Positions 1-64,000 are shown, counted from the stretch's first letter. The stretch is 64,000 bases of DNA from a virus (IMGVR_UViG_3300021431_000003:128001-192000); one strand, 5' to 3'. Notes: generated from the sequence alone by a model not told the origin. Numbers and translations: made by a program.

Positions 1-326
1 TCGTTATTAGACCCTGCTAAAATTTCAGATATATGATATTTTGGAAGAATGATACGGTAATAAACATTACCGTCTCTGAAAGTATCATACTTAGTAAACA
101 TGAATGACTGTTCAAACAGATAGTCATTTGTAATTTCTATCATTACAGACTGTACACAATCACAGTTATGCTTGTATCTAGCATCATATTCGTCTACCAT
201 ATATTCCGTTATCGTTGGTACAGTAAATGATACATCATCTCCAAGACCAAACTGTGCCTTTAATCTGATAAATGCTTGTTTAGCAAATTCGGCATACTTA
301 TTAACTATCTCAAACTTAGTCATCAT
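1..326 (-). CDS. Hypothetical protein, truncated at window edge; possible paralog of the adjacent HExxH protein
   Basis: Not in ORF track. Open frame MMTKFEIVNKYAEFAKQAFIRLKAQFGLGDD...YRIILPKYHIS runs off the edge and overlaps the stop of 316..993; weak similarity (LKAQFGL vs LSKEFGL; IILP vs IIIP). Confidence 0.7.
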   Translation of the reverse strand, partial: MMTKFEIVNKYAEFAKQAFIRLKAQFGLGDDVSFTVPTITEYMVDEYDARYKHNCDCVQSVMIEITNDYLFEQSFMFTKYDTFRDGNVYYRIILPKYHISEILAGSNN

Positions 327-993
327 TACAATCACTTTCCTTTTCAATTCTGATTTCCCACTCTACTGTATCAGCAATATTTATGCCTACAGCTTCATTA
401 GCCTTTTTTTCCATAGGAAGATTATGATAATAGGTATAATATTCTCTCATACCATCTTCATCAAGAATATCGAAATCATGTTCTTTGATATATTCTTCCC
501 ATAATCTCTCTTCTTCTGCTACATCATTTTTAAAGATTTCTCCAGCTTCACTTACCTCGTATTCTTTAAAAATTTTGATATTAGTCAGTACATGTCCAAC
601 CTCATGTTTAAGACAATGCTTAAGATAATCAATCAATATATCTTTTGGACAATCTACATGATAATACAGAAATTTACAAAGTGTTTCTTCTGGAATTATA
701 ATAGCTTGTACAGGAGTTCCATCTTTTAGTACACATAATAATTTATTATACATAAGTGTACCGTCAAAACGTTCATCATCTATATAAGCTTTATATAATT
801 CTTCTTTTGTTGATGTACTAAACTTCCATAGTTTTTCATAATTAACCATGAATTCAAGTTTAGAATTTGCTACGATAAATAACAGACTATATTTATCAAT
901 CGCCTCATTCAATCCGAATTCCTTACTGAGTTCATCGAATTCATTATAAAGCATAGCTTTAATTTTTGTCAAGAAGCCATATCTCTTATTCAT
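316..993 (-). CDS. HExxH zinc-metallopeptidase-like protein
   Basis: LKHEVGH motif plus downstream PMEKKAN glutamate; start moved to MNKRYG (993) behind GAGGAGG. Confidence 0.6.
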   Translation of the reverse strand: MNKRYGFLTKIKAMLYNEFDELSKEFGLNEAIDKYSLLFIVANSKLEFMVNYEKLWKFSTSTKEELYKAYIDDERFDGTLMYNKLLCVLKDGTPVQAIIIPEETLCKFLYYHVDCPKDILIDYLKHCLKHEVGHVLTNIKIFKEYEVSEAGEIFKNDVAEEERLWEEYIKEHDFDILDEDGMREYYTYYHNLPMEKKANEAVGINIADTVEWEIRIEKESDCNDD

Positions 994-2017
994 CACAATC
1001 ATCCTCCTCATTATTTCCAAAGTCAAATGGTCTATTTGGAACACTTAGCAGAACGATTCTGTGGTCTGTATAGTAATTAATATTTCTATCTTTCCACTTA
1101 TCATAGCAAGTCGATACAAACTTATCTATCTCATCAAAGTCAGAGATATCAAATACACATACAGCAATCTGTTCTCCTCCAGATGTCATACCTACAAGGA
1201 ATACCATATTGTTAGAATGCAATGCTTTAGCTGCAGCTTTTTTAAGAGCCTCTATATCTCCCTTTGTAATGCATCTATACTGCTTTTCTGGCGGAATCAT
1301 TGCTTCTGGTGGAAATTCTTCTTCAAGTAAATCAAGAGCATTATCAATGAATGTATCTCTATCTTCTCCAGAAAACATATAATGTTTTACTACACTATCA
1401 AATTTCTCGTAAAAACCTGATTCATTTATCATATCTTTAAACTTTTCTTCGGCATTCTCTTCTTTTTCAATAATAGATTCTCCTGCTGCTTTAACAAGTG
1501 CTTCCATAAGAGCTTCTTCTCTTTCTTGAGAAGTTTTTGATTTTTCTTTTTCATTGAATTTATCGATATTGTGTTTAATATTACTGATAGTAGTAAGCAT
1601 ATACTTATAATGAGAAATTTCTGCATATTTCTTAATCTTATCTCTAAGCTGAGCAGCATATGCTTTAACTTCTTCATTTAATTCTTTGAATCTCTTGTCT
1701 TCAATATTTTCAGACATCATATCAAGTCCTTCTGTAATAATATCGAAGAATGCTACATCTGCAACATCAAATTCTGTTGTTCCATATTGACAACGGATAA
1801 TATCATTTACATCATCATATCTAACAAACTCTGTTAAAAGATTCTCATGGCACTCAAAGATATCTCCATTATTAACAGAGAGTACTATCCAATGGTGTTT
1901 CTTTTTAGCCTTCTTAATTGTAGTTACTACACTTGTACTTGCTGCCATGTTACTCTCATTAAGAGCATCAAAGATGTAAGTAACTCCAGCATAAATCGGT
2001 TTTCTCTTTTCAAACAT
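986..2017 (-). CDS. Hypothetical protein
   Basis: Long ORF; GGAGGT RBS before MFEKRKP (2017). Confidence 0.8.
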   Translation of the reverse strand: MFEKRKPIYAGVTYIFDALNESNMAASTSVVTTIKKAKKKHHWIVLSVNNGDIFECHENLLTEFVRYDDVNDIIRCQYGTTEFDVADVAFFDIITEGLDMMSENIEDKRFKELNEEVKAYAAQLRDKIKKYAEISHYKYMLTTISNIKHNIDKFNEKEKSKTSQEREEALMEALVKAAGESIIEKEENAEEKFKDMINESGFYEKFDSVVKHYMFSGEDRDTFIDNALDLLEEEFPPEAMIPPEKQYRCITKGDIEALKKAAAKALHSNNMVFLVGMTSGGEQIAVCVFDISDFDEIDKFVSTCYDKWKDRNINYYTDHRIVLLSVPNRPFDFGNNEEDDCDE

Positions 2018-2044
2018 AACTAAGACCTCCAAAAATTTTATTAT

Positions 2045-2076
2045 AGACAGAGAGGAGATTTAACTCCTCTCTGTCT
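2045..2076. terminator. Intrinsic terminator-like hairpin
   Basis: AGACAGAGAGGAG / CTCCTCTCTGTCT perfect inverted repeat just downstream of the 2082..3662 gene. Confidence 0.7.
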
Positions 2077-2081
2077 TTAAA

Positions 2082-3662
2082 TCATACTTGAATAATAAAT
2101 CTTAAGACTTCATCAATAAGAATATCTGATTCCATCTTAATATCCATACCGTCAATATCCTTATTATAATAATCTATAACTTGGAATTTGCTACTAAGCA
2201 TTGTTGCTACCAATGCGAGTATTTGTTTGATTTTCTTTTCGTCACCATTATACTTCCTCATGATTTCGTTATAATACTCAGACTGTTCAAGTTTGATAAG
2301 CTCTTTCTTACAGAGAGTTGTTCTTTGAGAAATCTGAATAATATTACTTGCAAAGATATAAGGCAACAGACGCATACCACTATTAAGCATATGACGCTTA
2401 CCTGCGATTATAAGTGTAATATACTGGTCTGCATTAATAGAGTTGATACTTACTGTATCACCAAAATATTTATAAAACATGTTATTCACAAGATTCTGTT
2501 GGAATCTATTGATAACAGGCCTACCATGTTTAGTAAGTTCTCTCTTATAATAATCAATCTCTGCTTGTTCAAATGGTCCAAACTTTGCAACGATTGATTC
2601 CATAATCTTCTCACATCTGAAGTCATTCTGAATAAGAAGAGATTCATCTGTCTTAATAAGATGAGCCTCGAACTTATCAATCTGAGAAGTATTGTCTTCT
2701 CCATCTCTTTTACTACTACTGAGAGATGAATAGTCGTATTCATAACTGATATCAGAAATATTGTACTTGATATTATTACGAACAGACGATATGTTATAGC
2801 TCACTATATTACCATTATAGGTATACTTAGGCATTACCTGCATTATAGTAGTATTGATAGCATCATTGCTATTAATGGTAGGTGAGTATCCTCTAATCTC
2901 ACTAATAGTCCAGAGAATCTTGTTTGTCTTATAGTGAGACTGCATTGTCGTACTTGCAGTTTCATAAAGCTTTGCATACATATCTGCAGGCTTTAATCCT
3001 CTGATAGCCATTTTATCGAAGTCTACATATACTTCAAACAGCCAATTGTATACAGTAAAGATAATCTCATGAATCTTCTCTGTAGAAGTGATTCTATTTC
3101 TGTATACAAAATGCATAATCAGTGGGATAAGCATATTCATAAAGAGACTCATCTCCATGAAATACTTACCATGATTATTGTTATACTGAAGACCCTCATT
3201 ACTTTTATTCTTGTAATTCAGGTCGAGTTGATAATTTGAACTTACCATACTCCATGCCTTATTATACATAGAGTCTGACAAGATATAAGTCTTGATATCA
3301 CTATAGAAATCTTGAAGAGTATAAGCTTTAATAAGATTCCCATTATTATCAATAAATCCTGTATCCATAAGCTGTTTCATTCTAAACATATAGAACAATA
3401 GCTCATGTTCTGAATCGAAATACTTTTCGAAATAATTTAGATACTGACAAATGTGAGCTCTGACTTCATCAGAGTTATAACATCTTTTCGGGGTCAGCAT
3501 AAAACTGTCTAATACCTTGCTTTCTTCAATACCGAAGAAGCGAGATACTGGTAAGATAATTGCATTCTTACACTCTCTAAAAATTCTTTCCTCCTCTCTC
3601 GGATACCATTCATCTACTCTAGGCAGAAAGAATGGTGATGTTAATATTTCGTAAAGTTCCAT
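2082..3662 (-). CDS. Non-virion RNA polymerase promoter-specificity (sigma-like) subunit, AR9 gp226 / phiKZ gp68-like
   Basis: Colinear resemblance to my recollection of AR9 gp226: KRxY, FYSDI, Y(Q/D)LDLN..LQ, LIP, KLY, LW, PK....N.VSY, S..DKFE..L, terminal EVL..I; size fits; early-type promoter upstream. Confidence 0.7.
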   Translation of the reverse strand: MELYEILTSPFFLPRVDEWYPREEERIFRECKNAIILPVSRFFGIEESKVLDSFMLTPKRCYNSDEVRAHICQYLNYFEKYFDSEHELLFYMFRMKQLMDTGFIDNNGNLIKAYTLQDFYSDIKTYILSDSMYNKAWSMVSSNYQLDLNYKNKSNEGLQYNNNHGKYFMEMSLFMNMLIPLIMHFVYRNRITSTEKIHEIIFTVYNWLFEVYVDFDKMAIRGLKPADMYAKLYETASTTMQSHYKTNKILWTISEIRGYSPTINSNDAINTTIMQVMPKYTYNGNIVSYNISSVRNNIKYNISDISYEYDYSSLSSSKRDGEDNTSQIDKFEAHLIKTDESLLIQNDFRCEKIMESIVAKFGPFEQAEIDYYKRELTKHGRPVINRFQQNLVNNMFYKYFGDTVSINSINADQYITLIIAGKRHMLNSGMRLLPYIFASNIIQISQRTTLCKKELIKLEQSEYYNEIMRKYNGDEKKIKQILALVATMLSSKFQVIDYYNKDIDGMDIKMESDILIDEVLRFIIQV

Positions 3663-3704
3663 ATAAATACCTCCTATTCATATAGAGATTAGATTTACGC
3701 AATA

Positions 3705-3712
3705 ATAATATA
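3705..3712 (-). promoter_or_regulatory. Early-type phage promoter TATATTAT-N4-G
   Basis: One of about 12 copies of the motif placed just upstream of genes; similar to the phiKZ early consensus TATATTAC. Confidence 0.6.
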
Positions 3713-3717
3713 CAACC

Positions 3718-4494
3718 TTATCTCTTTTTAACTTTTTTAATGGTTGAAGTTGTCTTGGTTTTACCTACAATCTTAGTAATCTTAGGTTTAAGTGTATCTA
3801 ATGGATTATCGCCAATAAGATTCTTAGATTTAATTACTTTACTTTTGGGTTGCTCTTTGATTCTTTTTTCTTTTTCCTCTTTTGTAATTTTATTACGTTC
3901 CTGAAGCTTTTTATCAAAACTTGGAATAGTACCAGCAAGTTTGATAATACCACCACTAGAAGCAATTCTATTGAGTGTATCTTTCTCAAACAAATTCTCT
4001 CTATTCATAACGATATAAGCAAAGTAAAGTGATTTATTATAACCCATAGCATTATCGGGATTTCGCATTGTAGGTTTCTGTACAAGACATCTGAATGGGA
4101 GATGTTTTTCAAGGTCAGAAATTAAGACTCCATGAGTCTTAAATGTGTATGCATATGTATACACGAAATTAGTATCATTAGAAAAGAATCTAACATTATA
4201 TTTTTTAATGCTTCTATTAGAAGACGAATCATCTTCATTCTGAGTAAATTCTACTACTACATCATTGAAAAAACCTTTTGTAGAAGATGGGATGAGAAAG
4301 TGAATATAATATAACTGTTTACCGCCAGTCTTAGTTTGTCTATAAACAGTATACTTCACTTTATCGTTTCTACTTTCAAGAGACATAAGTTCTTTTTCAT
4401 AAGGTTCACTATTAAAAGCCATAGAGTTAACTGCACTACCTCTACCAGATGGATTAGCAATGTAATCATCGAATGTATATTTTAATTTAGCCAT
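3718..4494 (-). CDS. Hypothetical protein with basic C-terminal tail
   Basis: Start at MAKLKYTF (4494) after AAAGGA; late-type promoter at 4522-4533. Confidence 0.8.
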   Translation of the reverse strand: MAKLKYTFDDYIANPSGRGSAVNSMAFNSEPYEKELMSLESRNDKVKYTVYRQTKTGGKQLYYIHFLIPSSTKGFFNDVVVEFTQNEDDSSSNRSIKKYNVRFFSNDTNFVYTYAYTFKTHGVLISDLEKHLPFRCLVQKPTMRNPDNAMGYNKSLYFAYIVMNRENLFEKDTLNRIASSGGIIKLAGTIPSFDKKLQERNKITKEEKEKRIKEQPKSKVIKSKNLIGDNPLDTLKPKITKIVGKTKTTSTIKKVKKR

Positions 4495-4621
4495 ATATAA
4501 TGTTCCTTTCTGAGAAATATTTATAGTTAAGTTTCTACACCTGTAAAAACAAATCATTAGATATATACTATATCTATGATAGACAAATCTATCAACAAAT
4601 TTTTTAAGGAGGGTCATATTT

Positions 4622-5527
4622 ATGGCTAAGGTAAGTGAAATTAAGAATTCGGGAGAAATTGTAACTCTTGTTACACATGCAGGCAATTTTCATAGCGATG
4701 ATGTAGTTGCAACAGCAATACTCAGATTATACTTTCAATATAAGGGTATTGAAACTAACGTAGTTCGTACATTTAAACCAGCTGAAATGGGCTATACTGA
4801 TGATACTCCTAACTGTGTTATTTATGATATCGGTTTAGGACAGTATGACCATCATCAGATTGGCGATGCAGCTAAGCATTGTATCAGAATCGATACCAAT
4901 GAAGATGGTACTACTGTAGAGCGTAAGTATGCTGCAGTTGGTCTTCTTTGGAAAGAAATTGGAGAGGAAATTGTGGGTAAATACGCTGATGTTATTTATG
5001 ATAACATTATTAGACCCATCGATAATCATGATAATGGATTTGGACATAATCCTTTATCTACTCTTATAGGAGCAATGAATTCTCTTAAACCAGAGGCTAC
5101 AAAAGAAGACCATGACAACTGTTTTTATAAGGCCGTAGATGTAATTACGGCTATGCTTGTTAGCATGTTTCTTAAATATAAGCTGCAGATTAAAAATGAA
5201 GAGGTACTTCAGAAGTATGTAAAACCTGGAAGTTCGTGTCTTGTTTATGACTATTATCTTTCTGGAGCTGATGAAGTATGTAGAGAAATGTGTATTCCAT
5301 TCTATGTATATCCTAATATTAGAGGTGGTTGGTGCTTCAAAACTATTTGTCCTGATCCTAAGAATATAAGCGTTCATCTTGTTGACATTCCAGACGAAGT
5401 GAGAAATTGGACTGGTGTAACTTTCTTACATCCAAATTGCTTCCTTGGAAGTGCTGACACTAAAGAGCGTGCAATTGAAATTTGTGAAAAGCTTTGTCAC
5501 GCTCCATATAGTAACTATCTCGATTAA
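4622..5527 (+). CDS. MYG1-family (DHH-superfamily) exonuclease/hydrolase
   Basis: THAGNFHSDDV, DIG.G.YDHHQ, AAVGLLWK..G, IDNHDNG, FLHP..F motifs typical of MYG1. Confidence 0.85.
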   Translation: MAKVSEIKNSGEIVTLVTHAGNFHSDDVVATAILRLYFQYKGIETNVVRTFKPAEMGYTDDTPNCVIYDIGLGQYDHHQIGDAAKHCIRIDTNEDGTTVERKYAAVGLLWKEIGEEIVGKYADVIYDNIIRPIDNHDNGFGHNPLSTLIGAMNSLKPEATKEDHDNCFYKAVDVITAMLVSMFLKYKLQIKNEEVLQKYVKPGSSCLVYDYYLSGADEVCREMCIPFYVYPNIRGGWCFKTICPDPKNISVHLVDIPDEVRNWTGVTFLHPNCFLGSADTKERAIEICEKLCHAPYSNYLD

Positions 5528-5534
5528 TCTCAAT

Positions 5535-5572
5535 AAAATAACGGGTGTTACTACAACACCCGTTATTTTTTT
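5535..5572 (+). terminator. Intrinsic terminator
   Basis: AAAATAACGGGTGTT / AACACCCGTTATTTT followed by a T tract. Confidence 0.8.
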
Positions 5573-5580
5573 AATACAGA

Positions 5581-5592
5581 AACAATTTAGTA
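5581..5592 (+). promoter_or_regulatory. Late-type phage promoter AACA-N6-TA (AR9 nvRNAP consensus)
   Basis: AACAATTTAGTA; identical 12-mer at 20733 and 62524; 22 AAC(A/T)-N6-TA copies upstream of genes. Confidence 0.75.
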
Positions 5593-5616
5593 ATATATGA
5601 AAGGAGGTTATCTCCT

Positions 5617-6048
5617 ATGGCTACTGATGGTAAATATACAGATTACTTTGTGGATAAAACCGAACCATTGTTATCTGTAGATAAATACTATAAACCTCTT
5701 GTTGCTAAGGATGAAAACTATGCGACATTATTACTAGTAAGATTGATTCTGTTAGAGCCAGGAACTTTCCAAACACACCCAGATTGTGGTGTAGGTCTAG
5801 TTTCTAAATTCAGATATGCTACTGACGTAGATATGATTGAATTACAGAAAAGAATTAAAGACCAAATCATGTTATATTTACCTCAATACTCACTTGTCAA
5901 TGTAAAGTGTGAATTGGGTGATAATAAAACTGGTGATGAAAAAGTCATCAAAATTTATATTACATCTGAGCAGCTCAATGTCTTTTTACCAATCAATGTA
6001 GAGACAGGTGAGGTCTTAGAAACTACAAAATTAAGTGATTTTAGATAA
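5617..6048 (+). CDS. Baseplate wedge protein, T4 gp25/GPW-like
   Basis: LILLEPGT..THPDCGVGL...I..QI..YLP pattern and size typical of gp25-like proteins. Confidence 0.7.
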   Translation: MATDGKYTDYFVDKTEPLLSVDKYYKPLVAKDENYATLLLVRLILLEPGTFQTHPDCGVGLVSKFRYATDVDMIELQKRIKDQIMLYLPQYSLVNVKCELGDNKTGDEKVIKIYITSEQLNVFLPINVETGEVLETTKLSDFR

Positions 6049-6072
6049 GTATTGCATAAGGAGGAAATTATT

Positions 6073-7824
6073 ATGTCTGAAAATGTAACTCTGTCTGAGC
6101 TTGCTAACGGCGCTGTTCCTACTGCTACTCCCGTTGGTATGCCAGTAAAGCCAAAGCTCAACACTAAGAATGTAAAGGAAGCCAATCTTGCTGAAGCTGT
6201 ACTTCCTGGTGATGATGGTTCTGTAGAAGGTAAGGGTACTGGTAACCCAATGCTTGATGCAGCATTTGAAGGTCTTGATTCTACTATTGACAGACTTGCT
6301 GCTGAGTCTACTGAGCTTATCGAAAAAGGTAATGAAGAGAGAATTGAGCAGGCTATTGAAAACGGTGATGCCGATATTGATGATGACGATGATGTCAATG
6401 TAATCGCTGCTCAAACAATTAAGGTTAACACATTCGATGATGTACAACTTAAGCACAATAATTCTAATCTTGTAGAAGTAGTAGCACCTTCTGAAACTGT
6501 ATCTATTACTAAGCCAGTTATGGTAGAACAGGAAGTAGATGTATCTGCTCCAGTTGCTGGTACTAAGAAGGAAACTATTTCTATGGTACAGGATGCATCT
6601 GTATATGATGCTGTAGAAGATCCTAATGTCGTTAATAATACAGATGACGAAGACGACCATCTTTTTGATGGCATTGATGATGAGGATATGAAGTTCCTTG
6701 ATGATGAGGATGAATCTTCTGAAGATACAACTGAGTCTGATGAAGAGGATGATGTTAAGGCAAAGCAGGAAGCTATTAAGCAGAATATCAGACAGGAGAT
6801 TAATCATAACTTTAATCCTGTTGCTCATAAGCTTGACCTTAAGAATTTCACAATCTCTAAGAAGCCTATCAATGCTTCTAAGATTATCAATGAGATTAAG
6901 ACTAAGGCTATTGAATGCGCAGATGGTGTTCTGTGGTCTGAAAAGCGTGCAGTAAGAATGTCTGCATTTAAGCCTATGGAAATTCAGTCTCTTGACCCAC
7001 AGAGACTTCGTGGTGGTAACGCAAACTACAATAAGTTCATTGAGAATAAGCTCAAGCTTATCTATGAGCATATTGTTGATGCTAATAAGCCTAAGAACTT
7101 TGAAGCATGGGCTATGATTACACCTAATACTGTAATGGATGATTATATGTTTACTGCATATAAGGCTACATTCGGTACAGCAAACATTGTTACATTCAAT
7201 TGTAATGATGATAAATGTAATAATGTATTCATGGAAAATGTACCAGTACATTCTATGATTAAGTTTACCGATGATAAGAAGAAGGAAGAATATATGAATA
7301 TCCTTACTCAGGGTAATACAGATTCTACCTCTTCTGAATATAAAGTTGACTTGTATCAGGCTTCTGATGATTATGTATTTGGTCTCAAGATTCCGTCTCT
7401 TTATAATACTTATATTGAGCCTACTCTTGTTGACCAGAACTTCTCTTCTAAGTATGAAGATTTAATTCTTCTGTTGACTTATATTGATTCTGTATATAGA
7501 ATTGATTATAATACTCGTCAGCTTATTCCTATTGATACTAAGCCCGTAGCATCTGATAAGGCACTTACTTACAAGCGTCGTGTAAAGACATATGCTACTA
7601 TCCTTAAGTCTCTTACTTCTGACCAGCTTCAGGCACTTTCTGTAGAAACTGATAAGTATGATGCTGGTACACTCGATGACGATGGTAATCTCGTTAGAGA
7701 TATCACTTATGTATATCCTGAACGTCGTTGCCCTAAGTGTGGTAAGAAAATCGACGAGGTTGAGGTAAATCCTGATAACTTACTTTTTACCAGACATCAG
7801 CTGGGTCTTATGAAAAAGATATAA
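6073..7824 (+). CDS. Baseplate hub / tail assembly chaperone (T4 gp26-like C-terminal domain) with acidic N-terminal extension
   Basis: CNDDKC and CPKCG zinc ligands, ends ..NLLFTRH; next to the gp25-like gene; start MSENV behind GAGGA. Confidence 0.55.
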   Translation: MSENVTLSELANGAVPTATPVGMPVKPKLNTKNVKEANLAEAVLPGDDGSVEGKGTGNPMLDAAFEGLDSTIDRLAAESTELIEKGNEERIEQAIENGDADIDDDDDVNVIAAQTIKVNTFDDVQLKHNNSNLVEVVAPSETVSITKPVMVEQEVDVSAPVAGTKKETISMVQDASVYDAVEDPNVVNNTDDEDDHLFDGIDDEDMKFLDDEDESSEDTTESDEEDDVKAKQEAIKQNIRQEINHNFNPVAHKLDLKNFTISKKPINASKIINEIKTKAIECADGVLWSEKRAVRMSAFKPMEIQSLDPQRLRGGNANYNKFIENKLKLIYEHIVDANKPKNFEAWAMITPNTVMDDYMFTAYKATFGTANIVTFNCNDDKCNNVFMENVPVHSMIKFTDDKKKEEYMNILTQGNTDSTSSEYKVDLYQASDDYVFGLKIPSLYNTYIEPTLVDQNFSSKYEDLILLLTYIDSVYRIDYNTRQLIPIDTKPVASDKALTYKRRVKTYATILKSLTSDQLQALSVETDKYDAGTLDDDGNLVRDITYVYPERRCPKCGKKIDEVEVNPDNLLFTRHQLGLMKKI

Positions 7825-8015
7825 GAAAACTTGAACAGTTAAGCACTTATTATAAAGGACGGGTATCTCTTATGGAACTATATGAGATGCCCGTTGCTAT
7901 GTGTCAAGTCTTATATATGATTGCCTTCGAAAAAATGCAAAGTGAAGAAGGCAAGAAAGAAGCTCAAGCTGATGCCGTAGAAGAAGTAATGGAAGAGGGA
8001 GGGTTAATACCATAA
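7779..8015 (+). CDS. -1 frame extension / small chaperone ORF (candidate frameshift product of 6073..7824)
   Basis: Open frame ..FYQTSAGSYEKDIRKLEQLSTYYKGRVSLMELYEMPVAMCQVLYMIAFEKMQSEEGKKEAQADAVEEVMEEGGLIP*; its stop overlaps the next ATG (TAATG). Confidence 0.6.
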   Translation, partial: LTFYQTSAGSYEKDIRKLEQLSTYYKGRVSLMELYEMPVAMCQVLYMIAFEKMQSEEGKKEAQADAVEEVMEEGGLIP

Positions 8016-8326
8016 TGACCAATGATATCTTGAGTTTTACAAAACAAATATCTGGTATTGACCTTGTCGATTACGTTATAAACTACGTTGACCAAAATAT
8101 GATTGCATACTCATTACTCAAAGACATGAGTTTTGATATTAAAACTTGTGTTGACGGTACCTGTGTAGTATATGATATTAGCAATCTATCTGACATTGAT
8201 ATGACTACTATCAAGTCATTACCAGATAATCAAATTGTATATCTATATGGAAAAGCATATAGAGTAGAGTTTGCAATACAAGATGGTTACAACAAGCTAC
8301 TGATTACTATTATGCTTTTGAATTAA
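8015..8326 (+). CDS. Hypothetical protein
   Basis: ORF with GGGAGGG RBS, terminator hairpin at about 8329-8363. Confidence 0.75.
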   Translation: MTNDILSFTKQISGIDLVDYVINYVDQNMIAYSLLKDMSFDIKTCVDGTCVVYDISNLSDIDMTTIKSLPDNQIVYLYGKAYRVEFAIQDGYNKLLITIMLLN

Positions 8327-8430
8327 TATAGATGCTAGACTTCGGTCTAGCATCTTACTTTTTCGTTATATATTATATTAGTGATAGTATAACACTATCG
8401 TAAAATATATTTTTGAAAGGAGCATGTATA

Positions 8431-9063
8431 ATGCAAAACAAAGAACAATACAATCTGAACAACCCTATGGAAAGGGCTAGAATCATTCTTGATTCTGTAA
8501 AGAATTTCAAATGTGAGAAGGTAATTCTTATAGCACCATCATCTCTCACTTATACATTCAATAATGTCATTGAAGCATTAGAATTTGTATTTTACCATAC
8601 ACAAGAAGTAGACTACAGAGGTACATTCCTTGAAGCTTATAGCACTGAAAAACCTTGTAATATTTATATAAGGTCTGATTATGGGTCTTATATGATTAAG
8701 AAACTTTCAGACTTCGAGTATAAGTATGATCCAAACGAAGATGAAAGATTCATCAAGGATGAAAAATTTAAGATTGAACTTATGGAAAGAGAGTTTAATC
8801 AAAACTTTACAACTAAAGAGCTTGAAGACAGAATGACAAATCAAGCTCTTGCTATTCTCGATAATTCTAATATGCATACTAAGATTGAGAATAAGTTAGA
8901 GCAGTTTCTTAACCGATACTTTAATGGCCAGTGGTTATCATATACCGTAGAATCTAGAAAAATAGATGCAATTTCTACACAATATACTTTACGTGTAAAG
9001 TATAATAGTGGTAAAACAATTGAGTTAAATAAACCTCAGACATCTCTTACTAAGAAGAAGTAA
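8431..9063 (+). CDS. Hypothetical early protein
   Basis: AAGGAG RBS; TATATTAT promoter at 8369 with a GATAGT hairpin. Confidence 0.75.
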   Translation: MQNKEQYNLNNPMERARIILDSVKNFKCEKVILIAPSSLTYTFNNVIEALEFVFYHTQEVDYRGTFLEAYSTEKPCNIYIRSDYGSYMIKKLSDFEYKYDPNEDERFIKDEKFKIELMEREFNQNFTTKELEDRMTNQALAILDNSNMHTKIENKLEQFLNRYFNGQWLSYTVESRKIDAISTQYTLRVKYNSGKTIELNKPQTSLTKKK

Positions 9064-9139
9064 AATATAAAGGGTGGTTAACTCCACCCTTTATTTCTTG
9101 TATCTTTAACATTTAAGTAATATGAAGGGAGGAGATTAT

Positions 9140-9916
9140 ATGCCAATTAATAAAATGAATCTCTTGCTTAACAAGATAGAAAGGCGTCTAGGAACAAAGC
9201 CATTAATGCTTCCTGAAGATATTTCTAAAGATAAGTGGGTAGACGAGGTAATTATTCCAGATACACTACTTACATTCAGTCGTTACTTTCCTCATATGGT
9301 AAGAATTATGGTTGATACTAACGATAAAGCTAATAAGAGGAATGGTTATTTTTTAATTAATACAGATTTACTTGGTGGCGCTGAATTGCTTGGCGTAAGA
9401 GATATTGCGTGGGATGTATATGGAAAAGAGGATGCGTTAGCACAACAATCATCTTTAGGATATTATGATTATATGTCAGCATATAATAATTACAGCATGG
9501 ATGATTGTATGCTCTTAAGCGGTAGAGCCGACATGACATCTATATTTAATAATACTATTTTTGTAGATTTTAAAGAACCTAACATGATTAGATTACAGAG
9601 TGTTACGACAGGAGATATAACAGGAGGCTTAGGTTGCATACCTTTAGATTGTTTTGTTACACATCCTGTTAATTTAATGACTATTTCACCTACTAAAATG
9701 GGTGTATTTGAAAATCTTGCTACAGCAGATGTAGCATCATTCTTAGTAGCATATTTACAACACTATGATGGACTAGAAACAGTATTTGCTGGAGTAGACC
9801 TTAAATTAAACTTCCTTGAAAGTTGGGCAGGAAGAAGAGAAGATTTTATCAATGAACTTAAGGAAGCATATGTTAGTCCAAGTAACGATAATCAGCCATT
9901 AATGTATACTGTGTAA
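9140..9916 (+). CDS. Neck/head-tail adaptor protein, T4 gp13-like
   Basis: N-terminal IERRLG..P....L..F..YFP resembles the gp13 neck N-terminus; late promoter at 9108. Confidence 0.5.
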   Translation: MPINKMNLLLNKIERRLGTKPLMLPEDISKDKWVDEVIIPDTLLTFSRYFPHMVRIMVDTNDKANKRNGYFLINTDLLGGAELLGVRDIAWDVYGKEDALAQQSSLGYYDYMSAYNNYSMDDCMLLSGRADMTSIFNNTIFVDFKEPNMIRLQSVTTGDITGGLGCIPLDCFVTHPVNLMTISPTKMGVFENLATADVASFLVAYLQHYDGLETVFAGVDLKLNFLESWAGRREDFINELKEAYVSPSNDNQPLMYTV

Positions 9917-9970
9917 TTTTAATACTATTATAACTTCATGTTAATAATACTAATGAAAGGTTGTGTTATT

Positions 9971-10660
9971 ATGTATGAAGTTGGTACTACAATAGGCGAT
10001 ATGATGATTAATGGTTCTTATAGAGAACGAGGAAATCTAATGCTTCAATGCTCTTGTATGATATGTGGTAAAAATAAAAATATAAGAGCCAGAATGATTG
10101 ATAAAAGTCCTGGTATGATAAGTCACAATAGTTGCATAAGAGAAAGAAACGGATTAGCTACAAATCATAAAAGACTTCATAATATATGGGCTAGTATGAA
10201 AGGAAGGATTTATAATTCTAATAATCCAGATTATTATAATTATGGAGGAAGAGGACTCAAAACAGAATACGATAGTTTTACACATTTTTATGAAGATTTA
10301 CATGAATCATATTATAAAGCTTGTGAAGAATACGGTGAATCAAATGTGTCTATTGATAGAATAGATAACAATTTAGGATATTTTAAAAATAATGTAAGAT
10401 GGGCTACTCCATTAACACAAGCCAGAAACAGAAGAATTTTGAATAACAATTTATTTTACGCATTTTCTCCAGATGGAGAAATATATGTTAGTAATAATAA
10501 AAAATGGTTTGGTATAAATCATGGATTTAGTAATTCATCTATATGTGAAGTATTAGAAGGGAAATATTCCAATTTAAAAGGTTGGGTATTTCGCTCAGTT
10601 AATGACCCGCAACTTCTTCTCTTTACTCCTCAGAATGTGATAGAAGAGTTCTATTACTAA
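9971..10660 (+). CDS. Free-standing HNH-type homing endonuclease
   Basis: CSCMICG, RLHNIWASMKGR, YYNYGGRG, SIDRIDNNLGY.KNNVRWAT motifs; C-terminal NUMOD1-like helix (SSICEVLEGK..KGW.F). Confidence 0.85.
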   Translation: MYEVGTTIGDMMINGSYRERGNLMLQCSCMICGKNKNIRARMIDKSPGMISHNSCIRERNGLATNHKRLHNIWASMKGRIYNSNNPDYYNYGGRGLKTEYDSFTHFYEDLHESYYKACEEYGESNVSIDRIDNNLGYFKNNVRWATPLTQARNRRILNNNLFYAFSPDGEIYVSNNKKWFGINHGFSNSSICEVLEGKYSNLKGWVFRSVNDPQLLLFTPQNVIEEFYY

Positions 10661-10737
10661 AATTTCGTTTCATTGTATATTATATTTGTGATAGGACCCA
10701 ACCCTATCACAAATATTTTATCTAGGAGGTCTTCATA

Positions 10738-11082
10738 ATGGAGAACAAAATTGCAATGTCAAACAATAACACAGGCAAGACTTACAAGGAGCTCAAGGAG
10801 TTTGGTCTCTTTGAGCTTATGCCTAATGGCTTTAACGTATATCTTGATGATGAAGATATGGTTAAAAGCGATGACTCGTACTATGCTCATTTTGAGTATA
10901 GTTTGGATGAGAGTGTATATAAGACACCCAATGGTATTACGATGACTTCAGAAGAACTCATGGAATCTACAGTCACCTTTATTGGTTCTGATCCTATGGG
11001 AGATTTTGAAGTACCTGCACTTTGGATTATCCCGAATGATGCATGGTATGAAAGACAGAAGCATATCGATAAAATGATGTAA
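10738..11082 (+). CDS. Hypothetical early protein
   Basis: AGGAGG RBS, promoter at 10676 with hairpin GTGATAGG..CCTATCAC. Confidence 0.75.
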   Translation: MENKIAMSNNNTGKTYKELKEFGLFELMPNGFNVYLDDEDMVKSDDSYYAHFEYSLDESVYKTPNGITMTSEELMESTVTFIGSDPMGDFEVPALWIIPNDAWYERQKHIDKMM

Positions 11083-11231
11083 AATACACTGTTTAAAACA
11101 GGCATTATAAGTCATCAAGAAAATACGTCAGCGTACTCTATGGGTACGCTGACATTCATTTTTCTTTATTTTTTGTTTTAACGAATAGGTAACATTGAAG
11201 TAAACCAAATAAGAAAGGAGTCGTGTTTATC

Positions 11232-11699
11232 ATGACTGTAAAAGAATTCAAAGAGATATTCAAAGGAGATATAAAATTCTTTGATTATGCAACTGGAAAA
11301 GCTATCGGTGAAGAATTTAAAACAGAGGAAAATGAACAACTACAAGAACTGGAAATCGCTAATCTAGAAATAGGAACTAGAGCTAACTCTACTGCCATTA
11401 ATCCAAAATATTCAACCTATGCGATAGTTTTTTTAGACATTGATACAAAAACACTTAAAATGAGAGAAGCTATCAGAACAATTGAAATGTCTCGATATAA
11501 TGATTGGTATGTTAGAGACATTGAAGATAATCTCTTATATACAAATAATGAATATTTTAAAGATAATAAAGTCTCTGTATATAGAGAAGATATAAAAGAT
11601 TTACCAATTAAGATTCTTAATTCTATAGTAACCAAAATCAGAACTGCTTGCGATGGTCACATTACATTTAATATTATTACTGAAGAAGAAGAGGAGTGA
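11232..11699 (+). CDS. Hypothetical protein (MTVKE-start family)
   Basis: AAGGAG RBS; late promoter at 11191. Confidence 0.7.
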   Translation: MTVKEFKEIFKGDIKFFDYATGKAIGEEFKTEENEQLQELEIANLEIGTRANSTAINPKYSTYAIVFLDIDTKTLKMREAIRTIEMSRYNDWYVRDIEDNLLYTNNEYFKDNKVSVYREDIKDLPIKILNSIVTKIRTACDGHITFNIITEEEEE

Positions 11700-11709
11700 G
11701 TTATATCTC

Positions 11710-11949
11710 ATGACTGTAAGAGAAGTATTAAGTCATTTATCTGGTTATTATTTTATCCGTAATAAGAGTAAGTATGATAAATGTATTTGTACAAATCATA
11801 AAGACTATTATCTTGATGATTGGCATTATCCTAAAGCTACAGAAGAAATCTTAAACTATTATGGAGATTATGAAGTTTGTAAGATATCGTCATCATATGA
11901 TGGATGGTCAACACCATGGATTGATTTATATATAAAGGAGGAAAACTAA
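11710..11949 (+). CDS. Hypothetical protein (MTVRE-start family)
   Basis: GAGGAG RBS; operonic spacing. Confidence 0.7.
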   Translation: MTVREVLSHLSGYYFIRNKSKYDKCICTNHKDYYLDDWHYPKATEEILNYYGDYEVCKISSSYDGWSTPWIDLYIKEEN

Positions 11950-11950
11950 T

Positions 11951-12355
11951 ATGGAAGTGTTTACACTCAACCCTAATAGAACAGTACCACTTGTAACTAT
12001 AACAAATGAATTAGAAAAGAGAGGCGTTAATTATATTATAACTGAAGATACGTGTACTGATTTAGGTAATGATGTTGTATACGCTTCAAATCCTGAATTA
12101 CTAGATGATGAAAATGGTTTTGTTTGTAATTTTCTTTGTCCTATAGAATATATAAGAGCTTTGCAAAAAAGATGTCGAGAATATGATGTTAAAGATTGCT
12201 TTAAATCTGAGTGTATTGTTGAAAGTATTGGTAAAGTAAACAATACTAGTGTATATGCTATAAAAGCAGTTCTTCCAGAGAAACTTATTGATATTAAATA
12301 TGCAATACATGAAGAACAGTTTAAATCTTTTCTTAAATCGCTTGATAAGGAGTGA
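11951..12355 (+). CDS. Hypothetical protein
   Basis: AAGGAGG RBS; operonic spacing. Confidence 0.7.
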   Translation: MEVFTLNPNRTVPLVTITNELEKRGVNYIITEDTCTDLGNDVVYASNPELLDDENGFVCNFLCPIEYIRALQKRCREYDVKDCFKSECIVESIGKVNNTSVYAIKAVLPEKLIDIKYAIHEEQFKSFLKSLDKE

Positions 12356-12363
12356 GTTATCTT

Positions 12364-12606
12364 ATGACACTGAAAGATTTTATTAAAGTATTTAACAATG
12401 AGACAAGATTTCTCATCATGGGTGGTCGTCCAGAAGACGATAATTACTCAGTACTGTTTAACAATGTAACGAATACTGACCCTGTTGATATTGATGTCTT
12501 TGATAATGAATTATTTAAAGACTATACTAATATCGTTACAGTTGAGCTTGAGTTTGACATTCAATACGATACATCGTATATATGTATTTATGTGACAAGA
12601 GATTAA
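12364..12606 (+). CDS. Hypothetical protein (MTLKD-start family)
   Basis: AAGGAG RBS. Confidence 0.7.
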   Translation: MTLKDFIKVFNNETRFLIMGGRPEDDNYSVLFNNVTNTDPVDIDVFDNELFKDYTNIVTVELEFDIQYDTSYICIYVTRD

Positions 12607-12624
12607 TAAAGGAGGAAACTAATT

Positions 12625-13341
12625 ATGGAATTAACAGATCTCAAGGTTAAGAAGCGTGATGACTCTTATGTAGAGTTTGACAAGAGTAAGATCAGCAATG
12701 CTATCTATAAGGCTGTACTTGCATCTCATGATAATAAAGAACAGCTTGATAGATCAATTGCAGATACACTTGCTAATATGGTATGTACTTGTATCTATGA
12801 TAAAATTAATGATCCCGAACTTGATGTTTCGTCATGTGATATCATTATCTCTGTAGAATCTATTCAAGATATCGTTGAGCGTATTCTTATTAAGAACGGA
12901 TATGCTGATACTGCCAAGGCATATATCTTGTATCGCAATAAGCGTAATGAGATTCGCAACACTAGAGATAGCATTTCTAAAACAATCTCTGATATCTTAA
13001 TTAAAGATTCTAAAGATTGTGATGCTAAGCGTGAGAACGGCAATGTAAATGGTGATACACCAATGGGTACTATGCTGCAAATTGCTAGTGGAGTATCTAA
13101 AAACTTCTATATCAATAATATGATGAGTAAGGATATTGCTAAAGCTGAAACAGAAGGATACATTCATATTCACGATTTAGACTTCTATAAACTTACTGTA
13201 ACTTGTGTTCAAATGGATTGTGAGAAGTTATTTAAAGGTGGTTTTAACACAGGTAAGGGACAAATTCGTGAACCTAACAGTATTACATCGTATGCATCGT
13301 TAGCTGCTGTAGCAATTCAAGCGGAACAAAATTTTCAGCAT
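12625..13341 (+). CDS. nrdD: Anaerobic (class III) ribonucleoside-triphosphate reductase, exon 1 (ATP-cone)
   Basis: VKKRD..V.FD.SKI ATP-cone, RENGNVNG, GYIHIHDLDFY, QAEQNFQH; continues after the intron as GGISIPNFD. Confidence 0.95.
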
Positions 13342-13667
13342 AGTTTTCTGTGCCTTTAATCAGAAATGGTTAAAGCAAACGACGTGAACCTGTTTATCAG
13401 CAGGGTGTAAAAGAATCGTTAAGATTTGAGTAGTAAATGACTCATTAATTCTTTTGCTAACGGGGGATACACCAGAATCCCGTGCCAAGCTTCTTTATTT
13501 ATTATAAAGATGAAGGTTTAGAGACTATCGAAAGGATATATATCTCGCATAAGGAGATTGAAAACCGAGTAGAGTAGGGCTGAGATTGATACAGACCCAA
13601 AGTGCGTCGGGGCTGACCACTTGAAGGTGAAGCCTGTGATATAGTCCTGGTTATGTAGTGTAACCAG
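13342..13667 (+). mobile_element. Group I intron (326 nt, no ORF) in nrdD
   Basis: 5' exon ends in U and intron ends in G; P1 GCAU/GUGC, P3 CGACG(13380)/CGTCG(13605), GCTAACGGGG..AATCCCGTGCCAAGC, R AGAGACTA (13520), S GATATAGTCC (13638), P9 CTGGTTA/TAACCAG; removal restores QH-GG in frame. Confidence 0.93.
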
Positions 13668-15320
13668 GGTGGGATTTCTATTCCTAATTTTGATTTTGCT
13701 ATGGCTCCAGGTATTTATAAGTCATATAGAAAAGCTTGGGATAAAAATAGAAATAAACTACAGCAGTTTGTCGCAACTTATGGATTAGACTCATTTCCTG
13801 GCATTGATTATAATAAAAAAGATAATATAATTTTTAAGACATCAAGGACTCTAACAGATGATGATATAGAAACTTATTTGTTAGAAGATAATAAAATATA
13901 TGATAAGAATCATGATAAGACAGAACAAATGCTTGTTGTAATGACAAACGAAGATGTAAATCGTGAGTGTTATCAAGCTATGGAAGCATTCATTCATAAC
14001 CTTAACACTATGCACAGTAGAGGAGGCGGACAAGTGGCGTTTTCGTCCGTGAACCTGGGCTGTGCGTTATCTGAGGCAGGTAGAATGGTTACAAAGAATC
14101 TTCTTTTAAATCTTGAGGCTGGTTTAGGTAACGGTGAGACATCTATCTTTCCTATCACTATTTTCTTAGTAAAGGAAGGATTTAACTATAATCCAGAAGA
14201 TAAGAACTATGATTTATTTAAGTTAGCTTGTAGAGTAACAGGCAAACGTCTCTATCCAAATTTTTGCTTCGAAGATTCGCCATTTAACGCACAATATTAT
14301 AAAGAAGGAAGACCTGAGACTCTTGTTCAAACAATGGGTTGCCGCACGAGAGTTATGGGTAATGTATATGACCCGACAAGAGAGATTTCTCATTCTAGAG
14401 GTAACCTTTCTTTCACTACAATCAATCTTCCTATGCTTGCTATTGAAGCTAATCATGATGAAGAGAAATTCTATGAGCTTCTAGACAAGTACTTAGAGCT
14501 TGTAAAGAAGCAACTCTTAGAGAGATTTGAAATTCAGTCTCATATTAAAGTAAGAAATCTTCCTTTCCTTATGGGACAAGGTATTTGGCTTGATTCTGAA
14601 AAACTTGGGCCTGATGATGAAATTGGTGAAGTTCTTAAACATGGTTCACTCTCTATTGGTTTCATTGGTCTTGCTGAAACACTTGTTGCACTTTACGGTC
14701 ATCATCATGGTGAAGGTAAAGAGTATTGGGATAAGGGATATGCTATTGTAAAGCATATGAGAGATTATACTGATAAAGTTGCTTCTGAAACTCATCTCAA
14801 TTTCTCTGTACTTGCTACACCTGCAGAATCTTATTGTGGTACAGCATTAAGAAAGTGCAGAGCTAAGTATGGCGTAATTGAAGGTGTTACTGATAAAGAC
14901 TACTTCGTTAATTCGTGCCATATCCCGCCAGCTTTCAATATTACAGCATATGATAAGATTAGACTCGAAGCACCTTTCCATGAACTTTGCAATGCTGGTC
15001 ATATTGCATACGTAGAAGTTGATGGTGATGCTAGCAATAATCCTAAAGCTATTGAGACTATTGTAAAATGTATGCATGATAATAATATTGGATATGGTGC
15101 TATTAATCATCCTGTTGATACAGACCCAGTTTGTGGATATACAGGAATAATTAATGATACTTGTCCTAATTGTGGAAGAAAAGAAACTGAAGATAATCGT
15201 TTTGTAAGACTTAGACGTATTACTGGTTATCTTACAACAAGTCTTGAATTTTGGAATGATGCAAAGAAAGCTGAAGAACATGATCGTGTAAAGCATGGTG
15301 CTAGATTTCCCGAAGAGTAA
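13668..15320 (+). CDS. nrdD: Anaerobic ribonucleoside-triphosphate reductase, exon 2
   Basis: HNLNTMHSRGGGQ, MGCRT, RGNLSFTTINL, ATPAES, CxxC, glycyl-radical RITGYL; spliced product 789 aa. Confidence 0.95.
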   Translation, partial: GGISIPNFDFAMAPGIYKSYRKAWDKNRNKLQQFVATYGLDSFPGIDYNKKDNIIFKTSRTLTDDDIETYLLEDNKIYDKNHDKTEQMLVVMTNEDVNRECYQAMEAFIHNLNTMHSRGGGQVAFSSVNLGCALSEAGRMVTKNLLLNLEAGLGNGETSIFPITIFLVKEGFNYNPEDKNYDLFKLACRVTGKRLYPNFCFEDSPFNAQYYKEGRPETLVQTMGCRTRVMGNVYDPTREISHSRGNLSFTTINLPMLAIEANHDEEKFYELLDKYLELVKKQLLERFEIQSHIKVRNLPFLMGQGIWLDSEKLGPDDEIGEVLKHGSLSIGFIGLAETLVALYGHHHGEGKEYWDKGYAIVKHMRDYTDKVASETHLNFSVLATPAESYCGTALRKCRAKYGVIEGVTDKDYFVNSCHIPPAFNITAYDKIRLEAPFHELCNAGHIAYVEVDGDASNNPKAIETIVKCMHDNNIGYGAINHPVDTDPVCGYTGIINDTCPNCGRKETEDNRFVRLRRITGYLTTSLEFWNDAKKAEEHDRVKHGARFPEE

Positions 15321-15450
15321 TTGAATACTAATATTGTAATCGAGTGGTGTATAAAATTACACCACTCATTACATATAGATAATGATGCGGATCGGATTTT
15401 CATATCATTGAAGAGAATCTATCAACCAAATTTCTAAGGAGAAAATTATT

Positions 15451-15786
15451 ATGAACAACAAGAACATCAAAGCCAGAGCGTACGAATTCATGAGAAAGGA
15501 TCATGAGAATACAACGAATGATCTAAGACTCGGTTATGCATTTGTAAAGTCATCTCCGAACTTTGCAATTCAACCCATTACATTTGAAGAGATGTCTACT
15601 GTATCTCCTGAGTATCTCTTCAATTTCTATGGTAAGCCTAGAAATTCAACTCTTAGCCGTTATCGTAGAAAGTTCTTGGAAGAGAATCCTACTGAGAAGC
15701 CAAATAATGAGGATAATACTAGAGCTACAAGTTATAGAAAACAGCTGAGAGCAAGTTCTGATTCTCTGTTTACAAGATACAAGTAA
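15451..15786 (+). CDS. Small basic hypothetical protein, possibly DNA-binding
   Basis: AAGGAG RBS; STLSRYRRKF helix. Confidence 0.65.
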   Translation: MNNKNIKARAYEFMRKDHENTTNDLRLGYAFVKSSPNFAIQPITFEEMSTVSPEYLFNFYGKPRNSTLSRYRRKFLEENPTEKPNNEDNTRATSYRKQLRASSDSLFTRYK

Positions 15787-15887
15787 AATAAACCCAAGTA
15801 AATAATCTAATGTTTGTATAATATTAAGGTGAGTAGTAATACTACTCACCTTATTTTTATATTTTATAAGAAAGGAACAAAAAACTT

Positions 15888-16559
15888 ATGAAAAACAAAA
15901 ATTTTTTATCAGATGATGTTATTAAAAGGAACTGTGTACACGTTGTTGTACCAGAAGAGATTTATGACATCTTTGCTAAACAAAGCAAAACAACTGATGC
16001 TTCAATAGCATCAATCTTTAGTGGTTTCCTTATGAATGCTAAGTATGAAGATTTCAAAACGGCAGTAGAGGAACAGGAAGACTTCACTGGTACATTTGAT
16101 ATCGCTAGTGGATTTGACAACCAGAAGTTTAGAAAGCTTCTTGGGTATGCTAAAAAGTTAGGTGTATCTGTAAATCAAATGGTTAAGCAGTACACACTTT
16201 ATCACTTCAGAGATGAGTATGAAGTTTCTGTAAGATACAGCGACCCTATAATGTATGTAAAATATATTCGGGTTGAGCCTTCATTTAAGAAAGCTATAAT
16301 AAGGCTGCAGAAGAGATATAACAAGAATAACAATACTAATTACAGACTTAGTAGATTCATTGCGAATATCTTGACTGATAAAATTGATATTTCTGATATC
16401 AATTATAAGTCAAAAAGATATGATACCAATTGCGGAGACGCATCTATCTATCTTAGCTTCACAGAAGAAGAACATAGATATGTATTTGCTAGAGCTGAAA
16501 CCTGCAAAGAGTTCAGAAGATTAATAGCTAGATATATATCTAAGGACTTATCCCAATAA
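15888..16559 (+). CDS. Putative multi-ribbon-helix-helix DNA-binding protein
   Basis: About four strand-helix-helix units (VHVVVPEEIYDIF..SIASIF; LGVSVNQMVK; YIRVEPSFKKAI..LSRFIA; IYLSFTEEEH..FRRLIA). Confidence 0.45.
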   Translation: MKNKNFLSDDVIKRNCVHVVVPEEIYDIFAKQSKTTDASIASIFSGFLMNAKYEDFKTAVEEQEDFTGTFDIASGFDNQKFRKLLGYAKKLGVSVNQMVKQYTLYHFRDEYEVSVRYSDPIMYVKYIRVEPSFKKAIIRLQKRYNKNNNTNYRLSRFIANILTDKIDISDINYKSKRYDTNCGDASIYLSFTEEEHRYVFARAETCKEFRRLIARYISKDLSQ

Positions 16560-16568
16560 TATGGTAAT

Positions 16569-16615
16569 TAGGTTGGAGACTAACATGTCTCCAACCTTTT
16601 ATAAAAAATTTATAA
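16569..16615 (+). repeat. 47-bp direct repeat copy 1 (contains 11-bp-stem hairpin)
   Basis: TAGGTTGGAGACTAACATGTCTCCAACCTTTTATAAAAAATTTATAA. Confidence 0.95.
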
Positions 16616-16634
16616 TTAGAAAGGAATTGATAAT

Positions 16635-17867
16635 ATGATTATCGAATTTAAGAACGCAAAGAAAACAGAAAACGGAGAGTGTGCTATTTCTAAAGTTGTT
16701 TCAACACTTGGAATTAGAACAACAAGAGGCTATTTTGATATAGCTACAATGCCTGAAAACGTCCCTATTGACGTTAACCCTAGAAAAGACCATATTGATA
16801 GCGAAGTAACAGATGCTATCGAGAAGTCTTTATCTGAAAGTAATCCTTTGTTTATGGAAATGAATAGAGGTTTGCTTATTATCTGTGAGGATGTTAAAAT
16901 TGATGAAGATAAGAATTCCGTAACAGTAAAAGTCAATAACGACCCTTATGAAGGAATAGCAGATGGAGGACACACATATAGATGTATTGTCAAATATCTG
17001 CAATCACTTAGAACCGCATCACTTCCCATTAATAAGGATAAGATGTATGTTCCTATCGAGTTTGTATGGGGAGATGCAGAAAGCAGACAGAAGTATGCTT
17101 TGCTTATCTCTATCGCAAGAAATACTGCTAAGCAGGTTAGTGATATCGCAATTGCTAATAAGCTTGGTAAATTTGATATGCTGAATAAGATTTGGTATGG
17201 GCAGCCTTGGTTATTTAGAGTTGTATATGAAGAATCTAGAACAGCAGAATTGGGAATCGGTAAGATTTTACAGATTCTTAATATCTTTAACATGGATAAC
17301 TGTAAAGCGAAAGATGGCAGCTTTAATCCGAAGTCTGCTATTAATTCAAAAGATGGCTGTAACAAGTCATACGAAACTCTTTATGATGTATATAGAGAGA
17401 CAGTAAGAAATCCATACTACGCAATGCGTAACATCATGATTGACATTTTCAATCTGTACGACTTTATCGAAAGTCGAATTCCTGAACTGGCTATCAATAA
17501 TGGAATAGACTGGAATTCTTTTGAATCTGGTAACGGTAGAGGAAGAAAGAAATTCGGTGAAATCACAAAAGACAGAAGAACATTATTTTATGACAATAAA
17601 AAGTTATATTATTGTCCTAGAGTATTTGTTAAACCAATGTTGTCTGTATTAAGACCGCTAATTGGTTTAGATAATGACGGATTCTATAAATGGAATACTG
17701 ACCCGTTTAACTTCTTTGAAAAATATGGTGCAGAGTTTGTAAAGATTCTGTGTGAGTATTATTCAAATGACGGAAATCATTCCCCTTCTGAAACTGCAAA
17801 GAATTGCAGCATGTGGAGTGACCTTCATAACAAATCTATCGAATTTGTCAAAAACGATAGAAAGTAA
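16635..17867 (+). CDS. AIPR-family (ParB/Srx-like) protein 1
   Basis: NPR, F..MNRGL.I, GIADGGHT, ISIARNT.KQV motifs of the AIPR domain. Confidence 0.8.
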   Translation: MIIEFKNAKKTENGECAISKVVSTLGIRTTRGYFDIATMPENVPIDVNPRKDHIDSEVTDAIEKSLSESNPLFMEMNRGLLIICEDVKIDEDKNSVTVKVNNDPYEGIADGGHTYRCIVKYLQSLRTASLPINKDKMYVPIEFVWGDAESRQKYALLISIARNTAKQVSDIAIANKLGKFDMLNKIWYGQPWLFRVVYEESRTAELGIGKILQILNIFNMDNCKAKDGSFNPKSAINSKDGCNKSYETLYDVYRETVRNPYYAMRNIMIDIFNLYDFIESRIPELAINNGIDWNSFESGNGRGRKKFGEITKDRRTLFYDNKKLYYCPRVFVKPMLSVLRPLIGLDNDGFYKWNTDPFNFFEKYGAEFVKILCEYYSNDGNHSPSETAKNCSMWSDLHNKSIEFVKNDRK

Positions 17868-17878
17868 ATAATATTAAC

Positions 17879-17926
17879 TAGGTTGGAGACTAACATGTCT
17901 CCAACCTTTTTATAAAAAATTTATAA
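17879..17926 (+). repeat. Direct repeat copy 2
   Basis: Same as 16569-16615 with one extra T. Confidence 0.95.
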
Positions 17927-17945
17927 ATCGAAAGGAACGATTACT

Positions 17946-19205
17946 ATGAGTAACAACAACATGAACAACGAGAGAAATCCCTTTGTAGAGGCTATTATGG
18001 AACCTATGAAGGAAGAAATCAAAAAAGCACATGACGAAATCGACAACTGTGAGAGAAACGGTGTTCGTTATGTAAACACCACTCACGAAGAATTCGTTAA
18101 GACGATGCGTGAAAAACGAGATAATACATATGATTTCAATCTTTCTACAATAAAAGTCGACGAGTACAAGTGCGAACTTGCCCCTGCGCTCGATGATGCT
18201 TCTAAGGATTGTGGTGTCGTATATTTATTCCCTCATTATCTTATCAAATCTCCTAAGTACAGAATCGAACCTGATATCGAGGATACTGACTTGGTAGATA
18301 TCACTTATATCTGCAATTACGATGAATTGCTTACAGTACTAATTAACAAGAAAGATATGTCTTGCCTTGGATTCAGAAGATTTATTCTGGATACTATGGA
18401 CAATATGCTCTATACTCTCAATATGTGTAGAATTCCCAAGATAAGAGACCCTGAGAGTTATCTGTCTTATCGTCAGTTAATGACGTTGATTTGCTTTGTA
18501 AACAAGTATAACAAATATCTTCTCATTCTTCCATACAGATTCAAGAATGTGCTTGTTCACATTTTTGGTGATAATGAATACAGATATCGTCGTTATGCTA
18601 TCGCTACTATCGCTGAAAATGGCAAAGTCAGAGGCGATGTTATGAATAATCATCTTGTTGAAAAATCCGCAGCAAAGAAGACCGCTAATTACGATTACAG
18701 AAATGATAATCCTAATTATAAGTATGAGGCGGCTATGAATTTCACAAAGATGAGTGACAAAATTGACTACGAGATTGCTAATTATGATACTTTTATGGTT
18801 GACCTTATTACCTATTACGATGGCAATCTCAGAAAGCTTGTAAAAGAGTTCAATGAGAAAGCTGATGAGGTAGGTATTGAAGAAGCCTGGAAGACAAAGG
18901 TAGGTTTTATTATCCTTAAGTATATCGACTATATCGCAGAGTTCAAGACTGAGGATATGAAGCCTATCAAACTCTATGTAAATGCTTACAAACGTCTGTG
19001 CTTTACTGATAGAGTAAAGAAATACGAAATTGAAGATAACTTCGGTAAGCTCTTCGGAACTCTTCCTACACCTAAACCTAATCCAGACTACAAATATAAT
19101 CCTGATGATTTCAAAGTTGAAGATGATTCAGATTATATTACTGAACCTGGTAGTATGATTGTCATCTTCAATAATAAGAATCTTGAGGATGATGACGCTG
19201 AATAA
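17946..19205 (+). CDS. Hypothetical protein
   Basis: 419-aa ORF, AAAGGA RBS, terminator at about 19216-19249. Confidence 0.8.
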   Translation: MSNNNMNNERNPFVEAIMEPMKEEIKKAHDEIDNCERNGVRYVNTTHEEFVKTMREKRDNTYDFNLSTIKVDEYKCELAPALDDASKDCGVVYLFPHYLIKSPKYRIEPDIEDTDLVDITYICNYDELLTVLINKKDMSCLGFRRFILDTMDNMLYTLNMCRIPKIRDPESYLSYRQLMTLICFVNKYNKYLLILPYRFKNVLVHIFGDNEYRYRRYAIATIAENGKVRGDVMNNHLVEKSAAKKTANYDYRNDNPNYKYEAAMNFTKMSDKIDYEIANYDTFMVDLITYYDGNLRKLVKEFNEKADEVGIEEAWKTKVGFIILKYIDYIAEFKTEDMKPIKLYVNAYKRLCFTDRVKKYEIEDNFGKLFGTLPTPKPNPDYKYNPDDFKVEDDSDYITEPGSMIVIFNNKNLEDDDAE

Positions 19206-19372
19206 TTTGGTTATAAAGAAGGCTGGCTATTTGTCAGCCTTCTTTTTTTACATTGTATATTATTATTGTGATAGTGGAGTCATAACCCTATCCTGTGGAG
19301 GACCGCTAGCTCATAGAAGAGCTATATTAAAATTTATTATGGTCCAAGAGCAGTATACCTGGAGGTATAGAT

Positions 19373-20653
19373 ATGGCAAACGTAATCATTAACAACAACA
19401 AAATCGAGACAATGGCATTTCCTAATCCTGTGCTTCTCAGAAATGTAGAGGTAATTCCTACTTTTGAAACAGAGATTGATACTGGTACGGTGCATACTGC
19501 ACTCGTGAGGGTGGAGGCTAAAGATTTAGTTTTCTTCCCTATGAAAGCCAATCCGCGCAGCTATAATGAAGGAGGCTCGACTACCAAGAAAATTAAAAGA
19601 ACTTTGGTAGAAGAACCTCAATTGTTTGAGGTCTTGAACAGAGGTATCACTGTTGTATGTGATTCTCTCAAGTTTAATGACGGGGAAGCTCTTTTTACAT
19701 TCAGTTCGTGGTCTCAAGGTGTGGTCGATGGCGGTCATACTATGACAACTGCTATTAAAACAGTAATAGCAGATGAAGATAACCTGACAAATCATGCTAA
19801 GGTTACAATCAAGGTTATGTATGGACCTGGAGTGGTGGCATTAGCAAGCCGAATCAGCGAGACATATAACACAGTTGAAAAAGTCTCGCAGATGTCAATG
19901 AATAACTTGCGAGGGTATTTTGACCCTGTTAAGGAAAATTTAAAACCCACAAGTTATTTTAATGACATAAAGTGGGAACAAAATGAAAAAGGCTGTCGCA
20001 TTTCCTGTAATAGGATAATCGGCTTACTCAATTCATTTGACCCTTCTCGTTGGGGGCAGCACAATGGAATTATATCTCAACCTACTGATAGCTATAATTC
20101 CGCATCTCATACACAGCTTGACGTACAAAAGATGTATGAGACTAAAGGATTCACGCCAGAGAATCCGTATTATGCTTTATCCAAAGTAACATCTCAAATT
20201 ATAGAGTTGTTCGAGTGGACAGAGCATAATTTGCCAATGCTCTATGAAAAGAGCACTGGAAAAAAATATGTGAAGCTCGAAGTTACTTTACCGACTGGTA
20301 GAAAGGCAAATTTGTCCTCTTTTGTTGAGGGAGCGAAAACTGTAAAGGATGATGATGAACACATCGTGTATAAAACATATTTTCACGGTGATAATATTCC
20401 ATCATATATACCTACATCTCTTGTTTATGCAATCATTGCGCCAATGCGGAGATTGCTCGAAAGAGATAAAAATGGGTTTTACTATTTTATAGTAGACCCT
20501 ATAAAAATATTCGAAATCGTTGGTCCTGCTGTAGTAACACGGGCAATTAATTTCTATCCAAAAACATGGGACCCGTATAATATGCTGAAGGACCCTAACT
20601 TTTGGGCAGCACTTGAGAGTGTTACTGTTGAAGAAATGAACAAGCTTAAATAA
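19373..20653 (+). CDS. AIPR-family (ParB/Srx-like) protein 2
   Basis: ANPR, F..LNRGITV, GVVDGGHT, ISETYNT..KV motifs; colinear with 16635..17867 (shared NPYYA). Confidence 0.8.
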   Translation: MANVIINNNKIETMAFPNPVLLRNVEVIPTFETEIDTGTVHTALVRVEAKDLVFFPMKANPRSYNEGGSTTKKIKRTLVEEPQLFEVLNRGITVVCDSLKFNDGEALFTFSSWSQGVVDGGHTMTTAIKTVIADEDNLTNHAKVTIKVMYGPGVVALASRISETYNTVEKVSQMSMNNLRGYFDPVKENLKPTSYFNDIKWEQNEKGCRISCNRIIGLLNSFDPSRWGQHNGIISQPTDSYNSASHTQLDVQKMYETKGFTPENPYYALSKVTSQIIELFEWTEHNLPMLYEKSTGKKYVKLEVTLPTGRKANLSSFVEGAKTVKDDDEHIVYKTYFHGDNIPSYIPTSLVYAIIAPMRRLLERDKNGFYYFIVDPIKIFEIVGPAVVTRAINFYPKTWDPYNMLKDPNFWAALESVTVEEMNKLK

Positions 20654-20773
20654 GTCGTATCACGTTAAAATTACTTTGCTTTTGAAGGGTTGCTCCACTC
20701 CAGCCCTTCTTTTTTGTCCTCAACACATAATTTAACAATTTAGTAATATTTATATATAAAGGAGTGTGTCACT

Positions 20774-21574
20774 ATGTTTGACTTATATAGAAACGACCAA
20801 ATTTATAATATGGTCGCAGAAGGTGAGGTAGCTACGCTATTATCTCAATTCTCTAATTCGTACGTTATGGATGTTATTAACAACTCTATTAGAAATAGAT
20901 TTGCTTATAACCCAGCTGTATCTAATCCAAATATTGTTAACTCTTATGAGATCAACTTCAAGGATATGCTAGGTAGATTTCCGTCTGATGCTGATAATAT
21001 TATGTCTATTAGATATGAAACCTATCTAACTATCATCAATAAGATTTGTTCTTCTTTCAATGTACAATACGTTGGAAATGAACCAGACTGTTATATTCTA
21101 GCATATAATCTATACGACCTATTTGTTTCTGGCTATGCTAGAAACATCATTAATTTTTTCGCTCGTTATATCTATGCTAACAGAGAACAACTATATACTG
21201 CCATGAATCTAGATCGATATAAAAAGATTAAAGACAGTACTTCTAATTATATCCGAAAAGCATATAATGACCAAACTGTATCTATTATAATTGCTAGAAT
21301 CAAAGAAGTAATTTACTATATTTCTGGTTTCGATATTGATTTCTATACTTTCTTGACATTCAATTACAATAGAGATACGTGTGATTTCTTATATCAAAAC
21401 ATTCAACCTTTTGGAAATATCTTTAAGGATGAATTCTGTCAAGTTATTAATAATCCAGAAATTCTAACAGAGATTAGAATTGCAATTCAAAAAATGATGG
21501 AAGCTGACATGTTAGCTTCTCAACAACAGCAAGACAATAATCTAGGAGAGGAAGAAGAAGGAGCTGAGTATTAA
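20774..21574 (+). CDS. Hypothetical late protein
   Basis: AAGGAG RBS; late promoter at 20733. Confidence 0.8.
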   Translation: MFDLYRNDQIYNMVAEGEVATLLSQFSNSYVMDVINNSIRNRFAYNPAVSNPNIVNSYEINFKDMLGRFPSDADNIMSIRYETYLTIINKICSSFNVQYVGNEPDCYILAYNLYDLFVSGYARNIINFFARYIYANREQLYTAMNLDRYKKIKDSTSNYIRKAYNDQTVSIIIARIKEVIYYISGFDIDFYTFLTFNYNRDTCDFLYQNIQPFGNIFKDEFCQVINNPEILTEIRIAIQKMMEADMLASQQQQDNNLGEEEEGAEY

Positions 21575-23385
21575 TGCCAGTTATTAACAATGCATACCCT
21601 GTAGATGAAAGTAATTATGTTTATTCACCATCTGATATGGATATTACTCATAAAGATATGAGTAGACAAGACATCAATAATTTGATTGATTCTCTATGTA
21701 AAACCCGTATGGAGAATCCAGATGTGGTATTGATGGACAATATTAAAAATGAAGCTAAATTCTATGACCCTATTGCTCAAGAAAAGAGAGAACTTGAACA
21801 GGATAATATCGCTGTTGAAGAAGAGATTCTCAAAGGTATTTTTGAATCTGATACCCCAATGAGTGTTGAAGAACAAAATGAACTTATTGCTAAGGGTATG
21901 TATCAAAAGTATCAAGAAATGAAAGCAAGAAAATTGGGTAAGTCTGTACAACAAATGGCCAAGGAGGACAATGAAGCTATGAATGATATCGAAGCAGAGC
22001 TCAGAGCAAGTATGAATACACCTATGGCAGGTGATATTGAACAGGTGACAGAAGTTATTTCTGAAACACCTATGGAGGAAATTACAGAGAGTTCATTTCC
22101 AATTGAATTTACAGAGGAAAAAGAGTCTACTGGAACAGGTGAAATTGCTAATCCAGTTGAAGGTACTACTCTGGTTAAAGAGAGTGCTGGAATGGATGCA
22201 GAGTCTGTAATTGATGCTTTTGAAACAGAGAGAAATAAAACTGAAGAGAAGCATCTTTCTAAAGAGAGTATTGCTAAGATTGTAGGCGGTCTTCCTACTG
22301 CAGCAGCTGTAATGGCTAATTCACAAGAAGAAACTCTTGAAGATGTAATGACAGAGTTTAATGATACTGTAGATAGTATTAAGAATCTGCCAGAAGCTAT
22401 TGCTACTAATAACAATGATGTAGAAGAAGACAAGCCTATGTCAATTGAAGAATTTAATGATGTTCCTGCAACTGAAATTAATCTCCCTGATGATGTAGTT
22501 ACTTCCGCACTTATGGAGCAGTATGATAATGTAAATTATGAAGAAGCATTACAGCTTGTAGATGTAATGAATCGTTATAAGGCACATGAGAAGTTTAATG
22601 TATTTGAAGCTTTACCAATGTCTATTAAAACAGTAATTCTTCAAGAAGCTGCATCTGTTGGAGCAGACCGTTCTACAGTTAACTTCTTTGCAAAGACATT
22701 CATTAATGACCTTGTAAATAATACTTATCTCGATAGAGAGATTAAGGATTTCAATGCTGAACTTCAGGAAGCTATGGCTCCTATGGGTAACATTGTAGGT
22801 ACTATGATGGATGAATATAATGATGAAGTATATAATAAGTTTACTACTAAGCTTTTTGAAAAGGCTGATGAAATTAGAAACTCTGACCCAGAAAAGGCAC
22901 TTCAACTTAATACTATCGCTACTAACTTTGAAGCTGCTGTAACACTTAGTAGAATCCGTTCTAATCTTTCTGTTAATAACTCCATCTCTAATAAGCATTA
23001 TAAATATGCTAGAGATAACTGGAAAAAGCTTGTAGAAGAGTATAATAATATTATCGCTAATGTATCTCCTAAGCCTAGAGATTTGGATATCTGTCTTAAG
23101 GGTCTTATCGTAGCTGGTTATCCAGAAGATTATGCTAAGACTATTATTTCTCTTGTAGTATCTGAGGTAAAAGATGCTGTAAAGAACGGTAGCCTTGAAG
23201 AGCATATCTACGCATATTATCTTACTAATTCTCTACTCAATCTTAACTATACTGCTAATAATAGTAAGGTAATTGAGAAGATTAAGTATGGTGTTGATGA
23301 TGCTATTAATATTATTGATAAGTATATGACACCTCTTAAGATGAGAAATACTAAGAAGAACAGAAAGAGAAATAAGAGAAAGTAA
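21574..23385 (+). CDS. Hypothetical acidic protein with basic C-terminal tail
   Basis: 603-aa ORF, TAATG-coupled to the upstream gene. Confidence 0.8.
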   Translation: MPVINNAYPVDESNYVYSPSDMDITHKDMSRQDINNLIDSLCKTRMENPDVVLMDNIKNEAKFYDPIAQEKRELEQDNIAVEEEILKGIFESDTPMSVEEQNELIAKGMYQKYQEMKARKLGKSVQQMAKEDNEAMNDIEAELRASMNTPMAGDIEQVTEVISETPMEEITESSFPIEFTEEKESTGTGEIANPVEGTTLVKESAGMDAESVIDAFETERNKTEEKHLSKESIAKIVGGLPTAAAVMANSQEETLEDVMTEFNDTVDSIKNLPEAIATNNNDVEEDKPMSIEEFNDVPATEINLPDDVVTSALMEQYDNVNYEEALQLVDVMNRYKAHEKFNVFEALPMSIKTVILQEAASVGADRSTVNFFAKTFINDLVNNTYLDREIKDFNAELQEAMAPMGNIVGTMMDEYNDEVYNKFTTKLFEKADEIRNSDPEKALQLNTIATNFEAAVTLSRIRSNLSVNNSISNKHYKYARDNWKKLVEEYNNIIANVSPKPRDLDICLKGLIVAGYPEDYAKTIISLVVSEVKDAVKNGSLEEHIYAYYLTNSLLNLNYTANNSKVIEKIKYGVDDAINIIDKYMTPLKMRNTKKNRKRNKRK

Positions 23386-23448
23386 TATATGAGGGGTGAG
23401 TAAAATCACCCCTCAACATTTTATTAAAATACCAAAGGAGGTAATATT

Positions 23449-23835
23449 ATGGTTTCTTTTTTAACTTGTAATGCAAAAGCTGTATTAAGACTTATCCTTG
23501 AAGTATCATATCAAAAAAAGGATAAGATTGCTAAATGTGTATACGAGATTTCTTCTGATAAGGTATATAAGATTACCGTAGCTGATAATATGACTGGTCT
23601 ATATACTTATAATGCTCGTGTTACTGGGTATACTATGTGTAATACAAAAGAGGTGTTATCTTTTGTAAACCAGAATACTAAACCTACTGTAGTAGATACA
23701 CTTAAGATTGACTACTCAGAGGATAATATCTCTAAGACTGCTTCTATTAATGTGGCAGATATTCGTTACATTGAGGAGTTGTCTACATCTGGTTTTGATG
23801 AGATTCTGAATCGTGAAATCCCGACTTTTAGATAA
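23449..23835 (+). CDS. Hypothetical late protein
   Basis: AAGGAGG RBS; late promoter at 23415. Confidence 0.75.
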   Translation: MVSFLTCNAKAVLRLILEVSYQKKDKIAKCVYEISSDKVYKITVADNMTGLYTYNARVTGYTMCNTKEVLSFVNQNTKPTVVDTLKIDYSEDNISKTASINVADIRYIEELSTSGFDEILNREIPTFR

Positions 23836-23884
23836 TACACATTCAGAAACAAAATAATAATATTTTTATAAGGAGGAATCTATC

Positions 23885-24139
23885 ATGTTTGATAAGATGA
23901 GAAAAGCAGTATACGACTATGTCGTATCACACCTTGATAAGACCGATGAGGTTTCTATCACACTTGACGATGTTTATATCGTATGGACTTGCAAGGCACT
24001 TCAGAACTGGAAGGCTTGTATTAGTACTACTCTTCCCGATGGTATGTACTACGAGTGTACATATAACGGAGATACTAATGAGCTCTATCTGGATGCTTAT
24101 AAGAAGTTCGAAAACAGAGTCATTAAAGATTTTAATTAA
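23885..24139 (+). CDS. DUF6275-family protein
   Basis: DVYIVW.CK.LQNWKA.IST...DGMYYE.TYNGD..ELYLDAYKK.EN signature. Confidence 0.8.
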   Translation: MFDKMRKAVYDYVVSHLDKTDEVSITLDDVYIVWTCKALQNWKACISTTLPDGMYYECTYNGDTNELYLDAYKKFENRVIKDFN

Positions 24140-24831
24140 TGGAGGTAACTAAAATGGTTGATATGTATGAAGAGCCTACTACTCCTGATAATTGCAATTA
24201 CGAAGTGATTGAAAACTATCTTTCTTTTACTCAAGCTCTTGATAAGCTGATTAAAAAAGAGGATGACACTACTGACAATAACGAATATGGCATTAGAATC
24301 TGTACATGGAATAAAGCTATTGTAATCAGAATTCAGAAACCTGATGAAAACTCTAAAATGACAGGAAGATATCTTTATAAGAACGTACATTATAAGAACT
24401 ATAAAGAAAATAATATTCCTTGGGTTCCTAATAACGAATACATCTTCAATAATTTCTGGGAATTAGTTAAGTTCGTTAAGAATGAAGATGTAATTCCTGA
24501 TAATGAAACTATCAATAAGATGACTGCTTCTATGTATGATAATAAGAAATGTGAAGCTTGGTTTAAGAATCCAGATATTCAGAAAGAATTCGACAACTGC
24601 AGACGCAAGTGTGAAGAACTCAAGAAAGACTATACTAAATATCGTAATCTTGTAACCAAGGATAAGACTGAAGATAACGATAAATGCGCTCCTCATTGTG
24701 CTAAGAAGTGTCTCAATGAGTGTCATAAGGCTGAAACAAAACCTAATAACAATCAGACAATCATTGTAAAAGGCGATGTAAGAAAACTCGTTGATACATT
24801 TGATGAGATTATTGATGCTCTGTTAAGTTAA
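24139..24831 (+). CDS. DUF2829 / Thoeris anti-defence 2 (Tad2)-like domain with Cys-rich C-terminal extension
   Basis: SFTQAL..L, IR...WN...VIRIQ.PDENSKMT..YLY, PWVP....F...WELV follow the DUF2829/Tad2 pattern. Confidence 0.6.
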   Translation: MEVTKMVDMYEEPTTPDNCNYEVIENYLSFTQALDKLIKKEDDTTDNNEYGIRICTWNKAIVIRIQKPDENSKMTGRYLYKNVHYKNYKENNIPWVPNNEYIFNNFWELVKFVKNEDVIPDNETINKMTASMYDNKKCEAWFKNPDIQKEFDNCRRKCEELKKDYTKYRNLVTKDKTEDNDKCAPHCAKKCLNECHKAETKPNNNQTIIVKGDVRKLVDTFDEIIDALLS

Positions 24832-24835
24832 TATA

Positions 24836-24865
24836 AATCCCCACACCTTGATTGGTGTGGGGATT
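24836..24865. terminator. Bidirectional terminator between convergent genes
   Basis: AATCCCCACACC / GGTGTGGGGATT. Confidence 0.75.
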
Positions 24866-24868
24866 ATT

Positions 24869-27226
24869 TTATCTCCAAGAGTATTCATTATTGTTTTGAT
24901 AATCATTACTATCCATAGATTCAGAATAGAAGTTATCAATAGCTCCTAACATACTATATCCATTATCGTCACCTTCTAATTGTTCAAGAGGAATATTAAA
25001 TTGTCTAGAGTATGCTTCTTTACCAACTTTAGTTGCTAGTATTTGAGCCATTGCCATATCATTTTCCATCTTTTGCTGTGCTAAGAACTGACTATATAGT
25101 TTTGTCTTATCAAGCTGTTTTAATTGCTCGTTAACCATATCATCATGTTCAAGATTTTCTATATCTCTAACAATAGATATTTCTTCTGTAGCATTAAAGT
25201 CTTGGAAAATTTCTTGTGCTTCGTCATCTGCTGTTCTAAGTGTAGGAATAGAGATGTGCCAATTCTCTCTAACATTCTTTCCATAATAAATAGGATAGAT
25301 AGAATATAAGTAAGAGAATGTACTATCGTCATGACTATTAGCAGAGTGGTCAATACGACCTGTCTTCTTAATCTCAAGATTCTTTAATTCTTCATATAAA
25401 ATTGGAGAAATGAATTTATCATAATGGTCTTTTACTCTGTCTGTAAGTAAGTCCATTAACTGTTCTCTTACAGTACCAGTATTATCTACACCATATACTT
25501 TAGTAAGTTGCTTTCTCTTATGAGACCTTAATCCATCAGGGCGTTCTTCTATAGTACGCTCTTTAATCTCATAATATAGATTATTTCTAATCTTAGATTT
25601 CATTAGTTTAGCTAGTGTACCTGTACCTACACCATTACGTTCTATAGTAACAAGTGAGTTAGGTAAGTAGTTTAATACAAGATTATATATTACTGTAGCC
25701 AAGTCAACTGGGTTAATATAGTTACAGTTAAAATCCGCAACAAGTTTAGTGGTCTTAGAATCTGTAACAGAAATTGCAGAAGAGTCCTTAGAATAACCTG
25801 CTGCAACGTCGACGCCAATCAATGTCTTATCTCTTGGGGATATCTCGGAATAGATATTGAATAGGAAGTTGGAGATATAAACTTGCTTAATTGGGTTACG
25901 TACATATCTCTGTACATTTCTAAGTTCCTCTTGTGTAAACGGACAATTCTCAGAAGATGTAGCCCATTCAAGTAAGAATTCACGTCTGATGTCAGTCCAT
26001 TTCTGGTTCTGTTCTTTGATTCTTTCCTTAAGCCATTCTTCAGAATATCCAAGTTGCTGATAAGTAGTTCTAATATATACAAAGATAGACTTCTCGTTTG
26101 CATTTAATGTCTCTGTAAGTTTCTGTAGAGAGAAATCATACCAAAGTTCGGAGAATGGAGTCATCTTATTCTTAAGGTCATACATATATTGACCTTCTTC
26201 TGTGGTTAAGAAACCAGGTGTAGATGTAAGACAGAGACCGTGAGGTGCTCCATTCATTCTACAGTTTCTAAACGCAGTAGTAAGTGCAGGCATACCGTTC
26301 TGTAAGGATTCTTCTAAGTACTGGAAGAATGCAGACTCATCTATCCAACAGTTAGTGATAGTTTGACCACGAAGTAAAGATATAGCTGCTGTTCTATTAC
26401 GTGCCATTGGAAGAGCCTTGATATTATTAAAGTTAATCTTATGCTGGATATATTGTACTGTATTAGATGCTTTAAGCTTCTTACCATCTACACCGAATGC
26501 TTGGTCAAATCGTAAATAAGATGGTAATGCTTTAATAATATCTTTAAGAGAAGATAGGTTACGCTTAGCATCATCATGTTTCTTATTAAGGAATATCATA
26601 TTAGCATTTCGAGAACCAAAGTTATATACCCAAGAATACCATACTTCAGTAGCAACAGTTTTACCTGTCTGACGGGGTTGTTCTTGATAAATATTAAGAT
26701 TCAACGTAAAACAAAAGTTTAGTGCTAAGTTACCTCTATCAAGTCTATATCTTACATAAGGTCCACCCTGACTCTGTACTCTAACGACTTCTCTTATATA
26801 ATACCAAAAGTTTCTTTGGCATTCTAGAAATACTTTTTGTTTTGTATAAGGGTCTAAGTAAGGGTCATGTGGGTCTATATATGCTAAATCCTTATCGTAT
26901 AATAATAGATGGAATTTATTATTTTTTATACCTTTGGCTTTTAGGTAATAGTGCATATCTAAGAAAGACTGGTTTTTTGTATTCATTTGATAAAAGATAG
27001 ATACATATCCTGAACCATCATATCTTCTATCTTCTTCTATACCATTACTATTTTTATTAGACATGAAACTTAATAATGGAACATATCTACGTTGGCTAGA
27101 ATTATTTGGTATAGGATTCATAGTAGACAAATTATCTGGTTGATTATACTGTACATCAGTATTATCTTCTTTTTCTTCTATGATAGTAATACCAGTATTT
27201 ACAACTTTCATGATATATGATAACAC
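24869..27226 (-). CDS. terL: Terminase large subunit
   Basis: Walker A PRQTGKT, Walker B CWIDE, motif III TST, RNase H-like IGVDVAAG..D, IERN, HDD. Confidence 0.92.
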   Translation of the reverse strand: MLSYIMKVVNTGITIIEEKEDNTDVQYNQPDNLSTMNPIPNNSSQRRYVPLLSFMSNKNSNGIEEDRRYDGSGYVSIFYQMNTKNQSFLDMHYYLKAKGIKNNKFHLLLYDKDLAYIDPHDPYLDPYTKQKVFLECQRNFWYYIREVVRVQSQGGPYVRYRLDRGNLALNFCFTLNLNIYQEQPRQTGKTVATEVWYSWVYNFGSRNANMIFLNKKHDDAKRNLSSLKDIIKALPSYLRFDQAFGVDGKKLKASNTVQYIQHKINFNNIKALPMARNRTAAISLLRGQTITNCWIDESAFFQYLEESLQNGMPALTTAFRNCRMNGAPHGLCLTSTPGFLTTEEGQYMYDLKNKMTPFSELWYDFSLQKLTETLNANEKSIFVYIRTTYQQLGYSEEWLKERIKEQNQKWTDIRREFLLEWATSSENCPFTQEELRNVQRYVRNPIKQVYISNFLFNIYSEISPRDKTLIGVDVAAGYSKDSSAISVTDSKTTKLVADFNCNYINPVDLATVIYNLVLNYLPNSLVTIERNGVGTGTLAKLMKSKIRNNLYYEIKERTIEERPDGLRSHKRKQLTKVYGVDNTGTVREQLMDLLTDRVKDHYDKFISPILYEELKNLEIKKTGRIDHSANSHDDSTFSYLYSIYPIYYGKNVRENWHISIPTLRTADDEAQEIFQDFNATEEISIVRDIENLEHDDMVNEQLKQLDKTKLYSQFLAQQKMENDMAMAQILATKVGKEAYSRQFNIPLEQLEGDDNGYSMLGAIDNFYSESMDSNDYQNNNEYSWR

Positions 27227-27345
27227 TCCTTTCTTAAGATTTTTATTAATAAGTTGACCTAATCAGGTACGATTAGAGTTATAAATTACCATACAATAAA
27301 CAAATAAGTAAAATATTATGGCTAAAAGCCAGGAGGTAAAGTATT

Positions 27346-28155
27346 ATGAATAATAACAATTACAACAGTCAGAACAACGGTGGAAATGATATCTTCACTC
27401 CCACTACTCGCTCGGCTTACAGATTCTTTAACTCTGAATCTGAAATCGATAACACGTCTATGAGTTTCAACTTCTGGAACTCTCTGCTCAAGATTACAAT
27501 GAATCCTATCATTGTAAAGGAAGGTTCTGCTAACAGAGTAGATACAGATAATCATGTAGATATTTATCTGTCTCCTTCTAAGGCTAAGATGCTTCTGTAT
27601 TGCGTAAAGGAATTCAGAAAGAATCCTGATGCTTATACAAACATCGGTGTTAATACAAACAAGGGTATCATCTTTATTGCAAACGGTGATAAGATGTTTG
27701 GTCACGGTGGAGTTTGTGTAGTAATCAATCTCATTAACAATGAGACTGGTGAAAAGGAAGCAGAAGCTGCATATGAGTTTAACACTAAGGACCTGTATGC
27801 TATTACAAACTACATGGGTGGTTCTGACTTCGGTAAGGATTCTGGTTATGCAGATAGTCTTGAACTCGACATGTTTGAAAATCTGCTTGTACAGTTTATC
27901 AATGCATCTACAAATGCAGTAGCAGCATCTATCATGGAGACTGGTAAATTCAATGAAGCAAGACAGTTTAGCTTCATTAAGGATGTAAGAGAGAAGCTTG
28001 GAATTTCTAGAAGCGATGGAAACAAGAATTATAATCGTTCTAGCTGGTTCAATAATAACGGTAATGGTTCTTCTTCTGTATCTTCTGAAGGTTCAAAGAA
28101 TAACTCTTCTACCTATGAAGACGTTATGAATGACATCGCATCTATTATGGACTAA
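27346..28155 (+). CDS. Hypothetical protein, possibly single-stranded DNA-binding
   Basis: Beta-rich core, N/S/G-rich flexible tail with acidic end; function is a guess. Confidence 0.35.
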   Translation: MNNNNYNSQNNGGNDIFTPTTRSAYRFFNSESEIDNTSMSFNFWNSLLKITMNPIIVKEGSANRVDTDNHVDIYLSPSKAKMLLYCVKEFRKNPDAYTNIGVNTNKGIIFIANGDKMFGHGGVCVVINLINNETGEKEAEAAYEFNTKDLYAITNYMGGSDFGKDSGYADSLELDMFENLLVQFINASTNAVAASIMETGKFNEARQFSFIKDVREKLGISRSDGNKNYNRSSWFNNNGNGSSSVSSEGSKNNSSTYEDVMNDIASIMD

Positions 28156-28169
28156 AGGGTGACTAAAAT

Positions 28170-28292
28170 ATGGATAAGGATACAATAATAGCTATTATAG
28201 CAGCATTATTCATAGGAAATATAGTCCACGGTATTCTTGATATACCATTTATGAATGATCTAAAAGGTAATGAAGATGATCCAGATGAATAA
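28170..28292 (+). CDS. Small membrane protein (40 aa)
   Basis: Not in ORF track: MDKDTIIAIIAALFIGNIVHGILDIPFMNDLKGNEDDPDE with AAGGGTG upstream. Confidence 0.5.
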   Translation: MDKDTIIAIIAALFIGNIVHGILDIPFMNDLKGNEDDPDE

Positions 28293-28350
28293 TTCGTAAA
28301 ATTTAGAGAGGGAATGTAATCATTCCCTCTCTTTTAAGAGGTGCATACGT

Positions 28351-28563
28351 ATGATTTCAACAATAGTAACATTAATAGTGGTACTCTTTTGTTATATATG
28401 TATAATGAATAGCAACAAAAATAAAGAGTATAAAACCTATATAGGAAACTTACTCTTTAAAAGAATACATCCTTATTTATATCTTACCATATTAAGTATA
28501 TCTACATGGATTATCGTAATTAAACTTATCGGGAGGCTGGTTAATTATGTATACTATCGTTAA
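28351..28563 (+). CDS. Small two-TM membrane protein
   Basis: GAGGTG RBS; two hydrophobic stretches. Confidence 0.65.
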   Translation: MISTIVTLIVVLFCYICIMNSNKNKEYKTYIGNLLFKRIHPYLYLTILSISTWIIVIKLIGRLVNYVYYR

Positions 28564-28729
28564 AGAAGGAAAATATTTATATAAGACTCATAGAGGAGAT
28601 TACATTTTTTCTGATGTAACTAATGTCTTATTTGATACAGAAGAACAGGCTACTAATTGGTTACATTTTAATTCAGATAGATTTGATAGCGAAGGAGCTC
28701 AAGTAGAAATGACATTAAAGATGGTATGA
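28547..28729 (+). CDS. Hypothetical protein
   Basis: GGGAGG RBS, operonic overlap. Confidence 0.65.
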   Translation: MYTIVKEGKYLYKTHRGDYIFSDVTNVLFDTEEQATNWLHFNSDRFDSEGAQVEMTLKMV

Positions 28730-28730
28730 G

Positions 28731-29195
28731 GTGACTATAATGAATTGGAGAAAAAGAAAGAAATGTAGAAGGCTTGCAAAATCAAATGGCTTTATACATT
28801 ATTATAACTATAAAAAATATATGTGGCTTAGAAGTATACTAAGTAAAGAATTTGTTGCACAAGTATCAGAAGAATATGAGCATATTTCCAATATTCCTGA
28901 TATTCCAATACTAGTCAAACAACATATACCAATCTATGATAAAGAAATGATACCTCAAGAAAAAGCACAATGGACTCACGAAGATTCTGTTAGAGAAGCT
29001 AAAGCCTTATTAAAAAGCATTTCTACTCCATTCTTTGATGATATTATACAGAGTAAGACTAAAGAAAGAAATGATTATATTGATAGCCTAGCAGATGAAG
29101 AACTAATTCATTTAGCGACCTCAATAGCGAATTCTTTTGTATCTTCGTTAAATAATAGTCCAGATTGTCCTCTATTTGAAGAAAAGGAGGAATAA
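28731..29195 (+). CDS. Hypothetical protein
   Basis: Operonic ORF; probable start MNWRK at 28740. Confidence 0.65.
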   Translation: MTIMNWRKRKKCRRLAKSNGFIHYYNYKKYMWLRSILSKEFVAQVSEEYEHISNIPDIPILVKQHIPIYDKEMIPQEKAQWTHEDSVREAKALLKSISTPFFDDIIQSKTKERNDYIDSLADEELIHLATSIANSFVSSLNNSPDCPLFEEKEE

Positions 29196-29197
29196 TT

Positions 29198-29977
29198 ATG
29201 GCAATTGATTCTATTAAAGTAGAAGAAGTTCAACCTGATGGTAGTAAGAAAGAAATCAAAGTAGATAATGCTGCAGCTGGATATCATAATTATCTAGTTA
29301 TGTTTAATACTCTTATTGACCTTGATTTTGCTGTACTTAGAATGGTACAAGCTGAGTATAATAATCCTAAGTTTGTAGACCAGAAAGTCATGCATATGAC
29401 TACTAAAGAAGTTAAATTTCTTCTTATCAATAGAGAAGACCCTAACCCATTAACTATCTGCTTTAAAGATAAGAATATTGCCGATTCTATCTATAAAGAA
29501 ATTATGTCTACCAGATATGGCGATTTGCTTAAGGAAGATAAGTATATGGCAATCACTGGCATATTCTTCTTAATATCTGTATATGCTGCTATGGATAACA
29601 CGCATGTTACTGTAGTATGTGGAAATGAATTAGAAGAGAAAATCATAAGACGTTATCATAAAAACATTAACGTCAAAGTGGTCAATGCGTTAACTGACAT
29701 CGATGTAAATGATTATACTGAATTCATTTTCAAAAGTAAGTATGATGTATATAAGTTTAAACAAAAATTCATTGAGAAGCGACTTTTGTTATTAAACTAC
29801 AAATTCAATGTCTATTTTGATGATGGTATATTATTCTCTGATTTGGAACTTGGACATTGGTTATGGGAAACTGGATTCTCTAAAGCTGCAATCATTGATA
29901 CTTACAGTAAAGAAGATGAAGACTATGCTACCCTGAAATTCAAAAGAGTAGTAAAAAAGAAACCCGAAAACAAATAA
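29198..29977 (+). CDS. Hypothetical protein, possibly degenerate HAD-like fold
   Basis: AAGGAGG RBS; YLVMFNTLIDLD resembles a degenerate HAD motif I. Confidence 0.6.
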   Translation: MAIDSIKVEEVQPDGSKKEIKVDNAAAGYHNYLVMFNTLIDLDFAVLRMVQAEYNNPKFVDQKVMHMTTKEVKFLLINREDPNPLTICFKDKNIADSIYKEIMSTRYGDLLKEDKYMAITGIFFLISVYAAMDNTHVTVVCGNELEEKIIRRYHKNINVKVVNALTDIDVNDYTEFIFKSKYDVYKFKQKFIEKRLLLLNYKFNVYFDDGILFSDLELGHWLWETGFSKAAIIDTYSKEDEDYATLKFKRVVKKKPENK

Positions 29978-30008
29978 ATAATATTATATATTAAGGAGGA
30001 ACCGAAAT

Positions 30009-31712
30009 ATGGTTTATTCAAACGTAGTAGAAAAGGAAGCTCTGAGACGTATCCAGAGCGAAACACTTGCTATAATTTCAGATGCACTTCTGAAGTCTTT
30101 TGGACCCTATGGTTCTAATTCTATTATCGGTAAGGATGGTGCACTTTCTAGATATACTAAGGATGGTCATACAATTCTTTCTAATCTTCAGTTTGTAGAC
30201 CCAATTGCAAAGGCAGTACATGCTGATATCGAAGAGGAGACTCTTGCTCAGGCTAAGAAGGTTGGTGACTCTACAACAAGTATTACACTTCTTTCTTCTG
30301 CTATTTTTGATGCTCTTTCTGCTTATGAAAGAGAGCACAATTATAGACCAGCTTCTATCGTAAAAGCTTTCAAGAATGTAGCTGAAATGATTAAGAATAA
30401 GATTAAGGAAAATGGTAGAGAAGCTACTATTGAGGATATGTATAATATCACTCTTATTGCTACTAACGGTGATGAGAACCTTGCTAAGATTCTTAATCAG
30501 GTATACGAATCGTATGGTCTTGATGTATATATCGATGTCAAGGCATCTATGAATGGTACTACTTATCTTAAGGAAATCAATGGTATGACAATGGAGTGTG
30601 GTTTCCTTGACCCTACTCTTATTAACGATACTACAAAGAATACAGTAGACATTAAGAATCCTAAGATTTATGCGTTCAAGGACCCGATTGATACAGCGGA
30701 AATGGGTATGTTCCTGGACGCTATTCTGGTAAAGAATATTCTTAAGCCTATTAGTGAAAAGAAGCCTGAGAATGTAGTACCTACAATTATCATGGCTCCG
30801 AGAATCTCCAGAGATTATTCTGCATATATGGATACTCTGATGGCTTCTATTGCACAGGCACCTGCAGCAAATCGTGGTATTTTGAATATCATTACTGACA
30901 TTCAGGGTTGTGATATGGAACAGTTCGAAGATATTTGTGATCTTTGTGGTTGTAAGTATATTAAGAAGTATCTTGACCCTGAGATTCAGAAGAAGGATAT
31001 CGAAGCTGGTCTTGCTCCTACACCAAATAATATTGAGACTTTTGCTGGTGAAGCAGAACTTGTATCTTCTGATGCATATAAGACCACTTTTGTAAATCCT
31101 AAGAAGATGTTTAACTCTAATGGTGAGCATTCAGAACTTTTCAATCAAAGAACAGACTATCTTCAGAAACAGATTGAAAAGCTGACTGTAGAGGGTAATA
31201 CTACTACAGAAATCTATACTCTTAAGAAAAGACTCAATTCTCTTAAGGGTAAGATGGTTGAAATCTATATCGGTGGTGTTACTATTGCAGACCGTGATGC
31301 AGAACGTGACCTTCTCGAAGATGCAGTACTTAACTGTCGTAGTGCAGCAATTAACGGTGTAGGTTATGCAGCAAACTTCGAGGGTTATAGAGCAGCACTG
31401 TCTGTAACCGAAGATGAGCTTACAGGCATTGAAGCTGATATTGCGGATATTCTGGTTAAGCAGTATTATGAAATCATATATGCTCTATATGATAGTGTAG
31501 GAGAAGAGGAAATCGATAATCCTCATGAGATTATCAAACAGTGTATCGTTCATGGTTGTCCTTACAATATTACTACTGGTAAGTATGATAGTAAGGTTCT
31601 CACAAGTATTGATACTGATATTTGTATCATTGATACTATCTCTAAGATTATCACTATCATGGTAACTGCAAACCAGTTCATCCTTCCTACAATCAATATG
31701 AATAATTATTAA
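30009..31712 (+). CDS. groEL: Phage GroEL-like chaperonin
   Basis: SFGPYG, YTKDGHTIL, VGDSTTS, IYIGG.T...RD.LEDAV...SA...G motifs. Confidence 0.92.
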   Translation: MVYSNVVEKEALRRIQSETLAIISDALLKSFGPYGSNSIIGKDGALSRYTKDGHTILSNLQFVDPIAKAVHADIEEETLAQAKKVGDSTTSITLLSSAIFDALSAYEREHNYRPASIVKAFKNVAEMIKNKIKENGREATIEDMYNITLIATNGDENLAKILNQVYESYGLDVYIDVKASMNGTTYLKEINGMTMECGFLDPTLINDTTKNTVDIKNPKIYAFKDPIDTAEMGMFLDAILVKNILKPISEKKPENVVPTIIMAPRISRDYSAYMDTLMASIAQAPAANRGILNIITDIQGCDMEQFEDICDLCGCKYIKKYLDPEIQKKDIEAGLAPTPNNIETFAGEAELVSSDAYKTTFVNPKKMFNSNGEHSELFNQRTDYLQKQIEKLTVEGNTTTEIYTLKKRLNSLKGKMVEIYIGGVTIADRDAERDLLEDAVLNCRSAAINGVGYAANFEGYRAALSVTEDELTGIEADIADILVKQYYEIIYALYDSVGEEEIDNPHEIIKQCIVHGCPYNITTGKYDSKVLTSIDTDICIIDTISKIITIMVTANQFILPTINMNNY

Positions 31713-31718
31713 TAATAC

Positions 31719-31755
31719 AAAAAAGAACGGGCTCTTAATTGAGTCCGTTCTTTTT
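31719..31755. terminator. Bidirectional terminator
   Basis: AAAAAGAACGGGCTC / GAGTCCGTTCTTTTT. Confidence 0.8.
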
Positions 31756-31824
31756 CCAACTACTAATGACCTAAGTCACCTAGCTGATATATTCAATTTT
31801 CAAGATTCTATCGGTTACAAACTA

Positions 31825-32379
31825 TTAGTCGCAGAAATAGCTAATCGTCTGTAACGCCTTCCACATGTCAAGGAAGTTTTTCTCGTAGAGCCCAGACTTA
31901 TTAATTGCGTTTTCGAAAAGCTCGAAAGTTTTTCGCTCTACGACTTCTCCAAGAGGTCTAGTAAGCTGAATGATTGCAGAGCAATATGCATCGTCTGCAT
32001 TAACACAATCAGCAAATTCCTTTACACAATGGAAGAAAGTATTATTATGTGCTTTTGCGTATCTTGTCAGTTTCAAAAAGTCCTCACCCTTGCAGTGAGC
32101 GAGTAAATCCACTGCTTTGTCGAAACTGTGCTTGTATTCATCCTGTTCAGTGCTAGTCTTCGCTGCTTCGTCGTCAAGACTATCACCCCAAGGGGTAATA
32201 CCCCATCCAGCGACAACATCAGTTTCCTTGGCTGCAGCAAAGTCTGCTGCAGTGCATTCTTCAATCTTTTTCCAGAATGCACCCGCATCGTTGCCATGTC
32301 CGCAGATAACAAGAACGCAACCGTTCTTAACTCCGAGTACCTTTCCGTTTACTACTATACTAGTGATATTTTCGTTCAT
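31825..32379 (-). CDS. Accessory hypothetical protein (higher GC than neighbours)
   Basis: Start MNENITS (32379) behind GGAGG; lone minus-strand gene. Confidence 0.75.
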   Translation of the reverse strand: MNENITSIVVNGKVLGVKNGCVLVICGHGNDAGAFWKKIEECTAADFAAAKETDVVAGWGITPWGDSLDDEAAKTSTEQDEYKHSFDKAVDLLAHCKGEDFLKLTRYAKAHNNTFFHCVKEFADCVNADDAYCSAIIQLTRPLGEVVERKTFELFENAINKSGLYEKNFLDMWKALQTISYFCD

Positions 32380-32598
32380 TGTTATTTCCTCCAGGAAATA
32401 TTTACTCCTCACATAGGAGCATAGATAAACTGCGCTAGTTTTAAGGGCTATTCTAGCAACCCAAAGCGGCAAAGCTTCTTGGATAATCCCGCAGGTTTGT
32501 TTGTAGTATGCCGTCGCCAGGCACTACGGGAGTCCATTAAGAGATAATATGAGTGGTCGATAGTGACGGCTATCGATTTGATATTATCTCTTACTTGC
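32380..32598 (-). ncRNA. Candidate structured 5' leader / cis-regulatory RNA
   Basis: About 220-nt GC-richer non-coding stretch between an early promoter (32603-32610) and the ATG; long hairpin 32538-32593 plus several short stems. Confidence 0.4.
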
Positions 32599-32691
32599 TT
32601 ATATTATATATATACCAAATATCAGATTTTTACAATCTCGTTATCTTTGATTTCCAGAACATTGAAATAATACTATGAAAGGAGGACTGTT

Positions 32692-34158
32692 ATGGCTTCA
32701 GCAAGAAAGTATAAGTGTCCATTTTGTAGTAAATCTTTTGAAAGATCTAAGTTAGCTAGTCATATTGATAAGTATCATGATGACATGTTAAATCCTGATA
32801 AAGGATATACTGCAAATAGAATTGTATTTGACATTTGTAATAAGAAAGAACCTATTGGTGCTGGACAGGGAGTATGTCGCATTTGTAAGAAACCTACAGA
32901 ATGGGACGAAGACTCTGTACGTTATAAGTCTTATTGCTCTGAAAAATGTAAGCAACAGGCTAGAGAGAATTATAAGAATAATATGCTAAGGGTATATGGT
33001 AAAACTACTTTACTTGATGATATTGAATGGCAAGAAAATAAGATGCTTGCCAATCGTTCTATCTCTGGTAAATATCGCTGGTCTGATGGTACATACAAAA
33101 CTTATGTAGGAAGTTATGAAAAGAAGTTCCTAGAGTTTTGTGATAGCGTATTAGGTATTAAGTCTGAAGACTTATTAACTCCTGGACCCACTATCTATTA
33201 TGAGTATGACGGAGAAGAGCATACTTGGATTACTGATGCGATTTATCTGCCATATAATCTTGTATTTGATATCAAAGATGGTGGAAGTAATAAGAACAAT
33301 CGTGAAATGCCAGATTATAGAGCAAAGCAATTAGAGAAAGAGAAGTTTATTACAGACCAAGGTGAGTATAATTATATTAGACTTACTAATAATGAGTTTG
33401 TTCAGCTTCTTACAATCTTTGCTGAGCTTAAAGAAAACTATATGGATAGCACAGAACCTAAGACTATCTCTAGAGTTCATGAGCATATGGGTCCAGCAGG
33501 TCCAGGCGGTATGCCAGTTGTAGGGACCGATACAAATCCAAGTGTATTCATTACCAATTATATGAATAAGAATACATTCGAATCTGGATTTGCTATTTCT
33601 AATGACGTTACTTCTGAGTATATGATTGCTAGAGATAAGAAATCTGGTAAGCTTAAGAAAGTAAAGTCTAAAGATTTGCTAGAAGATTGTGAATGTGAAA
33701 CTTATAAGTATATTGGTGATAATATTTCTAATATTCTTAAAGAACTGTATTCTGTATATAAAGCTGAGGAATATGTAGACTATCATTATCTACCTTGTCT
33801 TGTTACAGAGTTTACAGAGATTTTATCAGATGACCAATTAGAATATAGTGAACTATTGGAAATGGTGAATTGGGAACAGATTCATGAGAACTTTAATAGT
33901 TCTTTAGCTACATTACAGTTCCAATCTGAAGCAATATTAGAAGGCATTAAGCCAGTCGTATTTAATGTATTAGACCCAGTTAAGTATGAGTATAAGAAAA
34001 AACTCTTGAAAGAATATGAAGACTTGACTATTCTACAGAGCCTAAATGGAAAATACTTTGGGTATAATAAACTAACTTGTAAAAGAACTAAAGGAGTAAA
34101 TAGCATATATGATATAACTGAGTGTATGCTTAACTCTATATCTACTAACTCACAATAA
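32692..34158 (+). CDS. C2H2/C4 zinc-finger protein with TnsA/T4 gp4-like PD-(D/E)xK nuclease domain
   Basis: CPFC..H...H; CRIC..YCSEKC; GSYEKKF...D, I.YEY.GE.H.WITD......DIK. Confidence 0.6.
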   Translation: MASARKYKCPFCSKSFERSKLASHIDKYHDDMLNPDKGYTANRIVFDICNKKEPIGAGQGVCRICKKPTEWDEDSVRYKSYCSEKCKQQARENYKNNMLRVYGKTTLLDDIEWQENKMLANRSISGKYRWSDGTYKTYVGSYEKKFLEFCDSVLGIKSEDLLTPGPTIYYEYDGEEHTWITDAIYLPYNLVFDIKDGGSNKNNREMPDYRAKQLEKEKFITDQGEYNYIRLTNNEFVQLLTIFAELKENYMDSTEPKTISRVHEHMGPAGPGGMPVVGTDTNPSVFITNYMNKNTFESGFAISNDVTSEYMIARDKKSGKLKKVKSKDLLEDCECETYKYIGDNISNILKELYSVYKAEEYVDYHYLPCLVTEFTEILSDDQLEYSELLEMVNWEQIHENFNSSLATLQFQSEAILEGIKPVVFNVLDPVKYEYKKKLLKEYEDLTILQSLNGKYFGYNKLTCKRTKGVNSIYDITECMLNSISTNSQ

Positions 34159-34171
34159 GGAGGAAATAATC

Positions 34172-34681
34172 ATGAGTATGTTTAACGAGAGAGTATTCAA
34201 TATTCTTCTTGAATCTAGCAAGTGTAAGAGCACTTCTAAGGAAGAGTGTGGTAACGAGTGTGCTGATTTCCAGGATACTATCGGTAACGGTCATAACTTC
34301 TCTGATGTTATTGTACCGTCTAGTGTAAAGATGAACAAGGATACTATTCCAGTTTGTCAGGTTTCTAAGAAGGAATGTGGTGCAGAGTGTAAAGAGTGCG
34401 GTGATAACTGCAATGAATCTGCATACTTTATCGACGGTAGAATGCTTGACATTTATATGGATGACAATGGTATTAACGATGATGCTCAGGCGGTATATGA
34501 TATCTGTGAACATTACGGTATTAATGTAGATGATGTTTATGTCGTTGTGGAATGCGATGAAGTAAACAAGGGTCTTATTGACCATGCTAAGACATATGTA
34601 GATTGCGGTCTGCTTCGTAGATGTCATGACCAGATTCGTAATTGTATCAATGCAGGTATTAATGTAGCTAAACGTTCTTAA
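34172..34681 (+). CDS. Cys-rich hypothetical protein
   Basis: AAGGAGG RBS; repeated KECG/EECG. Confidence 0.75.
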   Translation: MSMFNERVFNILLESSKCKSTSKEECGNECADFQDTIGNGHNFSDVIVPSSVKMNKDTIPVCQVSKKECGAECKECGDNCNESAYFIDGRMLDIYMDDNGINDDAQAVYDICEHYGINVDDVYVVVECDEVNKGLIDHAKTYVDCGLLRRCHDQIRNCINAGINVAKRS

Positions 34682-34757
34682 CATATGAGAGAGGGTAGGT
34701 TGATTCCTACCCTCTCTTTAACTTCCTTATAATATATTATAAATGGAGGTGTTCTAA

Positions 34758-35192
34758 ATGAGTAGAACATACAGACGTCGCAAGAAGAATTATAATAATT
34801 ATAATTCTAAAAAGAATACCGCACCTGTTAGTTATAAAGTGTCACAAGACCTTACTAAAGATAAGTCTCCAGAAGTTAAAAGAGATACTTCTGGTAATAT
34901 TATTTATTCTTCTCAATATATAGGTGATGAAAAATTTGAATATTGGGTAGAATATAACTCTGATAAACAACCTATTCATTATCATGATAGTAGAGGTGGA
35001 GAATGGTGGATTAAGTATAATTCTAAAGGAAATATTTCTAACTTCTGGGATAATACTGGATATGAAGAAGTATATAATTACTATAAGAATGATGTAGTAA
35101 TTAGTACAGATTCTTATGGTATTCGGATTAAAAAAATTATAGACAAAGAGCGTTGTAAGATTACACGTGATGTATTCTTAAATACACCATAA
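34758..35192 (+). CDS. Hypothetical protein with short YD-like beta-hairpin repeats
   Basis: RDTSGNII, YNSDKQPI, YNSKGNIS repeats; basic N-terminus. Confidence 0.65.
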   Translation: MSRTYRRRKKNYNNYNSKKNTAPVSYKVSQDLTKDKSPEVKRDTSGNIIYSSQYIGDEKFEYWVEYNSDKQPIHYHDSRGGEWWIKYNSKGNISNFWDNTGYEEVYNYYKNDVVISTDSYGIRIKKIIDKERCKITRDVFLNTP

Positions 35193-35252
35193 ATTATATA
35201 TTATTTTAATGTAAGTAAGACTTACAAATATATTTTGAAAGGAACGATATAT

Positions 35253-36137
35253 ATGCCAAATTGGTGTAACAACTTTATAACATTCTTGAGCGATGGAACT
35301 CCAGAAGGAAATTGTGCTTTGGTAGACTTGCATAATAAAATAGAACAAGTCGCTAAACTTGTACAACAAATCCATCTTGGAAGTGGAGATTTGTGGGAGG
35401 TGTATTTAGCTAAGCTAGGATATGGTGTTGACATTTCGTGTTATCAACGTGGCTATATATATTATATAAGCGATATAGTCGGAAATGTGGAATTTAGCAT
35501 CGAATGTTATGATGCTTGGTCTCCCAATATTCAATTCTGGCAAGCTTTACTCTATTACTTTTATCAGAATAGAATATCATTTACGTTTCAAGCATCTGAA
35601 CCTGGTATGCAAATATATGAAACTAATGACTTGGGTGTTTTACCAAGGTATACTGTCAATATATATGCAGAAGGTGTAGATGAATTATTGACTTTCGATA
35701 AACTTTGGAATTGGGATAATCCATTGTTTCCAAGAATTGATAATGAATATGTAGATAATTCTCAAGGACAATGGATAAAATATCCGTGTAGTCCATTATT
35801 TGATGAGAATGGTAATCGTAAATATTATGATAGATGGGTTGAACCAAGAGTCTATTACTGGAATGAATTCGAAGGTGATGAAGACGAAATAATAAGTGAA
35901 ACAGAAGAACTCATTACACTTCAACCATTCGAAACAATTGATGATATCAGAGCAATTCCTGGAATTAATGTTAATGAGTGGCAATATATTAACACTGATG
36001 GAGCTATTGCTCAAGAAGAACTTTGTGACAAAATTTGTTCAAAGATTGGATATAGTGAAAGTATGACTCCATATGGTAAAGTATCTCCAATCTATGACAA
36101 CTTTACAACATTTTTAGGAGGTGACTCTAGTGAGTAA
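35253..36137 (+). CDS. DUF1281/YubB ferredoxin-like domain protein
   Basis: MPNWCNN start, AWSP and EPGM motifs. Confidence 0.6.
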   Translation: MPNWCNNFITFLSDGTPEGNCALVDLHNKIEQVAKLVQQIHLGSGDLWEVYLAKLGYGVDISCYQRGYIYYISDIVGNVEFSIECYDAWSPNIQFWQALLYYFYQNRISFTFQASEPGMQIYETNDLGVLPRYTVNIYAEGVDELLTFDKLWNWDNPLFPRIDNEYVDNSQGQWIKYPCSPLFDENGNRKYYDRWVEPRVYYWNEFEGDEDEIISETEELITLQPFETIDDIRAIPGINVNEWQYINTDGAIAQEELCDKICSKIGYSESMTPYGKVSPIYDNFTTFLGGDSSE

Positions 36138-36669
36138 TCTTAGAGTATCAGGAATCATGAAAGATTCTATTGTTGACGGTCCTGGACTTAGATATGTAAT
36201 CTTTGTACAGGGTTGTTATCATAAGTGTGAGGGTTGTCATAACCCTCAGACACATGACCCTCAGGGTGGTATTAATATGGATACAGATAATATTCTTAAA
36301 GAGTTTATCAGTAATCCTATGTATAACGGTATCACCTTCTCAGGTGGTGAACCTTTCCTTCAGGCTGACGCATTAGCGGATTTAGCTATTGCTATCAATA
36401 AGTATTTCAATAGCTCTATTGCACAAGTTGGAAGAGAGTTTAATATTATCTGTTATACAGGTTATACTTATGAACAGATTAAGAAAGGTATTGATGAAGG
36501 AATCATGTCTTATATGAGACTTCTTTACAACATTGACTATCTTATTGATGGTAAGTTTGAAAAAGATAAAGCCTCACTTGACTGTAAGTGGAGAGGTTCT
36601 ACTAATCAGCGTATCATTGATGTTAGAGCATCTTTGAGAGAAGGTAAAGTTGTAGAGGTAGAACTCTAA
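36121..36669 (+). CDS. nrdG: Anaerobic RNR activating enzyme (radical SAM)
   Basis: DSIVDGPGLR, CYHKCEGCHN, GITFSGGEP, YTGY, DGKF, WRGSTNQRII; probable start GTG 36130. Confidence 0.95.
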   Translation: MTLVSNLRVSGIMKDSIVDGPGLRYVIFVQGCYHKCEGCHNPQTHDPQGGINMDTDNILKEFISNPMYNGITFSGGEPFLQADALADLAIAINKYFNSSIAQVGREFNIICYTGYTYEQIKKGIDEGIMSYMRLLYNIDYLIDGKFEKDKASLDCKWRGSTNQRIIDVRASLREGKVVEVEL

Positions 36670-36751
36670 TATATGAAAAGAAACAGGACACGAGAGTCCT
36701 GTTTCTTTTTAGTGTTGAACTTTATTATAATATATAAAGGAGGTAGTTAGT

Positions 36752-38026
36752 ATGGCTACAAATATTGTTAAAGAAGATAATTTGCTCAGAGTTAAACATC
36801 ATACTACTACATTAGTATATGATGAAACAAGAAAAGACGACCTATTATCTAAGACAGATTTAGACCTTGTAGTAGTATTTAAAGATAAAGACGGAGAATA
36901 TCCTACAGGTAAAATTGTATTAAGTAATGAATTTGTTACTAAGTACAACTATAAGTATGTAACAGATGATATTGGTAACGTGTTATCTTGTACTATTACC
37001 AAGACTGTATCTAAGAATGGTCAATCTACTGACATCGAAAAGACTAGTACAGCATCTTTCTATGATGCTAATGGTAGAGTAATTAAGAAAGAATATTATA
37101 CTCGTGATGGTATTATGTATAATCGTGAACAATTCTGGTATTGGGAGACTGGTAAACTTAAGACAAAGAAAGTTAAGTCTACTCATGTAATCGAAACCAC
37201 TGAATATAATCATGATGGTAATGTAATTCTTGTATGGGCTAAGACAATTGCAAGCAAATGTATTTCTAGAAAGTATTCTGCTACTTATAATGAAAAAGGT
37301 GAGATTGTTCATTATGTAAAGTACGGCAAAGGATATGAGTGTTTTGTAGAAAGAGACCTTGACCATGAAGGTAATCTCTTATCTATTACTGAAATCTTTA
37401 AGCATCTTAGTGATAGAAAGGTATTTGCTAAGACTACAAAAGTCTATGACCCTAATGCTGGATATAAGCTTTCTAGAGTTATCAAGAATGGTTTTGTTGT
37501 AGACCAATATTGGTATGACTTAGAAGGACAAGTAATTAAGAACGTTAAGAGTGAAAAAGATAATGATGTAATCACTACAATCATTGAAAGAAGTACTGAT
37601 ACTGAAACTGGTGAAAAGACAGTTGAAAAACATATCTACTTTGTAGATAAATGTGGTAAACAACGTAGTAAGTATATTAAAGAAGTATATGATGAGAACA
37701 ATAATCTTCTTACATTTGCAGAGGATAATTCTAAGGTTACAACATATACTTATAACGAAGATGGTAAACGTGAAACTGCAATCACTAAACAGCTTATTGA
37801 TGAAGAGTTTGTAGTAATTGATAAAATTACTTATACTTATTCTACAGATGAAGAAACTGGTGAAGAAAAGAAGACTCGTGTAGAAGAGCGTTATGATGCT
37901 AAGGGAAATATCACTCATAAGCAGACTCATACAGAATCTATTACAGACACTAAGAAAGAATATACTGTAGAGAATAGAGTATATGAAGTTCCTGAAGCTG
38001 ATGATAGTAATACTACAAATCCATAA
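36752..38026 (+). CDS. YD/RHS-like beta-repeat protein
   Basis: Recurrent Y(D/N)xxG(N/R/Q/E)(V/L/I) units: YDANGRVI, YNHDGNVI, YNEKGEIV, YDLEGQVI, YNEDGKR, YDAKGNIT. Confidence 0.65.
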   Translation: MATNIVKEDNLLRVKHHTTTLVYDETRKDDLLSKTDLDLVVVFKDKDGEYPTGKIVLSNEFVTKYNYKYVTDDIGNVLSCTITKTVSKNGQSTDIEKTSTASFYDANGRVIKKEYYTRDGIMYNREQFWYWETGKLKTKKVKSTHVIETTEYNHDGNVILVWAKTIASKCISRKYSATYNEKGEIVHYVKYGKGYECFVERDLDHEGNLLSITEIFKHLSDRKVFAKTTKVYDPNAGYKLSRVIKNGFVVDQYWYDLEGQVIKNVKSEKDNDVITTIIERSTDTETGEKTVEKHIYFVDKCGKQRSKYIKEVYDENNNLLTFAEDNSKVTTYTYNEDGKRETAITKQLIDEEFVVIDKITYTYSTDEETGEEKKTRVEERYDAKGNITHKQTHTESITDTKKEYTVENRVYEVPEADDSNTTNP

Positions 38027-38068
38027 TTGTATATTATTTAAATAGAATATTAGAAAGGAGCCGATAAA

Positions 38069-38347
38069 ATGGCTAAAGCAATTGTTATTTATTATCACAT
38101 TCCTGGTTTTGAGAAACTAGACCAGGGATTGTACAAAAATCCACAGTTCGCTCAGAAGATGAATTTTGACATATTTCATCGAATTATCCTCAGAGCGAGA
38201 CGTGTAGGACATAAACTTTATGAATTCTCTATCAACGGGATTACATATAGAGCCCGTTTGATTAGAGATCTTGAATCTTGGGAGAAAGCGTATTATGCCA
38301 ACTCTAAAGAAACATGTATTACTAAACTGATGAATATTTATCCGTGA
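38069..38347 (+). CDS. Hypothetical early protein
   Basis: AAGGAG RBS, TATATTAT at 38030. Confidence 0.7.
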   Translation: MAKAIVIYYHIPGFEKLDQGLYKNPQFAQKMNFDIFHRIILRARRVGHKLYEFSINGITYRARLIRDLESWEKAYYANSKETCITKLMNIYP

Positions 38348-38375
38348 GTTCATCAGTTCGATGATTAAAAAGAAT

Positions 38376-38400
38376 AACGGGGTGCATAATGCACCCCGTT
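38376..38400. terminator. Terminator between convergent genes
   Basis: AACGGGGTGCAT / ATGCACCCCGTT. Confidence 0.75.
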
Positions 38401-38411
38401 TATTTCTTGTC

Positions 38412-39098
38412 TTAAAACATAAGTCCGAATTGACGTTGACATAACTTAGCATTATAGTATGTATATACAACTCCCATGAATGCTCTATAACAGTTCTCAA
38501 TGAATTCGTATTCATCTGGATTACTGAATGTCAATGGATACTCTCTGAAGTTTGGTTCTTCTTTATCAAACTGAAGAACTAGACATCCTTCAAGATTGAT
38601 ATTCTTTTTTATATAGATTAGATATCTATATGCAGCTAACTGCATAAAGTATTTATAACCTACATGATTAGATGTCTTAAAGTCTACCATATATGGTTTG
38701 TCGTCAATACTGATGAGTAAATCGTATGTTCCTGCAAAGAACTCACCTACCATAGGTTCTTCTTGACCTAAGATTCTTACTCTATGACAATTATTAATTC
38801 CTTCCCACCATTTCTTAAATGCTTCTAAGCATACGTTAGGATGTTCTACTTTCTTTCCCTTTAAATACATCTCAATAGACTCATGTACCATTGTACCAAA
38901 CTCAGCAGCTTTCATAGCAACTTCTCTATTATCTAATCCTTGTCTACCAATTCTATTAGCCCATCCAATAAGACCTTCTGAATCAATAAAAGACAATAGT
39001 TCTGTTACACTTGGAACTCCTCTACCATTATATGTATATCTAGCTTTTCTCTTATTAAAGACTGTTAAATCATTAAGCAATAATTCTGGGTCTAACAT
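38412..39098 (-). CDS. PD-(D/E)xK exonuclease (RecB/Cas4-like phage exonuclease)
   Basis: PSVT, GTMVH..IE, EE, AGTYDL, VDFKTS, QLAAY. Confidence 0.85.
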   Translation of the reverse strand: MLDPELLLNDLTVFNKRKARYTYNGRGVPSVTELLSFIDSEGLIGWANRIGRQGLDNREVAMKAAEFGTMVHESIEMYLKGKKVEHPNVCLEAFKKWWEGINNCHRVRILGQEEPMVGEFFAGTYDLLISIDDKPYMVDFKTSNHVGYKYFMQLAAYRYLIYIKKNINLEGCLVLQFDKEEPNFREYPLTFSNPDEYEFIENCYRAFMGVVYTYYNAKLCQRQFGLMF

Positions 39099-39209
39099 AG
39101 TAAGAATCTACTCCCTTCATTACAATAATTTAATAGTAAGTTGAAACATATATTATTTATGTAATGGAGAGACATACTCTCAAATCTAAATGAAAGAAGG
39201 AATCAACAC

Positions 39210-40892
39210 GTGGAAATGAATGATCCTCGTATGGAGAATCTTCGTAGAGCAGCTGGAGTCACTAGACAGCAAAGTCAAGCTATCATGAATCGACTCAACT
39301 CTATGAATGATGAGGAAGTTAATTTGTTATTAAGTGAAAATGAAGAATTGAGAGATTTTATCTCAGTAGATGCAGACAAGGATAACAGTGGCATCGTTGT
39401 CAATTATGCAAATCAGCCACAAAACGAAAATACAAATCAGATTACATTCCAAGCACCGTGGGAAGGTAATCTATCTGTAGGAGGAGCGATGTCTCCTCAA
39501 ACAATGAATCTATTCCAATCAAATGGTTTATTCGGAAACATTTGGAATTGGGGACAGATGGATAAAAGAGTCCAGATATATAATCAGCATCCTGGGATGA
39601 GACTGTATAATATCAATCCTTATCAATTCTTAGATGAGAATGATTTGATTGATTATTATACTGCACTTGAACAGCAGAGAGAAAAAGATGAAAATCTTAA
39701 ATATGTATTCTGTAGACTTGGAGCTAGAGAAGACGGTTCTAAAGAAGCTCTTGAATGGGCAGAGCAGTTCAAGTTTAAACCCGCTGATGATATTGTGAAA
39801 GAACAATATGAAGCAAGGCAGAGAGCAGAAGAAGAGAGGAGAAAAGAACTCTATGGAGAAGATGGTACTAGAACAGTATATGGTGTTTATGACGCTAATG
39901 GTTATCGTCTTCAGAGAACTTGTGCTTTCAAAGTTGTAAATCTTGAAACTGGTGAAGTTGTAAAGGAAGTAAAGTATCGTAAAGATGAAAATGGTCAATC
40001 TTATGAGATTCATTCTATGACAGAAGACCGTAAACTTGCATATGAAATTCAGCAGATTCATGCAGCATTCTATCAGGATGCAAGATTTAAGGAAGTATTC
40101 AGAAGACTCTTTAATCAAGATTACTTTGGTAATATTGCTAAGTGGGAGGGTTGGAAACAAGCAGGTCTTACCAAAGCTCAGATGTATACTCTATATGAAG
40201 ACGAAAGAGTAGATTGGAAGAAGCATGAGAAGCTTATTAATAGAGCTCTTATGGCGGCATCATATTCTAGAGAGAAGTTTAATGATATCCTCAGAAAGTG
40301 TTGTCATTGTGAGTTGGACTATGCTAATAAGTCCAGCTTCTTTAGTCTGTCTTATGACTTTGAAAGAGATTTGCATTATAAGAGACTCACTTCTACACCT
40401 GAAGAAATGCAGAATGACCCGATGGTACATTCTAAACTTCAACAGGAATACGAAATCAAACGTAAGTTGTTTATGGATAAGGTGAATAGTGGTAACCTTG
40501 GATGTAATATGATGATGGATGCAAACTATCATCCTACTTTCCCGAAGCCGAATATCGAACAGCTTACACTTGAGGATTTTAACAAGCCTGAGAATCAAGT
40601 AATGTATACTCAGATTGTTACACCAGAAATTGCAACTCCGAATATGTTCATTCCAGATAACAAGTCTAATGATAAACCATTGTCAAGAGAGGAGATACTT
40701 GCAATGAATGGCGTTAAACTGGATGCAAATGGACAGGTTATACCACAACAAAGAACCATTGGTTATATGACTGTAGATGACGATACAGGTCAGGTTATAT
40801 CTCAGCAAGAGTTTGATGTAGCGACAGGTAATCAAGGTAACTCTGCGAATAATAATATGACAGACGAAGAATTAATCAATGCTGGTTTCTAA
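39210..40892 (+). CDS. Hypothetical early protein
   Basis: 560-aa ORF, promoter at 39149. Confidence 0.8.
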   Translation: MEMNDPRMENLRRAAGVTRQQSQAIMNRLNSMNDEEVNLLLSENEELRDFISVDADKDNSGIVVNYANQPQNENTNQITFQAPWEGNLSVGGAMSPQTMNLFQSNGLFGNIWNWGQMDKRVQIYNQHPGMRLYNINPYQFLDENDLIDYYTALEQQREKDENLKYVFCRLGAREDGSKEALEWAEQFKFKPADDIVKEQYEARQRAEEERRKELYGEDGTRTVYGVYDANGYRLQRTCAFKVVNLETGEVVKEVKYRKDENGQSYEIHSMTEDRKLAYEIQQIHAAFYQDARFKEVFRRLFNQDYFGNIAKWEGWKQAGLTKAQMYTLYEDERVDWKKHEKLINRALMAASYSREKFNDILRKCCHCELDYANKSSFFSLSYDFERDLHYKRLTSTPEEMQNDPMVHSKLQQEYEIKRKLFMDKVNSGNLGCNMMMDANYHPTFPKPNIEQLTLEDFNKPENQVMYTQIVTPEIATPNMFIPDNKSNDKPLSREEILAMNGVKLDANGQVIPQQRTIGYMTVDDDTGQVISQQEFDVATGNQGNSANNNMTDEELINAGF

Positions 40893-40904
40893 GGTGGTGT
40901 AATT

Positions 40905-43214
40905 ATGAAAATCAACCCTAATCTTGTAGATATCTATAAGAAAGATACAATCAAGATTTCAAAACTACAAGAAGAATATATTAAGTGGTTTGATAGTCTA
41001 CAGACTAGATATCCACTATCTTATTATCTAACTAATCAGGATATAGCTTATCTTTATAGATGTGCAATGTCACCAGCATTGAACTGCGATGTTAAAGAGA
41101 AGTATCATCTTATTGGTGAATTAATGAGAAACAGAGGCTTTGAGTTAATCGGTGGTGGTACTAACCGAAGAGCTTATAGATGTACATTTGAAGATTTGGT
41201 TATTAAGATTGCTACAGACCAAGTAGGGTTTACAAGTAATCTAAGAGAGTATCCGAATCAAAATGTAATCAAGCCTTTCTGTACTAAAATCTTCGGTACA
41301 GATTATAATGGTGTAGTATCAATGTCAGAACAGTTCATTCCGTTCAAAACTGTAGAAGAGTTTCAGAAGTATAGTCAAGATATATTTGATATCTTATATT
41401 TCAAACTCAGAAACAATGATATCGGTATGGAAGATGTTGGTACTCGCTCATTTAAAAACTGGGGACTTCGTAACGGGTTTGGACCTGGAATGTTAGATTT
41501 CCCTACAATGTATGTATTGGACCCCACTAAGAGATTCTGTCGTAATATCGTCAATGGTCAGATGTGCGGTGGTACGTTAGATTATGATGAGGGTTTTAAT
41601 GTAATTGTTTGTAGCGAATGTGGTAGAACACATTTCGTTAGAACACTTGCAAAGAAAGATGGAGAAGATATCTCCAAATTATTACAAGCTGTTGGTTACC
41701 AACAAAGAAAAAGTGAAAAGGAGTCATTTAGTATGAAAATCAAACTTGTAAATCTTGAAACTGGCGAGGTTGAATCTGTTAGAGAAGTAGGTGGGAAGTC
41801 TAACTTCGTAGACCCTAATAGAAGAAAGAGACCCAGGCAGGTCATTAATCTTAATGAACCTCAGAAGAACACAAAGAAGAAAAAGGAAATCAAGTTCAAG
41901 GATGTAATTGTAGGTACGCTTAATCCTGAAACTGGTGAAATTGAAGATGGAACTGCTCCTAAGATTGAGACTAAAGAAGAACCTGTAATGACAACTGAGA
42001 AGAAGCCTATCATTACAGAAGATGAGATTGAGAATCTTATTGACAAGGATAAGAAGCATTCTGTAGAAGAAGTTATCAATACGTTTGATAGACTTATTGT
42101 CGATACAACTATGAATTATGAAGGTAATAACGACCCTAATAATGTCATGGATATTATTAATGTCATCAACAATAATATCAATGGTATAACTAGTATTCCT
42201 AAAGAGAAAACAGAGAGTATGTTTAAAGAACTGTCTGTAGCAACTCTTGACCTTAATTATTATGAGGCTACTTCTATAAGTGATGACACAATCAGAATTT
42301 CTAATAATACTATGATTGCACGTCTTGTACAGAGAATTATCAGAAATCCAGAAGATAACTTTGCGGCATTTGAGAGACTCATTAATACTGTAAAGAATTC
42401 TGCTGCGTTCTTTGAAAGCGTAATCGGATTCTTCAAGACAGTATTAGAGCATTTTAGCTATGATATTGAGGAAAAGGTCGGTGGAGAAGATTATCATTAT
42501 ATGTATAAGGATGTCTTTAATATCGCTAGAAAGGCAATCGCATATGTATTTGATGATTTCCTCTATAATATCATGCTTAACGGTGTTTCTAATTCGTTCA
42601 GTGGTCAGCTTGTCTATAATAGAAACAATGCTTTTATTAAGCTTAGAGATTGTCTGAAGGAAATGTCTGAAGCATTTAATAATGCTGAGAAGGCTTCTGA
42701 ATCTACAGACAAGACTGCATCTGTTCAGCTTTATAGACGTAACGATTATGCAGAACTTTATTGTTTCTTTACAGAGGAAGATGATGATAATGATAACGAA
42801 TCTGAACTGGATGCATCAGATGATACTGAAGAGAACACGACTTACTCTAGCGAAGATAATGAAGATATCTCCGAAGAAGTATCAACTGAAAATAGCGAAA
42901 CAGATGAAGAAGTTGAGACAGAAGGAAACTCAACTGTTCAGGAAGAGATTTCAAACGTGGCAGAAGAGGAAGAAACTGAAGAAGAGATTCCTGAGAAGGA
43001 TGCAGATGGAACAGTGGAAAACATTGTGGACAATGTATCTAGCTCTGAGTCTTCTGATAACACTTCTGATTCAAATGATGAACCTGATATTCCAGTAAGA
43101 AAGAAAGTAGTTGAACACATGCCTACTAATACAGATGAAATTGACAGCTATAATAAGATGTCTAGAAAACAGAGAAGAAAGTTTGAGAAAGACAATAAAA
43201 AGAAGCGTAAGTAA
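40905..43214 (+). CDS. Protein-kinase-like domain + Zn ribbon + long helical/acidic C-terminal region
   Basis: Gly loop IGGGTNR.AY, VIKIA, N.RE, catalytic D......NWG, LDF; CxxxxxxxxC..CSECG. Confidence 0.65.
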   Translation: MKINPNLVDIYKKDTIKISKLQEEYIKWFDSLQTRYPLSYYLTNQDIAYLYRCAMSPALNCDVKEKYHLIGELMRNRGFELIGGGTNRRAYRCTFEDLVIKIATDQVGFTSNLREYPNQNVIKPFCTKIFGTDYNGVVSMSEQFIPFKTVEEFQKYSQDIFDILYFKLRNNDIGMEDVGTRSFKNWGLRNGFGPGMLDFPTMYVLDPTKRFCRNIVNGQMCGGTLDYDEGFNVIVCSECGRTHFVRTLAKKDGEDISKLLQAVGYQQRKSEKESFSMKIKLVNLETGEVESVREVGGKSNFVDPNRRKRPRQVINLNEPQKNTKKKKEIKFKDVIVGTLNPETGEIEDGTAPKIETKEEPVMTTEKKPIITEDEIENLIDKDKKHSVEEVINTFDRLIVDTTMNYEGNNDPNNVMDIINVINNNINGITSIPKEKTESMFKELSVATLDLNYYEATSISDDTIRISNNTMIARLVQRIIRNPEDNFAAFERLINTVKNSAAFFESVIGFFKTVLEHFSYDIEEKVGGEDYHYMYKDVFNIARKAIAYVFDDFLYNIMLNGVSNSFSGQLVYNRNNAFIKLRDCLKEMSEAFNNAEKASESTDKTASVQLYRRNDYAELYCFFTEEDDDNDNESELDASDDTEENTTYSSEDNEDISEEVSTENSETDEEVETEGNSTVQEEISNVAEEEETEEEIPEKDADGTVENIVDNVSSSESSDNTSDSNDEPDIPVRKKVVEHMPTNTDEIDSYNKMSRKQRRKFEKDNKKKRK

Positions 43215-43289
43215 TCCTAATCGTGTAAGTTGAGGTGAGTTTTACACTTACCTCAACTTACCAATAATAATATAAAAGGAGGAATTTCC

Positions 43290-43856
43290 ATGATTGGAAA
43301 TATTTCAATTGCCACTAATTTCAATGAACTGAATTTCATCATTCAAACAAGACTTAATACAAAAGTGTCTTCATATATGAGTAACGGCATGAATGCACCT
43401 AAGTGTAAAGTTATTGTTGTAGATGATTTTTGTCCCAGTGATAACAGAGATTATGTATGTGCTTCTATCTTACTTCCCGACAGTAAGTCTATGGAGTGTC
43501 TAATCGACGGTAACTACGCTCAGTTCGATTATTTTTATAATATGAAACTGATGAATGACCCAGATATCAAAGAATATCTTGCCGTTATTATTACTGGATT
43601 GATGGAGAGATGTTATGATTATATCTTCTATTTTGATTTCCAGAATAATACAAATATGCAACCTATTGCACAGTCTTTGATTAACTTCTTAGACAGAAAT
43701 CTTGGGTTGCTGTTTTATGATGCAGCTTGTATTCAACAGAATCCACAGGTACTATTTTATCAGTCTATGAGACCTGAAGCTATGGCTGCTAATAAAATGG
43801 CTATTGATTCTTATGGTTATTCAGATAAAGCACCATCTTTGTTTCAGCAATTCTAA
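43290..43856 (+). CDS. Hypothetical protein, weak DUF488-like pattern
   Basis: LLP......G....F...Y...L pattern; no catalytic CHR motif. Confidence 0.4.
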   Translation: MIGNISIATNFNELNFIIQTRLNTKVSSYMSNGMNAPKCKVIVVDDFCPSDNRDYVCASILLPDSKSMECLIDGNYAQFDYFYNMKLMNDPDIKEYLAVIITGLMERCYDYIFYFDFQNNTNMQPIAQSLINFLDRNLGLLFYDAACIQQNPQVLFYQSMRPEAMAANKMAIDSYGYSDKAPSLFQQF

Positions 43857-43867
43857 GAGGTGATTTT

Positions 43868-44356
43868 ATGATTATCTTTGGTAGTCCAGACGCACTGAAA
43901 TATTGTAAGAGTAGAATAAATATAAATCTTGTAGTAAACTTCAACACAATGTTTGAGTGTGTACCTCAACTCATGTATCTGAATCCTTATCGTAATAATC
44001 AATATTACGGTAATACAAATTGTTATGAGTTCGACATGTGGTATGTAAACTATCTTGCTTCAACACAAGAAGCATTTAGAGAGTTTATCAATCTCATGAG
44101 AGAAGCTTATAACGGTAAGAACGTTTGGATATTGGTAGACTTTTCTACTGAGACTGCATCAAATGTAGTTGAGACGTTGATTAAGTATATTATGGAAACT
44201 TATGGATATGCTTGTAACGTTGCTCATACTCCAGACGATACAGAAAACTTTGTAGAAGGACAATTCTCGCCAATGGGTATTCAAATGTTTGATACTCATA
44301 TGGAAAACTATCTTCAATACTTTGGAGGTAGAGGACTTGAATCTGATCCAGAATAG
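43868..44356 (+). CDS. Hypothetical protein, weak DUF488-like pattern
   Basis: LNP....F..WY..YL......F..L......GKNVWIL pattern. Confidence 0.4.
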   Translation: MIIFGSPDALKYCKSRININLVVNFNTMFECVPQLMYLNPYRNNQYYGNTNCYEFDMWYVNYLASTQEAFREFINLMREAYNGKNVWILVDFSTETASNVVETLIKYIMETYGYACNVAHTPDDTENFVEGQFSPMGIQMFDTHMENYLQYFGGRGLESDPE

Positions 44357-44367
44357 AGGTAATTATA

Positions 44368-45153
44368 ATGAATGAGTTATATAAGAAGACATTATATACT
44401 ATAAATGCAAAATGGCTTATTCACGAGATCTTTGAATACGATATCTCTAAAGCGAATATATCCATACTATTACAGTATGGATATATTTCTCCACAAGAGT
44501 TCGATATGTATTCTCAGATGAGCAGAATGCAAAGACAAATTGCAATCGGTAGACTTCAACAGAATCCTATGTATTCTTCTGCTATTAGTAGAGGATTTGA
44601 AGAAGCTAGAAAGAATCTAATAGTCTCTAACAATATCAAAGAAGATGAGATTGTATCTATTAAGAAAGATGCGCTTTATGTAATGAATAGACTAAATGTG
44701 ACAGACTTCGATAATATTCACTTTACACTTCGAGGAACATATTCAATGTTCTTGATTTGTATGGGGTTAGAGATATACTTCTTCTGGGATGAAAGAACTG
44801 ATGATTATGATATTCAGATTAAAGGTATTAGTGATGATAAGTTATATCTTCACGAAGCTTTCATATCTATTATATGTGATATCTTGAGAAATGTACAAAA
44901 GCAAGATATTCAATCTGCAATGATTATGATTAGTCAGATTAGAGGTAAGTATGATAGTGGAGAACTTCCTACAGAATGTTATAGAGAATTTAACTCTTCG
45001 TCATGTTATAGACTTAAGGGTATGAACTATGGAGTTGTTGATTTGACTCAAGATGAAATGCTAACTCTGTTACCACATATTGACAAGTCCTATAATTGTG
45101 CATTCTTATTGGAGTTTCATAAGATTTTGATGGAAATGATGTTTACCAGATAA
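44368..45153 (+). CDS. Small divergent family-B DNA polymerase palm-like protein
   Basis: EYDISKAN (motif A-like) and SIKKDALY (motif C-like) in only 261 aa. Confidence 0.5.
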   Translation: MNELYKKTLYTINAKWLIHEIFEYDISKANISILLQYGYISPQEFDMYSQMSRMQRQIAIGRLQQNPMYSSAISRGFEEARKNLIVSNNIKEDEIVSIKKDALYVMNRLNVTDFDNIHFTLRGTYSMFLICMGLEIYFFWDERTDDYDIQIKGISDDKLYLHEAFISIICDILRNVQKQDIQSAMIMISQIRGKYDSGELPTECYREFNSSSCYRLKGMNYGVVDLTQDEMLTLLPHIDKSYNCAFLLEFHKILMEMMFTR

Positions 45154-45239
45154 CGAGAAACGTGCTCTTTGTAGCACGTTTCTTTTTTGTCTTAATAGTG
45201 GAACTTTAATATAAAGATTCTTGTAAAGGAGGAAACAGT

Positions 45240-48200
45240 ATGTCAACAAACTTTTTAAATAGACGTATGGATTTGCTACATAGCGTAGCAACAAATACGA
45301 ACTTTCTTACTATGGATACTAGTTATCCTGTTAAGATTGCTGGTAAGATATTAAAGCTGTTCACTGCATCTAATATCTTTAATACAAATGATTGGGTACT
45401 TCAAAATACTGAAAGTGAACGTATTCTTACAATTAGTTCTGACCACGTATATGACTTTGCAGGTAGAGTCATTAAAAATAATATCGGTGAAGAAAAAGCA
45501 TATGCTACTAATGCCGATGTATATAAAAGTGAAGATTATGTAATGGTAATCATTGATTTTGATGATGAACATAGCAATGCTAACCCATCTATCCATCTTT
45601 GTTCTCAGACTAACTTTGAGAATCTCATTACTAGTGGGAGTGGAGATGATTGTAAATTTAAATTATTTGATATAACTGGCGATACTCCAATGGGTAATGG
45701 TTTTAATTACGATATAGATACAGATGTATTTGAATCTGCAATTGAATTTGATAATTTAGAGGATTCGCATGCTTTAATTCGTCATTCTTCTGATAATATA
45801 GTATATGAGTTGCCTATTAAAGATAATAACAATAATTATTCTATGAAGCCAGTATCAAATTTAGAAACAATTGATATTAATAGTATTAACATGTCTATTC
45901 AAAATTTCATATACCCTTCTATAAGTATTCAATCTAATAATATAACAGGAGGATTTGACAATCAAGACGCACTAGAACTATGTAAAGTATATAATGGTTC
46001 ATTCTCTGACAAGTTTATAGAAGAATATTGTTTTACTGAAGAAGAGATGCTTAATCTTGGATTGTGGAATGCTGATTATACTAACTATTTAAAATCATAT
46101 TATAATAATATAAGCGGTGATAAATCAGAATATTACTATGTATTAAAGAGTAATAATAGAGAATTTGATAGTGATGAATTAGACGATGATCTTAAATTTA
46201 CTCCTATCAAGATTAGTAATAACAAAATAATGACTATAGATTATATATCTAATAATGCATTTACCGTAGGCGACAGAAAAGTAAATGTTACTTATATTGG
46301 AGAAAGTTCTAGATACTTTGGAAATTTCTGGAGTAGTGATTTAACTACTGGATATTCTTATTACTGGTATATTGGAGATTATGGTAAGCTAAATATTTAT
46401 AATCTTACATTTATAAATGATAATGGAAAATCTGTAGACATAGACTCTTATAATGTTAACTATACAGATTATGTAAATAATGGTGGAGATATAAATAGTG
46501 CTGACCGTATATTCCATAAAAATTATAATGTAACTGATGCTGAAGATAGTGAAGCTTATGTAAATCGTTTTATAGATTTCTTCTGTAATGATGATTCATC
46601 TTATAAATCATTTTTACTTGGTAGAGCTTACGGTTTATCTAATGGCACTTCTGGTGATAATGCTATTACCTTTAAAAGTGAATCTTCTAATTCAAAAGTT
46701 ATATCTAATACAGTAATAATGTATCCAGAACTTTATGAGAACATATTGTTTGATAAAGAAGGAAATACATTTGCTCATTCTTCTGAGAAAATTAGAAATT
46801 TCACATCTCTATATAATGGAGAATCTACAACTGATTTTGATAGAACAGATTATTATAATAATTCAAGAATTAGTGCTAGGTCTAATATAAATAATTATTA
46901 TACTATATATGAGTTATTCGACCATGCAAATACTATAGAAAATGCTGTTCCTCAAGATGCATTAGTTGGTACTATTTATAATTACACAACCACAATAAAT
47001 GGTACTAGCTATAAATATAAGTATAGATGTAATAAAACATTGAATAACGACTATGGTAAAATACTTGTTATAACAAATAGAAATAACGTTACCAAAAAGA
47101 TACTTCTAAATGTTGTAAACAAGCTCATAGTTTCTAGAATAGCTGCGCCTTATTATACTGATATTAAACCAAGTTATAATAATGCGGAAATCGGTCATAG
47201 CTCTATTGTCGTAAGACAAGATATTAATAGTGCTGCTGATTCTATTGATGTAGATGCTGATAATATTGTGATAAATTTAAATGGTGTATCATATCAATTA
47301 TATAAGATTGTAAAAGATGGAACAAATCTTACTCATACTGCAGTAACAACAAGTAACTTTAAGACAAATTCTAGTTCAGAAACATCTAACTTAGAATACT
47401 ATTACTTTATTACTAGTAGGAACGTATATAGAATCAAGTATTTTTGGAAATCTGATGACACTTCTAAAACAGTAAATGATTATGATTATTATACAATATC
47501 TAGTCTATTTAGATATACAAGTGATATAACAGAAGCAAACTGTCATGTTAATATGTTTACAAGGGCATATGTAGCAGCATATGTAAATACAGAAAATGCT
47601 ACAGTAGATAGTGCTGTTAATTCATTTAATAGCCTAAGAAGTTCTAATCAACTTTCTATTGTAGAATATGTGGTTAAGGCGTTTAACTTTTATCCAGTAT
47701 CCCCATCTAATGATGAATTCATTGTAAATTTAAATTTTACCTCTTCTATAGATGAATTTAGTGTATATACAACAGATTTGATAATTGATGACTTTTATCT
47801 GGTATATCCAAGAAATGTAGGAGATATTACAAAGAATAACGGTACTGGATTAAGAAGAACTGATTTTTATGGTGATTATGTAGTTTATCAGAATGGTCAA
47901 ATTCCATCACTATCTAATGTCACTAAAAATGGTTCTCTAATCTACTCTATACAAAATTATAATAAGTTCATCCAAAAAGAACTTGTTAGCAATAGAATAA
48001 ATACAGTTGAATTTAAATACTTAAACGGTGTTGGTATTAGAGAAGAATATTACGTAAACAAATCTCTATATGATTTCTATAATAGTGCTGTATCAAGAAA
48101 TCTAGCAATACCTAAAGATGATGCAAATAGTATCAGAAAATTCAACGAATCACCATTCAGTTTCTTTAAGAAATCTGATGTAGCTAATATAACTAATACA

Positions 48201-49130
48201 GAAAATATTAATGGTAAAATCAAATTCAAATCAGGAACATCTGATTATACACTGAAGTCTAATCTGTATATTTCAACAGATATAGATTCTTCAAATATCT
48301 ATAACTTCAATAAATCTACAATTTATAGTAAAGAAGAAACACCTGGTAGTTCTGAAGTTAAATATATAGATGCCACAGCAGATTACTCATCTAATGATAA
48401 TATATTTGTAAATATATCTAAATCTGGAGATAAAATTATATATTCTATAGCTATTAGCGATGCAAATATAACATCTCCGTCTATAGTTCCATTATCTGGT
48501 ATGATGGATGACATAGATGATGATAAAATTAAATGGGATTCTTTATTAGTAGCTCTTTTCAATGATAAATCTGTAGACTTATTGTCTAGTCCAATAAGAC
48601 AAATCAAATCTTCGTTAAATACTGATTTAGTTGATACTGGACAAAATATTAATGATTCAGTAGATATCAACGATGATGTATCAACTTTAGCAAATTCTCA
48701 TGATACTATTTTTGATGAGGATAGCAAATACTATAAAGAACATAACGCAGAATTTGATAATAAACATAATGTATATAAATTTAATTATGGTTATGGATTT
48801 ATAAATCAGAGAAGAGATATAAATAATAGAGGTGTAATAGTATTTGTATCCGATGGTTCTTATACATCTCAAATAAGAAGTGGTGTATCTGGAGAACAAC
48901 CAGAAGATTACAAATATCAATTTACAGAAGGTAATATATACCCAAAACGCATGTATATTAACAATGATGGTATTCTTTGTACAAAGGAATACTTTGATAA
49001 TGAGGCTGCTGAATATACTCCTGCTGGCGGTACTGAACCTGTATATCCAGACAATCCTACAACTATTGCAGCTCTTCTTAAGAAGATTGAAGAGCTTGAA
49101 AACAGAATTGCTGCACTTGAAGGTAACTAA
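45240..49130 (+). CDS. Large virion/tail-associated protein
   Basis: 1296 aa, N/S/Y-rich, late promoter 45202, C-terminal coiled coil LLKKIEELENRIAALEG as in tail fibre proteins. Confidence 0.55.
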   Translation: MSTNFLNRRMDLLHSVATNTNFLTMDTSYPVKIAGKILKLFTASNIFNTNDWVLQNTESERILTISSDHVYDFAGRVIKNNIGEEKAYATNADVYKSEDYVMVIIDFDDEHSNANPSIHLCSQTNFENLITSGSGDDCKFKLFDITGDTPMGNGFNYDIDTDVFESAIEFDNLEDSHALIRHSSDNIVYELPIKDNNNNYSMKPVSNLETIDINSINMSIQNFIYPSISIQSNNITGGFDNQDALELCKVYNGSFSDKFIEEYCFTEEEMLNLGLWNADYTNYLKSYYNNISGDKSEYYYVLKSNNREFDSDELDDDLKFTPIKISNNKIMTIDYISNNAFTVGDRKVNVTYIGESSRYFGNFWSSDLTTGYSYYWYIGDYGKLNIYNLTFINDNGKSVDIDSYNVNYTDYVNNGGDINSADRIFHKNYNVTDAEDSEAYVNRFIDFFCNDDSSYKSFLLGRAYGLSNGTSGDNAITFKSESSNSKVISNTVIMYPELYENILFDKEGNTFAHSSEKIRNFTSLYNGESTTDFDRTDYYNNSRISARSNINNYYTIYELFDHANTIENAVPQDALVGTIYNYTTTINGTSYKYKYRCNKTLNNDYGKILVITNRNNVTKKILLNVVNKLIVSRIAAPYYTDIKPSYNNAEIGHSSIVVRQDINSAADSIDVDADNIVINLNGVSYQLYKIVKDGTNLTHTAVTTSNFKTNSSSETSNLEYYYFITSRNVYRIKYFWKSDDTSKTVNDYDYYTISSLFRYTSDITEANCHVNMFTRAYVAAYVNTENATVDSAVNSFNSLRSSNQLSIVEYVVKAFNFYPVSPSNDEFIVNLNFTSSIDEFSVYTTDLIIDDFYLVYPRNVGDITKNNGTGLRRTDFYGDYVVYQNGQIPSLSNVTKNGSLIYSIQNYNKFIQKELVSNRINTVEFKYLNGVGIREEYYVNKSLYDFYNSAVSRNLAIPKDDANSIRKFNESPFSFFKKSDVANITNTENINGKIKFKSGTSDYTLKSNLYISTDIDSSNIYNFNKSTIYSKEETPGSSEVKYIDATADYSSNDNIFVNISKSGDKIIYSIAISDANITSPSIVPLSGMMDDIDDDKIKWDSLLVALFNDKSVDLLSSPIRQIKSSLNTDLVDTGQNINDSVDINDDVSTLANSHDTIFDEDSKYYKEHNAEFDNKHNVYKFNYGYGFINQRRDINNRGVIVFVSDGSYTSQIRSGVSGEQPEDYKYQFTEGNIYPKRMYINNDGILCTKEYFDNEAAEYTPAGGTEPVYPDNPTTIAALLKKIEELENRIAALEGN

Positions 49131-49204
49131 TAATTTATCGTTAGAGAGACCCGTCATTTGGGTCTCTCTAACATTATATTAAAATACTAAAAGGAGGTAT
49201 TTAT

Positions 49205-50848
49205 ATGCTTAAAGGTGTAGATATTTCTAAATGGAATGGTAGTATTGACTTTTCCAAACTCAAGGGACAAGTAGATTTTGTCATTATGAGAGCTGGATAT
49301 GGTAGACTTACTTCTCAAAAAGATGAACGTTTTGAAGAGTATTATGCTGCTTGTGAAAGGCATGGTATTCCAAAGGGTTGTTACTGGGTATCTTATGCTA
49401 CATCTGGTTCTGAAGCTATTCAAGAAGCTAATGCTTTTCTTTCTTGTGTAAAAGGTAAGAAGTTTGAATATCCTGTTATGTTTGATTATGAAGCATTTCC
49501 AGGATATGAAAAACAAAAAGAAGCTTCTGTCGCTAGAGAAGTAATCACCAACTTCATGGATACTGTAAAAAATGCTGGTTATTATGTAGGTTTATACTCT
49601 TACTATTCTATGTTTAAGAATTGTATTCCTAGTGATATGCAAGATGGTAGATATGATATCTGGCTTGCACATTATACTTCTTCTACTTCTTATACTAGTC
49701 ATAAGATGTGGCAATATTCTTCTAAAGGAAGACTTAATGGGATCTCTTGTGAATTCGATATGAACTACTGTTATGTAGATAATTATCCAGAGATTATTCA
49801 GAAGGGTGGTTATAATGGTTATACTAAGAATAGTGAAGTTGTAACTCCTACACCAGTAGTAGAACATGTGAATGTAACTCATCCTATTGATTCTTCTACA
49901 ACTACATATGAACAAAAACATTATGCTTATAATGATAAGACCCAGTTATCTAAGCACTTTAATGTACAAGAGTTCAAGTGTAAGTGTGGTAAACAGCATG
50001 ATATTGTAATCAATACTAGACTCGTTGCTGGTCTTGAAAAACTGTTTGAGAAGTTTAACTGCTCTATGATTATTGTAAACAGCGGATATCGTTGTCCTGA
50101 ATATGATATCAAGATGAATGGCTTTGCTGGTAAACATTCTGTTGGTGATGCTGCAGATGTGGTATTCTATGATAAGAATAAAGCTGTTATTTCTACAAAA
50201 AAGATTTCCTGTGCTGCTCAAGATATGGAAGGTATATTCGGTGGTATTGCAAATACAAACAAGACTTATACAGAAATCCATCTTGATGTAAGACAAGGTC
50301 ATAGATGGCTTGGTAATGAGATTGTTTCTAATAACACTGTTACTAACGACTTCTATTCTTACTATGGTCTTTCTAAGGAAAATGCATATAGTAAGACTGC
50401 TCCTGTTGTTGGAGCTAAGATTAATCTTAACAATACAAATTTATATGCTTCTTCTAATACATCTAATGTAGCTAGAAAACTCTCTGGTGACTATTATGTA
50501 TATGATGGTCAAGTAGTAAATGGAAGAATTCGTATTACTAACTCTGCTGATAAAGTAGGTAAGAATATGAATAATGTAACTGGTTGGGTAGATGTTGCAT
50601 CTGTAACAAAGACTGCACCTAAGCCTGTAGATACTGCTATTACTGTTGGTAAAGAAGTAAAACTTAGCAGTACACCTATTTATGCTTCTGCAGGTGCTTC
50701 CAGATATTCTTCTAAGAAGACTGGTACTTACTATGTGTATAGTGATGAAGTAATTAAAGGAAGAGTTCGTATTACTAACTCTGCTGATAAAGTAGGTAAG
50801 GGCATGAGTAATGTAACTGGCTGGGTAAACGTATCTGATATCAAGTAA
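49205..50848 (+). CDS. Endolysin: GH25 muramidase + peptidase M15A + two SH3-like wall-binding repeats
   Basis: GVDISKWNG, FDYE, MWQYSS (GH25); HF...EFKCKCG, NSGYRC, H..G.AAD, HLD (M15); duplicated GRIRITNSADKVGK...VTGWV. Confidence 0.9.
   Translation: MLKGVDISKWNGSIDFSKLKGQVDFVIMRAGYGRLTSQKDERFEEYYAACERHGIPKGCYWVSYATSGSEAIQEANAFLSCVKGKKFEYPVMFDYEAFPGYEKQKEASVAREVITNFMDTVKNAGYYVGLYSYYSMFKNCIPSDMQDGRYDIWLAHYTSSTSYTSHKMWQYSSKGRLNGISCEFDMNYCYVDNYPEIIQKGGYNGYTKNSEVVTPTPVVEHVNVTHPIDSSTTTYEQKHYAYNDKTQLSKHFNVQEFKCKCGKQHDIVINTRLVAGLEKLFEKFNCSMIIVNSGYRCPEYDIKMNGFAGKHSVGDAADVVFYDKNKAVISTKKISCAAQDMEGIFGGIANTNKTYTEIHLDVRQGHRWLGNEIVSNNTVTNDFYSYYGLSKENAYSKTAPVVGAKINLNNTNLYASSNTSNVARKLSGDYYVYDGQVVNGRIRITNSADKVGKNMNNVTGWVDVASVTKTAPKPVDTAITVGKEVKLSSTPIYASAGASRYSSKKTGTYYVYSDEVIKGRVRITNSADKVGKGMSNVTGWVNVSDIK
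50522..50827 (+). repeat. Intragenic near-identical repeat (about 70 bp, 50522-50590 and 50759-50827)
   Basis: Shared core TTCGTATTACTAACTCTGCTGATAAAGTAGGTAAG in the two wall-binding modules. Confidence 0.9.
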
Positions 50849-50941
50849 TATAAAAAGAACAGGGACATAAAAGTCCCTGTTCTTATTCTTTGACTCGGAG
50901 AACTATTTAGTAATGACTTAATAATGTTAGGAGGTAATTGT

Positions 50942-51691
50942 ATGGAACAGGATAAAGTAATCCTTAATGGAAACGATTTCCCTGATATTACTATGTATTT
51001 AAACAACGGAAATCCTACTCTGAGAAGTCCGTCTTCTGTTTACGAAGTATCTTTAATGCAAACTAAAGAAACACTTGCTGATATTGATAGTTATAGCAGA
51101 TTCATCAAGAATGCTATTACTCAATTTAGACATAATGGTAGATTCTATAAAGCATATAAAGCTCATTTAATGGAACTTGGTTTAGACCATTGTGCTTATT
51201 TACATAATGTAAGTTCTGATATGGCAGAACTTGAAATGAATCATGTTATTCTTACATTATTTGATGTAGCTCTTATGATTTGTGAGCACTATATTAATAC
51301 ATATGGTCAAGTATCTACTTTCCATATTGTAGGTGCTTTAAGAGAAGAGCATAAACATAATAGAGTACCAATCATTATGATGTCTAAAACTGTACATCAG
51401 TTATATCATGATGATGATTTATTCTATGTACATCCTAGTCAAGTATTTGGCAAGTGGACTGAACTGATTAGAAATTACTATAATGGTATTACACCAGAGA
51501 TTTGTAATAAACTGTTATATTATATTAGACTTGCTCTTAAAGAGAAAGAGTCTAATGATAATGATTTGCTCACACTAGCAAATGAAATTAAGAATTGGAG
51601 CGAAAGGAATTATGGAAGTGTTATCTACACAACTGAATCTCCAAACCCTTATCATTATTGGAATAATCCTAATCCTGGTACTGGTTTTTGA
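50942..51691 (+). CDS. Conserved hypothetical protein, degenerate HNH-like
   Basis: CAYL....LEMNH...IMMSKTVHQLYH pattern; late promoter at 50901. Confidence 0.5.
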   Translation: MEQDKVILNGNDFPDITMYLNNGNPTLRSPSSVYEVSLMQTKETLADIDSYSRFIKNAITQFRHNGRFYKAYKAHLMELGLDHCAYLHNVSSDMAELEMNHVILTLFDVALMICEHYINTYGQVSTFHIVGALREEHKHNRVPIIMMSKTVHQLYHDDDLFYVHPSQVFGKWTELIRNYYNGITPEICNKLLYYIRLALKEKESNDNDLLTLANEIKNWSERNYGSVIYTTESPNPYHYWNNPNPGTGF

Positions 51692-52070
51692 GATTAACTT
51701 ATTCAGGTCATTTAAGAAATGGCTTGAATTTAAATATGCAGAACTTGAACAGAAACAATATGATATTGATACCCATCTAAATGTAACAGATGATATTGAA
51801 ACTCGTTTAGATACAGTAATTGAGAGTTGTTTTCAAGAATACTCTTTAATGAATTTAATCTATAAGACAGATTGGTATATTAAGGAAGAAGAAGAGATTC
51901 AGATTAGTAAAGATATCTGTTCTCTTGTAAGTGAAAGAATATCTCCTGTAATGCTTAAACAATTATCATTGTATTATAAAGAAGAGGCTATTTATGATAT
52001 CATTGCAAAGCGTGTATATTTCAAAGTAACTAACTTTGTTATTGAGCATAATAAAAATAAACCTCTCTAA
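51612..52070 (+). CDS. Single-TM membrane protein, holin candidate
   Basis: LIIIGIILILVLVF TM segment, close to the endolysin, AAAGGA RBS. Confidence 0.45.
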   Translation: MEVLSTQLNLQTLIIIGIILILVLVFEINLFRSFKKWLEFKYAELEQKQYDIDTHLNVTDDIETRLDTVIESCFQEYSLMNLIYKTDWYIKEEEEIQISKDICSLVSERISPVMLKQLSLYYKEEAIYDIIAKRVYFKVTNFVIEHNKNKPL

Positions 52071-52101
52071 GTATTAAAATACTATAGAAAGGAGGATATG
52101 G

Positions 52102-55100
52102 ATGAAATATAACTATGAATTCGATATGAAGTATACTGATAATCCATATATAGATATCATTGTACAGTGTGTTAAGATACTTGGCATGAATGCAGTTGTA
52201 AAAAATGAAAACCAAGCTCTTCATTATGAAGACGTACGTTCTGCAAAATATGCTACAGACTACATCACTTTCAAAGAAGGTGACTGGGATGAACAGAAAA
52301 AAGGTGCTTATTGGGAAGAGAAATACTTTGAGTGGAATAGTTATTACAGAATGCTATACGGATTACCACCAATGTATACTCTTAATGATGAAAAAGCATA
52401 TCTTGATGCTACTGGATATGGTGACGAAATATATGAAGACATCGGTAATGCTTGGGTAATTCCAGAACTTTATAAGAGATATTTTATAGATATGGGTCAG
52501 TATACACTTCCAGAAGAGATGTCTAATGTATTAGATTTGACTGGAAGATATCTACATGAACTTTCATTAGAAGAATTATCTATGATTGAATCATGTGGTA
52601 TTATGAAACAAATTCTATCTGAGTATGGAGAAGATCCTCATTATCAATATATTTATCATCTAGGTGATAAGAGAATAGATTATTATACTGCTCGTAAAGC
52701 AGTAAACTTCTCTCTTTTATGGATTCCTTCATTAAATACATTTGATATCATAGAGAATAAGTTTAAGAGAGTATTTGATAGAAACCGTAGATATACTATG
52801 GCTACTGTATACTCTGAAGCTTATCGTTTTATGTCATATCATTATGATGCATTCATTGAGATTCTTATTATCATTCAAACAATGGTAGATATGATTTCTG
52901 AAGTACAGGAATACATCATTAACAAAGATGTATTTGACTCTAGAACTATCAGATATCTATTTGAATCTTATGGTATTGCATATTATAAAGAGATTCCAGT
53001 AAAGTATCAGATTCGCATTATCAAGAACGTTAATACTCTATTGAAGTATAAGTCTTCTCATAGAAACATTATTGATATTCTTGAACTGTTTGATGATGAT
53101 ACTATTACTATATACACATATTATCTTATGAAGACTAAAAAGCTTCATAGAGATAACTTCTTCTTTTATACTGAAGATGACGTAAATCCTAAATATGGTA
53201 CAGAAAGAGATTATTGGATTGGTCCTAAATCTGATATATCTAATAACAAAGTACCACTAACAAACGTAAAGTATAATGTAGATGAACCAGAATTCATTCA
53301 ACAATGCGTATATAACTACGAGTTGATTGATAAAGATGAAAAGGATGAAACTAAAAATCGTAAATTAACAGAAGAGCAAGTAGTAGCATCTATGATTGCT
53401 AGACCACTTACTTCTTTTACAGTATTACAACCTGTCAATAGTTTCATTGATACTTTTATGCGAAATGAAACAGTTAACTGGTTCGATATAACAGAATATA
53501 ATAGTGATACACAAGGTTCTGAATATCTAAGAAAGAGAAATGATTATCTTACTGGATTTGGAGAGGCTATTGCTGAACGAATCAAAAAGTATTTTGATAA
53601 TCTATGTGTTGACGAAAATAACTTTGCTTTAAACTCTTATAATTATCGTAGAATTAAGTATGAGCTATACAGTATATTGGGTGTATTTGATGCTAATATA
53701 CTTGCGAGCGAGAACTTTAATACTATGACAGATGCTGAACTTGAACAGTATTTTTATCAAGCAGATACTTTAATTACTGATGCATATGCTACTAAGCATA
53801 ATATATTAAAAAATTCTGGATATAATACATTAGAAGATTATAGAGAAAACAGTCCTGATAGATTTATACTGAATCATAGTATTCCTTATATGACATACTT
53901 TGATTATAAACTTGAAGATACTGAAATATATGAGGATGTAGATAATCATATACAAGCATATGTATTCCAAAACAATAATAGCTTTACTATTATTCCTCAA
54001 TTGTATCCTGACAACTATGATAAGTGGACTAAATTATTTAGAGAAACTTATCTAATCGCTGTAAGAAGTTATATAGAGGGTATCTTTACAGATTATGAAA
54101 TAGATGAAGTTAATAATCCTACACCACAATATATTGGATGGATAGATTTAAACTATGTAGTATCGCAGTTAGGTAAAGGTATTAGTGAATTTGAGATTGG
54201 TGATAAGGTAACTACAATAGGTCATAATAATATTCCTATCTATACATCTTCGTATATATACGAAATTATTACTAAAGACATGGTAGGACAAGAGTTCTAT
54301 AGAAAGAACTATGACTTATGTTTTCTTAAAGTACCAATCTTAGACTCTAATGCGTATAAGATGCTAGAACGTTATGATATGCGTCGTAATTATGATATGA
54401 TTACGTTAGCAGATCCGTTCTGGGACGGTGTATCTACGTTTGATATTCTTACAGAAGCTGAACGTGAAAAGCTTCATCAATCTAAGAAACAAGAAATTCT
54501 TAGTAAGGATTTCACTATTGAACGTACTAAATATATAGGTGTAGAAGCATCTATAGATTTGACTAAGATGTCATATCAGATATGCTACTTTATGAATATG
54601 CTATATGATAAATATAGAGACGAAGAAGCATTAATATTAGATGTAGATCAAGAGCTAGTATCTTCTGGTAGAGCAAGATTGAATGATATGCTTACTTTTG
54701 CTATAGCATTGAATTATCTATATCAAGGTGTAGAACCAGACAATATTGCATCTGATATGGAAAAGAATATGTATATCAATGGATTCAATTTTGATAATGA
54801 CTGGAATGATATTTATAACTATCTTGAAAATCAACATCATATCTATAATAATTATTTGAATGACCCTATAAAAACATATACTTATAAAGATGAATTTGAT
54901 GAAGAACATACTGTAGAAAATGGTTATGGTATTGACCCGCTACAACAGGGATGGAAAACTGAATTATATGAAAACTTTATCGTATATGACTTTGGTAAAG
55001 ATATCAAAACATATTTAGGTCTTCCTATATATGATTCTACTACTGGTAAGCCTACTAATAAACGTTCACTAAAAAATAGTGATAATACACCTAATAATGT

Positions 55101-56826
55101 AAGAATTGGTGCATTTTTAAGTGGTCGTTATAAACAGTGTGCTGATGATTGTATTACAACAGCAAAGTTTGATTTAGACTTTGGTGCTTCTGATATATGG
55201 AATTACAATCTATGTAATGCTGTTAAATATGATTGGAGTACTGGAGAATTTTCTACATTTGATATATCTTGGAAACCTACTCAATATCCAAATGATGATA
55301 ACAATTCTCATGGTTTATGGCTATCTACAGATATTCTTAGAGTAATGAATGCAAATGTATCTGATTTAGAAAGATTTGAAATGCTAAAGAAGATATATTA
55401 TTCTAATACTAATCTATATGACCATCTGACTTATATGATGAGAACAGCACAATCTAAACGTATGTATGATATTTATAAAGTAGTATATGATTCATATATG
55501 GAAACTAAGATGAATCATGACTTCTATAAACTCATAAATACTAACGGTTCTGCTATATATACAGATAATAATAACGAGAATTCTACTTACTATATCATAG
55601 ATAGAACCTATTATATTAAAGATAATGAAGGTTTTCCTGTATATGAATTAGTAGATAGTATTACTGGTGATACAAAGAAATATTACTTCTCTCATAATGC
55701 AGACTTTACTAACTGTAGTTATATAAGCGAAGATGGTACTGATATAGTAGAGTGTAAGTATATTAAATCTAAGCTTATAAGAGAAAATAAAAAAGAATAC
55801 TATGTATCTAATGACTTACCAGAAGAATTCCCACGTGGATTCATGTTCCCTGATAATATATATGAAGAACAAGATAAGAACTTTGTAATGGCTGAGCAGC
55901 ATTATTATATGCTACAGAATATTAAGAATCCTAGAATTCTTATTCCTATTACAATTGATCCAAAATCTAATCCTATTAAGATGATTGATGTAATTGAAGG
56001 GGATACAACATTTGTAGAAAATGGTGTAGAAGGTAATATAAATGTTACTAAGAACGAAGACGGTTCTGTAACTGTTATTATTACACATCCAGATTACATT
56101 GAGCCAATTGAACTTACTGTAAATATTGAATGGAAGATTGCATCTGATTATTATGAGTATATGCAGTATAGAAATATAGAGTTATATAATCATCTTATTG
56201 ATATCAAGTATAACTATAATAATGTATATGACCCAGTGAAACAAGCCTATGTGCCTAGTGATGAGAAACGTCAAAGAATTGAAGCTCTATGTGAAATGAT
56301 TGTAATGGCACTGGAAAAATACTTTGATAGAAATGAGTGGAGATATATCTTTAATCTTATTCCTACTGCTAACATTCAAAACATCCAGAACTATATTATG
56401 AAGATGGTAATCTTCTTCAAATCTTGGAAAACACAGATTCTTGATACTGCAGTTACTTATGTATTAGATGATCCTTATAATAACCATGTACAGATTCTAG
56501 ATGATATGTATTACAATACTACATTTGATAATTTGTTAGAAAAGGTTAGACCTAAGGAATATAAATACTTCCATAATTATACTGAATACAGAGACTCAAT
56601 TAAAATTGGAGAGAAGGTTGACTTTGAAGTCGTAAACTTTGAACCATACTGGGCTACATTTGGATTCGGTGAGAAGATTTATGGTCATAGATTTGATTAT
56701 CCAGTCTTTAACTCTAATCTTAACTACAGAGATGCAATTGGAGTTAGTGAAAAGATTGAAATTAATACAGTCGAGTATACTGGTGAAGTCACTCAAGATT
56801 CTAACGGAAACTATTTATTCCCATAA
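52102..56826 (+). CDS. Large baseplate wedge / tail structural protein
   Basis: 1574 aa; YLFESYG.....R.IIKN...LLKYKSS...I..IL.LF resembles the gpI/gp7-type wedge motif. Confidence 0.6.
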   Translation: MKYNYEFDMKYTDNPYIDIIVQCVKILGMNAVVKNENQALHYEDVRSAKYATDYITFKEGDWDEQKKGAYWEEKYFEWNSYYRMLYGLPPMYTLNDEKAYLDATGYGDEIYEDIGNAWVIPELYKRYFIDMGQYTLPEEMSNVLDLTGRYLHELSLEELSMIESCGIMKQILSEYGEDPHYQYIYHLGDKRIDYYTARKAVNFSLLWIPSLNTFDIIENKFKRVFDRNRRYTMATVYSEAYRFMSYHYDAFIEILIIIQTMVDMISEVQEYIINKDVFDSRTIRYLFESYGIAYYKEIPVKYQIRIIKNVNTLLKYKSSHRNIIDILELFDDDTITIYTYYLMKTKKLHRDNFFFYTEDDVNPKYGTERDYWIGPKSDISNNKVPLTNVKYNVDEPEFIQQCVYNYELIDKDEKDETKNRKLTEEQVVASMIARPLTSFTVLQPVNSFIDTFMRNETVNWFDITEYNSDTQGSEYLRKRNDYLTGFGEAIAERIKKYFDNLCVDENNFALNSYNYRRIKYELYSILGVFDANILASENFNTMTDAELEQYFYQADTLITDAYATKHNILKNSGYNTLEDYRENSPDRFILNHSIPYMTYFDYKLEDTEIYEDVDNHIQAYVFQNNNSFTIIPQLYPDNYDKWTKLFRETYLIAVRSYIEGIFTDYEIDEVNNPTPQYIGWIDLNYVVSQLGKGISEFEIGDKVTTIGHNNIPIYTSSYIYEIITKDMVGQEFYRKNYDLCFLKVPILDSNAYKMLERYDMRRNYDMITLADPFWDGVSTFDILTEAEREKLHQSKKQEILSKDFTIERTKYIGVEASIDLTKMSYQICYFMNMLYDKYRDEEALILDVDQELVSSGRARLNDMLTFAIALNYLYQGVEPDNIASDMEKNMYINGFNFDNDWNDIYNYLENQHHIYNNYLNDPIKTYTYKDEFDEEHTVENGYGIDPLQQGWKTELYENFIVYDFGKDIKTYLGLPIYDSTTGKPTNKRSLKNSDNTPNNVRIGAFLSGRYKQCADDCITTAKFDLDFGASDIWNYNLCNAVKYDWSTGEFSTFDISWKPTQYPNDDNNSHGLWLSTDILRVMNANVSDLERFEMLKKIYYSNTNLYDHLTYMMRTAQSKRMYDIYKVVYDSYMETKMNHDFYKLINTNGSAIYTDNNNENSTYYIIDRTYYIKDNEGFPVYELVDSITGDTKKYYFSHNADFTNCSYISEDGTDIVECKYIKSKLIRENKKEYYVSNDLPEEFPRGFMFPDNIYEEQDKNFVMAEQHYYMLQNIKNPRILIPITIDPKSNPIKMIDVIEGDTTFVENGVEGNINVTKNEDGSVTVIITHPDYIEPIELTVNIEWKIASDYYEYMQYRNIELYNHLIDIKYNYNNVYDPVKQAYVPSDEKRQRIEALCEMIVMALEKYFDRNEWRYIFNLIPTANIQNIQNYIMKMVIFFKSWKTQILDTAVTYVLDDPYNNHVQILDDMYYNTTFDNLLEKVRPKEYKYFHNYTEYRDSIKIGEKVDFEVVNFEPYWATFGFGEKIYGHRFDYPVFNSNLNYRDAIGVSEKIEINTVEYTGEVTQDSNGNYLFP

Positions 56827-56840
56827 TTAGGAGGTATACT

Positions 56841-57887
56841 ATGGATAATAAAAAATTAACTATCTTTGATAAAGGTAATGATATCAAAGAAACTGCTGGT
56901 GTAAAAGGAACCAGTATTATTCTTAAAGAGCTTGATAGCGGTAAGGTATTATTCAGAGGTAGCAATAAAGTAATTGTATCTGGTTCTGAATTCAATGCGA
57001 TTAAGGACTTCGATTATGATAGCTTTATGTGTGAAGCTGATAATGACTTCTTATCTAATATTCCAAGTTATGACCAGGCATTTGCTGCAGCTGATAAGCC
57101 ATTTAGATTTGCAGCTGGCACTGATACTCCAATCGGTGTAGAGAATATTGCTGCAGCTGGTTCTAGTCTTGGTTTCTATACTGGTGCATCCAATAGCGTT
57201 CTTAGTAATGTAACTAGTGCACTTACTTTCTCCAACACAAAGCATCAACAGTTCTACCAGTATTTTACTCGTAGAGTTTGTCTCTGGTGTCTCGGTATTG
57301 ATGGTTGTGGTGTAGAAGCCTCTAGAGTATTCAAGGTTCATAATACTAAGTGGATTGCTCCGTATGGATACGCAGATTATAATGATGGTACAGGTGGTAA
57401 TAATACCTATAGTCATATCGATAACTGCTTAATTCCATTTAAGTATAGAACTTCTGATGCAGACTTAGAGGATACTTATAGAGCTCAGTACTTTGGTCGT
57501 GCAGAAGTAGCAACCAATATAGTTGGATATTTCTTTAAGGCATTTGATGAGACACCTAAGCTTATTCGTCGTTATGCAGATGATAGTACATTCCTTTCTA
57601 ATGTAGAAGATGTATGGGCTGATAAGCGTGCATCTGAAGCAGAAGTAGTTGTACAACTTAAGATGTCTGTATCTGCAACAGACTGCAGAGAATACTTCCA
57701 GAAAAGAACTGGTGTTAATGATTCTAAGGTTAATACTATTTCACTCTGTACTGCAGTTCCATATGTAAGAGATAATGATAAGATTGAATATCTTGATATT
57801 CGTCCTTTCACTAGATTCAACTTCCCTAACGAAGCACTCATTGATACTAGCAAGGGTATTGATATCACATACTATCTTTATTATTAA
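56841..57887 (+). CDS. Baseplate/tail structural protein
   Basis: NKVIVSG N-terminal and FTRFNFP....K.IDITYYLYY C-terminal pattern; follows the wedge gene. Confidence 0.55.
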   Translation: MDNKKLTIFDKGNDIKETAGVKGTSIILKELDSGKVLFRGSNKVIVSGSEFNAIKDFDYDSFMCEADNDFLSNIPSYDQAFAAADKPFRFAAGTDTPIGVENIAAAGSSLGFYTGASNSVLSNVTSALTFSNTKHQQFYQYFTRRVCLWCLGIDGCGVEASRVFKVHNTKWIAPYGYADYNDGTGGNNTYSHIDNCLIPFKYRTSDADLEDTYRAQYFGRAEVATNIVGYFFKAFDETPKLIRRYADDSTFLSNVEDVWADKRASEAEVVVQLKMSVSATDCREYFQKRTGVNDSKVNTISLCTAVPYVRDNDKIEYLDIRPFTRFNFPNEALIDTSKGIDITYYLYY

Positions 57888-57890
57888 TAC

Positions 57891-57928
57891 AAAAAAGAAG
57901 GCTGGATGTAAAGTCCAGTCTTCTTTTT
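57891..57928. terminator. Bidirectional terminator
   Basis: AAAAAGAAGGCTGGA / TCCAGTCTTCTTTTT. Confidence 0.8.
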
Positions 57929-57938
57929 GTTGTCAAGT

Positions 57939-58142
57939 TCAGCTTCTAGCTTCAGCCATCATAGTCAGCATCTTTTCCGTATTTTCTTTTACCATCGCTC
58001 TTTCTTCATTGAGCAGAGCAATGACTAGAGAAAAGTTTTTCTTATCCTGTGCATCTTTGAGTTTAGCTTTCAGTTCAGCATGTGCAATGTCGAACTGTTG
58101 CTGAATTTTTTCTAATGCTTGTTTCTGTTCTGCAATTGTCAT
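57939..58142 (-). CDS. Small coiled-coil protein
   Basis: GAGGA RBS; operonic with 58149..58538. Confidence 0.7.
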   Translation of the reverse strand: MTIAEQKQALEKIQQQFDIAHAELKAKLKDAQDKKNFSLVIALLNEERAMVKENTEKMLTMMAEARS

Positions 58143-58148
58143 AATTAT

Positions 58149-58538
58149 TTATCCTCTCATAATAGCTCTCTGGAATTCGCTAAATTCCGAGGGGTCTCTG
58201 ACCTCGACCCCAAGCTTTTTACCGAACTTTTCAAGAGTTTCCATCAGGCTCTTTGCTCTAGCTGTGTAACCTCTTTTTTTGGTTTCATCACCGTCGGGAA
58301 GAAGGACGAACAGATTTGGGTCAGCGGCGCGAACAGGCACTAACTTAATAGCGTACGTCTTGTTTTCGAAGCCAGCTCTCAATACCTCAATTGTGTTGAG
58401 GAATTTAACAGTTTTGATGCTGTCTGCAGGCTTATCCGAATAATTGCCGTCATCAATGACTGCAAATTCACTGTCCATGATAATGTCATCTGCATCCTTT
58501 ACCTTTAATACCGCTGCAATCTTAATAACATACATCAT
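58149..58538 (-). CDS. Accessory hypothetical protein (higher GC)
   Basis: AGGAG RBS, early promoter at 58679-58686. Confidence 0.7.
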   Translation of the reverse strand: MMYVIKIAAVLKVKDADDIIMDSEFAVIDDGNYSDKPADSIKTVKFLNTIEVLRAGFENKTYAIKLVPVRAADPNLFVLLPDGDETKKRGYTARAKSLMETLEKFGKKLGVEVRDPSEFSEFQRAIMRG

Positions 58539-58758
58539 AATTTTATCTCCTAGGACTGACCACTAAGTGGCGGGCTGACTAGGCCTCTTATCGATAGAAT
58601 ATATGAACGGAGCATAGACTTTTGTACACACGCTCCAGTTAAATACGAATATCAGACAATTGTCTTCTATTCACTATTATTATATACAAGTATCATAGTA
58701 AACTTTTACAAAAAAGAAACCCAGTGCAATTAAGCACTGGATTTCTTTTGTTAAAATT

Positions 58759-59268
58759 TTAATCCTTATTAGGTATTTTACCTTTGAAACGCAACATATC
58801 TTTTGCAGCTTGTTCTCGTGCTTCATTTCTTATACAGTTCCCTTCAACTAGTACAAGTTTTTCCTGACAAAACTCTTTTAATTTTGAATACTCACTCTCC
58901 ATTTCTTCTGTAATTCGTAATGTCTTAACAGGAGATATATAATATCTGGTTCTTACAGCTCTATGAGTTTCTTTTTCAACTTCAATAGCATTCATTACAC
59001 ATTCTTTTAAATTACCAGAAAAATCATCTTTCTTAATTACAGCGACACAATCAAATCCTTCTGTAGATAATACTGGCATAAAGCTACGAATGGGACCATA
59101 ATGATTATAACAAATATAATCTGCCCCTTCAGACTTTGCATACTTAATGATATTTATAATATTGTCATTAGTAGGAAAGAAGTAAATAACTCTTTCTTTC
59201 ACTTCTTCTTTATCTTTATAAATGAGAAAGAACTTGACACAATCAGCATCAATTATTTCATGTAACAT
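58759..59268 (-). CDS. Hypothetical protein, tandem paralog A
   Basis: Highly similar to 59281..59760 (KFFLIYKDKEEVKERVI, GFDCVAVIKKDDFSGNLKECVMNAIE). Confidence 0.8.
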   Translation of the reverse strand: MLHEIIDADCVKFFLIYKDKEEVKERVIYFFPTNDNIINIIKYAKSEGADYICYNHYGPIRSFMPVLSTEGFDCVAVIKKDDFSGNLKECVMNAIEVEKETHRAVRTRYYISPVKTLRITEEMESEYSKLKEFCQEKLVLVEGNCIRNEAREQAAKDMLRFKGKIPNKD

Positions 59269-59280
59269 ATAAAATCCTCC

Positions 59281-59760
59281 TTAAGATAAATCCTCAAGAT
59301 TGTTCTTGAGGTTTGTATCGTTTTCTTTAGCTATTTTGAGAGCTGTTCGACAAAGCTCTTTCATAGTTGAATTTCCACTGTATTCTGCAGTTTCTTCTAA
59401 AATTCGTATTGACTTTACAGGAGATAAATAATATCTGAGTTTTAAAGCTCTATGAGTTTCTTTTTCAATCTCAATAGCATTCATTACACATTCTTTTAAA
59501 TTACCAGAAAAATCATCTTTCTTAATTACAGCAACACAATCAAATCCTTTTACGGACAATACTGGTATAAAGTCATATCCTAGACCATTGTATCTATAAC
59601 AGATATAATCTGCTCCTTCTGTCTTAGCATACTTAATGATATTTGAAATATTGTTATCATTAGGAAAGAAGTGAATAACTCTTTCCTTTACTTCTTCTTT
59701 GTCTTTATAAATGAGAAAGAACTTTTTACAAGCAACATCAAATAATTCATGTAAAAGCAT
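59281..59760 (-). CDS. Hypothetical protein, tandem paralog B
   Basis: As above; identical AAGGAGGATTTTATATG start region. Confidence 0.8.
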   Translation of the reverse strand: MLLHELFDVACKKFFLIYKDKEEVKERVIHFFPNDNNISNIIKYAKTEGADYICYRYNGLGYDFIPVLSVKGFDCVAVIKKDDFSGNLKECVMNAIEIEKETHRALKLRYYLSPVKSIRILEETAEYSGNSTMKELCRTALKIAKENDTNLKNNLEDLS

Positions 59761-59817
59761 ATAAAATCCTCCTTAAAATAAACCCTCAGGAACATAATTC
59801 CTGAGGGTTGTTATATC

Positions 59818-61413
59818 TTAATCTTCACATGCTTGACAAGCTTCAATCATAGCGTACTCTTCTTCTGTAATCTCATCGATACCAAGCTGAGTAAAGCTAT
59901 TGATACAAATCATTGTATCTGTCTGTAATGCCATGTTAGCATTAAACATACCATCATTATAACTGATTTGCATAGACAGTCTTGGATTAAACAGTCTTGC
60001 TGCATTAATCAAGAAGTCATCATTAATGATGAGCATAATATTCAACGTATCTCCATCGAAGTCCGCACCCATCGATTTAAGAATCTCATGAGGTACACGA
60101 CAGCTATAAGTGTCATCCTTAGTAACTCCAATAAGATGAAGCTGGATAATACTTGCAGGTGAGATACTAGGATTACGATTCAGAATGATTCCTACATACT
60201 GACTATCAATAATAGATTGAATCAGGTCAGCAATCATAGGATTATATTCAATTCTCGCTTCATCCCAGATACGATATGCTTCTGACGGACTATAGGTTTT
60301 TGTCAAGATATTGATGATTGTCAAACTCATCAACTCAATCAAAGTAGAGTATGGAAGAATAATCTCATCAATTCTTAACTCTGGATCGGGAATGATTACA
60401 TTACGAGCAGTAAAGTTATATCTACCACCATTGAGTGAGCGGAAATAACCTTTCTTCTGTGCAATAATCTTTTCCAAATCAGCATAGATTTCCATAAAGT
60501 TCATCTGGATATCATAGATAAGCTGATTGGTAGGCTTCTTTCTACCACGAGAGTTAAACTCTGCTTTATTAAGCTTTGCTGCTGTACCTGCAATTACATT
60601 ATACTTAGCATTATTACCCTCAAAGTTGAAGTGATTCTTCTTGATACTATAGGGTCTAAGCTGACTTGTATATACAGGTAGGCTATGTGTAAAGATGAGC
60701 TTTTTATGAGACATGATATCATCATAGAACTCAAGCTTTGTAGGATTGTTCTTATGCTTATTTCTGAAGAATTCCATTACTTCATCAAAGCGAGCACGAA
60801 ACTCTTCAAATCCTAACCCGATAAAAGGATTATTCTTTAATGGGTCTTTCTTAATCTGAAATCCATCTTCGTCAATCTTATAATCAAGATTAATGATAGA
60901 ATCCAGATTCTTCTTACCGATAAAACTAATGAGCTTCTTAAACATATTTGGGTGAATAATAAAGTGAGGCTCATTAATCTTAATCCAACCAGTAATACTG
61001 AAGTCATTACTTACATACTTGACTTTAGTATGACAGATAGGACAAAGTAAACCATTGTTTACCTTCATTTGTGTCCTACCACATTCACACTTATAGACAT
61101 CTCCAAAAGGTGTCATATCATCAATCTGTAGACCATATCTACTAGAGAAGATACTGTCCTGACTTCTGACATCTTTCTTAATATCCTGCTTCTTTGTGAT
61201 TAAGAATCCAGTACCTTTAATTAAATCTTCCTCACATTCTTCATCAAGGTCGATTACCTCGATTCTAGATTCATAACGATACTTAGGACGTCCTTGTTCA
61301 TCTAATGACTGATTATTAGGATAATTACCTTTAACTTCAATCATATAGAAATTACTCAGACGTTCATACAGATAATCGTAATTCTCTGTATGAGTTACGG
61401 TTTGCTGTGACAT
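59818..61413 (-). CDS. rpoC: Multisubunit RNA polymerase beta' N-terminal subunit (catalytic), non-virion type (AR9 gp270-like)
   Basis: CECG..CPIC zinc site, LPV....LRP, KKGYFR...GGR.NFTARNVI.P, LNRNPS, catalytic GADFDGD near the C-terminus. Confidence 0.9.
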   Translation of the reverse strand: MSQQTVTHTENYDYLYERLSNFYMIEVKGNYPNNQSLDEQGRPKYRYESRIEVIDLDEECEEDLIKGTGFLITKKQDIKKDVRSQDSIFSSRYGLQIDDMTPFGDVYKCECGRTQMKVNNGLLCPICHTKVKYVSNDFSITGWIKINEPHFIIHPNMFKKLISFIGKKNLDSIINLDYKIDEDGFQIKKDPLKNNPFIGLGFEEFRARFDEVMEFFRNKHKNNPTKLEFYDDIMSHKKLIFTHSLPVYTSQLRPYSIKKNHFNFEGNNAKYNVIAGTAAKLNKAEFNSRGRKKPTNQLIYDIQMNFMEIYADLEKIIAQKKGYFRSLNGGRYNFTARNVIIPDPELRIDEIILPYSTLIELMSLTIINILTKTYSPSEAYRIWDEARIEYNPMIADLIQSIIDSQYVGIILNRNPSISPASIIQLHLIGVTKDDTYSCRVPHEILKSMGADFDGDTLNIMLIINDDFLINAARLFNPRLSMQISYNDGMFNANMALQTDTMICINSFTQLGIDEITEEEYAMIEACQACED

Positions 61414-61461
61414 ATCGGTTCCTCCTTATACATTTATTAATGTTAAGTTATCGTCAATGTT

Positions 61462-61926
61462 TTACATAAAAATGTCACCTCCAATTAAGATACCATCTTT
61501 AAATTCATTAAAATACTTATATGTCTTCTTGATTGTCAAAGTATAACAATTGATTATAATCTCTGGATCTGATACAAAATACTTTGCATATTTGTCTAAG
61601 ACACCACAACGACGAATAATACTTTCTAACTTTGCTTTAGTAATATCCTCGTCAAATTCAATATCTTCTTTTGCTGTGATATCAAGTTCTGGAATTGTCT
61701 TATGGTCAGACAATATACCAGGATCTGTCTTAATAACAAAACTTACATCTTCATCAAAATCTTGTGTTATAGTAACACTAAGATTCTCTATCACTAGAAC
61801 TTTACTTCTAATGATATTAGGGTCAGTTACCTCTTTAGGAAAAGGTTTCTCTTTCATTGCATCTATGAGAGCCACATATTTAGGAGTGGGTTTCTCATCT
61901 GTATTATTAATAGCAACTACTTTCAT
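61462..61926 (-). CDS. Hypothetical protein
   Basis: Start MKVVAIN behind AAGGAGG; promoter at 61980-61987. Confidence 0.75.
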   Translation of the reverse strand: MKVVAINNTDEKPTPKYVALIDAMKEKPFPKEVTDPNIIRSKVLVIENLSVTITQDFDEDVSFVIKTDPGILSDHKTIPELDITAKEDIEFDEDITKAKLESIIRRCGVLDKYAKYFVSDPEIIINCYTLTIKKTYKYFNEFKDGILIGGDIFM

Positions 61927-61996
61927 ATATAGATACCTCCTTAAACATATTATCATAGAGTTGCTCACTTGCCATTTTTATAATATACAGTTATCT

Positions 61997-62398
61997 TTAC
62001 CAATGTATAAAGTTACAGAATTTCATCAAGTGAGTAACAATTTCAACAGACGAGTTAGCATCGTCTATAACTTTAGTATATATTGAATATCTTGTATTAT
62101 TACATAGGATATAAAAATGTATTTTATATATACACTTCCAACTAAATTTTCGTTTAGCTGTACATGATAAAGTAATTACACATCTTGGTATATCATCTTG
62201 TTCTGTGACAATATCATACAAATCTTCTTCTTGGTATATTTCTTTTAGACCAGTAAGGTCGTCATATATAATACCGTGAACTTTTCTCCAAAGTTTATCA
62301 TAAACTTTATTATACTCATTTTCTACATTATCCATACTAATATCAACAATCTTAAACCCAAGATTGTTTTTATCTTTTCTTGTTATTACTTTTAGCAT
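61997..62398 (-). CDS. Hypothetical protein
   Basis: AAGGAAGG RBS; promoter at 62456-62463. Confidence 0.7.
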   Translation of the reverse strand: MLKVITRKDKNNLGFKIVDISMDNVENEYNKVYDKLWRKVHGIIYDDLTGLKEIYQEEDLYDIVTEQDDIPRCVITLSCTAKRKFSWKCIYKIHFYILCNNTRYSIYTKVIDDANSSVEIVTHLMKFCNFIHW

Positions 62399-62564
62399 AG
62401 TAATTCCTTCCTTTCTTGACTTAAGTCAAATAAGATTTAGACTATGTCTATTTATATTATATATAATTTTCATCAAACTTACATTAATACGTAGCAAATA
62501 TGTTCTCTCATTTTTACAACCTCAACAATTTAGTAATATCATATATACATAAGGAGGTATTTAT

Positions 62565-63779
62565 ATGGCAAATAAAGTTAGAAAAAGCAGACTTATTAAG
62601 AAAGAAGAAGCTGAATATCTTATCTCTCTTTCTAGTAAAGAGTGTTTAAAGACTTCTATTTTTATGGAATGCTTTGGTGAGTTTAATGGTAAGAAGAAGT
62701 TTAATACTTATGATATAATGGAAGTACCACCTAAGTCATATCATAATAACAAAAATACTTTCACTACTACTGTAGGTTCTTGGTTCTTCAATAAAGGCTG
62801 TATTGACTATCCTGGTTTATTTGATGAACTTGGCTACTTCAATGAGCCATTCAATAAGAAAGCTTATTTTGCTATGAAAGATAAGCTCTCTCTTGCTATT
62901 CTAGAAGATAGGATTACTGTACCACAATTCAAACAGTGGATTATGTGTCTTCAAAAGTTCATGAACTACTCTTCTGTTATCTGTACTACTACATCAGAAG
63001 ACATGTTATTAATCTCTAAGAAGATTGAACCTAAGAAAAAAGAACTCTTAAAGAAATATGAAAAAGAGATTGCTAACGGAGATGCATTTACAATAGAGAA
63101 GATTGAACAGGAATTACTTCAGTATTGTGAAGATACTCTTAAAGATGACCCAGCTTGGGATAATATCAAAGCTGGTGCAGGTGCTGACCTAAGTAATAAC
63201 TTTAAGAATATGTATGTTATGAAAGGTGCTGCTAAAGATCCAGACCCTACAAAGGGATATAACATTATCACTTCTTGTTATTCTGAAGGTGTATCTAAAG
63301 ATGACTATGCAGCAATGTCTAACTCTCTTGCTGCAGGTCCATATGCTCGTGCAAGAAAAACTGCTATTTGGGGTTATGAAGAAAAGAAGTTCTTATTAGC
63401 ATTCCAACATGTTAAATTAGGTCCTAAAGGTAGTGACTGTGGAACTAAAAAGACTATCACCGTAACACTAGATGGAAACTACTTAAAGATGCTTATGTAT
63501 TCTTATATAGTAGAAGGCAATAAATTAGTAAGACTTGATAGTACTAATATGGATAAGTATAAGGGTAAGACAGTAAAGATGCGTTTCAGTAGCTTATGTA
63601 AGAACGAGTGTATCTGTAATAAGTGTGCTGGAGACCTATACTACTTACTGGATACCCCAAACATCGGTACAGCAACACCACAGTTAGCTAGTGCTGTGAA
63701 GAACGTTATGATGAAAAGTTTCCATGACTCCACTGAAAAATTTACACAAATGAACGCAATGGAGGCTTTCGGAGAATAA
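62565..63779 (+). CDS. rpoC: RNA polymerase beta' middle fragment (bridge helix/trigger loop), probably virion RNAP
   Basis: KTA..GY..KK bridge helix, DCGT, R....C.....C.KC.G zinc site, MKSFH trigger loop; late promoter at 62524. Confidence 0.85.
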   Translation: MANKVRKSRLIKKEEAEYLISLSSKECLKTSIFMECFGEFNGKKKFNTYDIMEVPPKSYHNNKNTFTTTVGSWFFNKGCIDYPGLFDELGYFNEPFNKKAYFAMKDKLSLAILEDRITVPQFKQWIMCLQKFMNYSSVICTTTSEDMLLISKKIEPKKKELLKKYEKEIANGDAFTIEKIEQELLQYCEDTLKDDPAWDNIKAGAGADLSNNFKNMYVMKGAAKDPDPTKGYNIITSCYSEGVSKDDYAAMSNSLAAGPYARARKTAIWGYEEKKFLLAFQHVKLGPKGSDCGTKKTITVTLDGNYLKMLMYSYIVEGNKLVRLDSTNMDKYKGKTVKMRFSSLCKNECICNKCAGDLYYLLDTPNIGTATPQLASAVKNVMMKSFHDSTEKFTQMNAMEAFGE

Positions 63780-63874
63780 TTTTTATTTTATTATATAGTT
63801 TATTATAATTACCTCTTATTTAAATAAAATTTACTATAACATATAAGTAATATTATTTACTAGGAGGTATTATA

Positions 63875-64000
63875 ATGAACCTAAAGTATAAACCAATTGA
63901 GATAGGACAAATAAGTAATGATATGTATGTTATTGGAGATTTCAGAGATGAAAAGAATAACAGACGTATGCTTAAGTGTAGATGTAACAAGTGCGGTAGA
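63875..64000 (+). CDS. Truncated ORF, probably a second HNH endonuclease
   Basis: MNLKYKPIEIGQISNDMYVIGDFRDEKNNRRMLKCRCNKCGR parallels the N-terminus of 9971..10660 (EVG...GDM.I.G..R.....L.C.C..CG). Confidence 0.55.
   Translation, partial: MNLKYKPIEIGQISNDMYVIGDFRDEKNNRRMLKCRCNKCGR

Follow-up and report, generated by a model that had tools for sequence, protein, structure and literature searches.

AIPR is among the oldest-named yet least understood abortive-infection families. The family, also known as AIPR/AbiU1, is tied to restriction-modification (RM) systems (PMC3506569, PMC3632139), and its long bacterial members carry an N-terminal HEPN RNase (PMC3506569). For the short, stand-alone AIPR proteins, we found no report of a biochemical activity in the literature. 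AIPR-domain systems also occur among the cargo of P4-like satellites, which share with P2-like phages hotspots for antiviral systems (PMC9122126), and T4-type phages carry mobile regulatory cassettes, the promoter-early stem-loop elements (PeSL) (PMC2839356, PMC4122927).

Here, the AIPR family is found on the phage side, in a jumbo phage that is presumably virulent. The window, i.e. the whole stretch of DNA analysed, spans 64,000 nucleotides (IMGVR_UViG_3300021431_000003:128001-192000) of a 223.5-kb genome with terminal repeats, which comes from ruminant gut metagenomes and bears a distant likeness to AR9/PBS1. The five ORFs that an initial annotation had described as an island are all present on the + strand, from 15451 to 20653, within the following arrangement:

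13701..15320, +, 3' part of nrdD (anaerobic ribonucleotide reductase; Pfam NRDD, E 4.8e-147), conserved left border of the hotspot
15451..15786, +, P0005, basic ORFan of 111 aa (pI 9.8), optional cargo
15817..15853, +, TATAATATTAAGGTG, an early-type promoter motif that overlaps a stem-loop of 13 bp with a T-run (hairpin at 15825-15853), a PeSL-like unit before the first cassette
15888..16559, +, P0004, basic protein of 223 aa (pI 9.1) with four possible ribbon-helix-helix-like units, optional cargo
16569..16625, +, hairpin and AT-rich leader repeat, copy 1, left boundary of the AIPR1 cassette
16635..17867, +, AIPR1, short stand-alone AIPR protein of 410 aa (Pfam AIPR, 61.4 bits, E 1.5e-16)
17879..17935, +, hairpin and leader repeat, copy 2, right boundary of the AIPR1 cassette
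17946..19205, +, P0003, acidic ORFan of 419 aa (pI 5.1), clade-restricted, recurrent AIPR neighbour
19215..19245, +, terminator-like hairpin after P0003 (13-bp stem, then T-run)
19256..19372, +, TATATTATTATTGTG, an early-type promoter motif (19256-19270), with the conserved AIPR2 5' leader of ~100 nt
19373..20653, +, AIPR2, short stand-alone AIPR protein of 426 aa in a hypervariable slot (Pfam AIPR, 80.9 bits, E 1.8e-22)
20684..20709, +, terminator-like hairpin 3' of AIPR2, at the right-hand breakpoint of its cassette
20734..21574, +, late-type promoter AACAATTTAGTA with the conserved 'anchor' gene (266 aa), which closes the hotspot on the right

Both proteins proposed to be AIPRs score well above the 25-bit gathering cut-off of the Pfam family (PF10592), and they are the only matches in the whole genome, a six-frame search giving the same result. 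The domain starts at residue 47 in AIPR1 and 59 in AIPR2. As initially described, the two proteins are divergent but colinear (23% identity over ~380 residues, BLASTP E 1e-27) and both display the NPR, N-x-G and DGGH motifs, which are invariant or nearly so among 231 short AIPRs. The best structural matches of the predicted N-terminal domain are all ParB/Srx proteins, with likeness to KorB, PadC and pNOB8 ParB-N by structural comparison, and the matches in BFVD are viral AIPR, DndB-like and GmrSD-N proteins, pointing to a probable ParB/Srx-like fold for this domain.

AIPR1 aligns over its full length with bacterial short AIPRs, a subfamily for which we counted 2619 cluster representatives at E<=1e-3; the best 150 of these are nearly all 370-430 aa long and aligned end to end. 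At 55 of 80 bacterial loci, a divergently transcribed HTH_3 gene, small, XRE/C-protein-like and resembling RM control proteins, lies 85-120 nt upstream of the AIPR gene, as would be expected if the latter encoded a tightly controlled toxic effector. A short AIPR and a C-protein-like HTH gene thus make up a two-gene cassette that is widespread in bacteria, mostly in Bacillota. The phage AIPRs match its AIPR in size (~400 aa, no extra domains), in end-to-end colinearity and in the same invariant residues, whereas they lack the HTH partner (no HTH family was found in the island proteins by Pfam and NCBIfam-type profile searches), are preceded by phage-type promoters and lie alongside the P0003 ORFan. 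The idea that they are cut-down defence proteins was rejected, given this large bacterial subfamily with the same short architecture.

The known AbiU1/AIPR proteins (Lactococcus AbiU, PADLOC AbiU, MzaE of MZA) belong to the same domain family, and the AbiU and MzaE models match weakly over the ParB-like core of the phage AIPRs (PADLOC profile positions 246-339 only). The phage proteins, however, start without the N-terminal (HEPN) region of ~245 residues, stand beside neither Mza nor RM partners, and are phage- rather than host-encoded; a phage AIPR reaches 18.7 bits with the NCBIfam MzaE model, for a cut-off of 1050, and no other PADLOC model hits any of the seven genes between 15451 and 23385. 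Compared to GmrSD, BrxU and SspE (DUF262 ParB-like NTPase plus DUF1524 nuclease) and to DndB, they carry DGGH(T/S) in place of DGQQR/DGQHR, with no Pfam match to DUF262, DUF1524 or DndB and no recognisable His-Me nuclease motif.

We then turn to the genomic setting. The nrdD-to-anchor gap is without cargo in six related contigs (L015-L018, L020, L029), is filled by other, unrelated cargo in L013/14, L022/23/27 and L024, and holds a single AIPR, alone, in L019, so that the contents of relatives range from none, through unrelated cargo, to one or two AIPRs. The anchor gene, which begins ~115 nt after nrdD in six relatives, is 64-98% identical across 17 IMG/VR loci, with an AACA-N6-TA motif 30-40 nt upstream in the eight genomes examined. 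The accessory island proposed for this jumbo phage is therefore real, but its five genes do not make up one module: those of P0005, P0004 and AIPR1 are gained and lost independently. P0005 is present in L003, L004 and L025 and absent from L028 and L019; P0004 is 77-98% identical in L003 and L025, 29% in L004, and absent from L028; AIPR1 is 97% identical in L003 and 52% in L028, and is not present in L004, L025 and L114. Rather than forming one system, the five genes fill a hotspot of variable content, flanked by nrdD on one side and a conserved late gene on the other. In this phage clade, an intron and HNH genes are found in nrdD, and the hotspot of one relative includes an HNH_3 gene. Relatives also have, 3.5 kb downstream, a Tad2-like anti-Thoeris candidate, which is weak in the window.

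Replacement breakpoints in this hotspot coincide with conserved promoter or terminator hairpin units. AIPR1 is bracketed by the only two identical hairpin-leader units of the genome, which share a 32-mer (16569-16600 and 17879-17910; chance expectation, none) and constitute the sole repeat found, with none of the centromere type. In relatives devoid of AIPR1, homology is lost at 16625/16626 and regained at 17863-17870, and metagenome contigs end or branch at the left boundary. For AIPR2, L114 and L115 have their left breakpoint in the promoter-leader, and homology to L003, L115, L114 and L025 is regained at 20676-20684, with 95-96% identity. Over the island as a whole, homology to relatives ends at 16626, 19271 or 19384 and returns at 17863 or 20676-20684, and co-occurring variants in metagenome contigs branch at these same cassette breakpoints.

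Each gene had been assigned its own promoter-hairpin unit. The hairpins bear this out, a terminator-like hairpin lying 3' of every island gene (18 hairpin sites in the 12-24 kb stretch versus 4.1 expected from shuffles), but not the promoters, since an early-type motif is recognised within the island only before the 223-aa gene and AIPR2. The TATAATATTAAGGTG-type motif lies 67-71 nt upstream of the P0004 gene in the window, L003 and L025, in L004 and L028 it stands ahead of whichever gene comes first in the island, and an early-type motif is found 100-117 nt upstream of the gene in the AIPR2 position in five genomes. Members of this motif class number 18 in the genome versus 3.1 in shuffles, and the class agrees with the AR9 early consensus over its core (PMC5312081). 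In the five genomes, the AIPR2 leader is mostly invariant (80% mean column identity), the coding alleles being 50% identical. The conserved early-type promoter ahead of AIPR2, together with the late-type promoter before the next gene, suggests early timing for AIPR2. Among sequencing runs recorded as RNA, none contained this stretch.

These units resemble PeSLs in that composites of early promoter and stem-loop/terminator flank accessory genes in a hyperplastic region and sit exactly at insertion, deletion or replacement breakpoints between close relatives. They differ in that they belong to an AR9-like lineage with its own RNA polymerases, in their unrelated motif sequences and in having two identical copies only. 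The notion of gene shuffling at promoter/stem-loop units would thereby extend from T4-type phages to AR9-like gut jumbo phages. As in the P2/P4 hotspots, a fixed slot between conserved genes receives interchangeable conflict genes; those hotspots, however, are carried by temperate elements of Enterobacteria and their systems protect the lysogen, whereas here the carrier is presumably virulent and the slot is dominated by many divergent versions of one gene family.

At least eight AIPR lineages occupy these loci, 22-32% identical to one another, while the genes flanking them are 80-96% identical; for L115 and the window, identity is 96% for the anchor, 80% for P0003 and 28% for the AIPR. All copies are intact, and the NPR, N-x-G, (D/N)GGH, N166 and R359 residues are retained in 22 of 22 phage-clade sequences. 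Intact copies that keep the invariant residues at such low identity indicate long purifying selection on function. In the phylogeny with bacterial AIPRs that the initial annotation had proposed as a check, the phage proteins cluster together (support 0.84-0.90), ~25% identical to the bacterial ones, forming what appears from the sequences to be a deep and mostly phage-specific clade. Six further members that we looked up adjoin a P0003-family gene and/or lie in the nrdD-anchor hotspot of related phage contigs. AIPR genes on phages are rare but have precedents, in Bacillus phage Goe8 ('putative AIPR protein') and a gut podovirus ('AIPR protein'). AIPR alleles turn over to an extent comparable with receptor-binding or immunity genes, which is compatible with a role in conflict, either defence or counter-defence.

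P0003 displays a different behaviour. A member of its family is present in 11 of 12 AIPR-bearing hotspots, which makes it the only island neighbour that recurs with AIPR and defines a recurrent phage pairing; its divergence does not track AIPR type. Its initial description as a gene of no recognisable family still holds: no family or fold match was obtained (predicted model, pLDDT 62), none of its 35 homologues has a Pfam domain, and profile comparison shows it to be unrelated to AIPR. Its conserved His, Asp and Glu residues suggest that it could be an effector.

We propose, with confidence just short of even, that the locus encodes an early-expressed conflict module, most likely excluding competing phages or mobile DNA. 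The region would be an accessory hotspot, transcribed early, in the genome of an AR9/PBS1-like jumbo phage of the ruminant gut; its gene cassettes, bounded by conserved promoter and/or stem-loop units, would be inserted, deleted or replaced by homologous recombination at these units; the window would thus stack two cassettes from a phage-resident, extremely polymorphic short-AIPR clade. Each AIPR is predicted to have two parts, a nucleotide-binding module of ParB/Srx fold at the N terminus and a helical domain at the C terminus. Produced at the start of infection, it may act as an NTP-dependent sensor/effector on foreign nucleic acid, by analogy with the related DUF262 and DndB modules, so that co-infecting competitor phages or other mobile DNA would be excluded, or another phage-host conflict role fulfilled. 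AIPR would be the fast-changing specificity component, and P0003, the far more conserved ORFan between the two AIPRs and their nearly constant companion in the clade, the constant partner, possibly the effector. A more specific version, in which a lineage of rumen jumbo phages maintains an early-expressed slot dedicated to AIPRs and these are NTP-dependent nucleic-acid sensors exchanged like alleles, serving as self/non-self phage exclusion or anti-defence keys, with P0003 a new constant effector/adaptor, is conceivable but rather doubtful. If true, phages would have on their side a specificity system swapped by cassettes, for which no counterpart has been described; in any case, natural AIPR variants on near-identical backbones offer a handle on what AIPR recognises.

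Alternatively, the phage AIPRs could neutralise host immunity, each allele being matched to a variant of host defence, which we regard as unlikely while still a serious competitor. Their targets could be host effectors of the AbiU-like or short HTH-AIPR kind, which they would poison or mimic, or else a nucleotide signal that they would deplete or sequester. Short AIPR cassettes abound in Bacillota (rumen and gut Clostridia included), the likely host phylum, extreme allele turnover suits the tracking of diverse host targets, the AIPR promoter is of the early type, and the Tad2-like candidate lies nearby. In Goe8, the neighbours of the AIPR gene serve tRNA repair (Thg1-like and RtcB). Such genes are classic answers to abortive infection of the RNase type. 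The HEPN RNase that long bacterial AIPRs carry (PMC3506569) is also missing from the phage proteins, but these are not effector-less truncations, since a large subfamily in bacteria is natively short. Of the conflict role initially suggested, turnover supports the general form, and the decoy form is weakened, since the phage AIPRs keep every family-invariant residue and are not inert. Their own deep clade at ~25% identity argues against repeatedly captured host look-alikes and makes hetero-oligomer poisoning less likely.

That the cassettes are selfish or near-neutral cargo, either ORFan passengers of a hyperplastic region or homing-type mobile genes exploiting an nrdD neighbourhood rich in introns and HNH genes, of no benefit to the phage, seems improbable. 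Six relatives have nothing in the hotspot, which is thus dispensable; it adjoins nrdD with its intron and HNH genes in this clade and hosts an HNH_3 gene in one relative, and the repeat-bounded cassettes resemble the PeSL-flanked ORFans of T4-type phages (PMC2839356). However, the retention of intact copies and invariant residues speaks against it, the AIPRs are more divergent than their flanks, where a homing element that had spread recently would show the reverse, and searches of AIPR and P0003 brought up no homing-endonuclease family.

Least probable is that the AIPRs are ParB-like CTP/NTP switches that organise, partition or regulate phage DNA (cf. ParB, KorB, Noc, DndB): the N-domain likeness to KorB, PadC and pNOB8 ParB-N and the basic 111-aa and RHH-like 223-aa neighbours, which could bind DNA, would suit such a role, but the genes are missing from close relatives, allele replacement at 25% identity is unexpected for a housekeeping DNA-organising factor, and neither a ParBc or HTH domain (Pfam search of the island proteins, AIPRs included) nor parS-type repeats were found.

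Apart from the conflict module that we favour, the two optional cargo proteins bring little further indication. Family searches returned none for P0005. P0004 has no Pfam match and other family matches are weak; its feature neighbours in a language model are NikA-like, ParG and RHH_3 proteins (scores 0.88-0.89), a lead towards a multi-RHH identity.

The source record, an IMG/VR virus of 223,528 bp of which the window spans bases 128001-192000, carries direct terminal repeats and is estimated to be complete; the G+C content of the window is ~33%. Its large terminase is ~35% identical to those of the Bacillus phages AR9, PBS1 and vB_BpuM-BpSp and ~31% identical to that of Staphylococcus phage S6, and the window also encodes a split RNA-polymerase beta' fragment, a GroEL-like gene and a GH25/M15 lysin. 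The stretch is present, in part at 99-100% identity, in sheep, bovine and other ruminant-gut metagenomes (a run labelled metatranscriptomic is probably DNA). From the terminase likeness, these genes and the metagenome matches, the genome is thus that of an AR9/phiKZ-like jumbo phage, as yet uncultured, that is found in ruminant guts. The features considered are:

island, first gene: 111-aa ORF, pI 9.8
island, second gene: 223-aa ORF, pI 9.1
16635-17867: AIPR1, 410 aa
17946-19205: P0003, 419 aa, pI 5.1
19373-20653: AIPR2, 426 aa
20774-21574: conserved 266-aa gene, the "anchor"
24869-27226, minus strand: large terminase

The five island ORFs are real, as the initial annotation had proposed, and so is the AIPR identity of two of them, since AIPR1 and AIPR2 score 61.4 and 80.9 bits, respectively, against Pfam PF10592 (cut-off 25). 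They are the only AIPR genes in the whole genome, are colinear with each other at 23% identity (E 1e-27), and add two members to a family already known. The PADLOC models for AbiU and MzaE align with the phage proteins only from profile position 246 onward, and in long AIPR proteins a HEPN toxin occupies the N-terminus (PMC3506569); as judged from sequence comparison, the phage AIPRs are not cut-down defence proteins. A profile of AIPR2 gave only chance-level matches to PDB sequences, and a Foldseek search of the PDB with its model returned none at E <= 0.001.

Relatives of the island were recovered only through alignment-based and anchor-gene scans; megablast against 50,697 phage records gave no match, nor did an IMG/VR scan with a single protein. 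The anchor gene used as bait yielded 17 IMG/VR loci, and further metagenome contigs were recovered via the island proteins. In these loci, the stretch that separates the nrdD 3' end from the anchor is either empty or filled with AIPR genes or other cargo.

Gene content between nrdD and the anchor gene in related phage loci
L015, L016, L017, L018, L020, L029: zero genes, ~115 nt
L022, L023, L027: HNH gene and two unknown genes
L024: one 237-aa ORF
L013, L014: 200-aa ORF, truncated P0003-like gene, 228-aa ORF
L019: one AIPR, upstream just a 131-aa ORF
L003: the same five genes as the window
L025: 111 aa, 223 aa, P0003, AIPR2
L028: AIPR1, P0003, AIPR2
L004: 111 aa, P0003, diverged 223-aa-like gene, 736-aa P0003-like gene, AIPR2
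L111: AIPR, AIPR, P0003-like
L110: P0003-like, two unknown genes, AIPR

The proposed accessory island is thereby borne out, and the five-gene system is not: the region is a hotspot whose gene content varies among relatives, and only the pairing of an AIPR with a P0003-family gene recurs. This sole recurrent association is found in 11 of the 12 AIPR-bearing hotspots, a count that ignores shared ancestry, with the order P0003, AIPR, anchor in at least eight of them.

P0003 itself matched no known family or fold in the searches made. A degenerate third AIPR was considered and rejected (hhalign probability 0.2%). Its profile gave only chance-level matches to PDB sequences, Pfam found no recurrent family on 25 family members, an Atlas feature search gave no match, and fold searches through VIA-align wide, the ESM Atlas and BFVD returned generic helical or sub-threshold rows in which the N-terminal domain (residues ~40-225) was barely sampled. 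As this predicted alpha/beta N-terminal domain holds conserved His, Asp and Glu residues, P0003 could possibly be an enzymatic partner. Its divergence does not track the AIPR type: L004 is 81% identical to the window in its AIPR and 72% in P0003, and L114 25% and 87%, respectively, which argues against a co-evolving toxin-immunity pair. L004 also encodes, beside its normal copy, an enlarged second member of the family (3495-5705, 736 aa), of which one region is 29% identical to P0003 (profile E 8e-25) and ~400 further residues belong to no family.

The AIPR gene varies far more than its surroundings. Between L003 and the window, the flanking genes are 94-99% and AIPR1 97% identical, AIPR2 only 50%; the figures for L115 are 96% for the anchor, 80% for P0003 and, for the AIPR in the same slot compared with AIPR2, 28%. 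The phage clade comprises at least eight AIPR lineages at 22-32% pairwise identity, so that the AIPR1/AIPR2 pair (23%) is typical of pairs between lineages. In a FastTree phylogeny of 231 short AIPRs, the phage proteins cluster with a support of 0.84 for the AIPR1 and AIPR2 families and 0.90 when L019 is included; all six further clade members examined adjoin a P0003-like gene and/or sit in the nrdD-anchor hotspot of related phage contigs. The motifs N-P-R, N-x-G and (D/N)-G-G-H together with N166 and R359 (AIPR2 numbering) are kept in 22 of 22 clade members and are near-invariant throughout the short-AIPR subfamily. Old, intact and constrained in its core while swapped like alleles, the AIPR gene displays the pattern that a genetic conflict would be expected to leave on a specificity determinant.

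The exchange follows defined units. Downstream of each gene in the island lies a G+C-rich hairpin with a T-run, and the unit at 16569-16625, 5' of AIPR1, recurs near-exactly at 17879-17935, 5' of P0003; its 32-mer core is identical at these two sites and found nowhere else in the genome, with none expected by chance. Breakpoints mapped by blastn of the window against relatives coincide with these promoter/hairpin units. AIPR1 is absent from L025, L114 and L004 with an exact gap at 16626-17863, and AIPR2 is replaced from either 19384, 12 nt inside the ORF (L003, L025), or 19271, in the promoter (L114, L115), to 20676-20684, in the terminator hairpin. Metagenome contigs stop or branch at 16620, 16634 and 19340. 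PeSL promoter/stem-loop cassettes of T4-type phages behave likewise (PMC2839356, PMC4122927), with breakpoints falling on the unit in the same manner, although the phage lineage here is unrelated. In one bovine-gut run (X19), a contig of depth 3 joins 19194, at the end of P0003, to 20701, in the terminator behind AIPR2, with 37 other letters between, skipping AIPR2; this single contig, at 85% likeness, hints at a natural AIPR2-less variant.

The promoter regions suggest when these cassettes are read. AR9 uses an early promoter, AAATATATATTAT-N6-G, and a late one, AACA-N6-TA/G (PMC5312081). In our genome, the class TATATTAT-N4-[GT][TC]G occurs 18 times versus 3.1 in shuffles (for instance at window positions 8369, 10676 and 19256), often with TTG or TTA before it and typically with a hairpin at once after, beginning close to where transcription is predicted to start. 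This probable early-promoter class is similar to the core of AR9's early consensus. A TATATTATTATTGTG copy lies 100-117 nt upstream of the gene in the AIPR2 position in five genomes, and a variant of the form TATAATAT-N6-G stands ahead of the island's first gene in the window, L003, L004, L025 and L028, with similar early-motif variants in L019 and L110. Upstream of the anchor gene, most of the eight genomes examined have AACAATTTAGTA, and the rest a one- or two-base variant of the AACA-N6-TA late motif. With early-type motifs 5' of the first island gene and of AIPR2 and a late motif 5' of the anchor, the island looks early and the next block late.

The AIPR2 leader (19271-19372, ~100 nt) is almost unchanged among the window, L003, L004, L025 and L028, with most positions the same in all five, even where the coding alleles downstream are 50% identical. 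Its predicted structure, which has a hairpin at the 5' end and a long-range stem (GGACCG...UGGUCC), is plausible, the sequence variation being too small for covariation. An Rfam scan of 12000-24500 gave a single sub-threshold sRNA match, and none for this leader or for the intervening sequence of nrdD.

Short AIPRs are also common in bacteria. A search with a profile that combined the two phage families and their first bacterial matches retrieved 2619 cluster representatives at E <= 1e-3, 805 of these at E <= 1e-30; among the best 150, nearly all are 370-430 aa long and align end to end. From these numbers and lengths, the short architecture is that of a large natural subfamily, one absent from PADLOC. 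The 80 bacterial loci compared (L030-L109) are mostly from Bacillota, rumen/gut Clostridia, Streptococcus and Bacillaceae among them, and from Bifidobacterium. In 55 of them, a homologous gene of ~90-110 aa lies divergently 85-120 nt upstream (for example L007, 7645-9191); it is an HTH_3 protein that also matches PADLOC models of restriction-modification "control proteins" (E 5.5e-8). The remaining neighbours are heterogeneous and the neighbourhoods otherwise unrelated. No clear defence-island signal was found, most of the 136 neighbour genes having unrelated housekeeping roles and just a few being RM, DndB or recombinase genes. The HTH_3-short AIPR pair has the look of a two-gene cassette that stands on its own under tight regulation; it is widespread and so far without a name.

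Among related domains with known activity, DUF262 (GmrSD, BrxU, SspE) and DndB bind or hydrolyse NTP and read the state of DNA, and AbiU is an abortive-infection determinant. In bacteria, AIPR proteins occur in fusion with, or next to, a range of nucleases (PMC3632139). By analogy, the phage AIPRs may be early-made, NTP-dependent nucleic-acid sensors or effectors in a conflict. Highest we rank, as a tentative reading that falls somewhat short of an even chance, that they exclude competing phages or other mobile DNA, because the AIPRs seem to be fully functional, are part of a clade resident in phages and behave as specificity alleles would. Counter-defence, which the initial annotation had put beside phage-versus-phage exclusion as the role of the island, comes second, as a less likely but serious rival: an AIPR gene among tRNA-repair genes in phage Goe8, a Tad2-like gene near the island and the many AIPR cassettes in likely hosts speak for it, and its decoy-type version is weakened. 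That the cassettes are mere selfish cargo is improbable, and that they organise DNA more improbable still. Hotspot-borne conflict genes and PeSL-like shuffling are known; a hypervariable AIPR cassette locus on the phage side, with an ORFan partner, is a new form of these.

The AIPR gene of the cultured Bacillus phage vB_BmeM-Goe8 (Herelleviridae; MN043729.1, 119384-120412), annotated as "putative AIPR protein", has a tRNA-His guanylyltransferase-like gene on one side and an RtcB tRNA ligase two genes on, on the other. In the window, at 23885-24831 (L004 10472-11293), a DUF6275 gene (84 aa, E 6.6e-32) directly precedes a gene of 230 aa whose L004 homologue matches Pfam Tad2-like at 27.8 bits (cut-off 25), the window copy matching weakly (E 0.17); the latter gene, which lies 3.5 kb past the 3' side of the island, may encode an anti-Thoeris sponge. 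Immediately 3' of the anchor, a 603-aa gene (21574-23385) overlaps its stop codon; it gave no match in a family search and is 40-94% identical among relatives, its neighbours being more conserved.

On the other flank, a sequence of 341 nt without ORFs (13360-13700) interrupts nrdD, which is left as two ORFs at 12625-13359 and 13701-15320. The DNA alignment across this sequence has a mean column identity of 92%, the NrdD proteins of the same phages being ~63% identical, and several stem positions vary on both sides; a self-splicing intron is the probable reading, though Rfam gave no match. In relatives, HNH genes lie inside nrdD at other positions.
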